NCBI GenBank assembly: GCA_001816475.1
Contig: MHCC01000013.1
Coordinates: forward strand, 1 to 62,220
DNA length: 62,220 nt
Direction: 5' to 3'
Source: Candidatus Blackburnbacteria bacterium RIFCSPLOWO2_01_FULL_40_20
GTDB taxonomy: Bacteria; Patescibacteriota; Microgenomatia; UBA8517; UBA10165
A program made the position numbers and the translations under genes. The stretch's first letter is position 1, and every line of letters starts with the position of its first letter. A model generated the notes under the pieces. That model did no database searches. It worked only from the letters and a program-made list of their open reading frames with translations, and was not told where the DNA came from. Shown here one piece after another: positions 1 to 62,220 of the stretch.

Positions 1-570
1 CATTCAGTTGTCGGCTACGATTGGCATCTTCGCTTGCGAGGTTGGGAAATTGATGATGTGCAGTTTGGTAGACGAAGTTATGGGAATTCTTACGCCTTAC
101 CAAAGCCACTCTATAAAAAAGAAGACCTTGCTCCAATTTTACAAAAATTAGTTGAAAAAACAGGTTTTCGACTAAGACGCGCCGGGTATAAAACATCGGG
201 AGTCCATGTTGCTATCCTTTATCGTGACGGTAACTTTTGGCACAAAGGAAAAAAGTTAAAAAGAATAATTTTTGAATCAAGAGATATTTTTAAGGAAGCT
301 TACAGAGTTTTATGTTCTTCGCCGTACGACAACCCAGTTGCCAACCTGGCTGTATCTTGTTTTAACTTAATAAACTGCAAAACTGCTCAACTTGAATTGT
401 TTGAAGATGTGATCAAAAAAGAAAATTTAGCCCAAGCAGTGGACAAGATAAACGAACGTTGGGGCAACTTTGTTATAACCCCGGCTCGAATGCTCGGAAC
501 AAATACTCTTGTCCCCGACCGAATTGCGTTTGGGGGAGTAAAGGAATTGGAAGAGTTTACACTACGATAA
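1..570 (+). CDS. Y-family (DinB/ImpB-type) DNA polymerase, C-terminal fragment; 5' end lies upstream of the window
   Basis: Frame 1 is open from nt 1 (HSVVGYDWHLRLRGWEI...) to the stop at 568-570. The C-terminal ...AQAVDKINERWGNFVITPARML resembles the little-finger/C-terminal region of DinB-type polymerases (recall only). Confidence 0.5.
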   Translation, partial: HSVVGYDWHLRLRGWEIDDVQFGRRSYGNSYALPKPLYKKEDLAPILQKLVEKTGFRLRRAGYKTSGVHVAILYRDGNFWHKGKKLKRIIFESRDIFKEAYRVLCSSPYDNPVANLAVSCFNLINCKTAQLELFEDVIKKENLAQAVDKINERWGNFVITPARMLGTNTLVPDRIAFGGVKELEEFTLR

Positions 571-609
571 AAGGAACAGATGCAGTTGCAAGAAACTCTT
601 TAGCTTGCC

Positions 610-634
610 AAGAATTTTGTTCAGCAAATTTCTT
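610..634. promoter_or_regulatory. 25-bp near-palindrome AAGAATTTTG-TTCAG-CAAATTTCTT, candidate operator; same motif as 4339-4363 and 4373-4397
   Basis: Read directly. The arms are reverse complements with 1 mismatch. Flanks CC...AC are also shared with the 4.4-kb copies. It lies 71 nt upstream of the ATG at 705. Confidence 0.45.
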
Positions 635-704
635 ACGAGTTTCTTACTATTCTCTTATTGCAATAAGCGTTTCTAGTAAATACTATATAAAATTATCACT
701 ATAC

Positions 705-1436
705 ATGTGGAACGGAGAAAGAATACGCTACTCTGAAGAGCAGCCCCAAAACAAACAAGGCAAAATCAAGATATACCTAGTGCGGCATGGAGAAATAGAA
801 CGTCACGAAAAACACCAACCAACACTCACAGCTCGAGGCTCTGAGCAAGCAAGAGAAGTTCCGCACAAAGCTTTTCCTTTTATTAGAGAAAGACAAAAAT
901 GCGGTATTGGTGTAAACATTTACACCTTTTACGCACGTCTTGATAGAACAGCAGAGACTGCAATTGAAACTGAGTATGAATGCCGCCGGATTGTTGATAA
1001 AGAAAATTTATCCAATATTCTAATCTTTCGGGCAACACCCTCTCCCTTACTCGAAGCTTCAAATTCTATCGAACCGCTGGTGAAAATAGGGATCTCAAAA
1101 CAGGAAGCAATCTACCTTTGGCTTACAGCCCGCGAAGAAGATCTTGCAAGTTGGGGAGTCGCAACTTTTCCGTCAGACGTACACAGAAAACTAAAAAGGT
1201 TTATCGATGGAACTACAAGACTTAATGCTCGTTGGAATGAATGCCGCGACAACATTCTGTTTTGGATAACACAAGAAACTGTGCAAGCGGCACTATTAAA
1301 TTATCTTTCTCAACAATCACCGGTTGTTATGGAATACACCGAAAGTATTGAAATAATCCCTATTCCCGATGAAGCAATTGTTTACGAGTTTCGAGGCAAA
1401 CAATATTTTGACAAGAAGAAAGATACAGATGCTTAA
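705..1436 (+). CDS. histidine phosphatase family protein (phosphoglycerate-mutase-like)
   Basis: In-frame ATG at 705 within track ORF 459..1436. The upstream part of that ORF overlaps the polymerase gene and the intergenic operator. IYLVRHGEIERHE carries the RHG catalytic motif. Confidence 0.5.
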   Translation: MWNGERIRYSEEQPQNKQGKIKIYLVRHGEIERHEKHQPTLTARGSEQAREVPHKAFPFIRERQKCGIGVNIYTFYARLDRTAETAIETEYECRRIVDKENLSNILIFRATPSPLLEASNSIEPLVKIGISKQEAIYLWLTAREEDLASWGVATFPSDVHRKLKRFIDGTTRLNARWNECRDNILFWITQETVQAALLNYLSQQSPVVMEYTESIEIIPIPDEAIVYEFRGKQYFDKKKDTDA

Positions 1437-1891
1437 GCAACTTGTTCAGCCGCATCTGTTTGAGCAACAACTTGGAGCTTAGCTTTTTTCTCTTTTAGTT
1501 TTTCAATTAGCACTTTTGTTTTACACCTTGACACTATTTCATTTTTTTGGTTTGTCAGCTCGCACTCTACTACATGCATAATTTTATCCATCCCAATCAT
1601 TGTGGCTCTCGCAGTAATTGTGTCACCTATTCTGACAGCCTCTATAAATCTAACATACAAGTCACCAAAAATTACACATTCATCAGACAACCCCAGCTTA
1701 TAAAGTGCCTCAGATACGAAAGACGTATACAACATTCCGTGCACAATTCTCCCCCCGAAACGTGTTCTTTCTGCAAATTCGTTGTCGAAATGAAGCGGGT
1801 TGAGGTCTCCGCTAAGCTGGCCAAATAAACCTACCATCTCTTCGGTAATAGTATGTTGAACAGTAGATGTTCTACGCTCTAACCCTAGCAT
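1433..1891 (-). CDS. MaoC-like (R)-specific enoyl-CoA hydratase / hotdog-fold dehydratase
   Basis: LSGDLNPLHFDNEFAERTRFGGRIVHGML is the MaoC dehydratase signature. Size is 152 aa. Confidence 0.75.
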   Translation of the reverse strand: MLGLERRTSTVQHTITEEMVGLFGQLSGDLNPLHFDNEFAERTRFGGRIVHGMLYTSFVSEALYKLGLSDECVIFGDLYVRFIEAVRIGDTITARATMIGMDKIMHVVECELTNQKNEIVSRCKTKVLIEKLKEKKAKLQVVAQTDAAEQVA

Positions 1892-1987
1892 GAATTGATA
1901 GTAGTTTATTTTTGTCTTAACTGTAAGTCAACTGGTATAATAATATTGGTGACGCTGCTTGCGTCTGCTGTATTATAAAATTTGATT

Positions 1988-2701
1988 ATGAATAACTATT
2001 ACCGACAGATTGTTGAACAAATAAACCAAACTGCCCGCAAGAATCCTCAACCTTCCAAACACTTCAATCTATCAAAGTACATGGGGACAACTCACACTAT
2101 TGTTAATATTACGACATCGCAGCTGCGGGAAATTATAAAAAACTGGACAAGAGAGAACAAAGATATTGCAGTGGGTGAATTGATTGATGTCCTTGACTCG
2201 TTCTATGTAAGTAACTCGCATACAGACCGTAGCGTTGGTGGAAAAATGCTGGAATATTTACCAAAACAGAGACAACAAATTCCCCCAGAACATATAGATA
2301 AATGGTTAACAGGAGCCCGAGGTTGGGAAGAAGTAGATTCACTCTGCCAGAGTTCATTTACAGCACATGAGGTTTTGGAAAATTGGAAAGAATGGGAAAA
2401 GTTACTTAAAAAATTTGTTTCGGACAAAGATGTACACAAAAGACGTGCATCTTTGGTTTTGTTAGTTAGACCAGTGAGAGAATCAGGCGACTATCGCCTG
2501 ACCAAAATGTCATTTGAAAACATTGAAAAATTAAAGGCTGAAAAAGATATCTTAATTACAAAAGCAATTTCCTGGCTTTTGCGCGAATTAATTGTTTACC
2601 ACAAGCAAGAAGTAGTTGAATGTTTAGATAAGAACGGCTCTACCCTACCTAAAATTGCAGTTCGAGAAACTAAGAGAAAATTAACAACTGGGAAAAAATA
2701 A
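1988..2701 (+). CDS. DNA alkylation repair protein (AlkD-like HEAT-repeat family)
   Basis: ATG at 1988 (the track start 1982 is TTG, two codons earlier). ...HKRRASLVLLV... and KAISWLLRELI resemble the AlkD-family C-terminal repeats (recall). Confidence 0.5.
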   Translation: MNNYYRQIVEQINQTARKNPQPSKHFNLSKYMGTTHTIVNITTSQLREIIKNWTRENKDIAVGELIDVLDSFYVSNSHTDRSVGGKMLEYLPKQRQQIPPEHIDKWLTGARGWEEVDSLCQSSFTAHEVLENWKEWEKLLKKFVSDKDVHKRRASLVLLVRPVRESGDYRLTKMSFENIEKLKAEKDILITKAISWLLRELIVYHKQEVVECLDKNGSTLPKIAVRETKRKLTTGKK

Positions 2702-2860
2702 CCTCTTGACATTCTTCCTATAGTATAGTAAACTTCTAAAATCATGAATAAAGTAGCTTGTTATTTGCCAATTACATCCACCTTCGGTCAAGACGTTGAG
2801 CTTGATCGCCACATGGAGGTTTTTCGCGTGTCTTAAATCCCCTTTTGTTCTTTTAGGAAA

Positions 2861-2884
2861 GTCTCCAAAAAGGAGGCTTTTTTT
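2861..2884 (+). terminator. intrinsic-terminator-like hairpin GTCTCC-AAAAA-GGAGGC followed by T7, inside the 264-nt spacer upstream of the MFS gene
   Basis: 6-bp stem (one G-U), 5-nt loop, TTTTTTT at 2878-2884. CTCCAAAAAG (2863-2872) can alternatively pair with CTTTTTGGAG (2890-2899). Confidence 0.5.
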
Positions 2885-2965
2885 ATATTCTTTTTGGAGG
2901 TTCCCCTGACACAACAAAACAAATCTCGTTTGTTTGTGTCAGCACATTAACAACGGAGGAATAAC

Positions 2966-4117
2966 GTGGATCGCGCAACAAAAGTCAAGCGTGCCTACAT
3001 CCTTGCAACGAGTTTGCAAAAGTTTGGCGTTGGTTGGTCTTTCTCAACATACGTCCTCTTCTTGCTAGGGCAAGGTATGACGTTGTTTGAGGCCAATCTT
3101 CTCAACACCGGCTTCATGGTAGCAAGCTTTCTTCTTGACCCGCCAACTGGATACCTTGGAGACAGAATCGGACAAAGGAGAATTTATCTTGTTGGTCAAC
3201 TGTTCTGGGCAATCTCGATGTTGGTGTACGGTACAAGTACTACTTTTGCTCAGTTTCTGGCAGCAGAGCTTGCCGCAGCGATAGGAAGTGCGTTGATTTC
3301 AGGGGCACTTGACTCATGGATGCGAAACCAAGTCGGAGAAGCAGAAACCCACAAAGCGTTGTCGCAAGGCGGAAGCATTTCGCAACTGGTTTCGATCCCT
3401 GCGGCAGTTGGGGGAGGGTTTATCGGTGCATTGTACGGTTTGGATAAGCCATGGCTAATTGGATCTGCATGTTCGTTTGCCGCCCTTGTAATTGCCTACC
3501 TTGCACTACGAGGTTTTGCGTCTCACGAGAAAAAGGAAGATGTGAAGTTTGCAATACGAGGAATAGCTAGGCACTCAATGTCAAACCCAGCCTTGCGTTT
3601 TACAATCATCATCGCCTTTTTCCAAACGCTGCTACTCCAACCATTCAACATGTTCTGGGCACCAATTTTCAAGGAACTATCCGGCGAGACTTGGTGGTTG
3701 GGAAGTTTTTGGGTTGGAATAACGCTGGCAATCGCGACCGGGTCGCATCTTGCACAAGGTAAGCTTCAGCAACTGAATGGGAAGGGGATAGCTCTAGCCC
3801 TATTTGCAATCGGGTTGCCGATGTTGTTCACCCCATTTGGTAGAAGCACATACATTGTGGCCGGCCTATTCTTGATTCATGAAGGAGGTCGGGGGGCAGT
3901 TGTTCCGTTAATCTTTACGTACGCCAACCGGCACATCCCAGATGAGGTTCGATCAACCAGTAATTCAATACGATCTTCTGCCTCAACACTTGGTGCCGGA
4001 ATTGGTCTCGTAACCTCCGGTTACCTTACGTTCTTTCTATCCCCTATCCAAATTTGGGGAATTGCGTCTGCAGGGATAATTTTGTTATCTCTGTATGCTA
4101 TCGCGAGAAAGGAATAG
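2966..4117 (+). CDS. MFS transporter
   Basis: 383 aa, about 12 hydrophobic segments, DPPTGYLGDRIGQRR matches MFS motif A. GTG start preceded by GGAGGA (2955-2960). Clearly GC-richer than its neighbours. Confidence 0.8.
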   Translation: MDRATKVKRAYILATSLQKFGVGWSFSTYVLFLLGQGMTLFEANLLNTGFMVASFLLDPPTGYLGDRIGQRRIYLVGQLFWAISMLVYGTSTTFAQFLAAELAAAIGSALISGALDSWMRNQVGEAETHKALSQGGSISQLVSIPAAVGGGFIGALYGLDKPWLIGSACSFAALVIAYLALRGFASHEKKEDVKFAIRGIARHSMSNPALRFTIIIAFFQTLLLQPFNMFWAPIFKELSGETWWLGSFWVGITLAIATGSHLAQGKLQQLNGKGIALALFAIGLPMLFTPFGRSTYIVAGLFLIHEGGRGAVVPLIFTYANRHIPDEVRSTSNSIRSSASTLGAGIGLVTSGYLTFFLSPIQIWGIASAGIILLSLYAIARKE

Positions 4118-4127
4118 GTTAGTCTTC

Positions 4128-4174
4128 GGGCTGGGTTTGGTCTTTTTATAAAGATCCGACCCAGTCCCTTTTTT
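4128..4174 (+). terminator. terminator-like hairpin after the MFS gene
   Basis: GGGCTGGGT (4128-4136) pairs with ACCCAGTCCC (4159-4168) with one bulge, followed by TTTTTT (4169-4174). The loop is long (~22 nt). Confidence 0.5.
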
Positions 4175-4326
4175 AATTATGTTCGAACAAAATTAAAATT
4201 TATGTGGATTTAAGTCTGTGGAATTCTTTTGATATTCTTTGTGGAAGATAACTCCGTCAGCCAACAAATTCATTTTATACTTTTTAACTAAACTCTCCAC
4301 AACCTCATTTAACTCATTTCTGTATT

Positions 4327-4394
4327 TTTTTGTTTACCAAGAATTTTGTATAACAAAATTTTTTTGTTTACCAAGAATTTTGTATAACAAAATT
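4327..4394. repeat. exact tandem duplication (period 34 bp) of TGTTTACCAAGAATTTTGTATAACAAAATT, each copy carrying a 10-5-10 palindrome
   Basis: Identical 30-mers at 4331-4360 and 4365-4394. Palindromes AAGAATTTTG-TATAA-CAAAATT(T/C)TT sit at 4339-4363 (1 mismatch) and 4373-4397 (perfect). Confidence 0.9.
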
Positions 4395-4468
4395 CTTACA
4401 CATTTCTTCTTCTACTGTTAATCCACTCTATTACTATTCTCTAGGAAGAAAGGGGGTGTTTTAACCAG

Positions 4469-4645
4469 ATGAAAAGTTCTGTATTAGCAATCGCGGGTGC
4501 AGCTGTGGCGTTATTTATTACTGCCGGCATTGTGGCTGCACAATCACCATCACCAAGTCCCAGTCTGTCTGTATCACCAACGCCAACTCCTCGAGTAGCA
4601 CCTCAGGGTGCACCAAGTACGGGAATGGGTGGAGTATTTAGGTAA
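4469..4645 (+). CDS. small secreted/membrane-anchored Pro/Ser/Thr-rich peptide (58 aa) with C-terminal APSTG motif; candidate sortase substrate
   Basis: Not in the ORF track (<60 aa). Own translation: MKSSVLAIAGAAVALFITAGIVAAQSPSPSPSLSVSPTPTPRVAPQGAPSTGMGGVFR, stop TAA at 4643-4645. SD AAGGGGGTG at 4450-4458. Signal-peptide-like N-terminus. Confidence 0.55.
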   Translation: MKSSVLAIAGAAVALFITAGIVAAQSPSPSPSLSVSPTPTPRVAPQGAPSTGMGGVFR

Positions 4646-4650
4646 ACTTG

Positions 4651-4685
4651 GGAAGAACATGCACGCTGAGCGCACATGTTCTTCC
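4651..4685 (+). promoter_or_regulatory. strong intercistronic RNA hairpin between the small-peptide gene and the sortase gene
   Basis: GGAAGAACATG / CATGTTCTTCC form an 11-bp perfect stem, plus an inner CGC/GCG stem with a TGA triloop. No T-tract follows. Confidence 0.6.
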
Positions 4686-4701
4686 AAGAGCAAATGATCC
4701 A

Positions 4702-5310
4702 ATGCCAAACATTAGAATACCTAAAGGTTTTATTAATTCTTCTATTTTTTTACTAAGCGTTATAATGTCTTTAGGGATTGTTTCATTTAGGGTTAGGTCA
4801 CCGCAAATTAATATCAAATACTCCACACTGGGCTTACTCAAAGAAGCTAAGGTTGTCATCCCCGGAATCCCCCATAATATCTCAATTCCCAAAATAGATG
4901 TCAATACCAAAGTCGAATTAGTAGGTTTGGACGAAAGTTACAACATGGGTGTTCCTAAAGATGTTGATAATGTGGGATGGTACCGCTTGGGCCATAAACC
5001 AGGTGAAAATGGGAATGCTGTTATTGATGGACATTTTGATTCACAAACAGGCCCTGCAATTTTCTACAAATTATCAGAACTCATACTCGGAGACAAAATA
5101 ATCGTCAAAGATGACAAAGGAAAAAATTTCATTTTTTCAGTTATAGATAAAAAAAGCTACCCTTACAATAAACTTCCATTAAAAGATATTTTCGGCTCGC
5201 AAAGCAATCCTCAACTTGTATTAATTACATGTAGTGGGCAATTTAATCGATCAACTCAAAACTATTCGGACAGAACAGTAGTTTATGCTATCTTGACAGA
5301 TGTGAATTAG
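4702..5310 (+). CDS. sortase (class F-like transpeptidase)
   Basis: ATG at 4702 in track ORF 4648..5310. N-terminal TM segment, NAVIDGHFD (catalytic His), LVLITCSG (TLxTC-type Cys), DRTVVYA (Arg). Confidence 0.8.
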   Translation: MPNIRIPKGFINSSIFLLSVIMSLGIVSFRVRSPQINIKYSTLGLLKEAKVVIPGIPHNISIPKIDVNTKVELVGLDESYNMGVPKDVDNVGWYRLGHKPGENGNAVIDGHFDSQTGPAIFYKLSELILGDKIIVKDDKGKNFIFSVIDKKSYPYNKLPLKDIFGSQSNPQLVLITCSGQFNRSTQNYSDRTVVYAILTDVN

Positions 5311-5370
5311 ACTTTGTAATCACTTCAATAGATTGAAGAGTCTCAATAATTATTGTTACTAATCTGGCTC

Positions 5371-5400
5371 TTGACTTTGCATATTTTAGTAACTTATACT
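5371..5400 (+). promoter_or_regulatory. sigma70-like promoter TTGACT-N18-TATACT for the LysM gene
   Basis: -35 at 5371-5376 and -10 at 5395-5400, 46 nt upstream of the ATG at 5447. Confidence 0.45.
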
Positions 5401-5446
5401 GCTTCCGAAATCAACTTTTCGCATTAAAAAATAACACTTAAAACGA

Positions 5447-6058
5447 ATGGAAAACTCAAGAAGGACTACTAAAACCGTAGAGACGGGCTTAAGTTTAAAG
5501 AGTATTTTAAAAACTCTAAAACTGAATGAGCCAACAATAAGTACAGTCCTTGGGGGAGTAGTAGTTTTAGTTATCGCATTTACATTAATTAATTCATTTA
5601 GAAACAACTCTTCCCAAAATAAAATAACCCAACAAGCAAGCCAGACTGCACAAGAACAACCTGCAACCCCCAAAACTCACAAAGTCGAAAATGGAGACAA
5701 TCTTTGGAAAATCGCAGAAAAATATTACAAATCCGGTTACAATTGGGTTGACATTGCAAAAGCTAACAAACTTGCAAATGCAAGCATAATAACAGCTAGC
5801 CAAGAACTCGTGCTTCCTGAAGTTGAACCAAAACAAGTCACGATCGCGCAAACTTCTGATGAGAAAATCTACAATACTACTTTTGGTGAAGCAATTGTGG
5901 GAGACAACTATACCGTAGCAAAAGGTGATCATCTTTGGGGAATTGCCGTTAGAGCATATGGAGATGGTTATAAATGGGTAGATATTGCAAATGTAAATAA
6001 CTTAGAAAATCCAGATGTTATCTATAAAGACCAAAAACTTTCCATCCCACGAAATTAA
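5447..6058 (+). CDS. LysM domain-containing membrane-anchored protein (two LysM repeats)
   Basis: HKVENGDNLWKIAEKYY...NWVDIAKANKL and YTVAKGDHLWGIAVRAYGDGYKWVDIANVNNL are LysM repeats. One N-terminal TM segment. Confidence 0.85.
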   Translation: MENSRRTTKTVETGLSLKSILKTLKLNEPTISTVLGGVVVLVIAFTLINSFRNNSSQNKITQQASQTAQEQPATPKTHKVENGDNLWKIAEKYYKSGYNWVDIAKANKLANASIITASQELVLPEVEPKQVTIAQTSDEKIYNTTFGEAIVGDNYTVAKGDHLWGIAVRAYGDGYKWVDIANVNNLENPDVIYKDQKLSIPRN

Positions 6059-6100
6059 CCAAGTACTCGTGATATAATAAGAAGGTATCTCACCTTAAGT

Positions 6101-6172
6101 GCGGGCGTAGTTCAGTGGTAGAATGCTTCCTTCCCAAGGAAGAGGTCGTGGGTTCGAGTCCCATCGCCCGCT
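6101..6172 (+). tRNA. tRNA-Gly (anticodon CCC)
   Basis: Hand-folded cloverleaf: acceptor GCGGGCG/CGCCCGC, anticodon stem CTTCC/GGAAG with loop TTCCCAA, T-arm GTGGG-TTCGAGT-CCCAT. No encoded CCA. Confidence 0.9.
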
Positions 6173-6246
6173 CATATCATAAACACATCTTCATCTATAT
6201 CTAAAATTTAACTTTCTTCCCCAAAAATAGTAAAATATACATGTTG

Positions 6247-6320
6247 GCCGATGTAGCTCAGTGGTAGAGCAGCGGTATCGTAAACCGTAGATGGCAGTTC
6301 GATTCTGCCCATCGGCTCCA
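6247..6320 (+). tRNA. tRNA-Thr (anticodon CGU), CCA encoded
   Basis: Acceptor GCCGATG/CATCGGC, anticodon loop ATCGTAA, T-arm GGCAG-TTCGATT-CTGCC, 3' TCCA. Confidence 0.9.
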
Positions 6321-6388
6321 AATATTGCAAATTGTAGTACAATAAGTTGTATATGATTTCCCGTAGAGAGAAAGTTCAAGAAAAAAGA

Positions 6389-7051
6389 ATGGCCAAGTCG
6401 GGTATTGTTTTTCTTCTTACCTCCATCCTCCTTCTTGCGCTTTTAATAATTGTTGGAATTCCTACTTTAGGAAAAATTGCATCCATGGTAAACAACAAAC
6501 CAGTTGTTCAACAAGACGACAAAACCCCTCCAACCCCACCCCAATTTGATGACTTGCCAAGATATACAAAAGAAGACAAGGTTACAATTAATGGTCGTGC
6601 GCCAGCAGGATCAATATTAAAAATATTTAGAAACGACAAAAAAGTAAGAGAAATTAAAATTGATGACACAAGTCTCTTTACTGCTGAAATTCCACTAGAG
6701 CAAAAATTAAATTCAATTTACGCCACATCCACTGACGAACGTGGAAACGAGAGTGGCGACTCTCGCACTTCTATCGTAAATTACATCGCTCAACCTCCGT
6801 CCTTAGAAATAACCAGGCCCCAGGACAAGCAAACATTCTACGGGGATGATAAAGACTTGAGAGTGGAAGGAAAAACTGATAACAGCGATGTCAGTATAAA
6901 AGTAAACGACAGAATTGCGATTGTTGCGGGAAATGGAGTTTATTCTCAAAACATAATTCTCTCGGAAGGCGAGAATTCCATCACGGTTGTTGCAACAGAT
7001 CTTGCGCAAAATACAACAGAAAAGAAAATATCTGTTACCTACTCTCCTTAG
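6389..7051 (+). CDS. membrane-anchored protein with bacterial Ig-like domains
   Basis: Track ORF 6347..7051 (TTG start); ATG at 6353 or 6389 is more likely. MAKSGIVFLLTSILLLALLIIVG is a TM segment. TINGRAPAGSILKIF and ENSITVVATDLAQNTTEKKISVTY are Ig-like beta-sandwich patterns. Confidence 0.5.
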   Translation: MAKSGIVFLLTSILLLALLIIVGIPTLGKIASMVNNKPVVQQDDKTPPTPPQFDDLPRYTKEDKVTINGRAPAGSILKIFRNDKKVREIKIDDTSLFTAEIPLEQKLNSIYATSTDERGNESGDSRTSIVNYIAQPPSLEITRPQDKQTFYGDDKDLRVEGKTDNSDVSIKVNDRIAIVAGNGVYSQNIILSEGENSITVVATDLAQNTTEKKISVTYSP

Positions 7052-8192
7052 GCACAGGCATCGACCCTGCTAGAATTGCCACCCATCCTAACACCCAAGG
7101 GTAAAACAAGGAATTATCAAAAATAGAGTGTACGAGAAGAGCGCTTAGTGTTACTACCAACGCCGCCCCTAAACTACTTTTAAGATTTGATAACCCATTC
7201 AATAAAATATTAATAATAGTTGATAAATAAATTAATAAACCTACGACACCAGTTGTTGCCAAAACAAAAACTAAACTTGATGCGGCTCCGGCTCCCGAGT
7301 GAGATTTAAAATCAACACTATCTTTGTTATATCGCAACAAATCATAACCTACTCCGAACAAAGGTTTACTAGAAACCATACGTAAGGTTTCATTAAAATT
7401 TTCCGCGCGTGTAATTACTGTCGATGTTCTTTTAAGTCTTACTCCTTCTCCACCAGGCCTCGGCAACAAAAACACCGATATTAGAAAAATTACTAATATG
7501 GTCGCCGTAAACTTGGCATTACGTCGTACAATGTATATCAACGCTGTTGCAACTAAAAATGACAGGTAGCTTGCGCGCGAAAAAGTAAGTGCAAGCGCGA
7601 CAATCCCAGGAAGTAAAAGCCCGTAACCTTTAAATCCGATTTCCCTGTCTAAAATTTTCAATGACAATAATATTAATAACAACACTATTAGTATTCCAGC
7701 GAATCCTGTATCAAAAAATGTACTTGCGAGCCTAAAATAATGCACATCCCAACCCAGTTCCGCTAGGTTTTTAAAATCAGGATAAAAGATATATTGAATA
7801 AAACCAAATAATACAACTAAAACTCCCGCCGAAATCAAAAATATTGGTATGTGTTTTTTCCAAAACACACTGCGTCGTACAATGTCATGTATCGCGAAAA
7901 AGAGTAACGTATAGATTGATAGACGAACGAGATAAAATCCGCCCGTAATGAAGTTCTCAATAGAAACAGTCCCAAAATTTAGAAAAAGGGTAAACAAAGC
8001 GATTACAACAAAAGGAACAAAATAACTGTTTCTAACTTTTGTATATCCCCTATTTGCAAATATCCAAACAAGTACTAATACCCCAGCAGTTAAGTCTACC
8101 GGTTGCAGAACAACACTCGGCACGACTTCTATTCTTATCAGTTGCCCCAGGGGGAAAATAAGAAAATATAAAGAAAGTAAAACAGAAAGCAT
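7035..8192 (-). CDS. O-antigen ligase/polymerase-like (Wzy_C family) polytopic membrane protein
   Basis: 385 aa, about 10 TM segments, LTFSRASYLSFLVATAL Wzy_C-type motif. Confidence 0.7.
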   Translation of the reverse strand: MLSVLLSLYFLIFPLGQLIRIEVVPSVVLQPVDLTAGVLVLVWIFANRGYTKVRNSYFVPFVVIALFTLFLNFGTVSIENFITGGFYLVRLSIYTLLFFAIHDIVRRSVFWKKHIPIFLISAGVLVVLFGFIQYIFYPDFKNLAELGWDVHYFRLASTFFDTGFAGILIVLLLILLSLKILDREIGFKGYGLLLPGIVALALTFSRASYLSFLVATALIYIVRRNAKFTATILVIFLISVFLLPRPGGEGVRLKRTSTVITRAENFNETLRMVSSKPLFGVGYDLLRYNKDSVDFKSHSGAGAASSLVFVLATTGVVGLLIYLSTIINILLNGLSNLKSSLGAALVVTLSALLVHSIFDNSLFYPWVLGWVAILAGSMPVPKESR

Positions 8193-8194
8193 TG

Positions 8195-8986
8195 TTAAAA
8201 GGCACTACAAGTATCATGAGTTAGTGGTACTTGTCTTAATCCCCGTGATACTTTTCTTTCCAGCAACCACAACTTACTCCAAGCCAGAAACGAATGGAAA
8301 CTCATCAAAATCGAGACTAGAAAGCCTTCTGTCCCATCTCTGAAACCGCCTCTTATAATCCAATTTTGGAAAAACTTGGCTTTAGGCATTACGAGTATCT
8401 TTACAAGGCTTGACCTCTCCCCTTTATCAAACTTTGATTTTGCGTGCCAGGTTGAATAATAATCAATCTCTTTAATAAACTCACCTAAGATTTGGTGGGG
8501 ATAGTGTTCTATAAATCCATCAAACTCTCCAACTTTCCCTCGAATTTTCCACTCTTCGTGGACTATTCCTATCCACTTTCCTGCATCTCGTCGAGCCAGA
8601 CGAACAAACTTCAAGCTTGCAGTCTCTCCAAACTTTAGCTCTTTACCCCACATAAAATCTTTCCTCTTGATGCAAAATCCTTCAAAGGGAGAAGCTAATA
8701 TTTTTGAAGATATCTCATCTTTTAGTGAACTCTCTACAACCTCATCGGCATCCACAAACAGCACCCAGTCCCCTTTTGCTCTTGACAACCCAAAATTTCG
8801 TTGGGACGAAAAATCATTTTCCAAAATCCGCTGGTAGATTGTTGCATTAAATTTTTTGGCAATTTCAAGAGTTCTATCAGAAGAAAAATCATCAATAACT
8901 ATTGTTTCATCACACCACTTAAGGCTCTTTAAGCACCTTTCAATGTTTTTTTCTTCATTTTTGGCCAAAACTATTGCTGTAATCAT
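8195..8986 (-). CDS. family 2 glycosyltransferase
   Basis: ATG at 8986 (MITAIVLAKNEEKNIERCL...). The longer track ORF to 9163 runs through tRNA-Val. IVIDDFSSDRT and VDADE are GT2 motifs. Confidence 0.8.
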   Translation of the reverse strand: MITAIVLAKNEEKNIERCLKSLKWCDETIVIDDFSSDRTLEIAKKFNATIYQRILENDFSSQRNFGLSRAKGDWVLFVDADEVVESSLKDEISSKILASPFEGFCIKRKDFMWGKELKFGETASLKFVRLARRDAGKWIGIVHEEWKIRGKVGEFDGFIEHYPHQILGEFIKEIDYYSTWHAKSKFDKGERSSLVKILVMPKAKFFQNWIIRGGFRDGTEGFLVSILMSFHSFLAWSKLWLLERKVSRGLRQVPLTHDTCSAF

Positions 8987-9055
8987 AATTAGCAAGAACA
9001 AAGAACCATTATACCTTGATTCTACCACCCCAAGGCTGGTAAAATATAGGTACAG

Positions 9056-9128
9056 GGGCTCATGGCTCAGTCGGTAGAGCATTGCATTCACATTGCAAAG
9101 GTCCCAGGTTCGAGTCCTGGTGGGCCCA
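9056..9128 (+). tRNA. tRNA-Val (anticodon CAC)
   Basis: Acceptor GGGCTCA/TGGGCCC (one G-U), anticodon stem TTGCA/TGCAA with loop TTCACAT, T-arm CCAGG-TTCGAGT-CCTGG. Confidence 0.9.
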
Positions 9129-9153
9129 CATTTTACTCTGCATCTTCCCCCCA

Positions 9154-9182
9154 TTGACAACATTTTTTAAATTCTTTACATT
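9154..9182 (+). promoter_or_regulatory. sigma70-like promoter TTGACA-N17-TACATT
   Basis: -35 at 9154-9159 and -10 at 9177-9182. The downstream SD GGTGGTGA precedes the ATG at 9210. Confidence 0.5.
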
Positions 9183-9209
9183 GGATATATAAGGTGGTGA
9201 TTTTAAAAT

Positions 9210-9425
9210 ATGGCAAACGGTAAAAAGGGAGTATCAACCGGTGTAGCAGCAGCTGCAGGTGCGCTGTTCGGAGCTGCAACTTCTGCTGCTGCAATCTTTC
9301 TATCAGACAAGAAAAATAGGCAAAAGGTAGAAAGAAAAATTGAAGGAATTGCTGCCGAAGGTAAAAAGGCAGTCAAAAAGACTAAAAAGGTCGTTCGTGC
9401 AATAGAGGGCAAATCTCACAAGTAA
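9210..9425 (+). CDS. small YtxH-like protein (Ala/Gly-rich N-terminal helix, Lys-rich tail)
   Basis: GVSTGVAAAAGALFGAATSAAAIFLSDKKNRQKV resembles the YtxH family. Good SD and a downstream terminator. Confidence 0.5.
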   Translation: MANGKKGVSTGVAAAAGALFGAATSAAAIFLSDKKNRQKVERKIEGIAAEGKKAVKKTKKVVRAIEGKSHK

Positions 9426-9449
9426 AGATAATTGCTTCGAATTCGAACA

Positions 9450-9500
9450 GCCCCTTCCTCAATCAGGAAAAATTAGTGTTGTGATAGGAAGGGGATTTTT
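9450..9500 (+). terminator. intrinsic terminator
   Basis: CCCCTTCCT (9450-9458) pairs with AGGAAGGGG (9485-9493), followed by ATTTTTT. The loop is long. Confidence 0.6.
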
Positions 9501-9527
9501 TGCTAAAGTTGGTGTGCAATTTAAACC

Positions 9528-10091
9528 ATGTTTTTTAAAGGACTGACCAGTTCAATTATTGATATGCTGCAAACTATTGTTCTTGCAGTAAGTATTTTTA
9601 TGGTTAGTTATCTTTTTTTGGTACAGCCCCATCAAGTAAAAGGGCCTTCAATGTTACCAAACTTCAATGACGGCGAATACCTGCTCACAGAAAAAGTTTC
9701 TTATAGATTAGGAGAGCCAAAAAGAGGAGATGTAATAATATTTGAGGCACCTCAAAACAAAAGAGACGACTATATCAAAAGAATAATTGGGCTACCGGGA
9801 GAAACTGTAAGTGTGTCTAGCGGAAAAGTGTATGTAAATGGAAAGTTACTGCAAGAAAGCTATTTACCTGCCGATTTTAAGACACAACCAGGTGCTTTCT
9901 TAACTGAAAATCTTCAATATAAGATCCCCGATGGACAATACTTCGTACTGGGGGACAATAGGAGTCACTCCTTAGACTCGCGAGCACTTGGCCCTATCAA
10001 GAAGAAAACAATTGTTGGGAGAGCATGGCTTGTATACTGGCCAATGAATTTGACAGGATTTGTACCAAAAGTAGTTTACGCAGGAATGTGA
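9528..10091 (+). CDS. lepB: signal peptidase I
   Basis: GPSMLPN (catalytic Ser), YIKRIIGLPGE (Lys box), GDNRSHSLDSR. Confidence 0.9.
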   Translation: MFFKGLTSSIIDMLQTIVLAVSIFMVSYLFLVQPHQVKGPSMLPNFNDGEYLLTEKVSYRLGEPKRGDVIIFEAPQNKRDDYIKRIIGLPGETVSVSSGKVYVNGKLLQESYLPADFKTQPGAFLTENLQYKIPDGQYFVLGDNRSHSLDSRALGPIKKKTIVGRAWLVYWPMNLTGFVPKVVYAGM

Positions 10092-10943
10092 TCAGGCTGA
10101 GGAAAGAATTCCTTCTTTGATTTTTTGAAGTCTCTCTTCAGTATCTGTCAATCCCCCTTTGAGCACAATTAACAATCTTGTTTCTCTTTGGGAACGAATA
10201 ACTTTAACGTTAACTTTTTTGGGAGAGTTTTCTATGGTTAAAGCCTTTTTAATATCTTCCTCAAGCTTGTCAATTTCTGCACTAACCACAATAGGATGAT
10301 CTGGTGGAACTTGCGCTTTCTCAGGCTGTCCGGACTCCAGTTTCATTCTCCTTGCCAAATCTTCAGCCCTTCTAACCGATCCGGATTCCTTAAGAACAAT
10401 TTTGTACGCCCTAATCATCAATTCCTGATCGTCAATTGCTGAAAGTGCTCTTGCGTGGCCCTCCGTTATGAGTCCTGACAACAATCCATCTTTTAAGGCA
10501 TCCGGAAGTTTGAGTAAACGCAAGGTATTCGAAACATAAGAAGTGCTTTTGCCAACACGTTGTGCAATGTCTGCATTAGCAAGCCCGAACTCCTCAATTA
10601 ATCTTTCAAAGCCCTTTGACCTATCCAGTGCGTTTAAATCTACTCTTTGAACATTTTCAACAAGCGCCAACTCTAACATTCCGCGAGGAGTAGTTTCTTT
10701 AATAACAGCAGGCACGCTAGTTAGTCCTGCATGTTTTGCTGCCCTCCAGCGCCTTTCACCGGCAATTATTTGGTATCCTGCAGGGGTTTTTGCCACAACG
10801 AGAGGTTCAAGTATTCCGTGCTCTCTTACTGAATCTATTAGATCAACTAAACTTTCTGGAGTAATTACGCCACGCGGCTGAAGCGGATTTGCTTGAAGTT
10901 CTTCGATTGGAATTTGAACTGCATTCGCAATTTGGTCAATCAT
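10092..10943 (-). CDS. parB: ParB/Spo0J-family partition protein
   Basis: LQPRG..., GILEPLVV, IIAGERRWRAAK ParB box, HTH (IAQRVGKSTSYVSNTLRLL). Confidence 0.9.
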   Translation of the reverse strand: MIDQIANAVQIPIEELQANPLQPRGVITPESLVDLIDSVREHGILEPLVVAKTPAGYQIIAGERRWRAAKHAGLTSVPAVIKETTPRGMLELALVENVQRVDLNALDRSKGFERLIEEFGLANADIAQRVGKSTSYVSNTLRLLKLPDALKDGLLSGLITEGHARALSAIDDQELMIRAYKIVLKESGSVRRAEDLARRMKLESGQPEKAQVPPDHPIVVSAEIDKLEEDIKKALTIENSPKKVNVKVIRSQRETRLLIVLKGGLTDTEERLQKIKEGILSSA

Positions 10944-10956
10944 CTTGCTTTAAAAA

Positions 10957-11208
10957 TCAAATTGTTTTCACACCTACAATTTGCTTACCATATTTCGTCT
11001 TGAACTCAACAACGCCCTGTTTAACGGCATATAAAGCGTGATCTCTCCCCACCTTGACGTTATCACCTGCTGCAAATTTTGTCCCGCGCTGCCTTACCAA
11101 AATGTTGCCAGAACCCACCTTTTCCCCGCCAGAAACTTTCACTCCCAACCTTTTTCCTGGGCGTTGTGCATGTTGTCTAACTTTTCCTGCTGCTTTTTTC
11201 TTGGACAT
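10957..11208 (-). CDS. rpmA: 50S ribosomal protein L27
   Basis: KRLGVKVSGGEKVGSGNILVRQRGTKFAAGDNVKVGRDHALYA. Confidence 0.95.
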   Translation of the reverse strand: MSKKKAAGKVRQHAQRPGKRLGVKVSGGEKVGSGNILVRQRGTKFAAGDNVKVGRDHALYAVKQGVVEFKTKYGKQIVGVKTI

Positions 11209-11338
11209 CCTCCGATTTCACTCAGGACAAGTATTTTTATACCCGCCCGTATCTTATTAAAAGTCTATATCACATTTTCACGGAAGTCAATAGGACAGTA
11301 ATTTATATTTGTATATTGTATGACGGGGATTGAACCAT

Positions 11339-11656
11339 TTACTTGGAAGATATTTTTTCAATTACAACCTTTGTGTAGGAATGCCTATATCCGATCTTCT
11401 TTCTGTAACGAGACTTTGCCTTATAACGAACCACGTCTATTTTTTCCCCCTTTTCATCACTCAATATTTTTCCGACTACCCTACATCCCTTAACTGTTGG
11501 TTGCCCTATTCCAACATTCCCATCTTCAACAACAAGTAGAACTTGGTCAAACTCAATATCTTTGCCAGGTTCAGTAGACATCCTGTCCAAAAGAAGTTCA
11601 TCTCCTTCAGACACTTTGTATTGTTTTCCTCCGTTTGATATAACTGCGTATTTCAT
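11339..11656 (-). CDS. rplU: 50S ribosomal protein L21
   Basis: MKYAVISNGGKQYKVSEGDELLLDRM... is a typical L21 N-terminus. Confidence 0.95.
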   Translation of the reverse strand: MKYAVISNGGKQYKVSEGDELLLDRMSTEPGKDIEFDQVLLVVEDGNVGIGQPTVKGCRVVGKILSDEKGEKIDVVRYKAKSRYRKKIGYRHSYTKVVIEKISSK

Positions 11657-11662
11657 ACTACA

Positions 11663-12727
11663 CTATAGTATACCCGAATTCCTTCCGCCTTTCAAGGAGT
11701 GTATCGCTAAGGTTGCCATACCAATCATTGCCGACATTGAAATTAGCGATGATCCTCCTGACGAAACAAACGGCAGAGGTATTCCAGTTACCGGCATAAT
11801 ACCTAAATTCATGCCTATATTTATTGCCGCTTGAGAAAAAATACTTAAGAAAATACCTCCTAACAAAGCTTTTGTAAAAACATCAGTAGAATCTCGAACT
11901 GAAAGCACAATTTTTGAAAGCATGATTGCAAATGCCAGTAGCAACAAGCCACTTCCAACGAAGCCCAATTCCTCGCTTAGGGCTGCAAAAATAAAGTCCG
12001 TGTGGCGCTCTGGTAAAAATAAAAGTTGAGATTGCGTTCCCTGGCCCAAACCCCTACCCAAAAACTGGCCGCTTCCTATTGCTATCATGGATTGTATCGA
12101 GTTATAGCCACTCCCTAGGGGGTCTGAGGCGGGTTTCAGGTAGGAAAGTAGTCTGTCTTGTTGATAACCTGCTAGAATCTGCCAAATCAGAGGAGTGGTT
12201 AACATAAAAATTATTGCTGCACCCAGCAAATACCGAATAGGTATGCCAGCCAACAAAATCACCCCAATAAAACCTGTAAATACAACAAGTGAGCTCCCCA
12301 AATCTGGCTGCAATAAAACCAACGCAATGGCGGGAATTAAAGCTAAAACAGAATATAAGTATTTTTTATCTCCCTTTGGCCACGAGACCACTGAAGCAAA
12401 AAATAATATTGATAAAGGTTTTACAACTTCTGAAGGCTGAATAGTAAAAAAGCCTAGATTTATCCAACGAACAGCCCCGTGGCTAACAAATCCAAAAACG
12501 AATGTTATGACAAGTAAAATAATCGAAAGTAAATAAAAAATTCCAGACAAGGACCTCAAAACCCTTAAATCAATTTGCGAGAATAACAAATAGGTTAACA
12601 ACGCCAATCCCAAATTAAAAAATTGCTGGGGAAAAGATTTTGGAGAAACACTCGACAATATTACAGTGCCCAAAATTGTCAATAACAGAGCTGGTAAAAA
12701 AAGGAACCAATTTACACGTAGATTCAA
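11663..12727 (-). CDS. rodA: SEDS-family peptidoglycan glycosyltransferase (RodA/FtsW-like)
   Basis: QPSEVVKP, LQPDLGSS, LPERHTDFIF, GIPLPFVSSGGSSL are SEDS signatures. It lies outside the dcw cluster, hence the RodA-like call. Confidence 0.8.
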   Translation of the reverse strand: MNLRVNWFLFLPALLLTILGTVILSSVSPKSFPQQFFNLGLALLTYLLFSQIDLRVLRSLSGIFYLLSIILLVITFVFGFVSHGAVRWINLGFFTIQPSEVVKPLSILFFASVVSWPKGDKKYLYSVLALIPAIALVLLQPDLGSSLVVFTGFIGVILLAGIPIRYLLGAAIIFMLTTPLIWQILAGYQQDRLLSYLKPASDPLGSGYNSIQSMIAIGSGQFLGRGLGQGTQSQLLFLPERHTDFIFAALSEELGFVGSGLLLLAFAIMLSKIVLSVRDSTDVFTKALLGGIFLSIFSQAAINIGMNLGIMPVTGIPLPFVSSGGSSLISMSAMIGMATLAIHSLKGGRNSGIL

Positions 12728-12728
12728 G

Positions 12729-15584
12729 TTACTCTCCTTGCAGAACTTCGAACGCGTCGCCTTGGCGAATACTGCTTATATTTGCTCTTTGTTTTAACCA
12801 CTTCATCAATTCTGGATTTTGAGGAATCCAAGTCGCAACCACAGAAACTTCTACCTCTCTTGCTGTTTTTAACTTCTTTCTTTCTTCTTGAATTTGTCGC
12901 GCCAATTCACGCGCTTTACCTTCCTCTTCAAGCTCTGGAGTAATTAAAGTATCAAGGTTTAAGGCAACTTCATCAACATTTTCGTCTTTTTTCCAATCAA
13001 CAGATTTTACATTCAGTTCCTCTTTTATTAATTGAAGTATCTCATCCGGCAATTTTTCTAAATTGCATTTCACCTTCACGCCACTTAAGGGTTGGCGTAC
13101 TGGAATCCTGGCATCTTTTCTCGCTGCATGGCCTTTTTCTACGATTTTTCGTGATAATTCCATCTTTAACTCTAGCTCAGCGTTATATTCGTCTTTTTCA
13201 AATTCTGGCCAACCAGATAAATGAACGGACTCTTTGCCTGTTAAATTCCGGTATATTTCCTCAGTTATAAATGGAGCAAACGGCGCAAGCAACCTAGTCA
13301 ACTTAACCAAAATGTTCCAAAGTGTAGAATATGCTGCTTCTTTGTCTTCTCCGTTTGAAGCACTTGGGCCTATTCTGTCCCGACTCCTTCTCACGTACCA
13401 CAACGAAAGATCTTGAACTAAAATCAAAACAAGGCGAGATGCCTCTGTAGGATCATATTCATCCAAGGATTTTGTTATGTTCCCAAGTCCACCACTGAAA
13501 CGGGAGTTAATCCATTTATCAAGAACGCTTGTCGATTTCACTAGTTTGTTGGGCGACCAGTTGTCCGCTATTGCATTAATCACAAAGAAGTTGTAAACGT
13601 TCCAAAGAATCCTAAAAAACTGTCTTGAAATATCTTCTATATCTTTTTCTTGAAATTTATAAGGTAAGCCAATTTTTACAGATGAATAAAAATAAAACCT
13701 AACACTGTCTGCACCATACTTATGCATTACCTCCATTGGGTTCACAACGTTGCCCACAGACTTACTCATCTTGTGACCGTTTTTGTCCAAAACCAAATTG
13801 TGGGAAATAACGTTTTTGTACGAACATTGACCTTTGTAGAGTGTACTCAAAGCAAGTAAAGTGTAGAACCAACCTCTTGTTTGATCTTGACCTTCTGCAA
13901 TAAAATCTGCAGGAAACTGTTTTTTATCGTCTATCTTCTCCTGGTTCTCAAACGGGTAGTGCCATTGAGAAAAGGGCATGGATCCTGAGTCAAACCACAC
14001 ATCAATAAGGTCTGTTACGCGAGCCATTTCTTCACTACAATCTGGGCATTTAAAAGTTATATCGTCAACATGGGGCCTGTGCGGATCAAAATTCGCGCCA
14101 AGAACCTCCTTATTCCCACTAAGTTCTGATAATTCTTGGAACGAACCAAGGACTTTAACGTGATTATTTTTACACTGCCAAGCGGGAAGCGGCGTTCCCC
14201 AATAACGAAACCTTGAAAGTGACCAATCAACCATCCCTTCGAGCCATTTTCCCATTCGGCCGTTTTTTATGTGTTTCGGAACCCAGTTTATTTTGTTATT
14301 TTCTTCTAATATTTTTTCTTTTTCTTTTGTAGTTCTTATAAACCAAGAGCTAATCGCGTAATACAAAAGAGGAGTTTTGCAACGCCAGCAAAATGGATAT
14401 GAATGAGTTATTGTTTCGCTCTTATAAAGCAAGTTGCGGGATTCCAGCTCTTCCATCACTTTGGGATCTGTTTTTTTAACAAATTCCCCTTTCCAGAACT
14501 CTACCTCATCTGTGAACATACCCTCCTCATTTACCAAATGGTGCATCGGTAACCCAAATTTTTTACCCAGTTCAAAATCGTCCGCTCCGTACATTACTGC
14601 AGTGTGAACAATGCCAGTTCCGTCGGTTAAAGAAACAAAGTCAGCGGGATATATTTGATAGGCTTTTTCTCCAAAATCGTGAAACTTGTACAAAGGTTCA
14701 TATTTTTTACCAACCAATTCCTCACCCCTTACTTCCCTTATCACTCTTACATCCCCAACAACCTCCAACCTCTCTTTTGCTAAAATAAATACCTCATTGT
14801 TTACTTTAGCCTTAACATAAGTTGCCCCAGGATTAACTGCCAAAGCCACATTTGCAGGTAGCGTCCAAGGGGTTGTTGTCCAAACTAAGAAAAAAGCGTC
14901 CTCGTCAAGAAGCTTAAACTTTATGTAAATTGAAGGGTCTTCTGCGTCTGCATATCCCAAAGACAGCTCATGAGACGAAAGTGGAGTTCCGCATCTTGGG
15001 CAATAGGGAACAACTTTGTAGTCTTTTTCTAAAAGTCCTTTATCAAAAAAGTCTTTTAATATTGCCCAGCAACTTTCAACATACTTCTTTGACAGCGTTA
15101 CGTAAGCATCATCTATGTCTATCCAAAAGCCCATCCTGTCGGTTAACACTTTCCAATCTTCGACGTATTTAAAAACCGACTCGCGACAAAGTTGATTAAA
15201 TTTGGAAATCGATGCCTTTTTATCTCCTGGGACAATGTTTTCTATCCCCTTTTTCCCGGAAATCCCCAGTGCTTTTTCAACTTCTATCTCAACCGGTAAA
15301 CCATGAGTATCCCATCCACCTCGACGCAAACAATACTCCCCTTTCATAGTGTGATACCTAGGAAATAAATCTTTAAACGATCTTGCAAGGACATGGTGAA
15401 TTCCCGGTTTCCCATTTGCCGTTGGTGGACCTTCGTAAAAAACATAGTTTTTACCATTTTTGGTCATATCACACGACTTTTCAAATATTTTGTTCTCGCG
15501 CCAGTACTTAAGGATTTCTTCCTCAAGCTTTGGGAATTCAATTCTCGGGTCAACTAGTTTGAACTTTTTGGTTTTTTCTGACAT
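12729..15584 (-). CDS. ileS: isoleucine--tRNA ligase
   Basis: PTANGKPGIHHVLARS (HIGH region), WTTTPWTLPAN, HKMSKSVGN (KMSKS); 951 aa. Confidence 0.95.
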   Translation of the reverse strand: MSEKTKKFKLVDPRIEFPKLEEEILKYWRENKIFEKSCDMTKNGKNYVFYEGPPTANGKPGIHHVLARSFKDLFPRYHTMKGEYCLRRGGWDTHGLPVEIEVEKALGISGKKGIENIVPGDKKASISKFNQLCRESVFKYVEDWKVLTDRMGFWIDIDDAYVTLSKKYVESCWAILKDFFDKGLLEKDYKVVPYCPRCGTPLSSHELSLGYADAEDPSIYIKFKLLDEDAFFLVWTTTPWTLPANVALAVNPGATYVKAKVNNEVFILAKERLEVVGDVRVIREVRGEELVGKKYEPLYKFHDFGEKAYQIYPADFVSLTDGTGIVHTAVMYGADDFELGKKFGLPMHHLVNEEGMFTDEVEFWKGEFVKKTDPKVMEELESRNLLYKSETITHSYPFCWRCKTPLLYYAISSWFIRTTKEKEKILEENNKINWVPKHIKNGRMGKWLEGMVDWSLSRFRYWGTPLPAWQCKNNHVKVLGSFQELSELSGNKEVLGANFDPHRPHVDDITFKCPDCSEEMARVTDLIDVWFDSGSMPFSQWHYPFENQEKIDDKKQFPADFIAEGQDQTRGWFYTLLALSTLYKGQCSYKNVISHNLVLDKNGHKMSKSVGNVVNPMEVMHKYGADSVRFYFYSSVKIGLPYKFQEKDIEDISRQFFRILWNVYNFFVINAIADNWSPNKLVKSTSVLDKWINSRFSGGLGNITKSLDEYDPTEASRLVLILVQDLSLWYVRRSRDRIGPSASNGEDKEAAYSTLWNILVKLTRLLAPFAPFITEEIYRNLTGKESVHLSGWPEFEKDEYNAELELKMELSRKIVEKGHAARKDARIPVRQPLSGVKVKCNLEKLPDEILQLIKEELNVKSVDWKKDENVDEVALNLDTLITPELEEEGKARELARQIQEERKKLKTAREVEVSVVATWIPQNPELMKWLKQRANISSIRQGDAFEVLQGE

Positions 15585-15599
15585 ATTACCAATTCTAAC

Positions 15600-15625
15600 A
15601 AAAAACCAGCTTTTAAGCTGGTTTT
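15600..15625 (-). terminator. intrinsic terminator 15 nt upstream of the ileS AUG (attenuator terminator)
   Basis: Minus-strand RNA AAAACCAGC-UUAAAA-GCUGGUUUUUU. The core is 5 G/C-rich bp, extendable by up to 4 A-U pairs, followed by a U6 run. Confidence 0.65.
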
Positions 15626-15651
15626 GTGAATTTGACTACAAGAAACCAGCA

Positions 15652-15717
15652 TCAAGCTTTGTAGGCAATGATGATTCTGATTTCGTTAATAGCCACAATT
15701 TTCAACATTGATGTCAT
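15652..15717 (-). CDS. candidate ileS leader peptide, 21 aa, MTSMLKIVAINEIRIIIAYKA
   Basis: Own translation of the minus strand. There are 6 Ile codons, including AUC-AGA-AUC-AUC-AUU. The UGA stop lies 1 nt before the antiterminator arm GCUGGUUU. No clear SD. Confidence 0.5.
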   Translation of the reverse strand: MTSMLKIVAINEIRIIIAYKA

Positions 15718-15888
15718 TTTATTCTACACTGCTTTCAAATGTCAATTTTTTAGACATAATAACCTAGTATTTCTCGCCAAAATTTGATTTCTAGTTCAAC
15801 TTCCGAATATTCGAGTCTTTCACGTTGTTCTGAAATATGATCCTCTTGTTCTTTTGCCATTTCTTTGACTATTTATCTACCATGTCTC

Positions 15889-15943
15889 AAAAATGCCGGG
15901 ATCTCCCTTCGACTTCGCTCAGGGTAAACTTCTCGATCCCAGG
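15889..15943 (-). terminator. terminator-like hairpin directly after the ftsZ stop
   Basis: Minus-strand CCUGGGAUC...GAUCCCGG (8 bp with one bulge, large internal loop with an inner CCCU/AGGG stem), followed by CAUUUUUG. Confidence 0.4.
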
Positions 15944-15945
15944 TT

Positions 15946-17109
15946 TTAGCGCCCTTGGCGCAAAAACGCTGGTATCTCGAACTCTTCTCCCCACTCATCT
16001 TTCCCATTAGGCTTTTTGTTAACTTCTTCTATGGTTTGAGTTGGCTCTTCTTTCTTGTCAATTACATTTTTATTTACTTCTCCTACCAATCCTGCTGTTT
16101 GTTCAACCGGCTTTGGGCGAGATACGTTAACCATTCTTCCCAGTTTTGATCGCATTTGGTCAAATCCAGTTGCAACAACTGTAATTCTTAGTTGATCTGA
16201 TAGTTTTTCATTAATTGTTGCTCCAAAGATTATATTGGCATCAGCGTCCACCGTTTCAGAAATAATTCGCGCCGCCTCATCAACCTCGTTCATTGTCATG
16301 TCCAACCCTCCGGCAATATTAAACAGAACCCCCTTTGCGCCTTCTATAGAAAGATCAAGAAGTGGAGAGGATATTGCGGCACGCGCTGCCATTTGGGCCC
16401 TATTTTCACCAATTCCAGTACCAATCCCCAACAAGGCCGACCCTGCATCTCTCATAATAGTTCTAACATCTGCAAAGTCTACGTTTATAAGGCCTGGGAT
16501 AGTAATAATTTCTGCAATCCCCTGAACTCCTTGGGTTAAAACTGAATCAACCACTTTAAATGCGTCCAAGAGTGACACTTTACGGTCGATTACATCCATC
16601 AAACGCTGGTTGGGAATAACGATTAATGCGTCCACGCAATCTGCCAATTTTTCAATCCCGTCTTCTGCAGAAACTGCACGTCTGGCTCCCTCGAAAGCAA
16701 AAGGTTTTGTAACGATAGCAACGGTTAAGGCTCCTGATTCTCTTGCAATTTGCGCAACAACTGGAGTTGCCCCAGTTCCTGTTCCACCACCCATACCTGC
16801 AGTTAAGAAAACCATGTCAGAATCAATAAGAAGTTCTTTTATTTTCTCGCGAGATTCCTCAGCAGCTTTTTGACCGACCTCGGGATCTCCTCCAACACCA
16901 AGACCTCTCGTAATTTTTTCACCAATTTGAAGTTTTGTGTCCGCGCTGTTATTGAGAAGTACTTGTGCGTCGGTGTTCATCGCTATGAACTCAACCGCGT
17001 CAATCTTAATCTCATGGATCATGTGGTTTATGGCATTTCCACCCCCACCTCCAATTGAAATAACTTTTATTTTTGCCAACCTTGACGTATCCGGCTTAAC
17101 TAATGCCAT
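15946..17109 (-). CDS. ftsZ: cell division GTPase FtsZ
   Basis: GGGGGNAINHM and GMGGGTGTGATPVVA tubulin signature. Confidence 0.97.
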   Translation of the reverse strand: MALVKPDTSRLAKIKVISIGGGGGNAINHMIHEIKIDAVEFIAMNTDAQVLLNNSADTKLQIGEKITRGLGVGGDPEVGQKAAEESREKIKELLIDSDMVFLTAGMGGGTGTGATPVVAQIARESGALTVAIVTKPFAFEGARRAVSAEDGIEKLADCVDALIVIPNQRLMDVIDRKVSLLDAFKVVDSVLTQGVQGIAEIITIPGLINVDFADVRTIMRDAGSALLGIGTGIGENRAQMAARAAISSPLLDLSIEGAKGVLFNIAGGLDMTMNEVDEAARIISETVDADANIIFGATINEKLSDQLRITVVATGFDQMRSKLGRMVNVSRPKPVEQTAGLVGEVNKNVIDKKEEPTQTIEEVNKKPNGKDEWGEEFEIPAFLRQGR

Positions 17110-17121
17110 ATAATAAAGCCC

Positions 17122-17149
17122 ATTTTAACATCCATTAGCCAAATTGCAA
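17122..17149 (-). promoter_or_regulatory. sigma70-like promoter TTGCAA-N16-TAAAAT for ftsZ
   Basis: -35 at 17149-17144 and -10 at 17127-17122 (minus strand). Only 12 nt separate the -10 box from the ftsZ ATG (17109). Confidence 0.45.
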
Positions 17150-17215
17150 TACAGACTTGGCCCAGTTATTTGCATGGTGTGGAAAAAAGAATTAGTGGGG
17201 TATAATTGATAACGC

Positions 17216-17845
17216 ATGAAGTCAAAAGTTTTCTTTTTCTTATTAAGTTTAAGTTTTGCGTTTCTTTTTTTCATTTTTACATATGCAGCTAAAAGAAATC
17301 TCTTTCAAGTGTTTGATTTTAATTTGACAGTAAAAATCCAAAATCGTACTTCATTAAAAGTGGATGATTTTTTGTCATCATTTAGTGCGTTGGCTTCGTT
17401 TGAAATTACTGCGCTGTTACTTTTCTTAATAATATTGGCAAGAAAAAAACTGCTTGGTTTTGTTGCACTAGTTGCTTTTGCAGTAATTCATGTCGTCGAA
17501 ATTTACGGGAAAACTCTACTTGACCACCCAGGTCCCGCAATGATGTTTTATCGCTCCGGCACTGTTTCTTCTATATTTCCTCAGTGGTACGTACATCCTG
17601 GTTCGTCTTATCCTTCTGGCCATAGTCTGAGAATAGTATTTTTGGGTTTACTAATTGCATACATGATTATTATAAGCAAAAAATTGAGTTTTAATACAAA
17701 AGCCCTTGCCAATCTTTTTATAGCAAGCATAGTTTTCTTAACTCTATATAGTAGAATAAGTCTAGGGGAACACTGGCCATCAGACGTTATCGGTGGATCT
17801 ATGCTTGGAGCAAGCGCAGCCTTATTTTCTCTTATTTTCTTTTGA
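17216..17845 (+). CDS. PAP2-family phosphatase (possible undecaprenyl-diphosphate / lipid phosphate phosphatase)
   Basis: YPSGHSLR and SRISLGEHWPSDVIGG are PAP2 motifs C2/C3. About 6 TM segments. Confidence 0.8.
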   Translation: MKSKVFFFLLSLSFAFLFFIFTYAAKRNLFQVFDFNLTVKIQNRTSLKVDDFLSSFSALASFEITALLLFLIILARKKLLGFVALVAFAVIHVVEIYGKTLLDHPGPAMMFYRSGTVSSIFPQWYVHPGSSYPSGHSLRIVFLGLLIAYMIIISKKLSFNTKALANLFIASIVFLTLYSRISLGEHWPSDVIGGSMLGASAALFSLIFF

Positions 17846-17848
17846 GTA

Positions 17849-19126
17849 TCAAGGAAGCAGTTTTTTGAACAGATCACTAAATTTCCCGACCGCGCCTTTA
17901 ACGGGCAAATCTTTGCCTATTTTTGAAAATATCCCAGTAGAAGTCCACTTTGGCGCAGTCTCTTGCTCGGTAATCCCAAAAAACAAAAGTCCAACACAGG
18001 CTGCGAACGCAGGATTTTCTACTTCCTCAATCAATCCAGTTACTCCCTTCGGAAAGCCGATCCGTGCCGGGAGCGATAACATTCGCCGCGCCGACTCTTG
18101 AGTACCTATACAAAGCGCACAACCGCCTGTAACTACAACCCCTGACGGAACTTTACCTATTACACCCTTGCTTGAAAGTTCCATTGCTACCATTGTAAAA
18201 ATCTCATTTAGTCGAGGTTTAATAATTCCATCTATTAAAGTTTTTTGGGATATTCTTTTTTCTCCATCCTCAATTCCAAGTTTTGTCATGTCCAAATCGT
18301 CTTCTGTTTCTAAATCTTCCGAGACTTTCTTTTTAGGGTTACTCAACGTGACTTTTAATTTTTCTGCAGACTCTAGAGATATTCTCAAACCCGCAGCAAT
18401 ATCATTAGTCACATTTTTTCCACCAATTGGAAAAACTGAAGAATGTATTATGGCGCCTTCCACAAATGCAGTTATCGACGTTGTTCCGCCTCCAATGTCG
18501 ATTAATACTACTCCTAACTCTTTTTCCGTATCTGTCAAAACTGAGAAACTTGAAGCAAGACCTGAAAAAACTAAGCCGTCTGGCACAATTCCCGCTTCAG
18601 AAATACATTTTGTGATGTTTTTTGCAGCAGTTGAGGATCCAGTAATCAGATGAGTTTGCACCTCAAGTCTAACACCACTCATTCCTTCAGGATCCTTAAC
18701 TTGTGTTTCGCCATCGACTTTATATTCTCGAGGAATTACATGCAAAATTTCCCTCGATTCAGGCATAGACATGGCACGCGCTGCGTCTATTACACGATCA
18801 ACATCCCCCGGCCCTATCTCCCCAGACGGATATGAAACCGCAACAACCCCGTGAGAGTTCTTAGATTCAATGTGTCCCCCACCGATCGTTACAAAGGCAT
18901 GGTCAAGGCTGTATCCAGCCATCCTTTCTGCTGACTCCACAGAGTTTATTACAGCCGAGGAAGCCTCATCGATATCAACAATCTGACCTTTTCTTACACC
19001 CTTTGAATCAACGGACGAAACTCCAACAATACTTATTTTTTCCTCTTCCTTGTTAAACTGAGCTATAAGAGTCGAGACTTTTGAAGATCCTATATCTATT
19101 CCTGCGATAACTTTTGCTTTGGACAT
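17849..19126 (-). CDS. ftsA: cell division protein FtsA
   Basis: Actin-like ATPase: GIDIGSSKV, VLIDIGGGTTSI, GVVVTGG. Confidence 0.95.
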   Translation of the reverse strand: MSKAKVIAGIDIGSSKVSTLIAQFNKEEEKISIVGVSSVDSKGVRKGQIVDIDEASSAVINSVESAERMAGYSLDHAFVTIGGGHIESKNSHGVVAVSYPSGEIGPGDVDRVIDAARAMSMPESREILHVIPREYKVDGETQVKDPEGMSGVRLEVQTHLITGSSTAAKNITKCISEAGIVPDGLVFSGLASSFSVLTDTEKELGVVLIDIGGGTTSITAFVEGAIIHSSVFPIGGKNVTNDIAAGLRISLESAEKLKVTLSNPKKKVSEDLETEDDLDMTKLGIEDGEKRISQKTLIDGIIKPRLNEIFTMVAMELSSKGVIGKVPSGVVVTGGCALCIGTQESARRMLSLPARIGFPKGVTGLIEEVENPAFAACVGLLFFGITEQETAPKWTSTGIFSKIGKDLPVKGAVGKFSDLFKKLLP

Positions 19127-19129
19127 ACT

Positions 19130-19852
19130 TTAAAACCTTAATACTGGATTACTATATCTCAAATCAATAATCCTTGGTAATTTACTATCAATTCTACTTC
19201 GTGTCAGGATCAATTGTAAAGCACCAACCAAAACTTGTGGATTTTTGTCTAGTGGAAAGAAAACTTTGGTACTATCAGCCAACTCTAGACTGAACACGTT
19301 ACCATCATAATATCCTTGACTCACACCTTGTGTTTTTTCTACCAACGACATGATCTGAACTGCTTGCGCGAATTCCTCTCCCAAAGACTTTCCAATAACT
19401 AAGGCCGCAGAACCTTCCTTGATAACGATCACAGACAAAGCGGTGTCGGAGGCAAATTCAATTACATTCGCATCTTGATCAACTAAAAAAACGCCTCTTG
19501 GTTGAACATCCATTTTCACTGCCACAATCGGTTTCTTCTTTTCCAAAACAACTACTAGCGTGTTGGGGAAAACCTTTTGTATAAAAACTCGTCTATTGCT
19601 AGAAAAGCGTTCGCCCAAACTTTTTACTAAGTTTTGGTTTAGAGTAAACAAATTTTTTCCTTTAAATTGGTAAAACATCTCAGTTTCCTGATCTGTGCAA
19701 ATACCGTACTGAGTTTTGCAATTTATTGATTCAATTGCAAGAAAGTTGCTCCTAAAAAGAAGTGCTCCTACAAAAAATAGAAAAATACAAACTACAATCC
19801 AAACAAAATTTCCACTTATTATTAGTCTGATTTTTCGGGCAATTTTACGCAT
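19130..19852 (-). CDS. ftsQ: FtsQ-type cell division protein (POTRA domain)
   Basis: N-terminal TM segment plus a POTRA-like region; located between murG and ftsA. Confidence 0.7.
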   Translation of the reverse strand: MRKIARKIRLIISGNFVWIVVCIFLFFVGALLFRSNFLAIESINCKTQYGICTDQETEMFYQFKGKNLFTLNQNLVKSLGERFSSNRRVFIQKVFPNTLVVVLEKKKPIVAVKMDVQPRGVFLVDQDANVIEFASDTALSVIVIKEGSAALVIGKSLGEEFAQAVQIMSLVEKTQGVSQGYYDGNVFSLELADSTKVFFPLDKNPQVLVGALQLILTRSRIDSKLPRIIDLRYSNPVLRF

Positions 19853-20946
19853 TAGGCTACCTCTTCCAATAAGGCTACTATCCCAGAAGCCGCCGAAGGT
19901 GGGACTAGTTTTTTCGCTAAAGAAGCGTTTTCGCTATAATTTTTATATTCATTAGTTATTTTTTCAACGGCTTGGAATAATATATCGGGAGTCAAATTGC
20001 TTTCAAAAATTATTATCGCAGCGCCCATATCCTCCAGCAATTTTGCGTTCTTAGTTTGCTCATCAGACTCGCTCCAAGAAATAGGGATAAGAATTGAGGG
20101 AATTCCTAGTGCCGCTAACTCACTCACAGTATTTGCGCCAGCCCTAGAGATGACAATTGAAACCTTTTTATATATTTCTTCAACTTCCCGAGGAGTGAAA
20201 TTAGCAGATACGAGATAATTATCTGAAGCCTGTTTTGACATGCTTTCTTTCTTTTCCATAGTTATTAAAAAATCAAGTTCTCCAGTTTGGTGAATTACTT
20301 CGCCCAATCGCGTTAGTTTATCAACAACTTTTGCCACGTTTTGATTTATAATTTGCGAACCCCTACTTCCTCCCGTAATGTAAATAATTGGCTGATCGGC
20401 CCTTACTTTTCGCGTGTCAGCTACTTTAAAGATCCCATATCTTACTGGATTTCCCGTCAACACAACCTTATCTTTAGGAAAATACTTGGAGCTTTCTTCA
20501 AATGAAATAGCGACATATCGAGCTGTTTTAGAAACTAGTCTGTTTGCAAGTCCTGAGGCTGTAGTTTGTTCATGAATAATAACCGGAATTCCCAATATCC
20601 AAGCCGAGACAGCAACTGGTACTGAAATATAACCCCCAAACGATAAAATGACATTCGGCTTTTCCTTTTTAAGTATCGAAAAGCTTTGACAAAAACCCAA
20701 AGCAAGTTTCCAAATATCGACAATATTTTCCACAAAAAACCTCCTTTGCAGCTTGTATGTCTTTATTGTATAAAACGGCACCTTTGTCTTTGGTAGAACC
20801 TGAGCTTCTAAGGTTTTTGCGTTCTGTCCACGAACAGCCTTTTCCTCACCAATCCAGCAAATCTCCCATCCACCTCTTTTTTGCAATTCTTCGATAACTG
20901 CAAGTCCAGGAGTAAAATGACCACCAGTTATTACGACTTTTTTCAT
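19852..20946 (-). CDS. murG: undecaprenyldiphospho-muramoylpentapeptide beta-N-acetylglucosaminyltransferase
   Basis: VITGGHFTPGLAV, ITGGSRGSQIIN, RAGANTVSELAALGIPSILIP. Confidence 0.9.
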   Translation of the reverse strand: MKKVVITGGHFTPGLAVIEELQKRGGWEICWIGEEKAVRGQNAKTLEAQVLPKTKVPFYTIKTYKLQRRFFVENIVDIWKLALGFCQSFSILKKEKPNVILSFGGYISVPVAVSAWILGIPVIIHEQTTASGLANRLVSKTARYVAISFEESSKYFPKDKVVLTGNPVRYGIFKVADTRKVRADQPIIYITGGSRGSQIINQNVAKVVDKLTRLGEVIHQTGELDFLITMEKKESMSKQASDNYLVSANFTPREVEEIYKKVSIVISRAGANTVSELAALGIPSILIPISWSESDEQTKNAKLLEDMGAAIIIFESNLTPDILFQAVEKITNEYKNYSENASLAKKLVPPSAASGIVALLEEVA

Positions 20947-20970
20947 AATTCTGTAGCGCAGCGAAAGATA

Positions 20971-22074
20971 TTAGTGCGCGCTTTTCCCTCCATTTTTTGA
21001 AATGTTTAGCAAAATCCCAACTGCAGTTAAGCTTATGGTTAGCGAGGATCCACCGTAAGACAAAAAGGGTAAAGGAACACCAGTCAAAGGAACTAACGCC
21101 ACGATTGCAGAAAAGTTAATGAAAGCCTGCACTCCAATTAAGGATGTGATGCCTACCGCCAGAAGCTTTCCAAAACTATCGTTTGTCCGCATTGCAAGCC
21201 TTAGCCCTCTCCATATTATAAACAGAAATGCCAATAAAATCGCTGAAGTTCCGAGGAGTCCTAATTCCTCCCCTATTACCGCCAAAATTGAGTCAGTTGC
21301 AGGTTCCGGTAAAAAAAGATACTTTTGCCTTGACTGCCCCAGCCCAACTCCCAAAATTCCTCCAGACCCGAGAGCTAGCAAAACTTGTCTAATGTGGTAG
21401 GAGGAACCCAGAGGGTCTGATGCTGGATTAAGAAAGGTAAGTAATCTCTCTTTTCTATAGCTTGATGTTAAAACAAATATTAACCCGAGAAGACCACCAA
21501 TTGGCAACATTGACATGAAGTACCGAATAGGAGCACCACTTGAAAAATAAATAATAACTGAAGTTATTGCAATTATTCCAGCTGTTCCCAAATCAGGCTC
21601 AAGCATTATAAGACCAACTGGAATTGATACTGCAAAAGCAAAAGACAAAAAATCTTTTTTGATTGAAAGTAGGGTTGCTAAATAAATTACTAGGGTAAGC
21701 TTTAGCAGTTCCGATGGTTGGATAACAAGAGGACCGAGATCTACCCAACGACGTGAGCCATGAAGAACCAGTCCAATCCCTGGAACTAAGGGTAAAACCA
21801 GCAAAATTAAAGATCCAAAAAAAAGTGGTAATGAAAATTTTTTTAGTAATTTATAATTAAATCTTGAAACTAAAAACATCGAAATTAATCCCAAAAAAAT
21901 CCAAAAAAGTTGATGTTTGCCGAAGTAGAAACGGTCTCCGAATGTGCGAGTTGCGTCAACTACAGAAGCATCCGTTACCATAACAACCCCAAAAATCGCC
22001 AATGCAAGAACTGTGATAAGAAGTTGCTTGTCGAGCATGGCACGATTACCAATAAATTTAGAAGTATGTTTCAT
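20971..22074 (-). CDS. ftsW: SEDS-family lipid II flippase/glycosyltransferase FtsW
   Basis: IQPSELLKL, EPDLGTA, LPEPATDSI, GVPLPFLSYGGSSL; located within the dcw cluster. Confidence 0.9.
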   Translation of the reverse strand: MKHTSKFIGNRAMLDKQLLITVLALAIFGVVMVTDASVVDATRTFGDRFYFGKHQLFWIFLGLISMFLVSRFNYKLLKKFSLPLFFGSLILLVLPLVPGIGLVLHGSRRWVDLGPLVIQPSELLKLTLVIYLATLLSIKKDFLSFAFAVSIPVGLIMLEPDLGTAGIIAITSVIIYFSSGAPIRYFMSMLPIGGLLGLIFVLTSSYRKERLLTFLNPASDPLGSSYHIRQVLLALGSGGILGVGLGQSRQKYLFLPEPATDSILAVIGEELGLLGTSAILLAFLFIIWRGLRLAMRTNDSFGKLLAVGITSLIGVQAFINFSAIVALVPLTGVPLPFLSYGGSSLTISLTAVGILLNISKNGGKSAH

Positions 22075-22081
22075 ATATAGA

Positions 22082-22141
22082 GAAGTACCACAAGCCTTTT
22101 TGCCCGTGGTACTTGTGGTACTTTTTATTCCCGTGGTACTT
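22082..22141. repeat. cluster of four AGTACCAC/GTGGTACT 8-mers (three direct, one inverted) in the mraY-ftsW spacer, able to form a 12-bp hairpin
   Basis: Plus strand: AAGTACCACAAG (22083-22094) pairs with CTTGTGGTACTT (22112-22123). CCCGTGGTACTT occurs at 22103-22114 and 22130-22141. Confidence 0.85.
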
Positions 22142-22144
22142 TAA

Positions 22145-23182
22145 TCAAATCACTGCCAACCACAAACCCAATATTGCTAAAATAATCCCAGCAAGCCATG
22201 TCCTCATAACTATTTTTGGCTCCTCCCAACCAGCCTTTTGCAGCCAAAGATGAATAGGTGCCATTGGCAGAATTGGCATTCCCAGGTACCTTCTACTCAA
22301 TATTTGAGTTAAGCTACTCATAATCTCGACTACAAAAATTCCACCAATAATAACCAAGGCGAGTATTTTGCCAGTTAACAATCCGATTACAGCCAACGTT
22401 GCGCCAAAAGACATAGCACCGCTATCTCCCATAAAAATCCTTGCGGGCCAAATATTAAAATAAAGAAACGCAATTAAGGCACCTATCCAAAGAGAAATAA
22501 ATATTGATAAAGGCGTGTCAAAAACTTTAGATGCGATAATCCAAAATGCAAAAAGGCATATTAATAAAACTCCGGCAGCTAACCCATCCAACCCGTCTGT
22601 AATATTAACTGCGTTAACAAAAGAAACAATCGTAAAAGCAGCAAGTGGTACATACCAAAATCCCAAATTAACCACTGTTTCAAATATTGGTATGTGAATT
22701 ATTGAAATATTTAAATTTTTGTAGATAAGGAGTGCAATCGTGAAGGCCAAGATCCATTGAAGCGCAAACTTATGCTTTCTTCGCAAGCCAACCCACATGC
22801 CAAGTTTTCCTTGTTCCATCTTTCCAAATAATTTAACAAAATCATCGTAAAACCCAAGGAGTGCAAACGAAAGAAAGGTGAAGAAAATTATTTGAATTTC
22901 TGAAGTTACATCAAACGCAGCGTACATGTATACACCCAAATAGGACACCAGCGGATAGACAATCGCAAAAAGAATCGAAACCGAAGCAACAATTATTATG
23001 CCACCACCCACAGGAGTTCCGGCTTTTTTGTCGTGCATCTTATCGAACAAAGGAACTTCACCCTTTTTAGGAGCTTCGACGCGCCTTGTAAAACGAAGTT
23101 TATAAAGAAGATTAATAAAAGGAACTATCAAAACCGCAGTTAGAGCAAAAGAAAACATCAAGAGACCAAGATCAAGTGCCAT
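22145..23182 (-). CDS. mraY: phospho-N-acetylmuramoyl-pentapeptide-transferase
   Basis: NAVNITDGLDGLAAG, FMGDSGAMSFGA. Confidence 0.95.
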   Translation of the reverse strand: MALDLGLLMFSFALTAVLIVPFINLLYKLRFTRRVEAPKKGEVPLFDKMHDKKAGTPVGGGIIIVASVSILFAIVYPLVSYLGVYMYAAFDVTSEIQIIFFTFLSFALLGFYDDFVKLFGKMEQGKLGMWVGLRRKHKFALQWILAFTIALLIYKNLNISIIHIPIFETVVNLGFWYVPLAAFTIVSFVNAVNITDGLDGLAAGVLLICLFAFWIIASKVFDTPLSIFISLWIGALIAFLYFNIWPARIFMGDSGAMSFGATLAVIGLLTGKILALVIIGGIFVVEIMSSLTQILSRRYLGMPILPMAPIHLWLQKAGWEEPKIVMRTWLAGIILAILGLWLAVI

Positions 23183-23212
23183 ACCACACTAATCATACCA
23201 AATCTCCCCTGC

Positions 23213-24475
23213 CTATTCCACCCTTTTTATGTTTGCCCCAAGAAACGACAATCTTTCTTCAAATTTTTCATATCCTCGGTCGACAATTTCTGCGTGTTCG
23301 ACTACACTCTCTCCCCGCCCCGAGAGGGCGGCTAACACTAAAGCCCCTCCCGCTCTAATGTCAGGGCTAGGAATCAACTGACCATGCAACTGACTCGGAC
23401 CAACCACAATAACTCTATGTGGGTCAGCAATTATTATATTGGCCCCCATTTTTATCAAATGATCAACAAAAAATATTCTCCACTCATACATCCAATCATG
23501 GCAGAGTACAATTCCGCGAGTTTGAGTAGATAAAACAATAAACTGGCTTATCAAATCTGTTGGAAAACCAGGCCAGGGCCTGGTTTTGAATACTCTTTGC
23601 TTTGCAATCAGTTCTGAAGGTCTAATTCTCAGTTCATCTTTAGCCGAAAATTCATATTCAACTCCCATTTTCCCAAGATACGCAAGGATAATTTTTAGAT
23701 CTTCAGGAATAGAATCTTTAATGTAGACGTCTCCGCCAGTTATAGCCGCTGCCACAGCAAAAGTTCCAACCTCAATATGGTCCGGCCGAACTTTATGTTC
23801 AACACCTCTAAGTTTTATTACCCCCAAGACACGAACGGTATTAGTTCCAGCGCCATTTATCTTTGCACCCATTTTAATAAGCATTTCAGCCAAGTCAACT
23901 ATGTGAGGTTCAGCTGCTGCACCTTCTATGACTGTTTCACCAGGAATGCAACTTGCGACCATTAGAGCCATTTCAGTTGCTGTAACTGAGGCTTCCTCAA
24001 GAAAAATATCCGCGGGCTTAAGCTTTTCTGCCGTGATTTCGTAACCTTTATAATCTCTATTACACTTTGCACCATACGCAGTAAGCATTGAAATATGGGT
24101 ATCAATCAACCTTTCGCCAACTGAATCTCCACCAGGTTTGGGTAGCGAAACTTTGCCAAACCTCATAACAAGGGGCGCCGCCAAAACGACAGATGCCCTG
24201 ATTTTGCCCATAAGCTCCCAATCAAGCTGCCAAGAATTTAAATTTGTTGGATCAATTTTAACCACCCCTTCGCCTTCAAAAGTGACTTTAGCGCCCAGCC
24301 CTTCAATAAGTTGCGCCATCGTTTCAACATCGCGAATTTGAGGGACATTAAAAAGAGTGGTCGGGGAGTCTCCAAGAAGTGAGGCGACCATTAACTTTAG
24401 TGCTGAGTTTTTGTTTCCTGCAACTTTTACTTCGCCAGAAAGTTTTACCCCACCCTGGATTATAAACTTCGCCAC
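23213..24475 (-). CDS. murA: UDP-N-acetylglucosamine 1-carboxyvinyltransferase, Asp-type active site
   Basis: GTG start. VAGNKNSALKLM, KPGGDSVGERLIDTH (Asp117 where E. coli MurA has Cys115), FPTDL. Confidence 0.9.
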   Translation of the reverse strand: MAKFIIQGGVKLSGEVKVAGNKNSALKLMVASLLGDSPTTLFNVPQIRDVETMAQLIEGLGAKVTFEGEGVVKIDPTNLNSWQLDWELMGKIRASVVLAAPLVMRFGKVSLPKPGGDSVGERLIDTHISMLTAYGAKCNRDYKGYEITAEKLKPADIFLEEASVTATEMALMVASCIPGETVIEGAAAEPHIVDLAEMLIKMGAKINGAGTNTVRVLGVIKLRGVEHKVRPDHIEVGTFAVAAAITGGDVYIKDSIPEDLKIILAYLGKMGVEYEFSAKDELRIRPSELIAKQRVFKTRPWPGFPTDLISQFIVLSTQTRGIVLCHDWMYEWRIFFVDHLIKMGANIIIADPHRVIVVGPSQLHGQLIPSPDIRAGGALVLAALSGRGESVVEHAEIVDRGYEKFEERLSFLGANIKRVE

Positions 24476-24521
24476 GTGCTAATTATACGATCCTTGTATT
24501 ATATTTTGTACACTCAAAAAA

Positions 24522-26267
24522 TTATCTAGGCATTATTTTCAAGTATGGGAAAAGATCGTTAGCAATTGAAAACCAAAGCGGGGCAGCAGTTTGGGAAGCA
24601 AAAGGTGCAGCCTTGGGATCTTTAAGGGAAACGATCATTACAAATTTTGGATTGTCGGCTGGGGCAAAACCAATGAACGAGGCAATCGTTTTTTCTGGAT
24701 CATAATGTCCTGCTATCGGGACTTGGGCCGTTCCGGTTTTTCCTGCAACTTTTATTTGTTTTGGTTTAATCCACATATCTGAACGCGAGTCTACCGCAGA
24801 GGTCATCATGTCTGTTATTTGTCTGACAGCTTTAGGAGAAATAACCTGAACCGGACTAGGGTAGCGAACAGCCTCTTCCAAGTCTTGACTAACAACTTTG
24901 TCAACAACTCTAGGAGTTGGAAGTTTGCCGCCGTTTGCCAATACGGAAACTGCCCTAACCATTTGCATTGGAGTAACCGCTACACCTTGACCAAAACTAG
25001 CAGTTGCAAGGTCAATTGGCCTCCACTCTTTCTTTGGCCTCAGTGGGGGATTGGTCTCGCCCTGTAAATCTACACCTGTAGGTTGGCCTATTCCAAAACG
25101 AGTTATATAGTCATAAAATTTATCGATTCCCATTTTTTCAGAAACCCAAATCATTCCTACGTTGTCTGAATTTCTAATAATGTCAGCAGGGGTACTGTCT
25201 GGATGGTACTCTCCCGTTCCTGTACTTATCGTATACTCTGCAATTTTGCGCGGGCCGGAGCAGGTATCGCACTTATTATCTGGGTCCACCACCCCTGCAT
25301 CCAGTGCGGCAGCCATAACAAGCACTTTAAATATCGAGCCTGGTTCAAACGCCTCCCCTACTACTGGATCGATATAATCTTCTGATTTATATGTTGAAAA
25401 CCGAGAAGGATCGTAAGACGGAATAGACGCTGATGCCAAAATTGACCCGTCGCGGGGGTCTATAACAACTGCTAACCCGCTGACCGCGTCGTACTTGTTA
25501 ATTCCCTCGATTAAATGTTTTTCTGTGATAAATTGAACTGTTCTGTCAATTGTAGTTTTTAAATCCATCCCATCCATCGCGCCAACTTTTAGGCTTTCAC
25601 CTAAAACAATAGGATTCCCAAACGCATCCTTTTCCCAATCCCAAGCCCCCCTACTTCCAGAAAGAGTTAAGTCATAAAATCCCTCAAGCCCAAAGTAGCC
25701 CTTGTCTTGGCCTGCGCTATCTTTGCCCACAAACCCCAGCATCCTTGCGGCCATTGTACCCTCCGGGTATTCCATTGATTCTTGAGGATCAAACCCGATT
25801 CCTGAAATATTTAAGTTTTCAATTTGCTCTTTAATCTCTTTGCTTACTTTATGTTTAATGGGTACCCAATATGCGTTCTGCCGTTCTAAGAGCTTTTTGA
25901 TTCTATCCTTTTCGTCCTTTGCCAATTGCTCTCTAATCTTTCCTGAGTCAGAAGATTCCTCTATCTTTTCGTGAGCAATAAACAAGGTCGAAAGTTTATC
26001 TGCAACTATTTCTTTTTCTTTTATCCTTGAATTATTTGTCCAAACAAGGAACGACTCACGAGATGCAATTAAAGGAAAACCATCAGAAGCCAAAATTGAC
26101 CCCCTTTTTGCTTGCAGTGTGGTTGAGGTTTGGTGTTGAGAACGAGCAGCCGCAGCAAGTACGTCGGACTGCAATACTTGCCAAGTAAATAACCTAAAAA
26201 AAACAATCACTCCAGCTAAGAGGAATGCTGCCATTAAAAATCTTGTACGAACGTCTGAGGAAATCAT
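24522..26267 (-). CDS. ftsI: class B penicillin-binding protein (FtsI-like transpeptidase)
   Basis: N-terminal TM segment, EPGSIFKV (SxxK), NSDN (SxN), AGKTGTAQ (KTG). Confidence 0.9.
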   Translation of the reverse strand: MISSDVRTRFLMAAFLLAGVIVFFRLFTWQVLQSDVLAAAARSQHQTSTTLQAKRGSILASDGFPLIASRESFLVWTNNSRIKEKEIVADKLSTLFIAHEKIEESSDSGKIREQLAKDEKDRIKKLLERQNAYWVPIKHKVSKEIKEQIENLNISGIGFDPQESMEYPEGTMAARMLGFVGKDSAGQDKGYFGLEGFYDLTLSGSRGAWDWEKDAFGNPIVLGESLKVGAMDGMDLKTTIDRTVQFITEKHLIEGINKYDAVSGLAVVIDPRDGSILASASIPSYDPSRFSTYKSEDYIDPVVGEAFEPGSIFKVLVMAAALDAGVVDPDNKCDTCSGPRKIAEYTISTGTGEYHPDSTPADIIRNSDNVGMIWVSEKMGIDKFYDYITRFGIGQPTGVDLQGETNPPLRPKKEWRPIDLATASFGQGVAVTPMQMVRAVSVLANGGKLPTPRVVDKVVSQDLEEAVRYPSPVQVISPKAVRQITDMMTSAVDSRSDMWIKPKQIKVAGKTGTAQVPIAGHYDPEKTIASFIGFAPADNPKFVMIVSLKDPKAAPFASQTAAPLWFSIANDLFPYLKIMPR

Positions 26268-26560
26268 CGCGCCATCGCAACAGAGGTTGCAAAATCAGCA
26301 TAAACTACAGATGAGGATTTTACAAACCCTAAGGTTTGGGCTCTAGAAGAAACCTCCTGTAGTGAAGTCTTTTGCGCTAAATCTTGTTGAAGCTGTTGGT
26401 TTTCCCGCGCGAGATCTGAAGCGCGAGTTTTAAGTTTAGTCCACTCCATACCTTTCCCTGCATACATTCCTGTAATAATTATCTGAGCAAGTATTACAAT
26501 TCCTAACACCCCAAATACCCCATACCAAATCCTTTCTTTTGTTCTATTTATATTTTTCAT
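26264..26560 (-). CDS. ftsL: FtsL-like small bitopic division protein
   Basis: 98 aa, one TM segment plus a coiled-coil-like region (RENQQLQQDLAQK); located between rsmH and ftsI. Confidence 0.5.
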   Translation of the reverse strand: MKNINRTKERIWYGVFGVLGIVILAQIIITGMYAGKGMEWTKLKTRASDLARENQQLQQDLAQKTSLQEVSSRAQTLGFVKSSSVVYADFATSVAMAR

Positions 26561-27444
26561 ATCTTTTCTATCGCTCTTAACTTCGCACTTCTGGACCTTG
26601 GGTTATCTTTTATTTCCTCCTGGGTCGGAGCTAAAGGCTTTTTTACTAAAATTTTTACCTTATCTTTTTCTAACGTCTTTACAAAATCCTTTACAATCCT
26701 ATCCTCGCCCGAATGGAAACTTATTACTACAATCCTTCCACCAATTTTAAGGGTCTGGAATGCCTGCTCTAAACCATTCTTTAAATTTTCAAATTCATTG
26801 TTAACCACAATCCTCAAGCTCATGAAAACCTTTGTGGCAGGATGTATGTGGTTGGTTGTAAAACCCTTCCGTGCATATACATCCTCTACTAACTTTTTCA
26901 GATCTTGAGTTGTCAAAAACGGTTGATTTACTCGCCGGGATACAATTTGACGCGCGATCGATTGGGCAAGTCTTTCTTCTCCAACTTCTCTAAAAAGACC
27001 AACAAGTTGGTTTTCGGAAAGACTATTTATAAGATCTGCTGCTGTTACTCCCAAATTTGGATCAAGCCTCATGTCCAGCGGTCCTTCTTTAAGGAAAGAA
27101 AGTCCCCTTTCTGAGTCTTCTAATTGGAAGCTTGCAAATCCCAAGTCGAACAATACACCGTCGACATGAGTAAAACCCACACCTGAAGCAATTTTTTGAA
27201 GATTTGCGAAATTACCTTGAACTAACTTAAAAACACTAAAACCACTTTCATTAAGACGTTTTCTAGTGATGTTCAACGATACTGGGTCTTGGTCTATTCC
27301 CAAAACCTCTCCGCCCATCTTTAGTATTGCTTCAATGTGACCACCACCCCCAGTAGTAGCATCAATGAAACGTCTTCCCGGTTTTACATTCAGAAAGTCA
27401 ATAACTTCCTGTAGCATGACCGATTTATGCTCATTTGCTAACAA
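26557..27444 (-). CDS. rsmH: 16S rRNA (cytosine1402-N4)-methyltransferase
   Basis: FIDATTGGGGH, VDGVLFDLGFAS, ISFHSGEDRIVK. Confidence 0.95.
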   Translation of the reverse strand: MLANEHKSVMLQEVIDFLNVKPGRRFIDATTGGGGHIEAILKMGGEVLGIDQDPVSLNITRKRLNESGFSVFKLVQGNFANLQKIASGVGFTHVDGVLFDLGFASFQLEDSERGLSFLKEGPLDMRLDPNLGVTAADLINSLSENQLVGLFREVGEERLAQSIARQIVSRRVNQPFLTTQDLKKLVEDVYARKGFTTNHIHPATKVFMSLRIVVNNEFENLKNGLEQAFQTLKIGGRIVVISFHSGEDRIVKDFVKTLEKDKVKILVKKPLAPTQEEIKDNPRSRSAKLRAIEKI

Positions 27445-27445
27445 G

Positions 27446-27886
27446 TTAAGACCCTCCCCTATTGCTTTTTTGAACTTCTTCGATCAGAAGTTCTGCTTTG
27501 CCCGAAATTTCTTTTTCCTTTTCTTCCCAAATACTTTTATTCCAAATTTCAACTCTATCTCTCAAACCCACAAACACAATTTCTTCAGAAATTTGGGCAA
27601 TTTCTCGCAAAGGTAAAGGTATAACGATTCGACCTTGAGCGTCAAGTTCCTCTTCATACGCTCCCCCCAGTAAAAACCTTTCGGTTTCTCGTACGGGACG
27701 AGTCAAAAGAGAACCGCCTACTGCCAAGTCAAGAATTCGCTCCCAAGCTTTTGGACTAAAAATTGCAATTGATTGCTCGTACCAACGAGTAATCACTACC
27801 TTATCCCCAAGCTCTTTACGAAACCTTGCAGGAACCGCTGTCCTTCCCTTGTTACTTATTTTTGTATGATACTGCCCAATTAACAT
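27446..27886 (-). CDS. mraZ: division/cell wall cluster transcriptional regulator MraZ
   Basis: Two MraZ repeats: KISNKGRTAVPARFRKEL and LDAQGRIVIPLPLRE. Confidence 0.95.
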   Translation of the reverse strand: MLIGQYHTKISNKGRTAVPARFRKELGDKVVITRWYEQSIAIFSPKAWERILDLAVGGSLLTRPVRETERFLLGGAYEEELDAQGRIVIPLPLREIAQISEEIVFVGLRDRVEIWNKSIWEEKEKEISGKAELLIEEVQKSNRGGS

Positions 27887-27947
27887 GATTTTACAGATTT
27901 TTAAAGTGTGGGCAGGACCAGAAAATTGTTAAGGTTTGTAGTGATTG

Positions 27948-27975
27948 GGTGAAGTTATTCACCACTTTTCACCAC
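27948..27975 (-). promoter_or_regulatory. candidate MraZ operator: GTGGTGAA direct repeats with 10-bp period plus an inverted copy
   Basis: Plus strand: GGTGAA-GTTA-TTCACCAC-TT-TTCACCAC (27948-27975), about 70 nt upstream of mraZ. GTGG-type repeats at 10-bp spacing are the known MraZ site type. Confidence 0.45.
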
Positions 27976-27997
27976 TACTATCCATTATTAGCTATTT

Positions 27998-28020
27998 TTA
28001 ACACTTTTGTCAAGTGTTAA
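27998..28020. promoter_or_regulatory. perfect 9-5-9 palindrome TTAACACTT-TTGTC-AAGTGTTAA in the mraZ / 28071 divergent region
   Basis: Read directly. It ends 8 nt before the -35 box at 28029. Confidence 0.4.
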
Positions 28021-28028
28021 AGTGAATA

Positions 28029-28057
28029 TTGAAGTAAATTGTTATCAACGCTATAAT
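28029..28057 (+). promoter_or_regulatory. near-consensus sigma70 promoter TTGAAG-N17-TATAAT
   Basis: -35 at 28029-28034 and -10 at 28052-28057. The ATG at 28071 is only 13 nt past the -10 box. Confidence 0.6.
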
Positions 28058-28070
28058 AGCTACAATTCAA

Positions 28071-28442
28071 ATGGAACGTTTAACCGCTTCGTCAGACTCA
28101 ATAGCTAATACTAGAGAAGATCGAGTAGAATTTGCACTTATAACATGCATGTCTGAACTTCAGCCGCTTGATGTGATTAAGAGTCTGTTGTGTGGATCCG
28201 GTAGAGGAAGAGTGTATGTATGGTTCGTGCTCGCCAGAGACTTGACAACAGAGCAAATTCGCAATCCTCGTATTCAAAAACTTAATCCGATAACCTCGCG
28301 CTTTCAGAAAACTTTAGAAGATGTATTTGGTCGTGAAGTTCATATCGCGTACGTAGCCCCTTTTTCCCTTGATGCATTAAAATCACAATGTGAGAATATG
28401 GGTATTGAAACAGCCTACATTGAACTTAATCCTTTGAACTAA
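28071..28442 (+). CDS. hypothetical protein (123 aa)
   Basis: ORF with its own strong promoter. No recognisable motif. Confidence 0.45.
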   Translation: MERLTASSDSIANTREDRVEFALITCMSELQPLDVIKSLLCGSGRGRVYVWFVLARDLTTEQIRNPRIQKLNPITSRFQKTLEDVFGREVHIAYVAPFSLDALKSQCENMGIETAYIELNPLN

Positions 28443-29213
28443 TTATTTTGAAGTAAGAACAAAGACACCAAGAGAAGTTATCTTTCCAACTGAAACTTGG
28501 TTCCATTTTGAATTATTCCATTGATAAATTGTCCCCTGAACATCTCCAATCGTAACAGTCCCGCTAACCTTTTCGCTTCCTTTTGTAAAGACTCCAAAAG
28601 GGCCTGAAGAAACGTTCCCGTCAACCTTTCCTGGCAATCCAAATGTGTTCATTACTAAATAGTATGTACTTGGGGAAAGGACTGCATTATTGATTGCAAA
28701 ATCCGAACCTGAAAGTTTCAATTCCTTTCCTCCTTTTCGCAAATAGAATGGAGTTTCAAGTTTGGCAACAAGCCTACCTTGATTATCTCTAAACCTTAAG
28801 GTAAATGTTCCGTCGCTTACGCCCTCGTCATACCTACACTTGCCCGAAGAACAAGTTCCAAGAAGTAAGTCACGTTCAATCTTACTTTGATTATTAATTT
28901 TTATTGACCCTGGAACGCCTTGGGTAACACCGGAAGCAACTTTATAAACAAGCTCATATTCTAAAACCTCGGCACCAGAAGGAATCTTACTAATAGTTAG
29001 ATGAAATTCACGCCCATCTGCTCTTGGAATAAGAGTGGTGTAAGGACGTTCTTCGAGGGGGAGTTCTCTAAGCACTGTTTCTTTCACAACGTCGGGGTTT
29101 ACACCTTGTTTTTGACCAGGAGCTTGTGTGGATTTTTTCAAAAACAGGAATGCTCCCCCGATCAATCCAAGTCCAACTACAACTATTAAAACAATTGGCA
29201 GAATTTTTTTCAT
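28443..29213 (-). CDS. hypothetical N-terminally anchored extracytoplasmic protein
   Basis: MKKILPIVLIVVVGLGLIGGAFLFL is a TM/signal segment, then a beta-rich domain with CSSGKC. Its start overlaps the glyQS stop by 4 nt. Confidence 0.5.
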   Translation of the reverse strand: MKKILPIVLIVVVGLGLIGGAFLFLKKSTQAPGQKQGVNPDVVKETVLRELPLEERPYTTLIPRADGREFHLTISKIPSGAEVLEYELVYKVASGVTQGVPGSIKINNQSKIERDLLLGTCSSGKCRYDEGVSDGTFTLRFRDNQGRLVAKLETPFYLRKGGKELKLSGSDFAINNAVLSPSTYYLVMNTFGLPGKVDGNVSSGPFGVFTKGSEKVSGTVTIGDVQGTIYQWNNSKWNQVSVGKITSLGVFVLTSK

Positions 29214-30592
29214 TTACTCAATCCATTTTGAAACCAATCAAAAAGTTTGTCAACTCCCACTCTTTCCTGCTCTGCGCTGTCTCTATCTCTTACTGTTACC
29301 GTGTTATCCTCAAGCGTTTGGTAATCAACCGTTACGCACCAAGGAGTTCCTATTTCGTCCTGTGAGGCGTATCTTTTCCCAATATTACCTCGATCATCCC
29401 AAGAAACAGAGCCAAGTCTAAGTCTAAGATTATCATAAATTTCTCTTGCCTTTTTAACCAACTCAGGTTTGTTAGAAACCAATGGGAAAACTGCAACCCT
29501 GTAAGGTGCTAAGAAGTTTGGCAGCCTTAAAACAACTCTTCCTTTTTCGATATCCTCCCAATACGAGTTAAATAAAAGAATCGTGACCAAGCGTGATATT
29601 CCAAATGTTGGCTCAACAACATGGGGGATAAATTTTTCATTAGTTGCCTGGTCCATATAGCGCATATCTAAGCCTGACTTTTCCATATGGTTTTTTAGAT
29701 CAAAATCAGTTCTGTAAGCAAGTCCCCACATCTCTTTAAAACCCCAGGGGAATTGATATTCAAGGTCCTCAGTGCGCTTGGAATAATGAGATAGCTCTTC
29801 TTTTGTATGAGCACGCCACCTTAGCTTTTCTTCTTCAAGACCCAAAGAGAGAGCAAACTTGTACATTTCTTCTTTCCAAAAATCAAAAAACTTCTCCCAC
29901 TCATCTGGCCGAACAAAATATTCAAATTCTGCCAAGTCAAACTCAAGCGTACGGAAAGTAAACTTACCCATTGTAATTTCATTTCTGAAGGCTTTCCCAA
30001 GCTGTGCGAGTCCAAATGGCAGTTTGGGGTGGATGCTGTCAAGTATTTGTTTAAAGTTAACAAACATACCTTGAGCAAGCTCGCCTCTAAGATATGCTGT
30101 ATTCTTGTCGTTTGTAATAATACCAACTTTGGTCTCAAAAAGTTGATTAAATAGTCGAGATTTTGTCCATGCAACTTTGCCGCAGTTTGGACATTTAATT
30201 TTGTTTTCCGCAATAATCTGGTCCAGCTCCTCAAGAGGTTTACCTTCAACGTTCCCCAGATCGAGAAGCGCGTCCTCAATTAGGTGATCGGCCCGAGTAC
30301 GAAAATGGCAATTTGTACAATCAACCATAATATTTGTAAAACTCGCAGTGTGACCTGAGGCTTCCCATACTTTTGGACTCATCAATATTGAGCTATCCAG
30401 ACCAAACATGTCTTCTCGCCTTTCAACAAAATTGTTCCACCAGTAGTTTGAGAGGTTGCGTTTTAGCGCATTTCCTAACGGACCAAAGTCGTATGTATTT
30501 GCCAAACCACCATATATTTCCGAACCAGGAAAAATAAACCCCCGTCGTTTGGCCAAAGAAACCACCTTTTGCAATAAACCGTCGTTGCTCAT
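29210..30592 (-). CDS. glyQS: glycine--tRNA ligase (dimeric class II type)
   Basis: RRGFIFPGSEIYGGLANTYDFGPLG, FRNEITMGKFTFRTLEF; 460 aa. Confidence 0.95.
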   Translation of the reverse strand: MSNDGLLQKVVSLAKRRGFIFPGSEIYGGLANTYDFGPLGNALKRNLSNYWWNNFVERREDMFGLDSSILMSPKVWEASGHTASFTNIMVDCTNCHFRTRADHLIEDALLDLGNVEGKPLEELDQIIAENKIKCPNCGKVAWTKSRLFNQLFETKVGIITNDKNTAYLRGELAQGMFVNFKQILDSIHPKLPFGLAQLGKAFRNEITMGKFTFRTLEFDLAEFEYFVRPDEWEKFFDFWKEEMYKFALSLGLEEEKLRWRAHTKEELSHYSKRTEDLEYQFPWGFKEMWGLAYRTDFDLKNHMEKSGLDMRYMDQATNEKFIPHVVEPTFGISRLVTILLFNSYWEDIEKGRVVLRLPNFLAPYRVAVFPLVSNKPELVKKAREIYDNLRLRLGSVSWDDRGNIGKRYASQDEIGTPWCVTVDYQTLEDNTVTVRDRDSAEQERVGVDKLFDWFQNGLSK

Positions 30593-30670
30593 AAGTTATA
30601 TGGTATCAAAATTAGAGGACAACTACCACTTGAAGATTACGCTCGAAAAGACCTTCAGTCTTGTGTAACT

Positions 30671-31225
30671 CTAGCCATTTGAGAGTAATTGTAAAAATTT
30701 CTTAGTTCTTAACTTACCATTTATCAAATCCTCTATATACAAATCTAAATTTTTTGGAATTGGCTTTTCCCTTTCTAAAAATCCAAGTTCCTCAAGAGTT
30801 CGCACTTTAAATGCTTGGATAAAACCAAAAAGCTGCCAATAGCCAACGCTTGTTAAATGCCCATAGGACTCGATCAGCAAATCAAAAACTTCTCTGTGCT
30901 CTTGGTGTTCTGGAGTAAGTCTCCCCACAACCTCAGCCAAATGATATGCAACAGCAACTTTGGTTAAATCTTTCCGCCAAGAAAAACCATTTTTCACTTC
31001 TACTTCGGTAATCAAGTCCATGTTTTTGCCATTAACGGCAAAGAATTTAATGTAGTTAAAAAGTTCGAGTGCGCCTCTTTTCCTTGAAGTAGTTTTACGT
31101 ACACCTTTGGCAATCAGTCTGATTTTACCATAGTGTTTTGAGAATACCACCAAAATTCTGTCCGCCTCGCCATAATTTTTTCTTGATAATATTACTCCTT
31201 CTGAAGAATATGTTCTGTCTCTCAT
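30671..31225 (-). CDS. recO: DNA repair protein RecO
   Basis: EGVILSRKNYGEADRILVVFSKHYGKIRLIAKGVRK is a RecO N-terminal OB fold. Confidence 0.8.
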   Translation of the reverse strand: MRDRTYSSEGVILSRKNYGEADRILVVFSKHYGKIRLIAKGVRKTTSRKRGALELFNYIKFFAVNGKNMDLITEVEVKNGFSWRKDLTKVAVAYHLAEVVGRLTPEHQEHREVFDLLIESYGHLTSVGYWQLFGFIQAFKVRTLEELGFLEREKPIPKNLDLYIEDLINGKLRTKKFLQLLSNG

Positions 31226-31263
31226 GCAATCATTTTATCAGTCCAAGTCCAAAAGTTGTGAAG

Positions 31264-33219
31264 TTAAAATCGAAATTCTTTGTCGGTCTTAAGGTTGAAG
31301 TCTTCTTTTTGCCCATTTACTGAGACAGTATATGGGTTTGCGTTTGTTCCAGATTGCTTTTGTACCAAGATCTTATATCCGTCTTTTGAGGTAACGGGTG
31401 TCTTATACTTGAACTTCAACTCCTCAACACCCTCAGGTCGTAGAGTAAAGAACCCCTCAAATACAGTTTTACCCAAGTCTTCACTCGTAGTTACAGCAAC
31501 CTCAGACCCGGTACTGTCAATAATCGTTGATCCTTTGGGAACGTATACTCGTACCCAGTCTCGGTAAACTCCATTAAGCCACCCGTCAGCTTTTTGAGGA
31601 TTCTTATATTTAATTGTCAAAGTATTCGTATTTCCATCTTTACCAGGCTCAACAGACAAGGCAACTTCTTGTTGAACATACAAGTTAGATTTAGCCCCAG
31701 CAAAATTAGTGTCGTTAATGTGTAAGTAGTCCCCTTCGGGGTAGTCTTTAATTCGGCCCGCCAAATTAAATGACTCCATTGCTTTTTGAACATCACTTTC
31801 TCCAAAGTAGAAAAGTACATGCTTTTCAAGAAGAGAGTTAAACCCTGCTTGAAAAAGTCCAGGAATTTTTTCTTTTGGTTGGCCCATCGCATTTGCCAAA
31901 ATCGAGTTCATTAAAGGTCCCAAAATTGCTTTTCTGTTGTCGGAGTGAGGAGGCTTATAGACAATTTTTCCAGAGATGTCATCCCATACGATTGGCCCCG
32001 CGACATCAGCATATGACTCAAGCTCGTATATTACCCCAGGACAATTACATCTTGGGTTGTCCTCAGCATAAAAATTCCCAAATCCTGGAACACCTATACC
32101 CCCCATTACACGCAATATTTCGACAGCCAGAGCAGTATCAAGCGCAACAATTCCATCAACTTGGGGCGACTTTGTTTTGTCATAACTTTCCTTAAAAGTG
32201 TCCATTGAAACTTTAAAGTCCGGCGACAGGTTCATATCGCGCATGTTCCAAGTATTGACCAAAGGTAAATACTTTTTAATTGCTTCAGGAGCTGGTGCTT
32301 TGTTCTTTAATTTATTATCCAGGTTATAAATATCATTTGATGCAACTTGTTCGAATTTTCCATTTTTTACTTTAACAATGGCGTAAGCTGTCATAAATCC
32401 TCCGGTTGGACGAAGCTCTTTATCATTTTGGAACAATAAAAGGTATGTTCTTTCATTATCAATTCCCAGTAAATATGGAGCCTTCTCTAAAACTGGCTTT
32501 CCTCCAGTAACAAGCTCATGCATGCTATTTATCATTTCCTTTCCTTCTCTGATGGTTTTTCTCACAGGTTTTCCCTGGAAATATTCTGGATATCGATTGG
32601 GGTCAATCTTGTCGAACTCCTCAACCATTTTACCCGTCTTGGCGCTAATCGAGTCTAGCTGTGGAACAATGCTTTCAACTGTTTCCACAATGAAGTTAAT
32701 TCTGTCTTCTGCTGTTTGCGTACCGTCCAGCGCTTGCTCCCCGCCATTCAAACCTAAAATATCAGAATATGGTTCTGCAGTTTTTATTATTATTTCTCCT
32801 GCTTCAATTCCCGCCAATCCACCCCTACTCGCAGACTGCGCATCAGCTATGTAGCTACCAAAATAAGGAACTACTTTAATCCAACCCAATCTGTTCATGT
32901 TCCCGTCCAATGCCTGTAGATCTGACTTTACCTTTGATAGCGATGAAGTCATTTTGTCCAAATCCTGGCTTTGTGTTGCATCCTGAAGTTCTTTTGCTGA
33001 AACCATCAAAGTCTTTGCTGAGTTGTATGCGCCAAGACCTGGTAAAACTGCGAATATACCAAGAAACACTAATGGAGCGAGGAGGGCTCCGCCTACAATT
33101 CCTAATGTTTTTTTATGGATGGTTGCGCCTTTACCATCCTCGGACGGGAAACTGTGGAAGCCTGCATCTTGAGCTTCAGGGGTAATAACATCAGTTTTAA
33201 TTTTCTTCAATTTATCCAT
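31264..33219 (-). CDS. DUF4012-like membrane-anchored extracytoplasmic protein
   Basis: N-terminal TM segment. LLLFQNDKELRPTGGFMTAYAIVKVKNGKF resembles the DUF4012 core (recall). Often found next to glycan clusters. Confidence 0.55.
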   Translation of the reverse strand: MDKLKKIKTDVITPEAQDAGFHSFPSEDGKGATIHKKTLGIVGGALLAPLVFLGIFAVLPGLGAYNSAKTLMVSAKELQDATQSQDLDKMTSSLSKVKSDLQALDGNMNRLGWIKVVPYFGSYIADAQSASRGGLAGIEAGEIIIKTAEPYSDILGLNGGEQALDGTQTAEDRINFIVETVESIVPQLDSISAKTGKMVEEFDKIDPNRYPEYFQGKPVRKTIREGKEMINSMHELVTGGKPVLEKAPYLLGIDNERTYLLLFQNDKELRPTGGFMTAYAIVKVKNGKFEQVASNDIYNLDNKLKNKAPAPEAIKKYLPLVNTWNMRDMNLSPDFKVSMDTFKESYDKTKSPQVDGIVALDTALAVEILRVMGGIGVPGFGNFYAEDNPRCNCPGVIYELESYADVAGPIVWDDISGKIVYKPPHSDNRKAILGPLMNSILANAMGQPKEKIPGLFQAGFNSLLEKHVLFYFGESDVQKAMESFNLAGRIKDYPEGDYLHINDTNFAGAKSNLYVQQEVALSVEPGKDGNTNTLTIKYKNPQKADGWLNGVYRDWVRVYVPKGSTIIDSTGSEVAVTTSEDLGKTVFEGFFTLRPEGVEELKFKYKTPVTSKDGYKILVQKQSGTNANPYTVSVNGQKEDFNLKTDKEFRF

Positions 33220-33270
33220 TTGGCAATGAAAAGATCCACTTTTAAACTATACATGTTTCTTAAAATTATA

Positions 33271-33912
33271 TCAAACAGCCCCCTTGCCTGAAACCATCGC
33301 CCAGGGAGTTTTTGCTAATATTTTCACATCAAGAAACAGGCTCTTTTCTTTGGAATAGTATGCGTCAAGTGCAATCCGCTTGTTAAACGGCAACTCCGAC
33401 CTTCCTGAAACTTGCCATAGTCCAGTAATCCCAGGCTTTATAGACAAAACACGGGACACTGACTCTCGAGTCTTGGGGTATTTCTTTTGTTGATTATCAA
33501 GCTCCTCGGGGTAATATGGCCTAGGACCAATCAAACTCATCTCGCCTTTTAATACATTTACTAGCTGGGGTATCTCGTCTATAGAATACTTACGAATTAT
33601 CTTCCCAACAGGGGTAACTCGTGGATCATTCATAATTTTGTAATTACCCCTTTTTTGTTGTTCCTCATATGCCTTTTTGAACTTAGGATCAGTTTTTAGT
33701 AATTCATAGGCGTTAACAATCATCGACCTAAATTTGTAGGGGTAAAAAAGTTTTCCACCCTTTCCTACCCTTTTGGGAGTGTCGGCAAAAACAGGACCAG
33801 GTGAGGTAATTAATAGTGCTACGGCCGTAATTAGGAGTATCGGAAAAAAGAAAATTAACAAAGTTAAAGAAAGCACGATGTCTGTGGCACGCTTCATGTA
33901 GTCGTAATTCAT
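33271..33912 (-). CDS. polyprenyl-phosphate sugar-phosphate transferase (bacterial sugar transferase, WbaP/WecA-like small PGT)
   Basis: SPGPVFADTPKRVGKGGKLFYPYKFRSM, DEIPQLVNVLKGEMSLIGPRP. Confidence 0.9.
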   Translation of the reverse strand: MNYDYMKRATDIVLSLTLLIFFFPILLITAVALLITSPGPVFADTPKRVGKGGKLFYPYKFRSMIVNAYELLKTDPKFKKAYEEQQKRGNYKIMNDPRVTPVGKIIRKYSIDEIPQLVNVLKGEMSLIGPRPYYPEELDNQQKKYPKTRESVSRVLSIKPGITGLWQVSGRSELPFNKRIALDAYYSKEKSLFLDVKILAKTPWAMVSGKGAV

Positions 33913-35009
33913 ATCCGGCAGTAATTGTTTGCAACGCTTTTGGTCAGTTTACCAAACTTTCTTAAAAATTTCTCCTTGGTAAATTTTTTTGCGTTATTAA
34001 TGCAATCCTCGGATTTGAAACTCCTCCTCTCCATCCTTTTTACTCCTTGAACTATTGACTCAATAGTTTGTTTATTAAAAAATATTCCAGTTTTTCCCTC
34101 AACCACAGTTTCTAACGCTCCACCTGCATGGTATGCTAAAACTGGTTTGCCCCACATCTGTGCCTCAACAGCAACAATTCCAAAATCTTCATCTTGGGGA
34201 AAAATCAAAGCCTTGCAGTTTTTATAAAATCCAGCAAGTTCGCCGTCAGTCACTTGTCCTATAAAAGATGTATTCTTAGACCTAGACTTCCTTCTTAGAC
34301 TTATTTCCTCACTTCCAGTTCCCACAATTACTAAGGGCAATTTTAGTTTGTTAAAAGCTTTTATAACTATATCCACTTTTTTATATGGAACCAATCTTGA
34401 AACTACCAAATAATATCTGCTTGATTGTGGTACTGGTAGTACACGCGATACCTGTGATACGTCTACCGGGGGGTAAATCACTTCCACCTCGCGACCATAG
34501 TACTTTTTAATCCTGTCCGCAATAGCTTGCGAAATTGCAATCATGACTTCGGGCTTTTGGGCTGCTCTTTTGTCCCACAACCTCAATGCTTTAACCAAAG
34601 GCCATGAGATTATTTTTCGTAATTTTGTATTAAAATATTGGTCGTATCCGCTCCACAAATAACGTGTTGGCGTTAGGCAATAACAAATGTGTTTTGTTCT
34701 GTCTCCTACTTTAATGGATTTTGCAGCTTCCGATGTCACAGAAATTACTAAGTCGAAACCCGAAAAATCGAAAGACTTAAAAGCAAGTGGCATCAAAGGT
34801 GCATATAAATCATGTCTTGTCCTTGCAAAAGGTAAATAATGCAATAAAGACGGTATTATTTTCGGAAAAACTTCAGCCCATTGGGCTGTTTTTGGATTAT
34901 AAACTGAAGTATAAAGTGGTGCTTTCGGAAACAGCTCATGTAAGGCAAGTAGGACTCTTTCTGCCCCACCCCATTTATTTACTCGGTCGTATACAAGAGC
35001 AACTTTCAT
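33909..35009 (-). CDS. GT4-family (GT-B) glycosyltransferase
   Basis: EDFGIVAVEAQMWGKPVLA is an EX7E-type motif. Confidence 0.85.
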   Translation of the reverse strand: MKVALVYDRVNKWGGAERVLLALHELFPKAPLYTSVYNPKTAQWAEVFPKIIPSLLHYLPFARTRHDLYAPLMPLAFKSFDFSGFDLVISVTSEAAKSIKVGDRTKHICYCLTPTRYLWSGYDQYFNTKLRKIISWPLVKALRLWDKRAAQKPEVMIAISQAIADRIKKYYGREVEVIYPPVDVSQVSRVLPVPQSSRYYLVVSRLVPYKKVDIVIKAFNKLKLPLVIVGTGSEEISLRRKSRSKNTSFIGQVTDGELAGFYKNCKALIFPQDEDFGIVAVEAQMWGKPVLAYHAGGALETVVEGKTGIFFNKQTIESIVQGVKRMERRSFKSEDCINNAKKFTKEKFLRKFGKLTKSVANNYCRI

Positions 35010-35017
35010 TGTCTCGA

Positions 35018-36172
35018 TTATACCTGAAGATATCTTGTGGGGTGTGAATTAATGCACTGATTGTATACGCCAAGCGTCTCCCTCGCCATTTTTGTCCAAG
35101 AATAAGTTTTACAAAATTTTACTCCTTTTTTAATCAAATTAGATCTCAAATTTTTATCACACATTATCTTTTGTATTGATTGAGAAATACTAATAATGTT
35201 TGACGGATCAAAATATATTGCTGCATCTTTATATATTTCCTTTAAAACTGGTATATCAGAACACAATACTGGAGTTTGCCACGCCATAGCCTCAAGCCCA
35301 GGAAGTCCAAAACCCTCAGATAAAGTTGCATAAACAAAAGCCTCTGAATTTTTATAGAGCGCAGAGAGCTCGCGGTCATCCACTCCTCCAATAATATTTA
35401 CTACATCTTCTGTTCCTGTTTCCTTTAAGAATTTCTTGAACCTGTCTTGAAAAACATTTCTGCTACCAACTACCACCAATTTAAGATCTGACAATTTCTG
35501 TTCTTTCCGCAAGAAAGTAAGGGCATTTACAACCCTTTCAACATTTTTGTGGGGATAAAGACCGCCCACATAAAACAAGTATGGCTTTTTTATTCCATAC
35601 TCTTTTAAGACCGACTCACTATTATTTCCACTTCTACTTTCCGACACACCTTCATAAGTGACAACTATTTTCTCATCAGGCAAACTAAATTTACTTATTA
35701 AATCGTTTTTAATAAAATTGCTTGGAACAATGATTTTTTGTGAATTTTTTATGGCATTGCCTACAACACTTCTGTAAGCAAAATATTTTACTATATATGC
35801 AGGTGCTGGAAGTGTCGTAACCGACAAACCTTTCAAGTCATGCCACAACAAATCATGAATAGTTACAACAAATTTGCCTTTGTAAAAAATTGGAACATTA
35901 AAATGAGGAACATGCAGCAAATCTAAATTTTCGCTGCGATAAACTTTATGAAGTGTAAATTGCTCTTTTAACGAATAATGATTTATGTCCGCTATTACTT
36001 TTTTCCATCCTTTTACCTCAGGGATATTTCGAGTATCATCGTTCCTGCAAAAAAGGACATACTCATTTTCTTTGTCAATTTGTTGTAAACTTTTTACAAG
36101 CTCTTCAACATACCTACCAATTCCAGTATGTTTTACTCCCCAAAGTCTTGCATCAATTCCGATTTTTGCCAT
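35018..36172 (-). CDS. GT4-family glycosyltransferase
   Basis: SEGFGLPGLEAMAWQTPVLCSD. Confidence 0.85.
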   Translation of the reverse strand: MAKIGIDARLWGVKHTGIGRYVEELVKSLQQIDKENEYVLFCRNDDTRNIPEVKGWKKVIADINHYSLKEQFTLHKVYRSENLDLLHVPHFNVPIFYKGKFVVTIHDLLWHDLKGLSVTTLPAPAYIVKYFAYRSVVGNAIKNSQKIIVPSNFIKNDLISKFSLPDEKIVVTYEGVSESRSGNNSESVLKEYGIKKPYLFYVGGLYPHKNVERVVNALTFLRKEQKLSDLKLVVVGSRNVFQDRFKKFLKETGTEDVVNIIGGVDDRELSALYKNSEAFVYATLSEGFGLPGLEAMAWQTPVLCSDIPVLKEIYKDAAIYFDPSNIISISQSIQKIMCDKNLRSNLIKKGVKFCKTYSWTKMARETLGVYNQCINSHPTRYLQV

Positions 36173-36173
36173 A

Positions 36174-37085
36174 TTAGGAGATCCTTGCTCTTAGTGTTCT
36201 ATAACGCTCAATTGCTCCAATTCCTGATAATACCAACCAGCGGACAGGCGCTGGATATTTATTAGAATAATGTTTTTTATAGAAGATTCTCATCGCCTGT
36301 GTTGATGATTTTGCAGCTTTTATTCTCGTTTGAATGGAGGCTGTTGAGATATTTTTACTGTGACTTTTAATTCCACCAGCAACACCTTTGTAGTGCAAAA
36401 CTTTTATTTGTGGAACAAAGTAAACTTTCCAACCTTTCTCTTTAAGCCTAAAACAAAAATCTAGTTCGTCCCCATACCAAAAATAATCCTCATCCCACCA
36501 ACCAACTTGTTCCCCCGCCTCACGTCTTACTAAAAAGAATGCGCCAACCACTGAATCCACCTCGTGAGGTTCTCTGTCTTCAAGCTTCCAGCCGAGCGTA
36601 TAGCCAGCAAAAACTTTAGACTTTGGAAATACTCTTCTTAATCCTAAAAAATGGGTAAACGAGTTCCAGGGTGTTGGAAATCCACGATGTGATGCCTCGT
36701 CTAAATCCCCGCTGGTAAGCTCTAGTCTGGGCGAAGAAACACCAACGCTCGGGTGGGTATCCATGAACTTTAGCATGAAACTTAACGCCTCAGGCGACAA
36801 AATAGTGTCTGGGTTCAAAAACAAAACATATCTTCCTTTTGCTTTCTTTACTCCTATGTTGTTAGCGGTCGAAAACCCAAGATTTTCCTTGTTTGCTATA
36901 GTGATAACATCGGGAAATTCTTGTTTGAGCATTTCCAAAGAGTCATCTGAGGACGCGTTATCTACAACTATTATTTCCCAATTAAAACCATCCCTTTTTG
37001 ACACTTTAATAGACTGGAGGCAATCTCTTAAAAAGGTTTTTGTATTAAAACCAACAATAATAATACTTAAATCAAGTTTTGTCAT
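36174..37085 (-). CDS. GT2-family glycosyltransferase
   Basis: LSIIIVGFNTK, VVDNASSDDS, LNPDT. Confidence 0.85.
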   Translation of the reverse strand: MTKLDLSIIIVGFNTKTFLRDCLQSIKVSKRDGFNWEIIVVDNASSDDSLEMLKQEFPDVITIANKENLGFSTANNIGVKKAKGRYVLFLNPDTILSPEALSFMLKFMDTHPSVGVSSPRLELTSGDLDEASHRGFPTPWNSFTHFLGLRRVFPKSKVFAGYTLGWKLEDREPHEVDSVVGAFFLVRREAGEQVGWWDEDYFWYGDELDFCFRLKEKGWKVYFVPQIKVLHYKGVAGGIKSHSKNISTASIQTRIKAAKSSTQAMRIFYKKHYSNKYPAPVRWLVLSGIGAIERYRTLRARIS

Positions 37086-38278
37086 CGCTTTGCTGCTAAC
37101 TCATAAACAGCATCAAGTTTTTTGGCCATTTGCTCCCAGCTATACTCTTCAACCACTAATTTTCTTGCACATTCGGCCAATTTTTTTGCTTTTTCCGGAT
37201 TTTGAAGAAGAGTTACAACCCCTTCTGCTAAATCACTCGGGTTGTCCCGAACCAGAGCTGATTCTTCGTTTATTATTCCAATCCCCTCAGCCCCAATAGA
37301 CGTTGTAACCATGGGAAGTTTTGAGGCCATCGCGGCTAAATTCTTTAAACGTGTCCCCCCTGGTCCCCGAAGTGGTGCAACAAACACCGAAGCCTTATTG
37401 TACGCTCTTTGAGTACTTTTAAGGTCTCCGACATCCAGCGAATCAATAATTACGTCTTTACTGGCTAAACTTGTAATCGCATTGGGTGTGTGCTGCCCAA
37501 CAATCCAAGCTTTTGCTTCTGGTATTTTTTCCTTCACTTTAGGATAAATATCTTTTATTAATATTTCTGCTGCTTCTACATTTTGCAACCATTTGAAATT
37601 GCTGGTAAAAAGTATTCTTTTATCTTTGTTGCTCCAGCTTTTCTTGGGTTCAAAGAAGTCTAAATCTACACCATTAGGAACAAGGTCTACATCAATCGTA
37701 GGTTCAAGTCTTAACATCTCCTCCCTGTCAGTCTTTGATACAGCAACAACTCTTTCAGCTCTCTTCCAAAAACGTCTTTCCCAAAATTTCAGCTTTTCTA
37801 CATCTAAGTTCAACAGATTTTTCAAACCCGGCCATTTTACTCCGTTTACGAAATGTTTGTATACCAAATATTCAATTGTTTGCTCAACTAAAATAATTGG
37901 AAGAGATGTTTTGGGGATATTTGTCATCACATAAAAAGTTTCTGCGTGAATAAGGTCGTACTTTTCGTTTTCCAGCTCCTGACTTACCGCCTTTCTAAAA
38001 GTTTGCGAGAGATAAATTGATACAAGAAACGGATAGGGCGTAAAACCTGACAAAAGAATATTAAAAGGATGCCAGGCTTTCCTTCTTTTGAAGACTTTTA
38101 CTTTTTTGCAATACTTTTCAAGTTCAGGAATCCAGCTTTTTTCCTTGTCTTCCCTTATGTAGCAAAAAAGAGTTATTTCATGCTTTTTATAAAGTTGTTT
38201 CAAAAGATTGTATGAACGAATTTGTCCTCCCGAGGCAGGAGGATAAGGAAGGTATGGGGTGAGCATGAGAATTTTCAT
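37082..38278 (-). CDS. GT4-family glycosyltransferase
   Basis: PYPPASGGQIRSYNLL at the N-terminus; GPGGTRLKNLAAMASKLPMVTT. Confidence 0.85.
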   Translation of the reverse strand: MKILMLTPYLPYPPASGGQIRSYNLLKQLYKKHEITLFCYIREDKEKSWIPELEKYCKKVKVFKRRKAWHPFNILLSGFTPYPFLVSIYLSQTFRKAVSQELENEKYDLIHAETFYVMTNIPKTSLPIILVEQTIEYLVYKHFVNGVKWPGLKNLLNLDVEKLKFWERRFWKRAERVVAVSKTDREEMLRLEPTIDVDLVPNGVDLDFFEPKKSWSNKDKRILFTSNFKWLQNVEAAEILIKDIYPKVKEKIPEAKAWIVGQHTPNAITSLASKDVIIDSLDVGDLKSTQRAYNKASVFVAPLRGPGGTRLKNLAAMASKLPMVTTSIGAEGIGIINEESALVRDNPSDLAEGVVTLLQNPEKAKKLAECARKLVVEEYSWEQMAKKLDAVYELAAKR

Positions 38279-38279
38279 A

Positions 38280-39746
38280 TCAATTTTTGGGCATTCGCTT
38301 GCGGTTTAGGTCAACAATTACATACTCATCAGTTTGTACAGGAATTTCAAATTTCCGCATCGCGTCCTGCACCTGTGGATCACCTAAATTAACAGAAACG
38401 TAATAATCCGCTCCTTTTGCGATTAACTCTTCAATAGAGTTTGTTTGATATGGCCACCCACTTCTCTTTGTTTGATAAAGAAATGCTGTGTCACCGTTAT
38501 ATGAAGCAAGGACGAACGCGTTTTTCGGTGCAATCTTGTCTAAAGCCTCACCGGCTCTTATTATTTCCGGATGATTAATTTTGTAAAATTCTTTTACAGG
38601 CAACCACGAAAAATAAAGCCCAGCAATTATGGTTACAATTACAAAAATTTTTGTGAACGGCTGTATAAAATCCTTTGTTTCCCAAAGATAAAGTATCCCG
38701 CGAGCGACGACAATTGCAACTGCTGGAATTACCAATGTTTGATAATAATCATGTCTTACGTTGGCGGTGGCAATAATTGAGACGTAAGAGAGCGCCCCTA
38801 GAATAAACATCAAAGGAAACCTGTGTTCGTTTTCTTTGGACTTGGACAAAATACCTGCTGCAAAAGCGACTATTCCCCATCTTCCCAACATTAAAATACC
38901 CAACCTTTGACCAAAAATCCAATGCCAATAGGAAGGCTTAAACCGTATACCATCGCTATTAAAAACCCACTTATAAAAAGGAACTCCCTCCGGATATTGA
39001 CTAATCCAAACTCTCCAAGCAAAAAGTGGCAGTAAAGCAACCGATACGAACAGCCAAAGATTTTTATCTTTAACTAATTTGGCAAAATCCCATTTGTGTT
39101 TATCAGCAGCCAACCAAAGCATTGGGATTCCATAAAAAGCAACATAAGGTTTCACTAATAATGCTAAGGCGAAAAAGACTCCTGATAATAACAAGGCTTT
39201 AGGTTTAGAGTTGTCAAACCATCGCACAAAAAAATACAATGCGGCTAAACCAAACATAACGGCAGCTGGTTCTGGCAAAATTACACGAGAAAAATAGATA
39301 TTGAATGGCATAAACGCGAATATCATGGCTGACAAAATTCCACCCTTTACCCCCAAAAACCGTTTGCTAAGTGAAAAAACCAACACTGTCGAAACCAATG
39401 AAAAGATAACCGACAGCAATCTACCCCATTTTTCAATTGAAAAAATACCAACCGTACTAACTAACAAAGTGTGTAAGGCGTTGTAGACCGGAAACTCAAC
39501 AAACCTCCACCCATTCGGATTAGGTTTCCCTGTTTGCAAGAATGAAATATCGTAATAGCGGGGGTACAGGAGATCTATGCCTTGATCTAAATATATTCGT
39601 GTTACGCTTGCAGTATCCGCCTGCCGCCAAGAATGCCAATCCGCAATCGGGTTATCAATCTTATAAAGACGCGCTGCAAACGCCAATAAAACTATTATTA
39701 ATAAAATCAGATATTGATTTTTAATTAATGCGACAATCTTAGTCAT
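38280..39746 (-). CDS. GT-C fold polytopic glycosyltransferase (ArnT/PMT_2-like)
   Basis: 488 aa, about 11 TM segments, first loop DWHSWRQADTASVTRIY, soluble C-terminal domain. Confidence 0.65.
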   Translation of the reverse strand: MTKIVALIKNQYLILLIIVLLAFAARLYKIDNPIADWHSWRQADTASVTRIYLDQGIDLLYPRYYDISFLQTGKPNPNGWRFVEFPVYNALHTLLVSTVGIFSIEKWGRLLSVIFSLVSTVLVFSLSKRFLGVKGGILSAMIFAFMPFNIYFSRVILPEPAAVMFGLAALYFFVRWFDNSKPKALLLSGVFFALALLVKPYVAFYGIPMLWLAADKHKWDFAKLVKDKNLWLFVSVALLPLFAWRVWISQYPEGVPFYKWVFNSDGIRFKPSYWHWIFGQRLGILMLGRWGIVAFAAGILSKSKENEHRFPLMFILGALSYVSIIATANVRHDYYQTLVIPAVAIVVARGILYLWETKDFIQPFTKIFVIVTIIAGLYFSWLPVKEFYKINHPEIIRAGEALDKIAPKNAFVLASYNGDTAFLYQTKRSGWPYQTNSIEELIAKGADYYVSVNLGDPQVQDAMRKFEIPVQTDEYVIVDLNRKRMPKN

Positions 39747-41133
39747 TTTTTGCTTCTTCCTCTCTTACTCTGCCTCTGTTTACTATCCCATATGCAATCC
39801 CCGCAAGTGCCCAAAAAATTATAGCAATTTTTGACGCTTCAAAGGCATCAATAAAAGTTGCAGTAATAAGCAATCCCAACAGTGACCCTGCAAAACCCGT
39901 AACAAAAACTGATTCTACGCTTAGAGAAGCTCTCCTTAAGTACGAGCCAAACCCTTCAATAAGTCTACCTAAAACCAAAAAGAAAGCGAGTGTGCCCACA
40001 ATTCCAACTTCTCCAAGCATTCTAAGATAATCATTGTCCGTTGCAAGGTTTAGAGATGAATAACCAGTCCCCAACAGTGGATTTTTCAAAAAAGCCCTGA
40101 TGGCTCGTGGCCATTCAACATTTGTTCTGATAGCAACCGACCTATCCTCAGGAATCACTGTTGGTTCTTGATATTGCAGTTGTTCAAAAGCAATAAGTTT
40201 TTGTTCCTCGTATGCCATTGCCCTAGCAGGAAAACTAATGTTGTATTGCCCGATCAATCGTTGTTTATATATTTCTAAAGTTCTTGTGTATCGCACCCCC
40301 AATCCACTCAAAATAATCATTCCGCCCATACTTAAAACAAAAAACGGCACAATATACTTTTTCTTTCTTGAAATGATTAACATGAAACTAATCGCAATCA
40401 AATAAGCTCCAAAAGAAATTCGAGACTCCGTTTGCAAAAACAACCAATATGCAGGAGCTAAAAGTAAAAAGAAAAATGCTACTTTGTGTTTTAGTTTATT
40501 TATTATAGAAAGACATGCGATAAAAATCGGAAATACTAAGACCAGAAATGCAGCAAGGTCATAGTGGCCCGCGAAAGTTGAAGGCAACCTAGCTCCCGGT
40601 ATCCAACGAAGAGCAGCGCCTTTTGAGTATTCCTCGTTTTGGGTTGAGATGATGGGAAACTGAAAATATCTTTGCAAGAATCCTACGAGAAATGCAAATA
40701 AAGTTACGACCGCAAGAATCTGTAAATAATATCCCGCCCTACCTCCCTTTTGAATTGCTTTATACGCAATTAAAAATGGAATTATGTATTCAATGCGCCT
40801 TATCCAATGCAACAAAGCTACATTCATCGCGACTGTTTTTGTTAATAGTAGGGCGCTTACCAAAGACAATCCCCCAACCAAAATAAAAAGAAACATCGCC
40901 AAGTAGAGTTTGTTTTTTAATACGTTATCAATTCCATCTCTAAACAAACTAACAATCACTAAAATCCCCAAAATCCCTAAAACAAAGTCTTCCATTCTTA
41001 TAGCAACATATGTACCTGGAATATTTAAAATTGGAAATTTGGGATACAGGGGAATCACAATAAGTATTACTGCAAGTCCATACTTAAATATTTCGTCGCT
41101 ATTAAAAAGCCGCCAAAGCCCGCCGATATGCAT
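39739..41133 (-). CDS. O-antigen ligase/polymerase-like (Wzy_C family) membrane protein
   Basis: 464 aa, polytopic, QTESRISFGAYLIA motif and a large periplasmic loop. Confidence 0.7.
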   Translation of the reverse strand: MHIGGLWRLFNSDEIFKYGLAVILIVIPLYPKFPILNIPGTYVAIRMEDFVLGILGILVIVSLFRDGIDNVLKNKLYLAMFLFILVGGLSLVSALLLTKTVAMNVALLHWIRRIEYIIPFLIAYKAIQKGGRAGYYLQILAVVTLFAFLVGFLQRYFQFPIISTQNEEYSKGAALRWIPGARLPSTFAGHYDLAAFLVLVFPIFIACLSIINKLKHKVAFFFLLLAPAYWLFLQTESRISFGAYLIAISFMLIISRKKKYIVPFFVLSMGGMIILSGLGVRYTRTLEIYKQRLIGQYNISFPARAMAYEEQKLIAFEQLQYQEPTVIPEDRSVAIRTNVEWPRAIRAFLKNPLLGTGYSSLNLATDNDYLRMLGEVGIVGTLAFFLVLGRLIEGFGSYLRRASLSVESVFVTGFAGSLLGLLITATFIDAFEASKIAIIFWALAGIAYGIVNRGRVREEEAKND

Positions 41134-42019
41134 CTCTTACTCCTTTCTTAGAATTTATCACACTAAATAATACCACTCTTAGTATTGCACCCCATTTAAT
41201 AAATAGCTCTAATAAAGCCTTTTCAATAAAATTTTTATGCTTACTATAAAACAACCGAAGACTTTTATACTCTCCAAGAATTGCGTCTGAGGATGTACCT
41301 GACGCACCGCCGATATGAGTAATACTAGCAGTCGTCGTATAAAATATTTTCCAGCCACACTCTTTTATCCTAAAACAATATTCAAGTTCTTCAACGTACA
41401 TAAAAAAGTCTTCATCCAAATAGCCTACTTTTTCAACAACTTCGCGTCTTATAAAAAAGAATGCTCCAGTTACCCAGTCTTGTTCATGATCTTTCTTGTA
41501 ATACCCACTCCTTGTTATAAAACTTGGAGTATGGGGGTGGTAAGAGCCAAAAATGTCAGCTACTAAAGGAAAGTCATCAAGAAAAGACGACCACAATAAT
41601 ACTTTAAAAAGCGAAGGGGAAGAACCACCAGAGGCTTGAATTGATCCATCAGGATTAAGAAGCGTACAAGTTGTAACACCCACTTCGGGGTACTTATCCA
41701 TCCAATCGACCATTTTACCCAAAGTGTTTTCTTGAAGATATGTATCTGAGTTTAAAAGAAGTACATATCTTCCCTGTGCTATTTTTATCCCTTGATTGTT
41801 GGCTTTAGCAAACCCTAAATTTTCTTTATTTTTTATTACTTTTAGATTTTTTACAAACTTTGCATGGTCTTTGATATTTTGACTACCGTCACTGGAGGCA
41901 TTATCAACAATAATAACTTCATACTTAATACAAGTTGTATAATCAGCAATCGAGCGAAGACAGGAAAGAAGTAACTTTTCTGTGTTGTAACTAATTATGA
42001 CAATAGACAGATCCATCAT
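41102..42019 (-). CDS. GT2-family glycosyltransferase
   Basis: LSIVIISYNTEK, IVDNASSDGS, LNSDT. Confidence 0.85.
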   Translation of the reverse strand: MMDLSIVIISYNTEKLLLSCLRSIADYTTCIKYEVIIVDNASSDGSQNIKDHAKFVKNLKVIKNKENLGFAKANNQGIKIAQGRYVLLLNSDTYLQENTLGKMVDWMDKYPEVGVTTCTLLNPDGSIQASGGSSPSLFKVLLWSSFLDDFPLVADIFGSYHPHTPSFITRSGYYKKDHEQDWVTGAFFFIRREVVEKVGYLDEDFFMYVEELEYCFRIKECGWKIFYTTTASITHIGGASGTSSDAILGEYKSLRLFYSKHKNFIEKALLELFIKWGAILRVVLFSVINSKKGVRDAYRRALAAF

Positions 42020-42582
42020 TTTTCTCGCCTTGCCAAGTCGGAAAATAAGTTATTAAACATATTTATGGCTTGTCCACCTACGATAAAAAGTAAAATTAGT
42101 GATAAGTACATTATAATTACCCTTGGCAAAAGTGGGGAAGGAACATATTTTACAGTAACTTTTTGGTCAAAATGAGAACCCTTGTACCAAATATCATCCT
42201 TTGGCAATTTAGGAATAAATCCATTTACAAAAAGTGATCCCCTAAAGGGTAAGACTACCTCCTCGAGATAAGTACTCCTCGTTTGATCGCGAACCCAAGT
42301 AAATGCCTCTTCTGGCGGGTAATTTAATCTATAAACAAGTAAAGGAATCCCCAAGAACGTAGATGACATTTGATTTTGGTAGAAGTCTAGGACATTTTCT
42401 CTATCAAAATTTGTATAATAACCACGCCTAAGGAAAGTTTCAACATCTGCATCTTCCAGATTTTGCATTGAATCAGAAAGATATCCAGGAAACTTAGGAG
42501 ACGGCAAAGCTGTATAAACCATAAGAGCAATAAAAAACAAAAAAACACAAACTCTAAAAAGCAGTTTAAAAAAAGTTTTCAT
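42016..42582 (-). CDS. hypothetical N-terminally anchored protein
   Basis: ATG at 42582 (MKTFFKLLFRVCVFLFFIALMVY...) is preferred over 42606, because 42583-42631 is occupied by two hairpins. Confidence 0.4.
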   Translation of the reverse strand: MKTFFKLLFRVCVFLFFIALMVYTALPSPKFPGYLSDSMQNLEDADVETFLRRGYYTNFDRENVLDFYQNQMSSTFLGIPLLVYRLNYPPEEAFTWVRDQTRSTYLEEVVLPFRGSLFVNGFIPKLPKDDIWYKGSHFDQKVTVKYVPSPLLPRVIIMYLSLILLFIVGGQAINMFNNLFSDLARREK

Positions 42583-42610
42583 CAAAAGATTATGGCTGCA
42601 AGCCATATGA

Positions 42611-42629
42611 AACCCCGCTTAGCGGGGTT
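42611..42629 (-). terminator. GC-rich 8-bp hairpin AACCCCGC-TTA-GCGGGGTT inside the glycan operon (terminator/processing-site-like)
   Basis: Perfect stem read directly. On the minus strand it is followed by only UUU. A second hairpin, TATGGCT-NNN-AGCCATA, lies at 42591-42607. Confidence 0.4.
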
Positions 42630-42631
42630 GA

Positions 42632-43234
42632 TTATTGGAAAAGTCTTGCTCGTCCTATCTTGTACTTGGGGTTTTTCAATTTTCGTTCTCCAATTTCTTT
42701 TGCAGGAACTCCACCGACAATTGTAAAATCTGGAACGTTTCGAGTTACAACAGCGCCAGCCGCAACAACAGCTCCTCTACCTATCTTAACTCCAGGTAAA
42801 ATAGTCACTCTTGGACCAATAAAAACATAATCTCCCACCTCTATTGCGTCCTCTGTTGCTGCAAAATCCTCCGCTTCCAAATCATGCTCTGAGTTATATA
42901 TTCTAACTTCTGAGGCTATGTCTGTATGGTTTCCGATAATCAATGGAGCTCGACCATCTAAAAATGCGTTATTGCCAATAACCGTGTCTTCCCCAATCTC
43001 GATATTTTCAGGCTGAAAAAAATTTGCCCACATGTGGATTGTTGAGCCTCGGCCAATTTTCATTCCGGAGAAGCGATAGGCTGACATTCTAACTAAATGT
43101 AGTGGAATATGTCCAACCCAACGAAGAATCATTAGTTCAAGATCAAGAAGAATACTGGTCAATCTGTTTATTATTTTTCCAAAAGTCTGTACAAAGGTTA
43201 GCTCTCTACCCATTCTATCTTTAAAGACAGCCAT
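42632..43234 (-). CDS. left-handed beta-helix (hexapeptide-repeat) acetyltransferase
   Basis: IGEDTVIGNNAFLDG, IGNHTDIASEVRI, VGDYVFIGPRVTILPGVKIGRGAVVAAGAVV. Start uncertain: 43234 is chosen because the track start 43363 overlaps the upstream GT4 by 86 nt. Confidence 0.7.
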   Translation of the reverse strand: MAVFKDRMGRELTFVQTFGKIINRLTSILLDLELMILRWVGHIPLHLVRMSAYRFSGMKIGRGSTIHMWANFFQPENIEIGEDTVIGNNAFLDGRAPLIIGNHTDIASEVRIYNSEHDLEAEDFAATEDAIEVGDYVFIGPRVTILPGVKIGRGAVVAAGAVVTRNVPDFTIVGGVPAKEIGERKLKNPKYKIGRARLFQ

Positions 43235-43277
43235 TAGACCATTATATATTGTTACTACTTTTACTGCAAAGATTGAG

Positions 43278-44399
43278 CTAAACCGCTTTTTCCAAAATTT
43301 GGAGGGTATCGTTAGCAGTTTTTTCCCAATCAAATTTATTCGCTTGTTTTTTAACTTTGTCACTTAAAACATCATGCTTTTCAAGTGCCTTTTCGATCCC
43401 CTCTGCAATACTCTTTGGATCGTTGGGATCGACAATTATCCCTGCGCTACCCACCACCTCTGGAAGACTTCCAGCGCTCGCAACAACAACTGGTATACCC
43501 ATACCCATTGCCTCCAAAACATGCATTCCGAACCCTTCAGTAAAAGATGGTGCAGCAATAACTAGGCATCCTGCTATTAATGATACTTTATCCTCCTCAG
43601 AAACAAAGTCGGTAAAAATAACTTTCTCTTGAAGATCTAAACTTATTACTTTGTTAAATATTGACTCATAAAGCCAGCCTTTTTTCCCGGAAATTACCAA
43701 TTGAAGATCGTCGTGGTCTTTTGAAACTACCTTAAACGCCCCAAGAAGCCCTTCGATGTTTTTACTTGGTTTCAAAGTACTTAAAAATAAAATATATTTA
43801 CCATGAATTCTATACTTTGTTTTTACTTTTTGAATTTTAGAATTTATTTGAGATTTGTTATTTGGAACATGGAATTTGCTTTTGTCATACCCCGGATATG
43901 TAACCTCAACCTTACCTTTTGCCCATGGATAATAACTTAGAACTTCTCTTTTTGTACTCTCAGAGATAGCAATAATTTTTTTTGCAAACCTCATCGACAA
44001 AGCACCCCAATATTTTAACTGGTAATAGTCGTATTTTTTGAATTGCTCCTTTGTTTCTAGATAACCTAAATCCATTATGGAAACCACTGCTGGAATTGGC
44101 AACAATAAAGGTGCGTAGTGGCTAGGAGTAAACAAAACGTCTGGTTTTGGATTTGTTAACCATAAATGTGGTAGTAACTTCGATAAAACCCAAACACCAC
44201 GAGCCGGCAATACTTTATAATTCCATCCATCCCGTTCTCTTGGTAAATGAGGTAGGGGAGACTGGCGCAAATAAATGATAAATGAATGTTTTTTTGACTC
44301 AGGTAGTCTTTCAAGGGCTGCTAAAAGTTCAGCTGCATATTGATTTACCCCAACTCTGTTTTCGATGTTTGCTTCGTTGCCATCGATTCCAATTATCAT
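43278..44399 (-). CDS. GT4-family glycosyltransferase
   Basis: TEGFGMHVLEAMGMGIPVVV. Confidence 0.85.
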   Translation of the reverse strand: MIIGIDGNEANIENRVGVNQYAAELLAALERLPESKKHSFIIYLRQSPLPHLPRERDGWNYKVLPARGVWVLSKLLPHLWLTNPKPDVLFTPSHYAPLLLPIPAVVSIMDLGYLETKEQFKKYDYYQLKYWGALSMRFAKKIIAISESTKREVLSYYPWAKGKVEVTYPGYDKSKFHVPNNKSQINSKIQKVKTKYRIHGKYILFLSTLKPSKNIEGLLGAFKVVSKDHDDLQLVISGKKGWLYESIFNKVISLDLQEKVIFTDFVSEEDKVSLIAGCLVIAAPSFTEGFGMHVLEAMGMGIPVVVASAGSLPEVVGSAGIIVDPNDPKSIAEGIEKALEKHDVLSDKVKKQANKFDWEKTANDTLQILEKAV

Positions 44400-45478
44400 G
44401 CTTTTGCTCCTTCATAAACTTTTAATGTTTCTTGTGCAGTTTTTTCCCAGGAAAAATTGTTGACTCTCTCGTTTCCTTTTTGAATCCACTTTTTTCTATT
44501 TTTCAAAACTTCTTCGATTCCTTTAGCTATCATATCAACATCATTTGGATTTACAAGTATTGCCCCATCCCCTGCTACTTCCGGCATACTTGAAATATTT
44601 GAAGTAACAACTGGACAGCCAATCCGCATCGCCTCAAGAATAGGCAATCCAAACCCTTCATATGTTGAAACGTAGGTTAGTGCTTCTGCTCCCGAATACA
44701 AACAATTCAAATCTTGTTTTGTTACATGACCAGTATAAATAACACCTGGTCTTGTTGGTAAATCTGCCCACATCCTACCTGTTACTACTAAATTTAGATT
44801 TTCTACCTTTCCCTTCACTTTACCAAATGCAGTAATTAAATTCGGAATATTTTTCCTTGGATCTGCCCCAACAGCCAATAAATACTTACCTCTTATTCCA
44901 AATTTGCTGATCACTCTTTCTTTGTCTGTATCTGTAACTTTATCTACTGACAAGTCGACAGCTTCAGGGATTACAACAATTTTTTCAGGATCAATTTGCA
45001 AAAGTTCAACAATTTCTCTTTTTGTAAATTCCGAAACTGCAATTATTTTGTCCACTTCTCTTTTAACCCACTTTAACCGTCTTTTATGTACCCCCACAAT
45101 TATGGGGTGAGAAATGCCAGGAAACCTTAAAGGCACAAGGTCGTGAATTGTAGTAACCTTAAACGCTTTCGTGGGTGGTTGTGTCCAGTCAGATGAATGA
45201 AAAGCATCAACCTTTCCTATCAACGTTTCAATCGGTAAAATATGCAACTTATTCCATAACAAATCTGCTACAGTTGGTGCAATTGGATAAGTCTTCAAAT
45301 ACTTTACACTTTGTTCGTTAAGGATTTTTTTAAATTCTCCACTCCGGCGCAATGATCCGCCAAAAAGGCAATATTCATTTTGCTTGTCAATTTCAAGAAG
45401 CGCTTCGACCAAATTCTTGGTATACGAAGAAACTCCGGTTTGATAAATTAGAGACGATACGTCAATACCTATTCGCAT
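44396..45478 (-). CDS. GT4-family glycosyltransferase
   Basis: YEGFGLPILEAMRIGCPVVTS. Confidence 0.85.
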   Translation of the reverse strand: MRIGIDVSSLIYQTGVSSYTKNLVEALLEIDKQNEYCLFGGSLRRSGEFKKILNEQSVKYLKTYPIAPTVADLLWNKLHILPIETLIGKVDAFHSSDWTQPPTKAFKVTTIHDLVPLRFPGISHPIIVGVHKRRLKWVKREVDKIIAVSEFTKREIVELLQIDPEKIVVIPEAVDLSVDKVTDTDKERVISKFGIRGKYLLAVGADPRKNIPNLITAFGKVKGKVENLNLVVTGRMWADLPTRPGVIYTGHVTKQDLNCLYSGAEALTYVSTYEGFGLPILEAMRIGCPVVTSNISSMPEVAGDGAILVNPNDVDMIAKGIEEVLKNRKKWIQKGNERVNNFSWEKTAQETLKVYEGAKA

Positions 45479-46886
45479 ATGCTAAAGAGTTACTTTTCTC
45501 ATATTTCCAAATCACCACTCCATTAAAATCTTTTTCTTCAATCTTTTTGTAGCCTGCATTTTCTATATCATGACGAAGTTTGTCTTTAGGGTCAAATATG
45601 GGCTGGCTGAAACGCACAAGCCAAATGAACTGGTATCCCCCATTTACACCTTCAGGGCCGTAAGACGGAACTGTTTGGGAATAATACCTGTAAGGATCTC
45701 GCTGGCTGTTTGCAACGAAAATTGCAGTCGTTGAGTCTTGTGAGTTGTTTTCTATCCAAGAAACAGCACTTTTCCAGTCCTCGCGGTGAAAACGCGGATT
45801 AAAAAGGTAAATACTAGTAGACGTAAGGTTTACTGCTATCACTCCAACCAACAACAACCTTTTAAGATTATTATTTCTACAAAAAGACCCTCCCGCGGCA
45901 ACCAATAAGTAGAATGCTGGCAAAACAAACAAAAATCTAAAATAACTATATATTGATAATTTCAATCCGACAAGAGCTGCCAACAACAAGGGAACAATAA
46001 GCCACAACCAAGTAAACTTTGTGTTTTTCCAGTTTAGCAAGCTGTTTTTTAATGGAATTAAAAAAACAAGCGCCGCAATTCCAACCCCTAAGGCATAAAT
46101 TTCCTTGTCGTATGATGAGATTCTGCCAACCATAAATTTTATTGGAACTAAGGCAAGTTGCTTTGCGTTTACACCTCCTAATACCATCCACCAACCAGGA
46201 ACATCGGTTTTTACAGCCATTGAAACTAAAAACTGGGAATAAAATGTTTGAGACCAGATACCAAAAGAAAGCACTAAGGCTAAAACAAGAACGCTCCATT
46301 TTTTAATATTTTCAGCAAGCATTTTTCTTTGAAATGCAATTAGATAAACTCCTAAGAAAGGAAATAAAAACAAGAGAGGATAGTCTGTGTAAATTAGGAG
46401 AATACTAGAAAGCGAAAAAAGCACCCAGAACAGCAAGTTTCTTGGTCCCTCTACCACTCTAAGGAAAAACCATACAACTGCTAATGCAATTGTACTTGCA
46501 GGTACATACATTCTGGCTTCTTGTGAATAGTAAATATGCAGGGGGGCTATTGATAATAAAAGCGCGGCAACTAAACCAACATTTTTTGAAAACAGCTTAC
46601 TGCCTATCATGTAAATTAAGATAATACCCAAAAGACCTAAAAAAACAGACAAACTTCTTGCCCCAATTTCAGATGATCCAAAAAGATATATCCAAAAATG
46701 TAAAACTAAATAATAAAGAGGCGGATGGAAATCTCCTGGAGAAAATTTTGTCAAAATTTGGCTTACTGAAAAATCACGCGCCACCAAGATACTTGTTGCC
46801 TCGTCCAACCAAAGTGATTGATCAAGGTTAATTAGTCGAAAAACTAAGCCTAATAATACAATCCCTACCAGATACTTATTTTGCAC
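45462..46886 (-). CDS. GT-C fold glycosyltransferase (ArnT/PMT_2-like)
   Basis: NLDQSLWLDEATSILVAR first-loop motif; about 12 TM segments plus a C-terminal soluble domain. Confidence 0.75.
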   Translation of the reverse strand: MQNKYLVGIVLLGLVFRLINLDQSLWLDEATSILVARDFSVSQILTKFSPGDFHPPLYYLVLHFWIYLFGSSEIGARSLSVFLGLLGIILIYMIGSKLFSKNVGLVAALLLSIAPLHIYYSQEARMYVPASTIALAVVWFFLRVVEGPRNLLFWVLFSLSSILLIYTDYPLLFLFPFLGVYLIAFQRKMLAENIKKWSVLVLALVLSFGIWSQTFYSQFLVSMAVKTDVPGWWMVLGGVNAKQLALVPIKFMVGRISSYDKEIYALGVGIAALVFLIPLKNSLLNWKNTKFTWLWLIVPLLLAALVGLKLSIYSYFRFLFVLPAFYLLVAAGGSFCRNNNLKRLLLVGVIAVNLTSTSIYLFNPRFHREDWKSAVSWIENNSQDSTTAIFVANSQRDPYRYYSQTVPSYGPEGVNGGYQFIWLVRFSQPIFDPKDKLRHDIENAGYKKIEEKDFNGVVIWKYEKSNSLAYANRY

Positions 46887-47766
46887 TTTTTCCTCCTATT
46901 AAAACACTTAATGCGCCCACAAAAATTCCCAAATCATAAGTAACTTTAAATACAAAAAATGCAGGTGAAATATTTAGTATGGACTTTGTTATTCCAAACA
47001 GAAGGGATACTGGAAAAGAAGACCTCACGGCTGCGATCAAAGTTCCAATTTTGCCAAGTTTATATTTCCTTTTCCCGATCCATTTTGCTTGTTTATAAAC
47101 CTCGGATAAGGTTCCAGGGTTCTCGTGATAAAACCTTGCTCCCTTTGCGGCAATTGCCTCGTAGCCAAGTTTCTCCGACAACGTCCAGTCGTCTGTATAT
47201 CCTATAGGCATAAACCCCCCTACTCTTTCAAACTCACTTTTTAAAATTGCCCGAAAAACTTTTTGATGGTCTGGGTAGTTTTTAGGATGTCTTCTTCCTT
47301 TTTCCCATCCTTCGTTTATTCCCCAACAGACAGACCATTGGTTCTGATTATTTTTGACATATTCTTCTTTGCTAAAAGTTCCCTTAGCACGACCACCAAT
47401 AATCGGTTCCACTAGCATATTGACAAACTCCGAGTCAAACGTCATGTCAGAGTCTACAAAAACCAGTATTTTGCCTATTGCGTGCTTTGCTCCCAAATTT
47501 CTTGCTTCACCTGGGCCTTTATGGTTTTGCTTAAAAAATTGAAAATTGCCGCCCTTGGCGAGCCTCGCCTTTGGCGGGAAAATTGATTCCGATCTGATCG
47601 GAATTGAAAATTGAAAATTTGACAAAATATTCAGCGTTTTGTCAGACGATCCGTCGTCAACCAAAATTATTTCAAGATCTTTGTACGTCTGTTTCGACAA
47701 AGACTCCAAACATTCACTTATTACTTTTTCTTCGTTGTATATTGGAATTATTACCGATACTTTCAT
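46876..47766 (-). CDS. GT2-family glycosyltransferase with an internal repeat-rich insert
   Basis: ATG at 47766 (MKVSVIIPIYNEE), 2 nt after the upstream gene's stop. VDDGSSDKT, VDSDM. Confidence 0.8.
   Translation of the reverse strand: MKVSVIIPIYNEEKVISECLESLSKQTYKDLEIILVDDGSSDKTLNILSNFQFSIPIRSESIFPPKARLAKGGNFQFFKQNHKGPGEARNLGAKHAIGKILVFVDSDMTFDSEFVNMLVEPIIGGRAKGTFSKEEYVKNNQNQWSVCWGINEGWEKGRRHPKNYPDHQKVFRAILKSEFERVGGFMPIGYTDDWTLSEKLGYEAIAAKGARFYHENPGTLSEVYKQAKWIGKRKYKLGKIGTLIAAVRSSFPVSLLFGITKSILNISPAFFVFKVTYDLGIFVGALSVLIGGKSAK
47537..47620. repeat. GAAAATTG-type short repeats flanking two palindromes, in frame inside the GT2 CDS
   Basis: AATTGAAAATTG at 47537-47548 and 47602-47613. GGCGAG-C-CTCGCC at 47563-47575. 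TTCCGATC-T-GATCGGAA at 47587-47603. Confidence 0.6.
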
Positions 47767-48773
47767 AATTTTGAAAGAAGAGTTTCGTACCTTTGGGCAA
47801 TGCTGTTCCAAGAAAACTTATCTGCTTGAAGTCGCGGCTTGTTGCCCCATTTGGCGTCCAGTGCTTTTTTAATGGCATTTGCATAATCATCAACATTTTC
47901 TGGATCAACAAAAATTCCAGCATCCCCTACTATTTCTCTCCTAATTGGATCATCGTTTACCACAACCGGCAAGTTTGTTGACATTGCCTCAGTTATTACT
48001 ATTTCAAAAGAATAGTAACTTTCAGACGGTATAGTAAAAACGTCAGCAATGCGATATAAATCCGGCATTTTGTCGTGTGTCACTGTTATTAAATAAAACC
48101 TATCTCCCAGAAGTTCTTCTCCCATTCTTTTGATTTCTTCTTTTAATGCCCCGTCGCCCGCCACCAAAAGGCTAACTCCATTGAGTTTTGCTACGGCCTT
48201 TATCGCTAAGTCAATTCTTTTTGTTGGAGTTAAAGCACCAACGCATAAAACAATAGGCTTCTTTAAAGCAATATGTGGAGTTTTTCCAAAAGGTCTAAAC
48301 TCAGTCAAATCTACTCCATTTGGAATGTATTCAACCTTAACAAACGGATTCACTTTTTTTGCCCACAACTTTGCTTGGGAAGATAGGGCAATAAAACAAT
48401 CTGGAAATGACCACAGGTTTACTCGCTCATCCCAACCTTTTCCGGATTGGCCGGAAATAATCATTTTTCCGCCATACAACTTTGTAACAATCCTCGTTAT
48501 TAAAGCTTCCCAGCCACTGTTTAATGGGATCACTGCGTCATAACGGTTCTTATAAATTTTGCCTGCATTTTTCAAAGCAAACTTCAATATACGTAAGTCA
48601 TATGGCGTTAGAAAAAATCTCCAAAGAAGTGGCCATCTTCCTGGCAATGCTTCTCTTGATGACAATATAGTTACGTCGTGATTTTTCTCTAGTCTTTTTG
48701 CAAGCTCTTTAACGTAAGTTTCAGCACCTCTATTGGCTAATCCTTGAGTAGCATTTAAGAAGCATATTTTCAT
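47763..48773 (-). CDS. GT4-family glycosyltransferase
   Basis: GT-B pattern, ...SFEIVITEAMSTNLPVVV. Confidence 0.8.
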   Translation of the reverse strand: MKICFLNATQGLANRGAETYVKELAKRLEKNHDVTILSSREALPGRWPLLWRFFLTPYDLRILKFALKNAGKIYKNRYDAVIPLNSGWEALITRIVTKLYGGKMIISGQSGKGWDERVNLWSFPDCFIALSSQAKLWAKKVNPFVKVEYIPNGVDLTEFRPFGKTPHIALKKPIVLCVGALTPTKRIDLAIKAVAKLNGVSLLVAGDGALKEEIKRMGEELLGDRFYLITVTHDKMPDLYRIADVFTIPSESYYSFEIVITEAMSTNLPVVVNDDPIRREIVGDAGIFVDPENVDDYANAIKKALDAKWGNKPRLQADKFSWNSIAQRYETLLSKL

Positions 48774-50167
48774 TTATTTTTCTCCCAAACCCATACACCA
48801 GGAGTTAACTCCTTCATCCAAGTGTAATTATTTAACATCCAATTTACAATTATTTTTGGTTGGTAGGTTCCATGATCAAACCAATTTCCATTTGAAGGAA
48901 CTCTCCACAAAATATAATCTGGCTTGTGATTGTCCCATCTAGAAATGATATCTTCTTGAACTCCTGGAATTTCTAAATACCATCCAAAATTATCAGTCCA
49001 AGGTTTCGGCGGGATAGTATTTGTCATTACGTAATATTGAGAGGGTAAACCCAAAAGAAATATATTTTTGCTGTCGCCAATACTTTCTCTTATCGAACGA
49101 GCCATCTTCACCTCGTCTTTGCCGTAAAATCTTGGTTCTTTTTTCCAGTCATTTGTCAAAACTGGTCTAAAAATCAACGGAACTGATAAAAGTAAAAAAA
49201 CAGAAAAAACCGCAATGCTTAACTTGAGATTAAGTTTTTGCAATAACACACCATATAGTAAAACAAAAAATATTAGAGATGGTTGAAAATGAAAAAAAGA
49301 AAACCTTGGATAAATAGCTACTAAACCTGCAAGCAAAAAAAATAAACTTAGCTGAATTTTTTTATCAGACAATATTTTCCGCTTTAAAACAAGTAAAACC
49401 AACACAGGAACAATTAATAAAGCGAGAACAGCTAGTTGGTGATTCGTCGGCGACATTTGAACATATCCTGGAAAATTTTTCCATTGGAAAAGTGGGGAAT
49501 AGATTGTCCAGTTCCAAAATTCTCCAAGTTGCTTTTCTTGAGCTATTCTTGCTAAAAATACTATCCAAAGAAGCGCAGTCCCTGAAACAAAAACTGCGAC
49601 ACGCTTTACGTTTGTTTTTGTGAACAGCAAATATAAAAGAAAAACCAGTGCAAAAATTCCTGCAGTTTGTTTTATTAAAGAAGCAACTCCAAACGACAGT
49701 CCAGCTAAAAATAGATTATAGTTTACTCCACCCTCTTTGTTGATCCACCTAAAAGAAAAATAAACTCCCGAAAGTATTGGTAAAACAATAGCAATATCAA
49801 ACCAAAGCATGTCTCCATCTAAAAAAGGCTGAAGTAAAACATATAAACCAGTTGCAAATAGGGCGACCTTGCTTTTACTTGTTAACTTTAAACTATTAAA
49901 ATACACCAGAGTACTTGAAAACAAAATTAAAACCCAGGTGATAATTTGTAAAACTTCAATTTTGTAACCGAATATTTTGTAAATGTATGCCAAACTAACG
50001 CTCAGTAGCGGAGGATAGGGATGGATTATATCCCGATACATCAAAAAACCGTTATTTTTGAGGTATGCGTACGAAAACATTTCAGGCCATGCAGTAAATT
50101 GCAGATTAATCAACAACAAAAGTTGCAAAACCAATAATGGAATAATTAATAAGTGCCAGTTTTTCAT
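48770..50167 (-). CDS. polytopic membrane protein, GT-C-like architecture (putative glycosyltransferase)
   Basis: 465 aa, about 11 TM segments followed by a ~110-aa soluble C-terminus. No strong motif recalled. Confidence 0.5.
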   Translation of the reverse strand: MKNWHLLIIPLLVLQLLLLINLQFTAWPEMFSYAYLKNNGFLMYRDIIHPYPPLLSVSLAYIYKIFGYKIEVLQIITWVLILFSSTLVYFNSLKLTSKSKVALFATGLYVLLQPFLDGDMLWFDIAIVLPILSGVYFSFRWINKEGGVNYNLFLAGLSFGVASLIKQTAGIFALVFLLYLLFTKTNVKRVAVFVSGTALLWIVFLARIAQEKQLGEFWNWTIYSPLFQWKNFPGYVQMSPTNHQLAVLALLIVPVLVLLVLKRKILSDKKIQLSLFFLLAGLVAIYPRFSFFHFQPSLIFFVLLYGVLLQKLNLKLSIAVFSVFLLLSVPLIFRPVLTNDWKKEPRFYGKDEVKMARSIRESIGDSKNIFLLGLPSQYYVMTNTIPPKPWTDNFGWYLEIPGVQEDIISRWDNHKPDYILWRVPSNGNWFDHGTYQPKIIVNWMLNNYTWMKELTPGVWVWEKNK

Positions 50168-51000
50168 TTTTTTGCCAAGACCGTTAACCCCGTTCCCATC
50201 CCTAACTTAGAAACAATTAGATTTGGAATTGCGCTAATTGCCTCTCCAAAAAAGCGTTTTTTCCCGCCAGTCAAACTTTCAAATAGCTCTTTTGCTGGGC
50301 TAGCGTATTCCCAAACTCCCGAGTGGGTTTCAGCATATATAATCTTTAAACCAGTACCTGTCAAAAGATAAGACAGAGACTTCAGTGTAAAGTGCCATTT
50401 GTGTTCTTGTGGCAATATGTACTTCCAGTTGCTTCCCCAAATTTTTGCAGATAAACTTTCAAAATTTGGAACGTCAACTAAAAGCATCCCGTCTTTTTTC
50501 AATATACCGTTTATTCTTTCCAGAATATCGTTTGGATTTTCCATATGCTCCAAGACATGATTCATTATCACCAAATCAAAAGTTTCTTTATTGAATTTTG
50601 AATTTTCGAATGACTTATTCAAGGTAGTAATACCCCTTTTTCGAGACACTTTACATGCCTCTTTCGATGGCTCAATTCCAGCCACTTCCCAACCTGAATT
50701 TTTTAAAAGCGAAAGCATCAAACCTGACGAAGAACCAATTTCTAAAGCAGTTCCGGGCTTCCTAAATTTTCCTATTAGCCTAACTCTCTTTTGAAAAATA
50801 TTTTTAAACTGTTTCTCTGAATCAAAATAAACTGTGTCCCTGTGGTATGAATTATAATTCTGCCTTATTTCATCTAAAGTTTTTCCTAATCCACAAGCCG
50901 CACATTTTACTAACCGAGTCTTAGTTCCCACTATAAATATTTCACCGCCACACGCAAAACAAATTTGAGATTGAATCATAAACTTATTAGTAGCCAACAC
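50164..51000 (-). CDS. class I SAM-dependent methyltransferase with N-terminal CxxC...CxxC zinc ribbon
   Basis: CFACGG...CAACG; ALEIGSSSGLM (motif I); DLVIMNHVLEH. Confidence 0.8.
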   Translation of the reverse strand: MLATNKFMIQSQICFACGGEIFIVGTKTRLVKCAACGLGKTLDEIRQNYNSYHRDTVYFDSEKQFKNIFQKRVRLIGKFRKPGTALEIGSSSGLMLSLLKNSGWEVAGIEPSKEACKVSRKRGITTLNKSFENSKFNKETFDLVIMNHVLEHMENPNDILERINGILKKDGMLLVDVPNFESLSAKIWGSNWKYILPQEHKWHFTLKSLSYLLTGTGLKIIYAETHSGVWEYASPAKELFESLTGGKKRFFGEAISAIPNLIVSKLGMGTGLTVLAKK

Positions 51001-51838
51001 CGCTTGGAATTAATCGCCTTTTCGCCTTTTTAAGCGGCGTTTCAAAAAAGGCTCTGAATTTGTAAGCATAATCACTTTTTATCCACGGAGATGTCACCAC
51101 TTTGGGCCTATATCTAAACAACACCTCGGGGTAATAAAAATCATACGGAAAAGATAAACCCAGTTCATATTTTAATTTTTTAGATCGTTTCGGAACATCT
51201 TTTTCCAAATCAAATTTTGCTGCACGAGAAATATTTGTTGCGTGTAAATATGGTGCATCAACAAAGGTTATCTTTGAAGAGTCCCGGTCTTGGATCATCT
51301 CCCCGTTCTCATCAGTCCAACCCCAAACTCCATGTACTCCAGAAGAAGAAAGCCCGGAAATTTTTCGGTTTATGCCTCGAAGGTTTAAATGTCCTCTTCT
51401 TCCTGCAAGATTATAGTTGCCAGCCAGTGGCTCTTGATAATGAAAAATGTCGCCCACTAAATTATACGTTGGAACAACAATTGACTCTAAGTTTTCACCG
51501 TCATCTTGAATTGCTTCGACCACTTTGCGTATCGAGTCGTCCCACCATACTTCATCCCCATCAACAACTAATAACCAATCAGTGTTGGTTGCCTCAAGCA
51601 TGTCCTGGCGAGCTATTGCAAAAGTTTGAGAATCAACTGGCCCATACTCTTTAAAATGTATTTTTTTATTTTTATCGGCTTTTCTAATTTCTTCGATAAT
51701 TTCTATGGTTCCGTCACGACTACCCGTGTCCCACAATAAAATTTGATCAACATGATTAATTACAGACATCACAGAAAACCAAACGAATCGAGCTTCGTTT
51801 TTAACTAAACAATGTGCAGTAACAGTTTTACGCTTCAT
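50987..51838 (-). CDS. GT2-like glycosyltransferase
   Basis: LVKNEARFV, WDTGSRDGT, VVDGDE. Confidence 0.6.
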   Translation of the reverse strand: MKRKTVTAHCLVKNEARFVWFSVMSVINHVDQILLWDTGSRDGTIEIIEEIRKADKNKKIHFKEYGPVDSQTFAIARQDMLEATNTDWLLVVDGDEVWWDDSIRKVVEAIQDDGENLESIVVPTYNLVGDIFHYQEPLAGNYNLAGRRGHLNLRGINRKISGLSSSGVHGVWGWTDENGEMIQDRDSSKITFVDAPYLHATNISRAAKFDLEKDVPKRSKKLKYELGLSFPYDFYYPEVLFRYRPKVVTSPWIKSDYAYKFRAFFETPLKKAKRRLIPSGVGY

Positions 51839-53106
51839 TTCTTGTCCCCCATTTTTCTAAGGGCATAATAATAAGCAACAACAAGTGTCGTCGTATTGAT
51901 TATTCCTAAAGCAACAATCGGCGCAAAAATGCTGATTTTAGGGATTAGCAACAAATTTACAAGCAAAATTGTTGGGAGTTGTAAAAAAGACAATATGGTA
52001 ATAATTTTTGGCATTTTAAAGTGATAAATTAATATATTTACCGCAGGCATGGATAATACAAAAGGTATTTGTACAACCAATAGCCATTGCAAAACAGATC
52101 CTGATTGCTCGTACTGGTCTCCAAATAAAGAAATAACTAAGGGGGCAACCAATACTCCCAAAAGTACAATTGCCGACATAACAAGAGATAAACCCACAGA
52201 CTTGCTAAAATATTTTCTAAGTTCGTTCCTATCTGAAATCAACGCAAAACGAGATGCAATAATTGTCGCTAAACTACCTACAATCATAGGTATTCCTACT
52301 GCAAGGCGAGACGCAGCCCCGTATATTCCTGCCTCGTAAGTTCCCGCCAGTTGAATAATTAGTAGTATGTCAAGTCGCGGAGAAGCAGTTGAAACAATCT
52401 TATTCAACCCCATCCACGAAGAAAACTTAAAAACCTCTTTGTATGTTTTTGCCACACTCCAGCTAAGCTTGGGCTTAGCACCAACAAAAAACAGTGATAC
52501 TAAAAATACTAAAAACAGACTGCCCGAAAAAACAAATAAAGTGCTCTCCGTCGTCAAGTCTCCCGCGAGGTATAACGCTGCCAAAAACCCTATTCTAAAA
52601 ACATTAGACAGGGAAATTAAAATCGCTGCAGCCTTCCAATCTCTTTTGGATTCGATAGAAAAAATCTGGAAATCTAAAAGCAAGCTCGCGATAAACCCTA
52701 GAGCGGTAAATACCATAAGCAGGTAATTATCTGAGTGGAAAATTAGTCGCGAAAGAAAACCGGAAAATGCTAGTAAAATCAAAAAGAGAATTATGCCGGT
52801 CAGAAGTCTTAAAGAAAAAAGGTCTCGATATGTTCTCTTAATTTTTTCTCTTTCTGCGCCGTCATCCCATCTACCAGACGCAACTTGAAAAAAAGCTGAT
52901 CCAAGCCCAATGTCGCCAAGTGCCACCAAAATCGTTATCAAACTTCCAACGCCTGCAACCAATCCCCAATTGGAAGGACCTAAAAATCTAGCGGCCAAGA
53001 CCGTAAAAATAATCCCCAAAACAGAAGAGATTAGGTTGCCCACAAAAACTACGGAGCTGTCTTTTATTGTTGCTGAAAATAATAACCTCTTTGCCTTTGT
53101 AATCAC
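51835..53106 (-). CDS. Wzx-like polysaccharide flippase (MOP superfamily)
   Basis: 423 aa, about 12-14 TM segments. N-terminus ...FVGNLISSVLGIIFTVLAARFLGPSNWG is typical of the Polysacc_synt family. Confidence 0.75.
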   Translation of the reverse strand: MITKAKRLLFSATIKDSSVVFVGNLISSVLGIIFTVLAARFLGPSNWGLVAGVGSLITILVALGDIGLGSAFFQVASGRWDDGAEREKIKRTYRDLFSLRLLTGIILFLILLAFSGFLSRLIFHSDNYLLMVFTALGFIASLLLDFQIFSIESKRDWKAAAILISLSNVFRIGFLAALYLAGDLTTESTLFVFSGSLFLVFLVSLFFVGAKPKLSWSVAKTYKEVFKFSSWMGLNKIVSTASPRLDILLIIQLAGTYEAGIYGAASRLAVGIPMIVGSLATIIASRFALISDRNELRKYFSKSVGLSLVMSAIVLLGVLVAPLVISLFGDQYEQSGSVLQWLLVVQIPFVLSMPAVNILIYHFKMPKIITILSFLQLPTILLVNLLLIPKISIFAPIVALGIINTTTLVVAYYYALRKMGDKK

Positions 53107-55784
53107 AACTTTTTACCTCTTGTGTATAAAAAAATTATTATCAAACTCAATATGGAAAGTGCAGAAAAATATATTCCCCAGCGAACTTGATCTTGCCCCT
53201 TAAACACAATTCCGAGATTGTCCATCTGCTTTGGGATGTAAAACCCATTCACCATCGAATAGAAAGGTAAAGAACTTATGCTTTCACTCCCCTTAATAAG
53301 TTTCCAGTTACCATTAAAACTGTCAGTAAAAATTATCCACGGATACCCACTAATACTTGAAACTTTATACTTTGTTGGGGAAATCATCTTGTGGTCCACT
53401 GCAGTCCACTTACCATTAAAAACAAGTTCGGATAATTCTTTGCGTTTTTCAGAACCATCAATAACCACTTTATTAAACTTTGTAATTAATTCGCGGACAT
53501 CCGACGAAACTTTATTCCACTCTCCTAGAGGTACTAAACCTGCAGTATTAAAAACGTGAATCCCATCAATGTTTTGTAAAACTAACTCATGGTTTCCTTT
53601 TTTCAGATTAATAGGACCCTTTGTATACCATTCAAATCTGCCAGCTCTCGCATATGGTATATTCACAGATTCTTTGTTAAACGAAAGCTTGAGGAGAGAT
53701 TGTAATTCTCTTGACATACTACGAATTGCCAACATATATTGTCCATTTGTTGGCGCATTCACCATCATCGTAGTCTTTTCGTTTGGCACAGTGGAAAACT
53801 GAATGCTTTTACCGTAATCAAATTCGTGGGTATCTATGCCCTTTTGCAATAGTTCATACTTCCAAGATAAGTAATCGCTCGATTCCCTTTTAGCCCATTG
53901 TGTTGTCAAGACGTCCTTTAAAGAAGTGAAATATTTTTGCAAAAAACTTAAAAGAAAGTCATTTTCGTCAGACTTATTAAAAACCAAGGTTGCCGACTCA
54001 GACGCGACAATATCCAGAAACCGAGGATCCGTCTTCCCATCATCCAGGAACAAAAGCCCTTGAGCAACAATCTGTTTACTTCCAACTTCCGAATAAACAT
54101 CTTCACCTCCGAGTACTAAAAGAAGTTTGTTTGTTGCAAAGATCTTCGGCCTAACTTCACTGACTTCATAAATTGGAAAATTTGTGCCCCACTGGACTTT
54201 CTCCACTCCAGGCGTTTCTTTTATCAAGCCTTGAACATATTCTAATTCCTTTTTGTCATCCGTTAAATCAATTTCCCTTGGATCACCTGATAAAACCAAA
54301 TATTTTATCCCAAGCAATCTAAAATAGTCAGTCCAATCGTCTTTTGTAAAAAAGTTGTACGGATCATTGCCGGTATTTAGAGATGCAAAAGGGCGGTTTT
54401 GTGCTAATGATTTTGCATCCAGTGCGGGTTTATCCTCTGTTTGGAATGAAAATGGACTCTTCTCGGGAAACCAAACAGTCCTGAAAAAACTTTCGTCTTT
54501 TGATAATTTTTGGTAAATATTGTTAAAATCACCACTAGCCTGTTTTCCAGACAATACTCCATTTAACTGTCCAAGCCATACAGGTTTAATAATTATTAGT
54601 AGATAAACAGCTACTCCTAAAACAACTCCCAACTTGTAAAATTTACTCTTGAACAAACCAGATATGTTATTTACACCTAACCCCAAAAGAAGACCGCCAA
54701 GAAGTATTAAAGGAATAAAAAATTTAGTTGAATCCCTGAAACTTACTCCAAAAGGAACACTTGCAACTGCCCACTCATAAATTCCACCCAATGGTTTTGA
54801 ATTTCCTTTGGCCAAAAAGGCAAAAATAAAGAAGCACACGAATGCCACCCAATATTTTCTGTCTATCCTTCTGTAAAGCAATCCGCTTAGGATTAGAACA
54901 GGTATTCCAGCAAAGTAGGGTGGCGGAGAACTTATTTTTCCGAATTGGTTTAATGGCCAGTGGGGCTGGAAAAGTGCAAAAGAATCAAGAAGTGTAGACT
55001 GGGAATTGGAAGATAAAATACCTGGTGCCCCACTGCTGACCGTTAGAAGTGGTATCAGCCAATACGAGCTTATGCCCGCTAATGCCAAACCGAATGGGCC
55101 CAAAATCCAAAGGTTTCTTAATCCTTGCAAACTTTTATTGAGCACCGCAGCCGCAAATACCCAAAGTATCCCTGCAAAAATAGAAATTAAAGCAATCCGG
55201 GCATCTGCCACTTGAAGTACAAAGTAAAACAATAAAGCCAAATAGAAACTGTTTACGGAAGGTTTATTAAACAACTTTAGCAAAAAAGTTAAACTCAGCG
55301 GGAATATTGAGTATGCAAGCGTAACTCCGACTTGCCCACCATCAATCAATAGCAAAAAATATGTGTTTGTAAAATAAAGTAAGCTTGTAAAAAATTGCAC
55401 AATAGTTGGAAGCTTGAGATATCGTGCAAAAATAATAGGTGATATGACTGAAAAAATAAGTGAGGGGAAGTAAAAAAGTAATTTAATTATCGCTCCGTTC
55501 TCGAGATTGAAGAATTTATACAAACTGCCATACAAAAACATTAATGGAGCAAGCCACAACGAAAGCTCAACTCCGCCAAAATTATGATTTCTATTTACCC
55601 ATATTTGCGGTTCTCTAAATAGCTCTTTTAGCCCCTCAGGATAAAAAAATGGTGAATCTCCCCAAACAGCACCACCTTGGATTATAAGAGGTTTAAAAAT
55701 AAATAAAAGAATAATAAGCATACCCCCAAAGAGAACCAGGGATAATTTGTCAACTTGAAAAAGAGAACGCTTGTTAATTTTCAT
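53103..55784 (-). CDS. large YfhO/AftD-like polytopic membrane protein with extracytoplasmic beta-rich domain and C-terminal TM
   Basis: 893 aa. N-terminal ~400 aa polytopic. C-terminal LKKGNHELVL...NGNWKLI...VNGFYIP...terminal TM segment. Confidence 0.5.
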   Translation of the reverse strand: MKINKRSLFQVDKLSLVLFGGMLIILLFIFKPLIIQGGAVWGDSPFFYPEGLKELFREPQIWVNRNHNFGGVELSLWLAPLMFLYGSLYKFFNLENGAIIKLLFYFPSLIFSVISPIIFARYLKLPTIVQFFTSLLYFTNTYFLLLIDGGQVGVTLAYSIFPLSLTFLLKLFNKPSVNSFYLALLFYFVLQVADARIALISIFAGILWVFAAAVLNKSLQGLRNLWILGPFGLALAGISSYWLIPLLTVSSGAPGILSSNSQSTLLDSFALFQPHWPLNQFGKISSPPPYFAGIPVLILSGLLYRRIDRKYWVAFVCFFIFAFLAKGNSKPLGGIYEWAVASVPFGVSFRDSTKFFIPLILLGGLLLGLGVNNISGLFKSKFYKLGVVLGVAVYLLIIIKPVWLGQLNGVLSGKQASGDFNNIYQKLSKDESFFRTVWFPEKSPFSFQTEDKPALDAKSLAQNRPFASLNTGNDPYNFFTKDDWTDYFRLLGIKYLVLSGDPREIDLTDDKKELEYVQGLIKETPGVEKVQWGTNFPIYEVSEVRPKIFATNKLLLVLGGEDVYSEVGSKQIVAQGLLFLDDGKTDPRFLDIVASESATLVFNKSDENDFLLSFLQKYFTSLKDVLTTQWAKRESSDYLSWKYELLQKGIDTHEFDYGKSIQFSTVPNEKTTMMVNAPTNGQYMLAIRSMSRELQSLLKLSFNKESVNIPYARAGRFEWYTKGPINLKKGNHELVLQNIDGIHVFNTAGLVPLGEWNKVSSDVRELITKFNKVVIDGSEKRKELSELVFNGKWTAVDHKMISPTKYKVSSISGYPWIIFTDSFNGNWKLIKGSESISSLPFYSMVNGFYIPKQMDNLGIVFKGQDQVRWGIYFSALSILSLIIIFLYTRGKKL

Positions 55785-55880
55785 AAAATCTCCTATATTA
55801 CATTATACAAAATATTAAGCCTAAAGGCTCGGACGAAAAATTATCAACAAAGAAGTGTATAATTTGACAGCTAGGAGCAT

Positions 55881-57881
55881 ATGCAAACAAAATCTCCGAA
55901 TCCACAGGCTATGGGTCGCAAGTTACCAATCTTAGTTATTATTCTAGCAACATTTGTCGCCTACCTTCCAATTATCGTTAATCCCAAAATTGTTCTTGAA
56001 AGAGGAAACGACCTTGAAGTACAGTTTTTGCCTGTTTTTAATTTTGTTAAACAAAGTTTCTTAGAAAATCACACGTTGCCACTATGGAATACTTTTCTTT
56101 TTTCCGGCATGCCTCTTTTGCCTGATCCACAGTTTGCTATTTTTTATCCTCCACACTTTCTTTTTCTGGTATTTTCAACAAATTTTGCTTTTCTGTTTTT
56201 GATGTTATCTCACATCGCAGTCGGAGGAATTGGCGCATATTTTTTGGCAAAAAAAGTTTTAAACCTGTCGAGCACCACCAGTTTGTTTTCCGGTCTGTTA
56301 TATATTTCGATGCCCATGTTGGCCAATTATATTGAAGCGGGACATTTTGGGTTAGTTGAAACAATAGCGTGGCTTCCATATATCGCCATTGCGAGCTTAA
56401 AAATTGCAAAAAAGCCAGAGTCTAAATGGTCAGTTCTTCTGGCAATGAGTTTGGCAGGAACGTACTTTACTCATACCTTGGTGTTTCTCATATCTATCCT
56501 TTCGTCTTTCCTTTTATTAATGATAGCTCTATTAACGATACAAAAAAAACCGTTTGCAAAAAGCTTGCTGCTTTTGGGAACAAGTTACGTAATTACTTTC
56601 GGCCTTACAGCCATAACTTTATTACCGCAGATAGAATGGTCCTCAATAACAACTCGATTTTTATTACTCAACAGTCCTCAAGTTTTTCCAATTTGGTTTT
56701 CTGTTAAAGAGTTTATTATTACAACGTTATTTCCATCATTTTACAAAGATGGTCTGCAACTTATTCCTACCGAAAAGTGGACTTCTCTTGGCCTAATGAA
56801 CACCTTATTAGCGCTGATCGGTTTTTTCTTTCTTTCTAATAAACTTAAATTGATTATTGTTGGATTTTCTATTTCAGTTTTAATTATTGTCCTCAACAAC
56901 GCATCGCCGTTTTACATCATGCTTTTATCTTTAAGCTTGTTTGATTTAATGAGAGTGTCTACAAGAATTTGGTTTTTACCAACACTTATTGTAGTTTTTC
57001 TTGCTTCAATGGGACTTGATGCTTTAGCAAGAAAAAAAATTAACAGAAAATTCATTGTTTTTATTTCACTGCTTGCCTTGAGTGAGTTTACATTTCTTTC
57101 CTGGAGTCGTCTGTATAAACCGATTACGGCACAAGAAAAAAATGTTCCAGGCGCGCTCTATGAGTTCTTAAAAAGCGATAGCGGTAAATTTCGGGTATTT
57201 TGCCTGGACAGGTGCTTATCTCCCAAAAAAGTTGCAGAGGAAAAAATAGAAACAATTGAGGGTTACAATACTTTACAGCAAACTAACTATTTCAAGGAAT
57301 CGTGGCAATTAATGGGAGGCTATTGGAATTATTACACTTTAGCCGTTCCTCCAATCGGTTTTGAAAACTTTCAAAAGCTCACACCAGATCCAAAAACTTT
57401 AGGCGAGTTTAATGTTAAGTACGTAATTTCACCTTACCAATTAGAAAATAAAGATTATACCTTTGTTAGCAAGTTTGATAACTACAACGTGTACTTAAAT
57501 AATTTCTTAAAACCCAGAGCCTATTTTGCACTTGACGAACAAAAAGCTGGCACTGAGGCTCCAGTTATAAAGTACACTCCCAACCAAGTCACAGTTGATA
57601 CTACCAAGGGTGAGTCATCTCGTTTGGTACTCTCAGAAGTTTGGAGTCCAGGGTGGGAAGCATTCATTAACGGAAATGAAAAAGTGAATGTCCAAGAAAT
57701 GCCAAACACGTTACGACTTGTTGATTTGCCTGCCAATACAAATTTTGTTGATTTTAAATACTCTCCATCAGGATTTAACGAAGGTAAGACAATAACTATT
57801 GCAACATTATTTTTATTATTGATCTGGGGAATAAAGTCCAGGTTTCTGAAAAATTATAAACTTAACAACTGGATCATTTAA
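55881..57881 (+). CDS. YfhO-family membrane protein (putative glycan/teichoic-acid-type glycosyltransferase)
   Basis: SD AGGAG at 55873-55877. LPLWNTFLFSGMPLLPDPQFAIFYPP YfhO-type N-terminal motif. C-terminal SPGWEAFINGNE...terminal TM segment. Confidence 0.65.
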   Translation: MQTKSPNPQAMGRKLPILVIILATFVAYLPIIVNPKIVLERGNDLEVQFLPVFNFVKQSFLENHTLPLWNTFLFSGMPLLPDPQFAIFYPPHFLFLVFSTNFAFLFLMLSHIAVGGIGAYFLAKKVLNLSSTTSLFSGLLYISMPMLANYIEAGHFGLVETIAWLPYIAIASLKIAKKPESKWSVLLAMSLAGTYFTHTLVFLISILSSFLLLMIALLTIQKKPFAKSLLLLGTSYVITFGLTAITLLPQIEWSSITTRFLLLNSPQVFPIWFSVKEFIITTLFPSFYKDGLQLIPTEKWTSLGLMNTLLALIGFFFLSNKLKLIIVGFSISVLIIVLNNASPFYIMLLSLSLFDLMRVSTRIWFLPTLIVVFLASMGLDALARKKINRKFIVFISLLALSEFTFLSWSRLYKPITAQEKNVPGALYEFLKSDSGKFRVFCLDRCLSPKKVAEEKIETIEGYNTLQQTNYFKESWQLMGGYWNYYTLAVPPIGFENFQKLTPDPKTLGEFNVKYVISPYQLENKDYTFVSKFDNYNVYLNNFLKPRAYFALDEQKAGTEAPVIKYTPNQVTVDTTKGESSRLVLSEVWSPGWEAFINGNEKVNVQEMPNTLRLVDLPANTNFVDFKYSPSGFNEGKTITIATLFLLLIWGIKSRFLKNYKLNNWII

Positions 57882-59822
57882 TATACACGCGCTTGATATA
57901 TCTAACACTAACTTAACAGACTTTGCTCGTCTTGCTGCAAAGTAAAAACTTGTAATTCCAGGTTTGGTATACTTGGCGGGCAATTGATCGGAGTGTAAAA
58001 ATTCTTTTTCTCGAGTCCAATTACCATCAACCGATGTCCACACTTCACCCATTAATGCATTACATGAGTTTAGCGAGTTATCGTTGATATCTATTCTGCT
58101 TAACAACACTTCGTCTGTCATGGAAGCCAGGATTGTTCTGTTTTCTTTATCAATACTAATTGAGGGTATAAACACTACTTCCTTGTAGTTTCTCATTTCC
58201 GGTTTTGTATGTTCCGAGTCATTTTTCCAAACTTTTGCAATCGATACTCCATCTACTTCAACTTCGTGAACTGGTTCTAAAAATTTATTTATGTATTCCC
58301 AAACATAAAAATAATAATGCATCGATCCTTGGTGCGTCAGCTCCATAATATATTCACCATCTTTGTATATACCACTCCTGTAGACGCCAGCATGATGTTG
58401 AATGTCCTTTCTTAAAAAAACAGGGCTAATGTTTGTATTAACCTTTTGAAGCAGTGCTAATTTTGCACTTTCCTCTGCATTTTGATTCAACCACCAAATA
58501 CCCTGCAAGTATGCATTACCAAAACTGTTTCCCCAATAAGGAATATTTCTCTCGCTTGCGCCTTTGATACCACCAACAAGAAAGTTAAAATATACGTTTT
58601 CGTTCGGGTGAAATCTGACTAAAACAAAAATATGGGGAATAAAAATTGCCAAAACTACGACTGGAATAAATATTTTTCTGTCAACCATCTCTTTCAATTT
58701 GGCAGCCCCAACTCCTGCCAATAGCGCCATCGCTGGAATGTACTCCATAAGTTGTCGTACCCCTCCGTAAGTTCTTGCATGTGGGAGCATGACTCGAATA
58801 ACTGGAACCACTAACCACAAAAGCCATAACAGACAAACCTTATCAGGCCGTCTATCCTTTCGTGTTGAGTAAAAACCCAATATGCAAAGAAATAAAACCC
58901 AAGGAGCAGTTGTAATAATAATCCATACCAAAGGATAAATGTTTATTTCACCTGGTAAAAATATTCCCGCTTCCTCTTGCCCCGACAAACCCCTTTCTAA
59001 GTAAAACCCTACAACTTTAAATAAACCTCCCAAATCCTGCCAAAGATAAGGCCAGGAAATAATAAATATTGACATAATTATCAATGGAGACAAGAGAAAG
59101 ACCAAACGAAAACTCAAGGGTATATTCATAAAACCACTTACTTGCTTCAATGAGAATTTCCATTGGTATCTAACAATAAGATAGGGAACTATTATGAACG
59201 GTAAGAATAAAATGTTAAATTTAGTCCCCAAAGCAGCTGCAAAAGAAAAAACAGACAAAAGAAGCCAATACCATTTGTAATTTTTAAGAGACATCCAAAA
59301 AGCCCAAATAGTTAAACCGAAAAAAGCGGCTTCAGACGGGTCTTTAATATTAAAATGTGATTCAGACCAAAAAAGTGGATAACTTGCAACAGAAATGGAA
59401 GAAACTAAAGAGGCCAAAATTCCATAGGTTTGGTAAGCAAAAATCGCGACTACGAAAACTAGCACGCTTGACGTGATAACACCAAAAAGGTGTAAACTTT
59501 CGACATCACCTAACCAACCAAGCTTTTGATAAAAAATATAATTGCTTAGGGCAGCAAAAATTCCATTTAGCGGTGGGTGTCCTCCATCATTAGCGAGATA
59601 ATATTCTGCATTATATTTATCATCCTGGTAATAACTTCTGCGCGCATTTTTTAAATTGTCATAAGTAGAATTTCCAGTCAAGTAATAATTTAAATATGCC
59701 TGCCCCCTGTAAAAATGATCAGGTTCGTCCCATATAATTCCGTAATGAGAAAGTGTGCTAATTGCTATAAAGAGGAAAATTAGCGCAGGACTTAATACAA
59801 ATAAAAAGTTTTTAATATGCAT
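57816..59822 (-). CDS. GT-C fold glycosyltransferase (PMT/GT39-like)
   Basis: First loop HYGIIWDEPDHFYRGQAY (DE motif); polytopic N-terminal half; ~230-aa soluble C-terminal domain. Confidence 0.7.
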   Translation of the reverse strand: MHIKNFLFVLSPALIFLFIAISTLSHYGIIWDEPDHFYRGQAYLNYYLTGNSTYDNLKNARRSYYQDDKYNAEYYLANDGGHPPLNGIFAALSNYIFYQKLGWLGDVESLHLFGVITSSVLVFVVAIFAYQTYGILASLVSSISVASYPLFWSESHFNIKDPSEAAFFGLTIWAFWMSLKNYKWYWLLLSVFSFAAALGTKFNILFLPFIIVPYLIVRYQWKFSLKQVSGFMNIPLSFRLVFLLSPLIIMSIFIISWPYLWQDLGGLFKVVGFYLERGLSGQEEAGIFLPGEINIYPLVWIIITTAPWVLFLCILGFYSTRKDRRPDKVCLLWLLWLVVPVIRVMLPHARTYGGVRQLMEYIPAMALLAGVGAAKLKEMVDRKIFIPVVVLAIFIPHIFVLVRFHPNENVYFNFLVGGIKGASERNIPYWGNSFGNAYLQGIWWLNQNAEESAKLALLQKVNTNISPVFLRKDIQHHAGVYRSGIYKDGEYIMELTHQGSMHYYFYVWEYINKFLEPVHEVEVDGVSIAKVWKNDSEHTKPEMRNYKEVVFIPSISIDKENRTILASMTDEVLLSRIDINDNSLNSCNALMGEVWTSVDGNWTREKEFLHSDQLPAKYTKPGITSFYFAARRAKSVKLVLDISSACILNDPVVKFIIFQKPGLYSPDQ

Positions 59823-59853
59823 CCCATTATTTTAACTTACGAAGTTAAAATTA

Positions 59854-60246
59854 TTAAGCCTCGGCATTTTTTTTGAAAATTGTTTCTAGTATCAAAAGCA
59901 AAACCCCAACAAACAATGCCTCAAAAGTATACAAAGCAGCCCGTTCTGCCCAAACATCTATTTTAAACACTCTTAAAATTCCAGCAATAAACCAAAAAAC
60001 CAAAGCCACTCCAAATGCTCCTCTATCTCTCATTTCCAATAGAAATATTGCCGACAGAAGAGCAACAATGAAAATAAGATTAATTGAAATAGTCATGTAG
60101 GGTTCAAAGTATCCTGCCGAGCGAAGCAAAATCATCAACATTATCAAAACGTTGAACAGACCAAAACCTATTTGGTGTGCTTTAATCCACTTCCTAGTTT
60201 TTTTCTTGAAATTGATAAGACAATTTGTATCAGTTTCTTTTTTCAT
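59854..60246 (-). CDS. small polytopic membrane protein (hypothetical)
   Basis: ATG at 60246 (MKKETDTN...) is preferred to 60312. 3-4 TM segments. Confidence 0.4.
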   Translation of the reverse strand: MKKETDTNCLINFKKKTRKWIKAHQIGFGLFNVLIMLMILLRSAGYFEPYMTISINLIFIVALLSAIFLLEMRDRGAFGVALVFWFIAGILRVFKIDVWAERAALYTFEALFVGVLLLILETIFKKNAEA

Positions 60247-62220
60247 TCTTCCTTCCAAATATAAACAGAGCGGTAGAGAGCAACATGATCCCCACAGAAA
60301 CTGTAGATCCAATTAAAAACAACCTTTGAGGTTTATAGAAGATTCTAAACTTATAGCTTGATGGAAGATTTTCCATAAACCATCCGTTTGCATACATATC
60401 TGCAGAAAAATGCGATGGAGATACGGGAAGTTGCATGCCATTATCGTCGAAAACGGTAATTTCCCAGTTTGGTGAATAGTTGTCCGCAAAAACTATAAAG
60501 TGAGGACTCTCACCTCCAACAACGCCTCCTTCGTATTTGGTCGGCGAAGAATAATTAGTTGTAACTTCTGGTAAGGGCAACTCACTCCCAACCCCATCGT
60601 TTATAAACAGCATGTCATTGGTAAATATTGCATAGGCTTCTAGCTCATCATATGAAACCTTTGTCCCTAGCGGGTCATATATAAATGGCGAAATAAGCTC
60701 AATGTCCATTTCAGATTCAGTTTTTACAGGCTGATAATAAAAGCTAAAATTGTTCCACTCCGGATAATTTGGAAGAGCTTCGACTTGTACCTTTACAAGT
60801 ATATCTCCTTTCTTTTGCACAATCATGGAAGACGGATTACTTCCAAAAATTTGCTTATACCGAAACTGAACTAGATAATCTCTGAGAGGATCAAAATTAT
60901 TTACTTTAAAAGACGCTGAAATATCTCTGTTGCCATCAGAAGACAAACCTTCAGAATTAAGAATATTCAGATATTTTTCATTCTTATCTCCCAATACGCG
61001 ATAATCACCGTTTCCCCTTTTTATAAACCCTTCCTCACCTTCGAATCCCCCACTTTTTATTAAATTTGGAGAGGAAAGGCGTAACACTAAATTATGATTT
61101 CCCTCTGATAATTCTATCGGTTCAAAAGAAACATAAGAATCATCATTTTGCCTCGGGATAATCAAAATCGGGTTACCATCCAACTCTGCATTAATCCCTA
61201 TCTGAGGATCTAATCCAAAATCTTCGATAGAAAATCTTTCTAGTAATGGCCGATACTTACCAAATTTAGGAACAACGAAACTGTATACTACGTTTGAAAC
61301 GTCTCTTCTAAGTAGCCTATTTGATAACTTAGACTGAGCACTAATAAACCCATTTAACTCCTCAACTTGTGAGTTTTTGGCCTGAATCAGTTGACCACTT
61401 TGGTCAAAAACTCCAGAAAAACTCTTTACGACTGAATCGTTTGGATTAACTAACAACTCATTTCTCTTAAGTGGTCCAAATATTTGCTCCATTGAATCAG
61501 AAATCCCAAACATGAGCTTTGAGGATGTACGTATTTTAGAAATACTTGTGTCAGGAAAAAGGTTTATAAATCTCCACTTTCCAAAAGTAACTGAAGGCAA
61601 ATTATTAAGCTCCGTTGGTAATCCAAGAGTTATACTACCTTGGTCTTTCTTGTCGAATATCATTGAAACATTTAGACGATAGGCAAGAGATTTCATGGAT
61701 TCGAATTCTTTTCTCTTCAAGCTTGAATAAAATTCTTTAGTCAGTTTTGAAAAGTTTGCATCAGGAGTGTTGAGAGGCATAAATACAACTTCCCGATCCG
61801 AAAGAAGTTCTAAAATAGATTCAATGCCACGGTATTTCCATTCAAAATTTTCAATCTCGTCATCGGGGTACCCTATTATCCTCCCCTCACCTTCTTTCAA
61901 CCATTTGCCAGCATCAAAAATATAGTTTGGGAAACTGATAAAAAAACCGTCGTTTCGACTGGGGCGAAAAATCTTACCTGTAATCAACGGATAGGAATAA
62001 ACAAGATTTCCGATTGCTATAACAAGCACAAAAATAGTTAATAAGGGGCGGTATATGTAAATTGGTCCAATCTTCGAGATTTTCTCCTCTAGGCTGTAAA
62101 AGAAAAGAGTAACAAGGCCGGCAATAGACAAACCCACAAGAGGAGTAAAAATATACCATGGACTTCTAAATAAGCTGAAAAAGGGAAAATGGACGCTTAA
62201 CCACCTGAACAAAGCCCCTG
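60230..62220 (-). CDS. YfhO/AftD-like large membrane protein, partial (N-terminus beyond the window end)
   Basis: The frame stays open to the window edge. C-terminal SEGNHNLVL...SPNWEI...ANGWFM...terminal TM segment parallels 53103..55784. Confidence 0.5.
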   Translation of the reverse strand, partial: GALFRWLSVHFPFFSLFRSPWYIFTPLVGLSIAGLVTLFFYSLEEKISKIGPIYIYRPLLTIFVLVIAIGNLVYSYPLITGKIFRPSRNDGFFISFPNYIFDAGKWLKEGEGRIIGYPDDEIENFEWKYRGIESILELLSDREVVFMPLNTPDANFSKLTKEFYSSLKRKEFESMKSLAYRLNVSMIFDKKDQGSITLGLPTELNNLPSVTFGKWRFINLFPDTSISKIRTSSKLMFGISDSMEQIFGPLKRNELLVNPNDSVVKSFSGVFDQSGQLIQAKNSQVEELNGFISAQSKLSNRLLRRDVSNVVYSFVVPKFGKYRPLLERFSIEDFGLDPQIGINAELDGNPILIIPRQNDDSYVSFEPIELSEGNHNLVLRLSSPNLIKSGGFEGEEGFIKRGNGDYRVLGDKNEKYLNILNSEGLSSDGNRDISASFKVNNFDPLRDYLVQFRYKQIFGSNPSSMIVQKKGDILVKVQVEALPNYPEWNNFSFYYQPVKTESEMDIELISPFIYDPLGTKVSYDELEAYAIFTNDMLFINDGVGSELPLPEVTTNYSSPTKYEGGVVGGESPHFIVFADNYSPNWEITVFDDNGMQLPVSPSHFSADMYANGWFMENLPSSYKFRIFYKPQRLFLIGSTVSVGIMLLSTALFIFGRKNEKRN

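Follow-up and report, generated by a model that had tools for sequence, protein, structure and literature searches.

The isoleucyl-tRNA synthetase locus

The window, by which we mean the whole stretch of 62,220 nucleotides that was analysed, comes from an uncultivated groundwater bacterium and carries the gene ileS on its minus strand. Homologues of the product contain the Pfam domains tRNA-synt_1, Anticodon_1 and DUF5915, and their source name is isoleucine-tRNA ligase. The gene has no Shine-Dalgarno sequence. It is separated from ftsZ by a spacer of 361 nt (15945..15585), in which the minus strand shows, in this order, a predicted promoter (P1), a short ORF rich in isoleucine codons, four segments with alternative pairing partners (segments 0 to 3), a hairpin followed by a run of six U residues (U6) and the ileS AUG. 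The features to which we refer below are as follows.

15716..15745, minus strand: P1, predicted sigma-70-like promoter (11/12), TTGACA (15745..15740), an 18-nt spacer and TAAAAT (15721..15716)
15652..15708, minus strand: leader ORF of 18 codons plus UGA, MLKIVAINEIRIIIAYKA, with its predicted start at ATG 15708, 7 nt past the -10 box
15667..15681, minus strand: putative regulatory Ile cluster AUC AGA AUC AUC AUU, conserved as an Ile run in a second lineage (L113/L115)
15669..15684, minus strand: segment 0, 5' arm of a predicted anti-antiterminator hairpin, GAAAUCAG (15684..15677) plus CAUCA (15673..15669), overlapping the Ile codons
15642..15654, minus strand: segment 1, UGAUG (which contains the UGA stop) plus CUGGUUUC, predicted to pair with segment 0 or segment 2
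15617..15625, minus strand: segment 2, AAAACCAGC, predicted to pair with segment 1 (antiterminator, 8 bp) or segment 3 (terminator)
15600..15610, minus strand: segment 3, GCUGGUUUU (15610..15602) plus U6, predicted 3' arm of the terminator formed with segment 2
15592..15600, minus strand: P2, possible second promoter, TGtTAGAAT, an extended -10 motif that overlaps the last part of the U-run and is separated from the ileS ATG by 7 nt
12729..15584, minus strand: ileS, isoleucyl-tRNA synthetase, 951 aa (from the ORF listing), the gene that would be regulated

Three independent assemblies of this organism (L109-L111) have the spacer with 100% identity, which excludes an assembly artefact. These assemblies and the relatives L112-L115 were reached via FtsZ; an exact-sequence look-up of IleS returned no record. 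Other FtsZ relatives (P0126-P0130, P0132 and P0133) are 79-82% identical. The organism is contained in the groundwater samples ERZ28563625, JGI 3300002502 and PRJNA268031 (SRR1658344). The 146-nt region has a folding z-score of -2.77. Several degenerate direct repeats occur in the spacer (TTGACAT versus ATGACAT, and a duplication of the ftsZ 3' end), and segments 1 and 3 themselves lie within a direct repeat with a spacing of 40 nt. The terminator palindrome has no second copy anywhere in the window, an nhmmer profile of the module found no further copies in the window or in 115 loci, and Tandem Repeats Finder reported no tandem repeats. The conserved core pattern was not found in the viral contigs that were scanned. 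In relatives, this spot is variable and carries insertions of IS200-type transposases. These insertions have no sequence in common with the module. From this and the absence of further copies or tandem repeats, an origin of the module as a repeat, a MITE or an IS end was rejected.

A short reading frame rich in isoleucine codons

The sequence-only reading had placed in this spacer an ORF of 21 codons (15717..15652, MTSMLKIVAINEIRIIIAYKA) with the codon series AUC AGA AUC AUC AUU. The frame, its Ile run and its stop (UGA at 15654..15652) are indeed present, but the start has to be moved, since ATG 15717..15715 falls inside the -10 hexamer of P1. This ATG was rejected as a start codon also because L113 has no in-frame ATG upstream of its own start. 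The leader start is likely ATG 15708, which would be read from a leaderless mRNA: the ORF has no Shine-Dalgarno sequence, and its ATG lies 7 nt past the -10 box in both lineages.

Isoleucine accounts for 6 of the 18 leader codons, and four of these fall within five codons; the other two are at 15699..15697 and 15690..15688. Such a density is rare in this genome. At least four Ile in a five-codon window occur in 9 of 124,412 six-frame windows (7e-5) and in none of the 16,790 windows in the real proteins of the window. All Ile codons of the leader are AUY; AUA is used at 0 of 12 positions in the two lineages taken together, as against 31% of the Ile codons in genes of the window (P=0.012). As the conserved AAUCAUCAUU provides Ile codons and a helix arm together, structure alone could account for some of the Ile signal. 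Ile codons are however enriched outside the helix arm too, at positions that are non-homologous between the two lineages.

Two candidate promoters

P1 has the top promoter-like score (11/12) in positions 1..20000, and one other site with 11/12 is found in 20001..40000. Its counterpart reads TTGACA-17-TAAAAT in L113/L115 and TTGTAA-17-TAAAAT in L112 and L114.

It had been proposed that no promoter fits downstream of the U-run and that every ileS transcript must consequently cross the terminator. This is contradicted by the extended -10 motif TGtTAGAAT at 15600..15592. With P2 placed between the U-run and the start of ileS, an ileS transcript could arise without crossing the terminator. We infer that P2 may be active as a promoter from its motif and from the gene starts of the window. 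A leaderless-type distance between -10 box and ATG is seen at 12 of 49 gene starts, against a background of 9.5% (P=0.0018); none of these 12 has a Shine-Dalgarno sequence, and the 7 nt between P2 and ileS reproduce the same geometry. The TGn extension is present at 4 of the 12, compared with 6.2% in the background, and TGnTAnnnT occurs 5-9 nt before 0.9% of all ATG triplets in the window. The P2 motif is not conserved in L112 or L103. Given a plausible P2 downstream of the terminator and an ileS gene devoid of a Shine-Dalgarno sequence, read-through from P1 may add little to IleRS synthesis.

Alternative folds of the leader RNA

On the minus strand, segments 1, 2 and 3 were found where they had been described, with a segment 1 core of GCUGGUUU (15650..15643), as was the U6 run, which ends at 15600, 15 nt short of the ileS AUG (15584). 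The predicted terminator hairpin extends over 15625..15600. Folded alone, it has a free energy of -12.1 kcal/mol, and its L113 counterpart, which is followed by U7, has -10.1 kcal/mol. The hairpin was absent from the list of a simple terminator scan, probably because extension of the stem through A:U pairs consumes the T-run. As the count of that scan was not above that of shuffled sequence, it was replaced by a stricter hairpin-plus-T6 scan, in which the terminator (-12.3 kcal/mol) is the second strongest hairpin ending in at least six T on both strands of the 62 kb.

The antiterminator helix between segments 1 and 2, of 8 bp (9 bp in L113), excludes the terminator. This mutually exclusive choice, as proposed in the sequence-only reading, holds in the constrained folds, but a switch of three segments is incomplete: in the minimum free energy fold, segment 0, which overlaps the Ile codons, is paired with 15654..15642, that is, with segment 1. 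In the folds of both lineages without a ribosome, the terminator is accompanied by the segment 0:1 hairpin. When a ribosome footprint is imposed with its A-site at codons of the Ile run, the segment 1:2 antiterminator is predicted in both lineages (-12.0 to -14.4 kcal/mol), and footprints at the upstream Ile codons of L113 give an antiterminator of down to -20.4 kcal/mol. In each lineage the stop codon is either part of segment 1 or placed immediately ahead of it. With the footprint at the stop, segment 2 takes part in weak pairing only (-5.4 and -3.2 kcal/mol), and the terminator (-12.1 and -10.1 kcal/mol) can form. The predicted alternative structures thus switch in both lineages as an attenuation model demands.

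Conservation and loss in related genomes

A homologous module is located after ftsZ in a second lineage, represented by L113 and its strain variant L115, which come from different samples. Identity to the window is 87-88% for the FtsZ of L113/L115 and 72% for the IleS of L103, a contig from the same sample. The Ile run, the open frame, the stop position and the segments are all kept upstream of ileS in L113/L115. The L113 module consists of TTGACA-17-TAAAAT, 7 nt, an ATG and a frame of 19 codons, MQVNFLGIIEPAIIIIDEA, in which 6 of 19 codons specify Ile, with a run of four. In L113/L115 the stop directly precedes UGCUGGUUC, which is followed by GGACCAGCA and GCUGGUUUUUUU, and its context is GCU UAA UGCUGG, as compared with GCU UGA UGCUGG in the window.

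The helices persist despite sequence differences. The counterpart of the segment 0:1 hairpin in L113 is GAACCAGCA paired with UGCUGGUUC; UUU in segment 1 of the window is UU in L113, matched by AAA versus AA in segment 0. At the position of segment 2, L113 has GGACCAGCA, a compensatory change against segment 1. Of the antiterminator pairs beyond the GCUGG/CCAGC core, the second and the third are both U-A in the window; in L113 they are U-G and C-G, respectively. When the two modules are aligned by MAFFT, their segment 0:1 helices are offset by one column. As the module is present in only two independent lineages, the covariation amounts to a single double change plus a few one-sided ones. Segments 1 and 2 are joined by a loop that has diverged. 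The leader peptides are identical at only 7 of 19 aligned positions and show radical changes (Y/D, K/E, R/A and I/P). Read at the sequence level, this agrees with selection for an open frame, Ile codons and pairing of the RNA, and not for a protein product. Some of the alternative pairing could stem from the duplication that includes segments 1 and 3; since the pairing is conserved in L113, it was in that case presumably retained afterwards.

L112 is the sister of the window, with 80% identity in IleS, and L103/L113 form the outgroup (72-74%). The module is thus ancestral to this small clade and was kept in two of its three branches. In L112 the module has been lost, and a promoter with a plain 5' UTR of about 135 nt remains. 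In the more distant L104-L108 and L114, ileS looks leaderless and is preceded by no leader of any kind, and in L104-L108 a -10 box is found 8 nt before the start. The absence of the module from L112, L104-L108 and L114 indicates that the element is dispensable.

In L113/L103 the module is located about 130 nt upstream of ileS; a homologous stretch of L112 aligns with the tail of L113 and the start of L103. On reading the sequence before the ileS ATG of L113/L103, we saw no leaderless-type promoter at a usable distance. The P1-type promoter is therefore the only evident ileS promoter in this lineage, and its transcript would have to cross the terminator.

Among GTDB genomes and JGI metagenomes, the IleS relatives retrieved were at most 50-59% identical and none had a comparable Ile leader. 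Short ORFs with at least four Ile in five codons precede ileS at 2 of 106 unrelated loci (L050 and L093). Both look incidental; that of L050 overlaps a promoter upstream of a T-box.

Comparison with known RNA families

In the spacer of the window, Rfam searches returned no T-box or other family, either at the gathering score or with E values up to 10. At the gathering score the window as a whole yielded tRNAs alone, and ten relatives yielded no T-box. The L113 leader, too, had no T-box match with E up to 10; its best sub-threshold match was Trp_leader (RF00513; 25.8 bits, E=0.0024, for a gathering score of 41), which points to the same fold layout and not to membership of that family. Stem I, the specifier loop and the T-box bulge of RF00230 were not seen in the element; by contrast, two unrelated loci of the Clostridia type, L040 and L050, do show T-box sequence. 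We thus rejected an identity as a T-box or another curated RNA family, the searches having given tRNAs, noise and the sub-threshold Trp_leader match in L113. The earlier statement that no T-box consensus is visible here is borne out for the spacer, the L113 leader and the relatives.

A putative ribosome-mediated attenuator

We propose that the element is a classical ribosome-mediated transcription attenuator, which would sense charged tRNA-Ile and control read-through into ileS. We assign this interpretation, drawn from sequence comparison and modelled folds, a probability of about 0.7. Attenuation of ileS through an Ile-rich leader was already the central idea of the sequence-only reading, and the second lineage and the constrained folds now lend it support.

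We infer the transcription starts, leaderless translation, termination and isoleucine response as follows. RNA polymerase would start at P1, at or beside the A of ATG 15708. With such a start the transcript would be leaderless and translated at once, into 18 residues that include six Ile. If no ribosome is present, segment 0 would bind segment 1, leaving segment 2 free for segment 3 and the U6 run, and transcription would terminate. A ribosome that reaches the UGA would cover segment 1 and lead to termination likewise. When Ile-tRNA is scarce, a ribosome stalled at the AUC/AUU codons would melt segment 0 and expose segment 1, which could capture segment 2 before segment 3 is made. No terminator would then form, and the polymerase would enter ileS. 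The weaker P2, located in the end of the terminator, would probably provide a basal leaderless ileS mRNA, to which the attenuator would add inducible expression. This full two-promoter design, with P2 supplying basal leaderless mRNA and P1 feeding an Ile attenuator whose leader peptide is itself leaderless, is offered tentatively, and we regard it as rather doubtful.

Alternatively, the P1 transcript of about 110 nt could stand alone, as a small RNA or as the message of an 18-residue micro-protein, with a terminator of its own. ileS would in that case be transcribed from P2 alone as a leaderless mRNA, the terminator would serve to insulate it from transcription further upstream, and the Ile codons would be a by-product of the AUCAUCAUU helix arm. 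Such an arrangement agrees with the match of P2 (TGtTAGAAT, 7 nt, ATG) to the leaderless gene-start pattern of this genome, with an ileS gene that has no Shine-Dalgarno sequence for internal initiation, with the -10 box 8 nt before a leader-free ileS in distant relatives, and with the ability of L112 to manage without the module. We nevertheless consider it unlikely. It sits poorly with L113/L103, where the only evident ileS promoter is of the P1 type, and a plain terminator needs neither a conserved competing partner nor a stop placed at the edge of a segment, nor a compensatory change. In addition, the poor conservation of the peptide speaks against a micro-protein, and the enrichment of Ile codons outside the helix arm speaks against a structural by-product.

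The alternative helices, which are real and conserved, might also be switched by a factor other than the ribosome, such as an RNA-binding protein or, after the fashion of a T-box, an uncharged tRNA that pairs with the UGGU of segments 1 and 3; the ORF would then be irrelevant. UGGU is complementary to the ACCA 3' end of tRNA, and ileS is typically under T-box control in other phyla, for example at L040 and L050. However, no Rfam family was matched even with E up to 10, Stem I, the specifier loop and the T-box bulge were not seen, and the conserved distance to the ATG, the open frame, the position of the stop and the Ile enrichment would be left unexplained; we consider such a switch very improbable. 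Finally, we give hardly any credence to the view that local duplications in a rearranging, AT-rich spacer produced the module by chance and without function, as the degenerate direct repeats, the IS200-type insertions of relatives and the Ile-rich short ORFs at 2 of 106 unrelated ileS loci might suggest, because the architecture is kept at about 72% IleS identity while surrounding non-functional sequence has been randomised, Ile runs of this kind are very rare in the genome and the three independent assemblies agree in the spacer at 100% identity.

Relation to known attenuation systems

The proposed attenuator resembles the enterobacterial leaders trpL, hisL, leuL, ilvL and pheM-pheST, in which a promoter likewise leads to a short ORF with clustered cognate codons. 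As in trp-type attenuators, four segments (1:2 / 2:3 / 3:4) are present, the stop is at the edge of the second segment and the terminator precedes the gene. The gene to be controlled encodes, as in pheST, the aminoacyl-tRNA synthetase of the sensed amino acid. Unlike the enterobacterial attenuators, the ileS element has no Shine-Dalgarno sequence, a seemingly leaderless ORF, the Ile/ileS pairing, a Microgenomates-like CPR host and a possible second promoter over the U-run, and there is no sequence homology between them beyond the sub-threshold Trp_leader match in L113.

Peptide-based control of ileS had been thought unusual, but it would not be unprecedented. Classical attenuators have been predicted upstream of trpS and leuS in Streptomyces (PMC1262725), and leader CDSs precede trpS and ileS in Caulobacter crescentus, the one of ileS being CCNA_03934 (PMC4117421). 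The latter is named in a figure legend, which gives neither its Ile codon content nor a terminator or mechanism. These cases are likened to ours by description: they too are short ORFs before synthetase genes, in different phyla. In mycobacteria, leaderless polycysteine short ORFs are reported to attenuate cysteine genes (bioRxiv 10.1101/834739; Mol Microbiol 2020). As described there, they share with our element a leaderless ORF at the 5' end, rich in cognate codons, as the amino acid sensor; the ileS element has a canonical hairpin and U-run and a predicted four-segment switch, and it would sense Ile for a synthetase gene. T-box riboswitches are found before ileS in Firmicutes, with translational variants in Actinobacteria (PMC1262725). 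The gene, the tRNA-Ile charging signal and the choice between terminator and antiterminator would be the same, but in the ileS element sensing appears to proceed via the translating ribosome and not through direct binding of tRNA.

In our classification, which draws on sequence and modelled folds, the ileS element of this Microgenomates-like (CPR) genome is a putative new member of classical attenuation, and ileS would join the few synthetase genes known to be controlled by a leader peptide. To our knowledge, almost nothing is known of gene regulation in CPR/Patescibacteria, which are uncultivated and unable to make their own amino acids. If the two-promoter design described above is correct, it would be the first cis-regulatory RNA switch described for Patescibacteria, as far as the literature searched is concerned. 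The element is compact (about 110 nt) and suited to testing in vitro or in a surrogate host. Its loss in a sister lineage and its differing distance to ileS illustrate how such switches may be gained, moved and lost. If the two-promoter design holds, attenuation that depends on coupling would operate with leaderless initiation, presumably of the 70S type, in the reduced translation apparatus of Patescibacteria. A conserved Ile-codon attenuator before ileS would suggest that this device can begin on a leaderless mRNA, and it would mean that CPR bacteria monitor the charging of tRNA-Ile by classical ribosome stalling and not by a T-box.

A probable isoleucine leader between ftsZ and ileS

Every feature that the sequence-only reading had listed in the ftsZ–ileS spacer was found where that reading had placed it, and these features are given below together with the promoter-type motifs P1 and P2. 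The best named relatives of IleS and FtsZ belong to CPR bacteria of the Microgenomates group (e.g. Woykebacteria, Amesbacteria, Blackburnbacteria), and the G+C content of the window is 38.5%. Independent assemblies of at least three groundwater data sets recovered this organism, all three with a 100% identical spacer; the region is therefore no assembly artefact.

Features of the spacer and adjoining gene ends
15946, minus strand: end of ftsZ
15745..15716, minus strand: P1, TTGACA-18-TAAAAT, sigma-70-like, score 11/12
15717..15652, minus strand: 21-codon ORF of the sequence-only reading
within the leader ORF, minus strand: Ile cluster AUC AGA AUC AUC AUU
15654..15652, minus strand: leader stop codon UGA
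15650..15643, minus strand: segment 1, GCUGGUUU
15625..15617, minus strand: segment 2, AAAACCAGC
15610..15600, minus strand: segment 3, GCUGGUUUU, with U6 run
15600..15592, minus strand: P2, extended -10 motif TGtTAGAAT, between U-run and ileS ATG
15584, minus strand: start of ileS, 15 nt after the U-run

P1 is the sole strong sigma-70-like promoter of the spacer; it heads the ranking in the first 20 kb, and the next 20 kb hold one further 11/12 site. Its -10 hexamer includes the first two bases of the ATG proposed for the 21-codon ORF, which should therefore be absent from the transcript. As the start we prefer the next in-frame ATG at 15708, exactly 7 nt past the -10 box, which opens an 18-codon ORF, MLKIVAINEIRIIIAYKA. 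Its putative translation signal would be of the leaderless type and not led by a Shine-Dalgarno sequence.

A TAnnnT motif with its end 5-9 nt from the start codon it precedes is present at 12 of the 49 gene starts of the window, against 9.5% of all ATG triplets (P=0.0018). None of these 12 carries a Shine-Dalgarno-like tetramer, four have TGn ahead of the hexamer (6.2% background) and most have poor -35 boxes; examples lie at 1988, 6353, 17216, 23182, 24475, 30592, 31225, 35009 and 59822. A Shine-Dalgarno-like motif is found at about 15 of the 49 starts, and neither signal at about 22. The leader ATG and the ileS ATG both match the leaderless-type pattern, P2 ending 7 nt before the latter; TGnTAnnnT stands at this distance before only 0.9% of ATG triplets. 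In five more distant relatives (L104-L108, IleS 67-69% identical), TTGTAA or TTTCTA, 17-18 nt, TACAAT and 8 nt precede the ileS ATG, in spacers down to 38 nt and with no leader; in another (L114), TAAAAT is followed after 7 nt by a TTG start. Given these starts and the P2 motif, the claim that the stretch after the terminator leaves no room for a promoter fails.

Predicted switching of the leader RNA

The three-segment logic first proposed is incomplete in missing segment 0, within the Ile codons. When the region is folded to its minimum free energy (MFE; z = -2.77), the Ile-codon stretch pairs with segment 1 and the stop codon: GAAAUCAG (15684..15677) with CUGGUUUC (15649..15642), and CAUCA (15673..15669) with UGAUG (15654..15650). 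This completes a four-segment layout of the trp type (0:1, 1:2, 2:3).

For the window and L113, a locus of a second lineage with a homologous module, the transcript up to just before segment 3 was folded with a 28-nt ribosome footprint blocked. With no ribosome, the 0:1 hairpin forms (prefix -21.4 kcal/mol in the window, -23.4 kcal/mol in L113). When the A-site is at an Ile codon, the 1:2 antiterminator forms, at -12.0 to -12.5 kcal/mol in the window and -13.2 to -14.4 kcal/mol at the Ile run of L113, reaching down to -20.4 kcal/mol at the upstream Ile codons of L113. A ribosome at the stop codon covers segment 1, segment 2 is weakly held (-5.4 kcal/mol in the window, -3.2 kcal/mol in L113) and the terminator, whose hairpin alone amounts to -12.1 and -10.1 kcal/mol respectively, is free to form. 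The full-length MFE structure without a ribosome combines the 0:1 hairpin and the terminator (-33.3 kcal/mol in the window, -32.1 kcal/mol in L113). This comparison of the two structures had been named beforehand as a check, and the folds switch as attenuation requires; the predicted switching is classical attenuator behaviour in both lineages.

Conservation and history of the module

In GTDB genomes and JGI metagenomes, IleS relatives were at most 59% identical and none had a comparable leader; closer relatives were reached via FtsZ similarity. Among these, L113 and its strain variant L115, from two different samples, carry directly past ftsZ TTGACA-17-TAAAAT, 7 nt and a leader ORF, ATG CAA GUA AAU UUU CUA GGA AUU AUU GAA CCA GCA AUC AUC AUU AUU GAU GAG GCU UAA (MQVNFLGIIEPAIIIIDEA), then UGCUGGUUC, a 21-nt loop, GGACCAGCA, AAAAGA and GCUGGUUUUUUU. 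Aligned with the window, the core reads GAA..CAG.AAUCAUCAUU....GCUU(G/A)AUGCUGGUU....ACCAGC...AGCUGGUUUUUU. Both lineages keep the promoter hexamers, the 7 nt from -10 box to ATG (with differing bases), a frame open over 18 or 19 codons, six Ile codons each, all AUY, the place of the stop codon (UGA vs UAA) and all four segments; the 5' half of the ORF, the remaining peptide and the loops have diverged. Outside the GCUGG/CCAGC core, the antiterminator pairs are U-A, U-A, U-A in the window and U-A, U-G, C-G in L113. Where the window has UUU in segment 1, L113 has UU, matched by AAA vs AA in segment 0, and the UGAUG that enters the inner CAUCA/UGAUG helix is not the same one in the two lineages. 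The alignment of relatives, also proposed in advance, finds the Ile run, stop position and segments kept in L113/L115.

Four or more Ile in a five-codon window occur in 9 of 124,412 windows in six frames and in 0 of 16,790 in the window's proteins. Ile makes up 7.9% of residues and AUA 31% of Ile codons; none of the 12 leader Ile codons of the two lineages is AUA (P=0.012). The terminator is the second strongest hairpin ending in a T6 run in the 62 kb, close in strength to that after the gene ending at 2701. At least four Ile in five codons are also found in two short ORFs among the regions upstream of ileS in 106 unrelated loci; both look incidental.

IleS is 80% identical between the window and its sister lineage L112, with L103/L113 as outgroup (72-74%), L103 being the same-sample contig on which ileS of the L113 lineage begins. 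In L112 the promoter is retained, with a 5' UTR of ~135 nt, and the module is missing. Since the tail of L113 and the beginning of L103 are homologous to this UTR, the terminator lies ~130 nt before ileS in the L113 lineage, where no leaderless-type promoter is evident at the ileS ATG. The simplest history would be a module ancestral to all three lineages and lost in L112, the intervening UTR having been deleted in the window lineage. Searched with an nhmmer profile of the module, neither the window nor the 115 loci yielded another copy.

The extra ~130-nt stretch between P1-type promoter or attenuator and ileS (L112, 5208-5327; L113, 5320-5376; L103, 1-33) is absent from the window. Two hairpins occur in it in L112: CAAAATAC...GTATTTTG and, with its end 9 nt from the ATG that follows, CCCATTTAA...TTAAATGGG.

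Rearrangement at the ftsZ–ileS junction

The 3' end of ftsZ is duplicated on the minus strand (15945-15978 and 15872-15905): 73 nt downstream of the true end, ...EIPAFLRQGR*, a 74%-identical copy would read EIPAFLRHGR* and looks like a relic of an older end, left by rearrangement. Within this duplication, the 20-22-nt sequence TACCCTGAGCGAAGTCGAAGGG (15905-15926, minus strand) is the reverse complement of a conserved stretch between rplU and rpmA in four relatives (L105, 7842-7861; L106, 7726-7745; L107, 7429-7448; L108, 7756-7775). A promoter-like TTGACT-17-TAAACT precedes that stretch, which can pair with GGTGAGCGAGCCGAATGG where rpmA starts and may be an rpmA leader structure; the related CCTGAGTGAAATCGGAGG occurs in the window's own rpmA leader.

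Between the relic and P1 lies a 36-codon ORF, MAKEQEDHISEQRERLEYSEVELEIKFWREILGYYV (15750-15860, minus strand), which one public assembly (L109) annotates as a gene; it has no Pfam match and is flanked by a 13-nt inverted repeat, 92% complementary (15745-15757 and 15882-15894). It is absent from L113, where P1 comes 25 nt after ftsZ. Four relatives carry an IS200-type Y1 transposase gene (PF01797) in opposite orientation (L104, 3158-3856; L106, 1403-2101; L108, 2165-2851; L114, 3269-3952), exactly between ftsZ, or the KTI12/AAA_33 gene after it, and the ileS promoter. Insertion and rearrangement have therefore recurred at this junction in the clade.

On the minus strand, UGGUUUUUU (segment 3 and U-run, 15600-15608) is perfectly complementary over 9 nt to AAAAAACCA (15569-15577, ileS codons 3-6); if the two paired in read-through transcripts, a loop of 22 nt would hold the ileS AUG. 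L103 does not share this complementarity, which may be no more than a trivial poly-U/poly-A match.

Attenuation and its alternatives

Attenuation of ileS by an Ile leader peptide, the core of the earlier proposal, is supported by the L113/L115 conservation and the footprint-constrained folds, and we give ribosome-mediated attenuation sensing Ile-tRNA on P1 transcripts a probability of roughly 0.7. From the sequence elements, their conservation and their predicted switching, we infer the transcription start sites, leaderless translation of the peptide from a 5' AUG, termination, an isoleucine response and the activity of P2, which would probably supply basal leaderless ileS mRNA. The case is weakened by the presence of the module in two lineages only, the overlap of the Ile codons with a helix arm, the dispensability of the module in L112 and the lack of an ileS Shine-Dalgarno sequence for translating read-through mRNA.

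These last two points sit easily with an autonomous small transcript closed by an insulating terminator, ileS being expressed from P2 alone; the kept Ile codons and antiterminator do not, and we consider this unlikely. A terminator/antiterminator switch worked by a protein or tRNA instead of the ribosome would use the same segments 1-3 and leave the Ile enrichment and the conserved stop position unexplained; it is more doubtful still. Segments 1 and 3 sit in a degenerate direct repeat with 40-nt spacing, and further local duplications occur in the spacer, so duplication may have given rise to the alternative pairing; that L113 retains it with a compensatory change speaks for its maintenance, and a chance by-product is very improbable.

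The attenuator is likened in mode of action to trpL, hisL and pheM, and of seven features that define such attenuators and can be looked for in silico, six are present, the leaderless-type translation signal of the leader being a putative one. The module (window spacer, relatives) belongs to no T-box or other Rfam family, in line with the lack of a T-box consensus noted from sequence. Below threshold, the L113 leader (5251-5327) matches RF00513, the tryptophan operon leader, best of all Rfam families (25.8 bits, E=0.0024; gathering score 41), consistent with a trp-like fold topology. Among synthetase genes, pheST is under leader-peptide control. Such control is also known or predicted for Streptomyces trpS and leuS (PMC1262725) and for Caulobacter trpS, with a Caulobacter ileS leader CDS also named (PMC4117421); in mycobacteria, leaderless short ORFs that sense amino acids are known (10.1101/834739). 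What is new here is the CPR host, the joint occurrence of an apparently leaderless leader ORF and a canonical terminator, and a possible promoter within that terminator. With about a quarter of its starts (12/49) of the leaderless type, the window suggests that leaderless mRNAs are widespread in this CPR genome.
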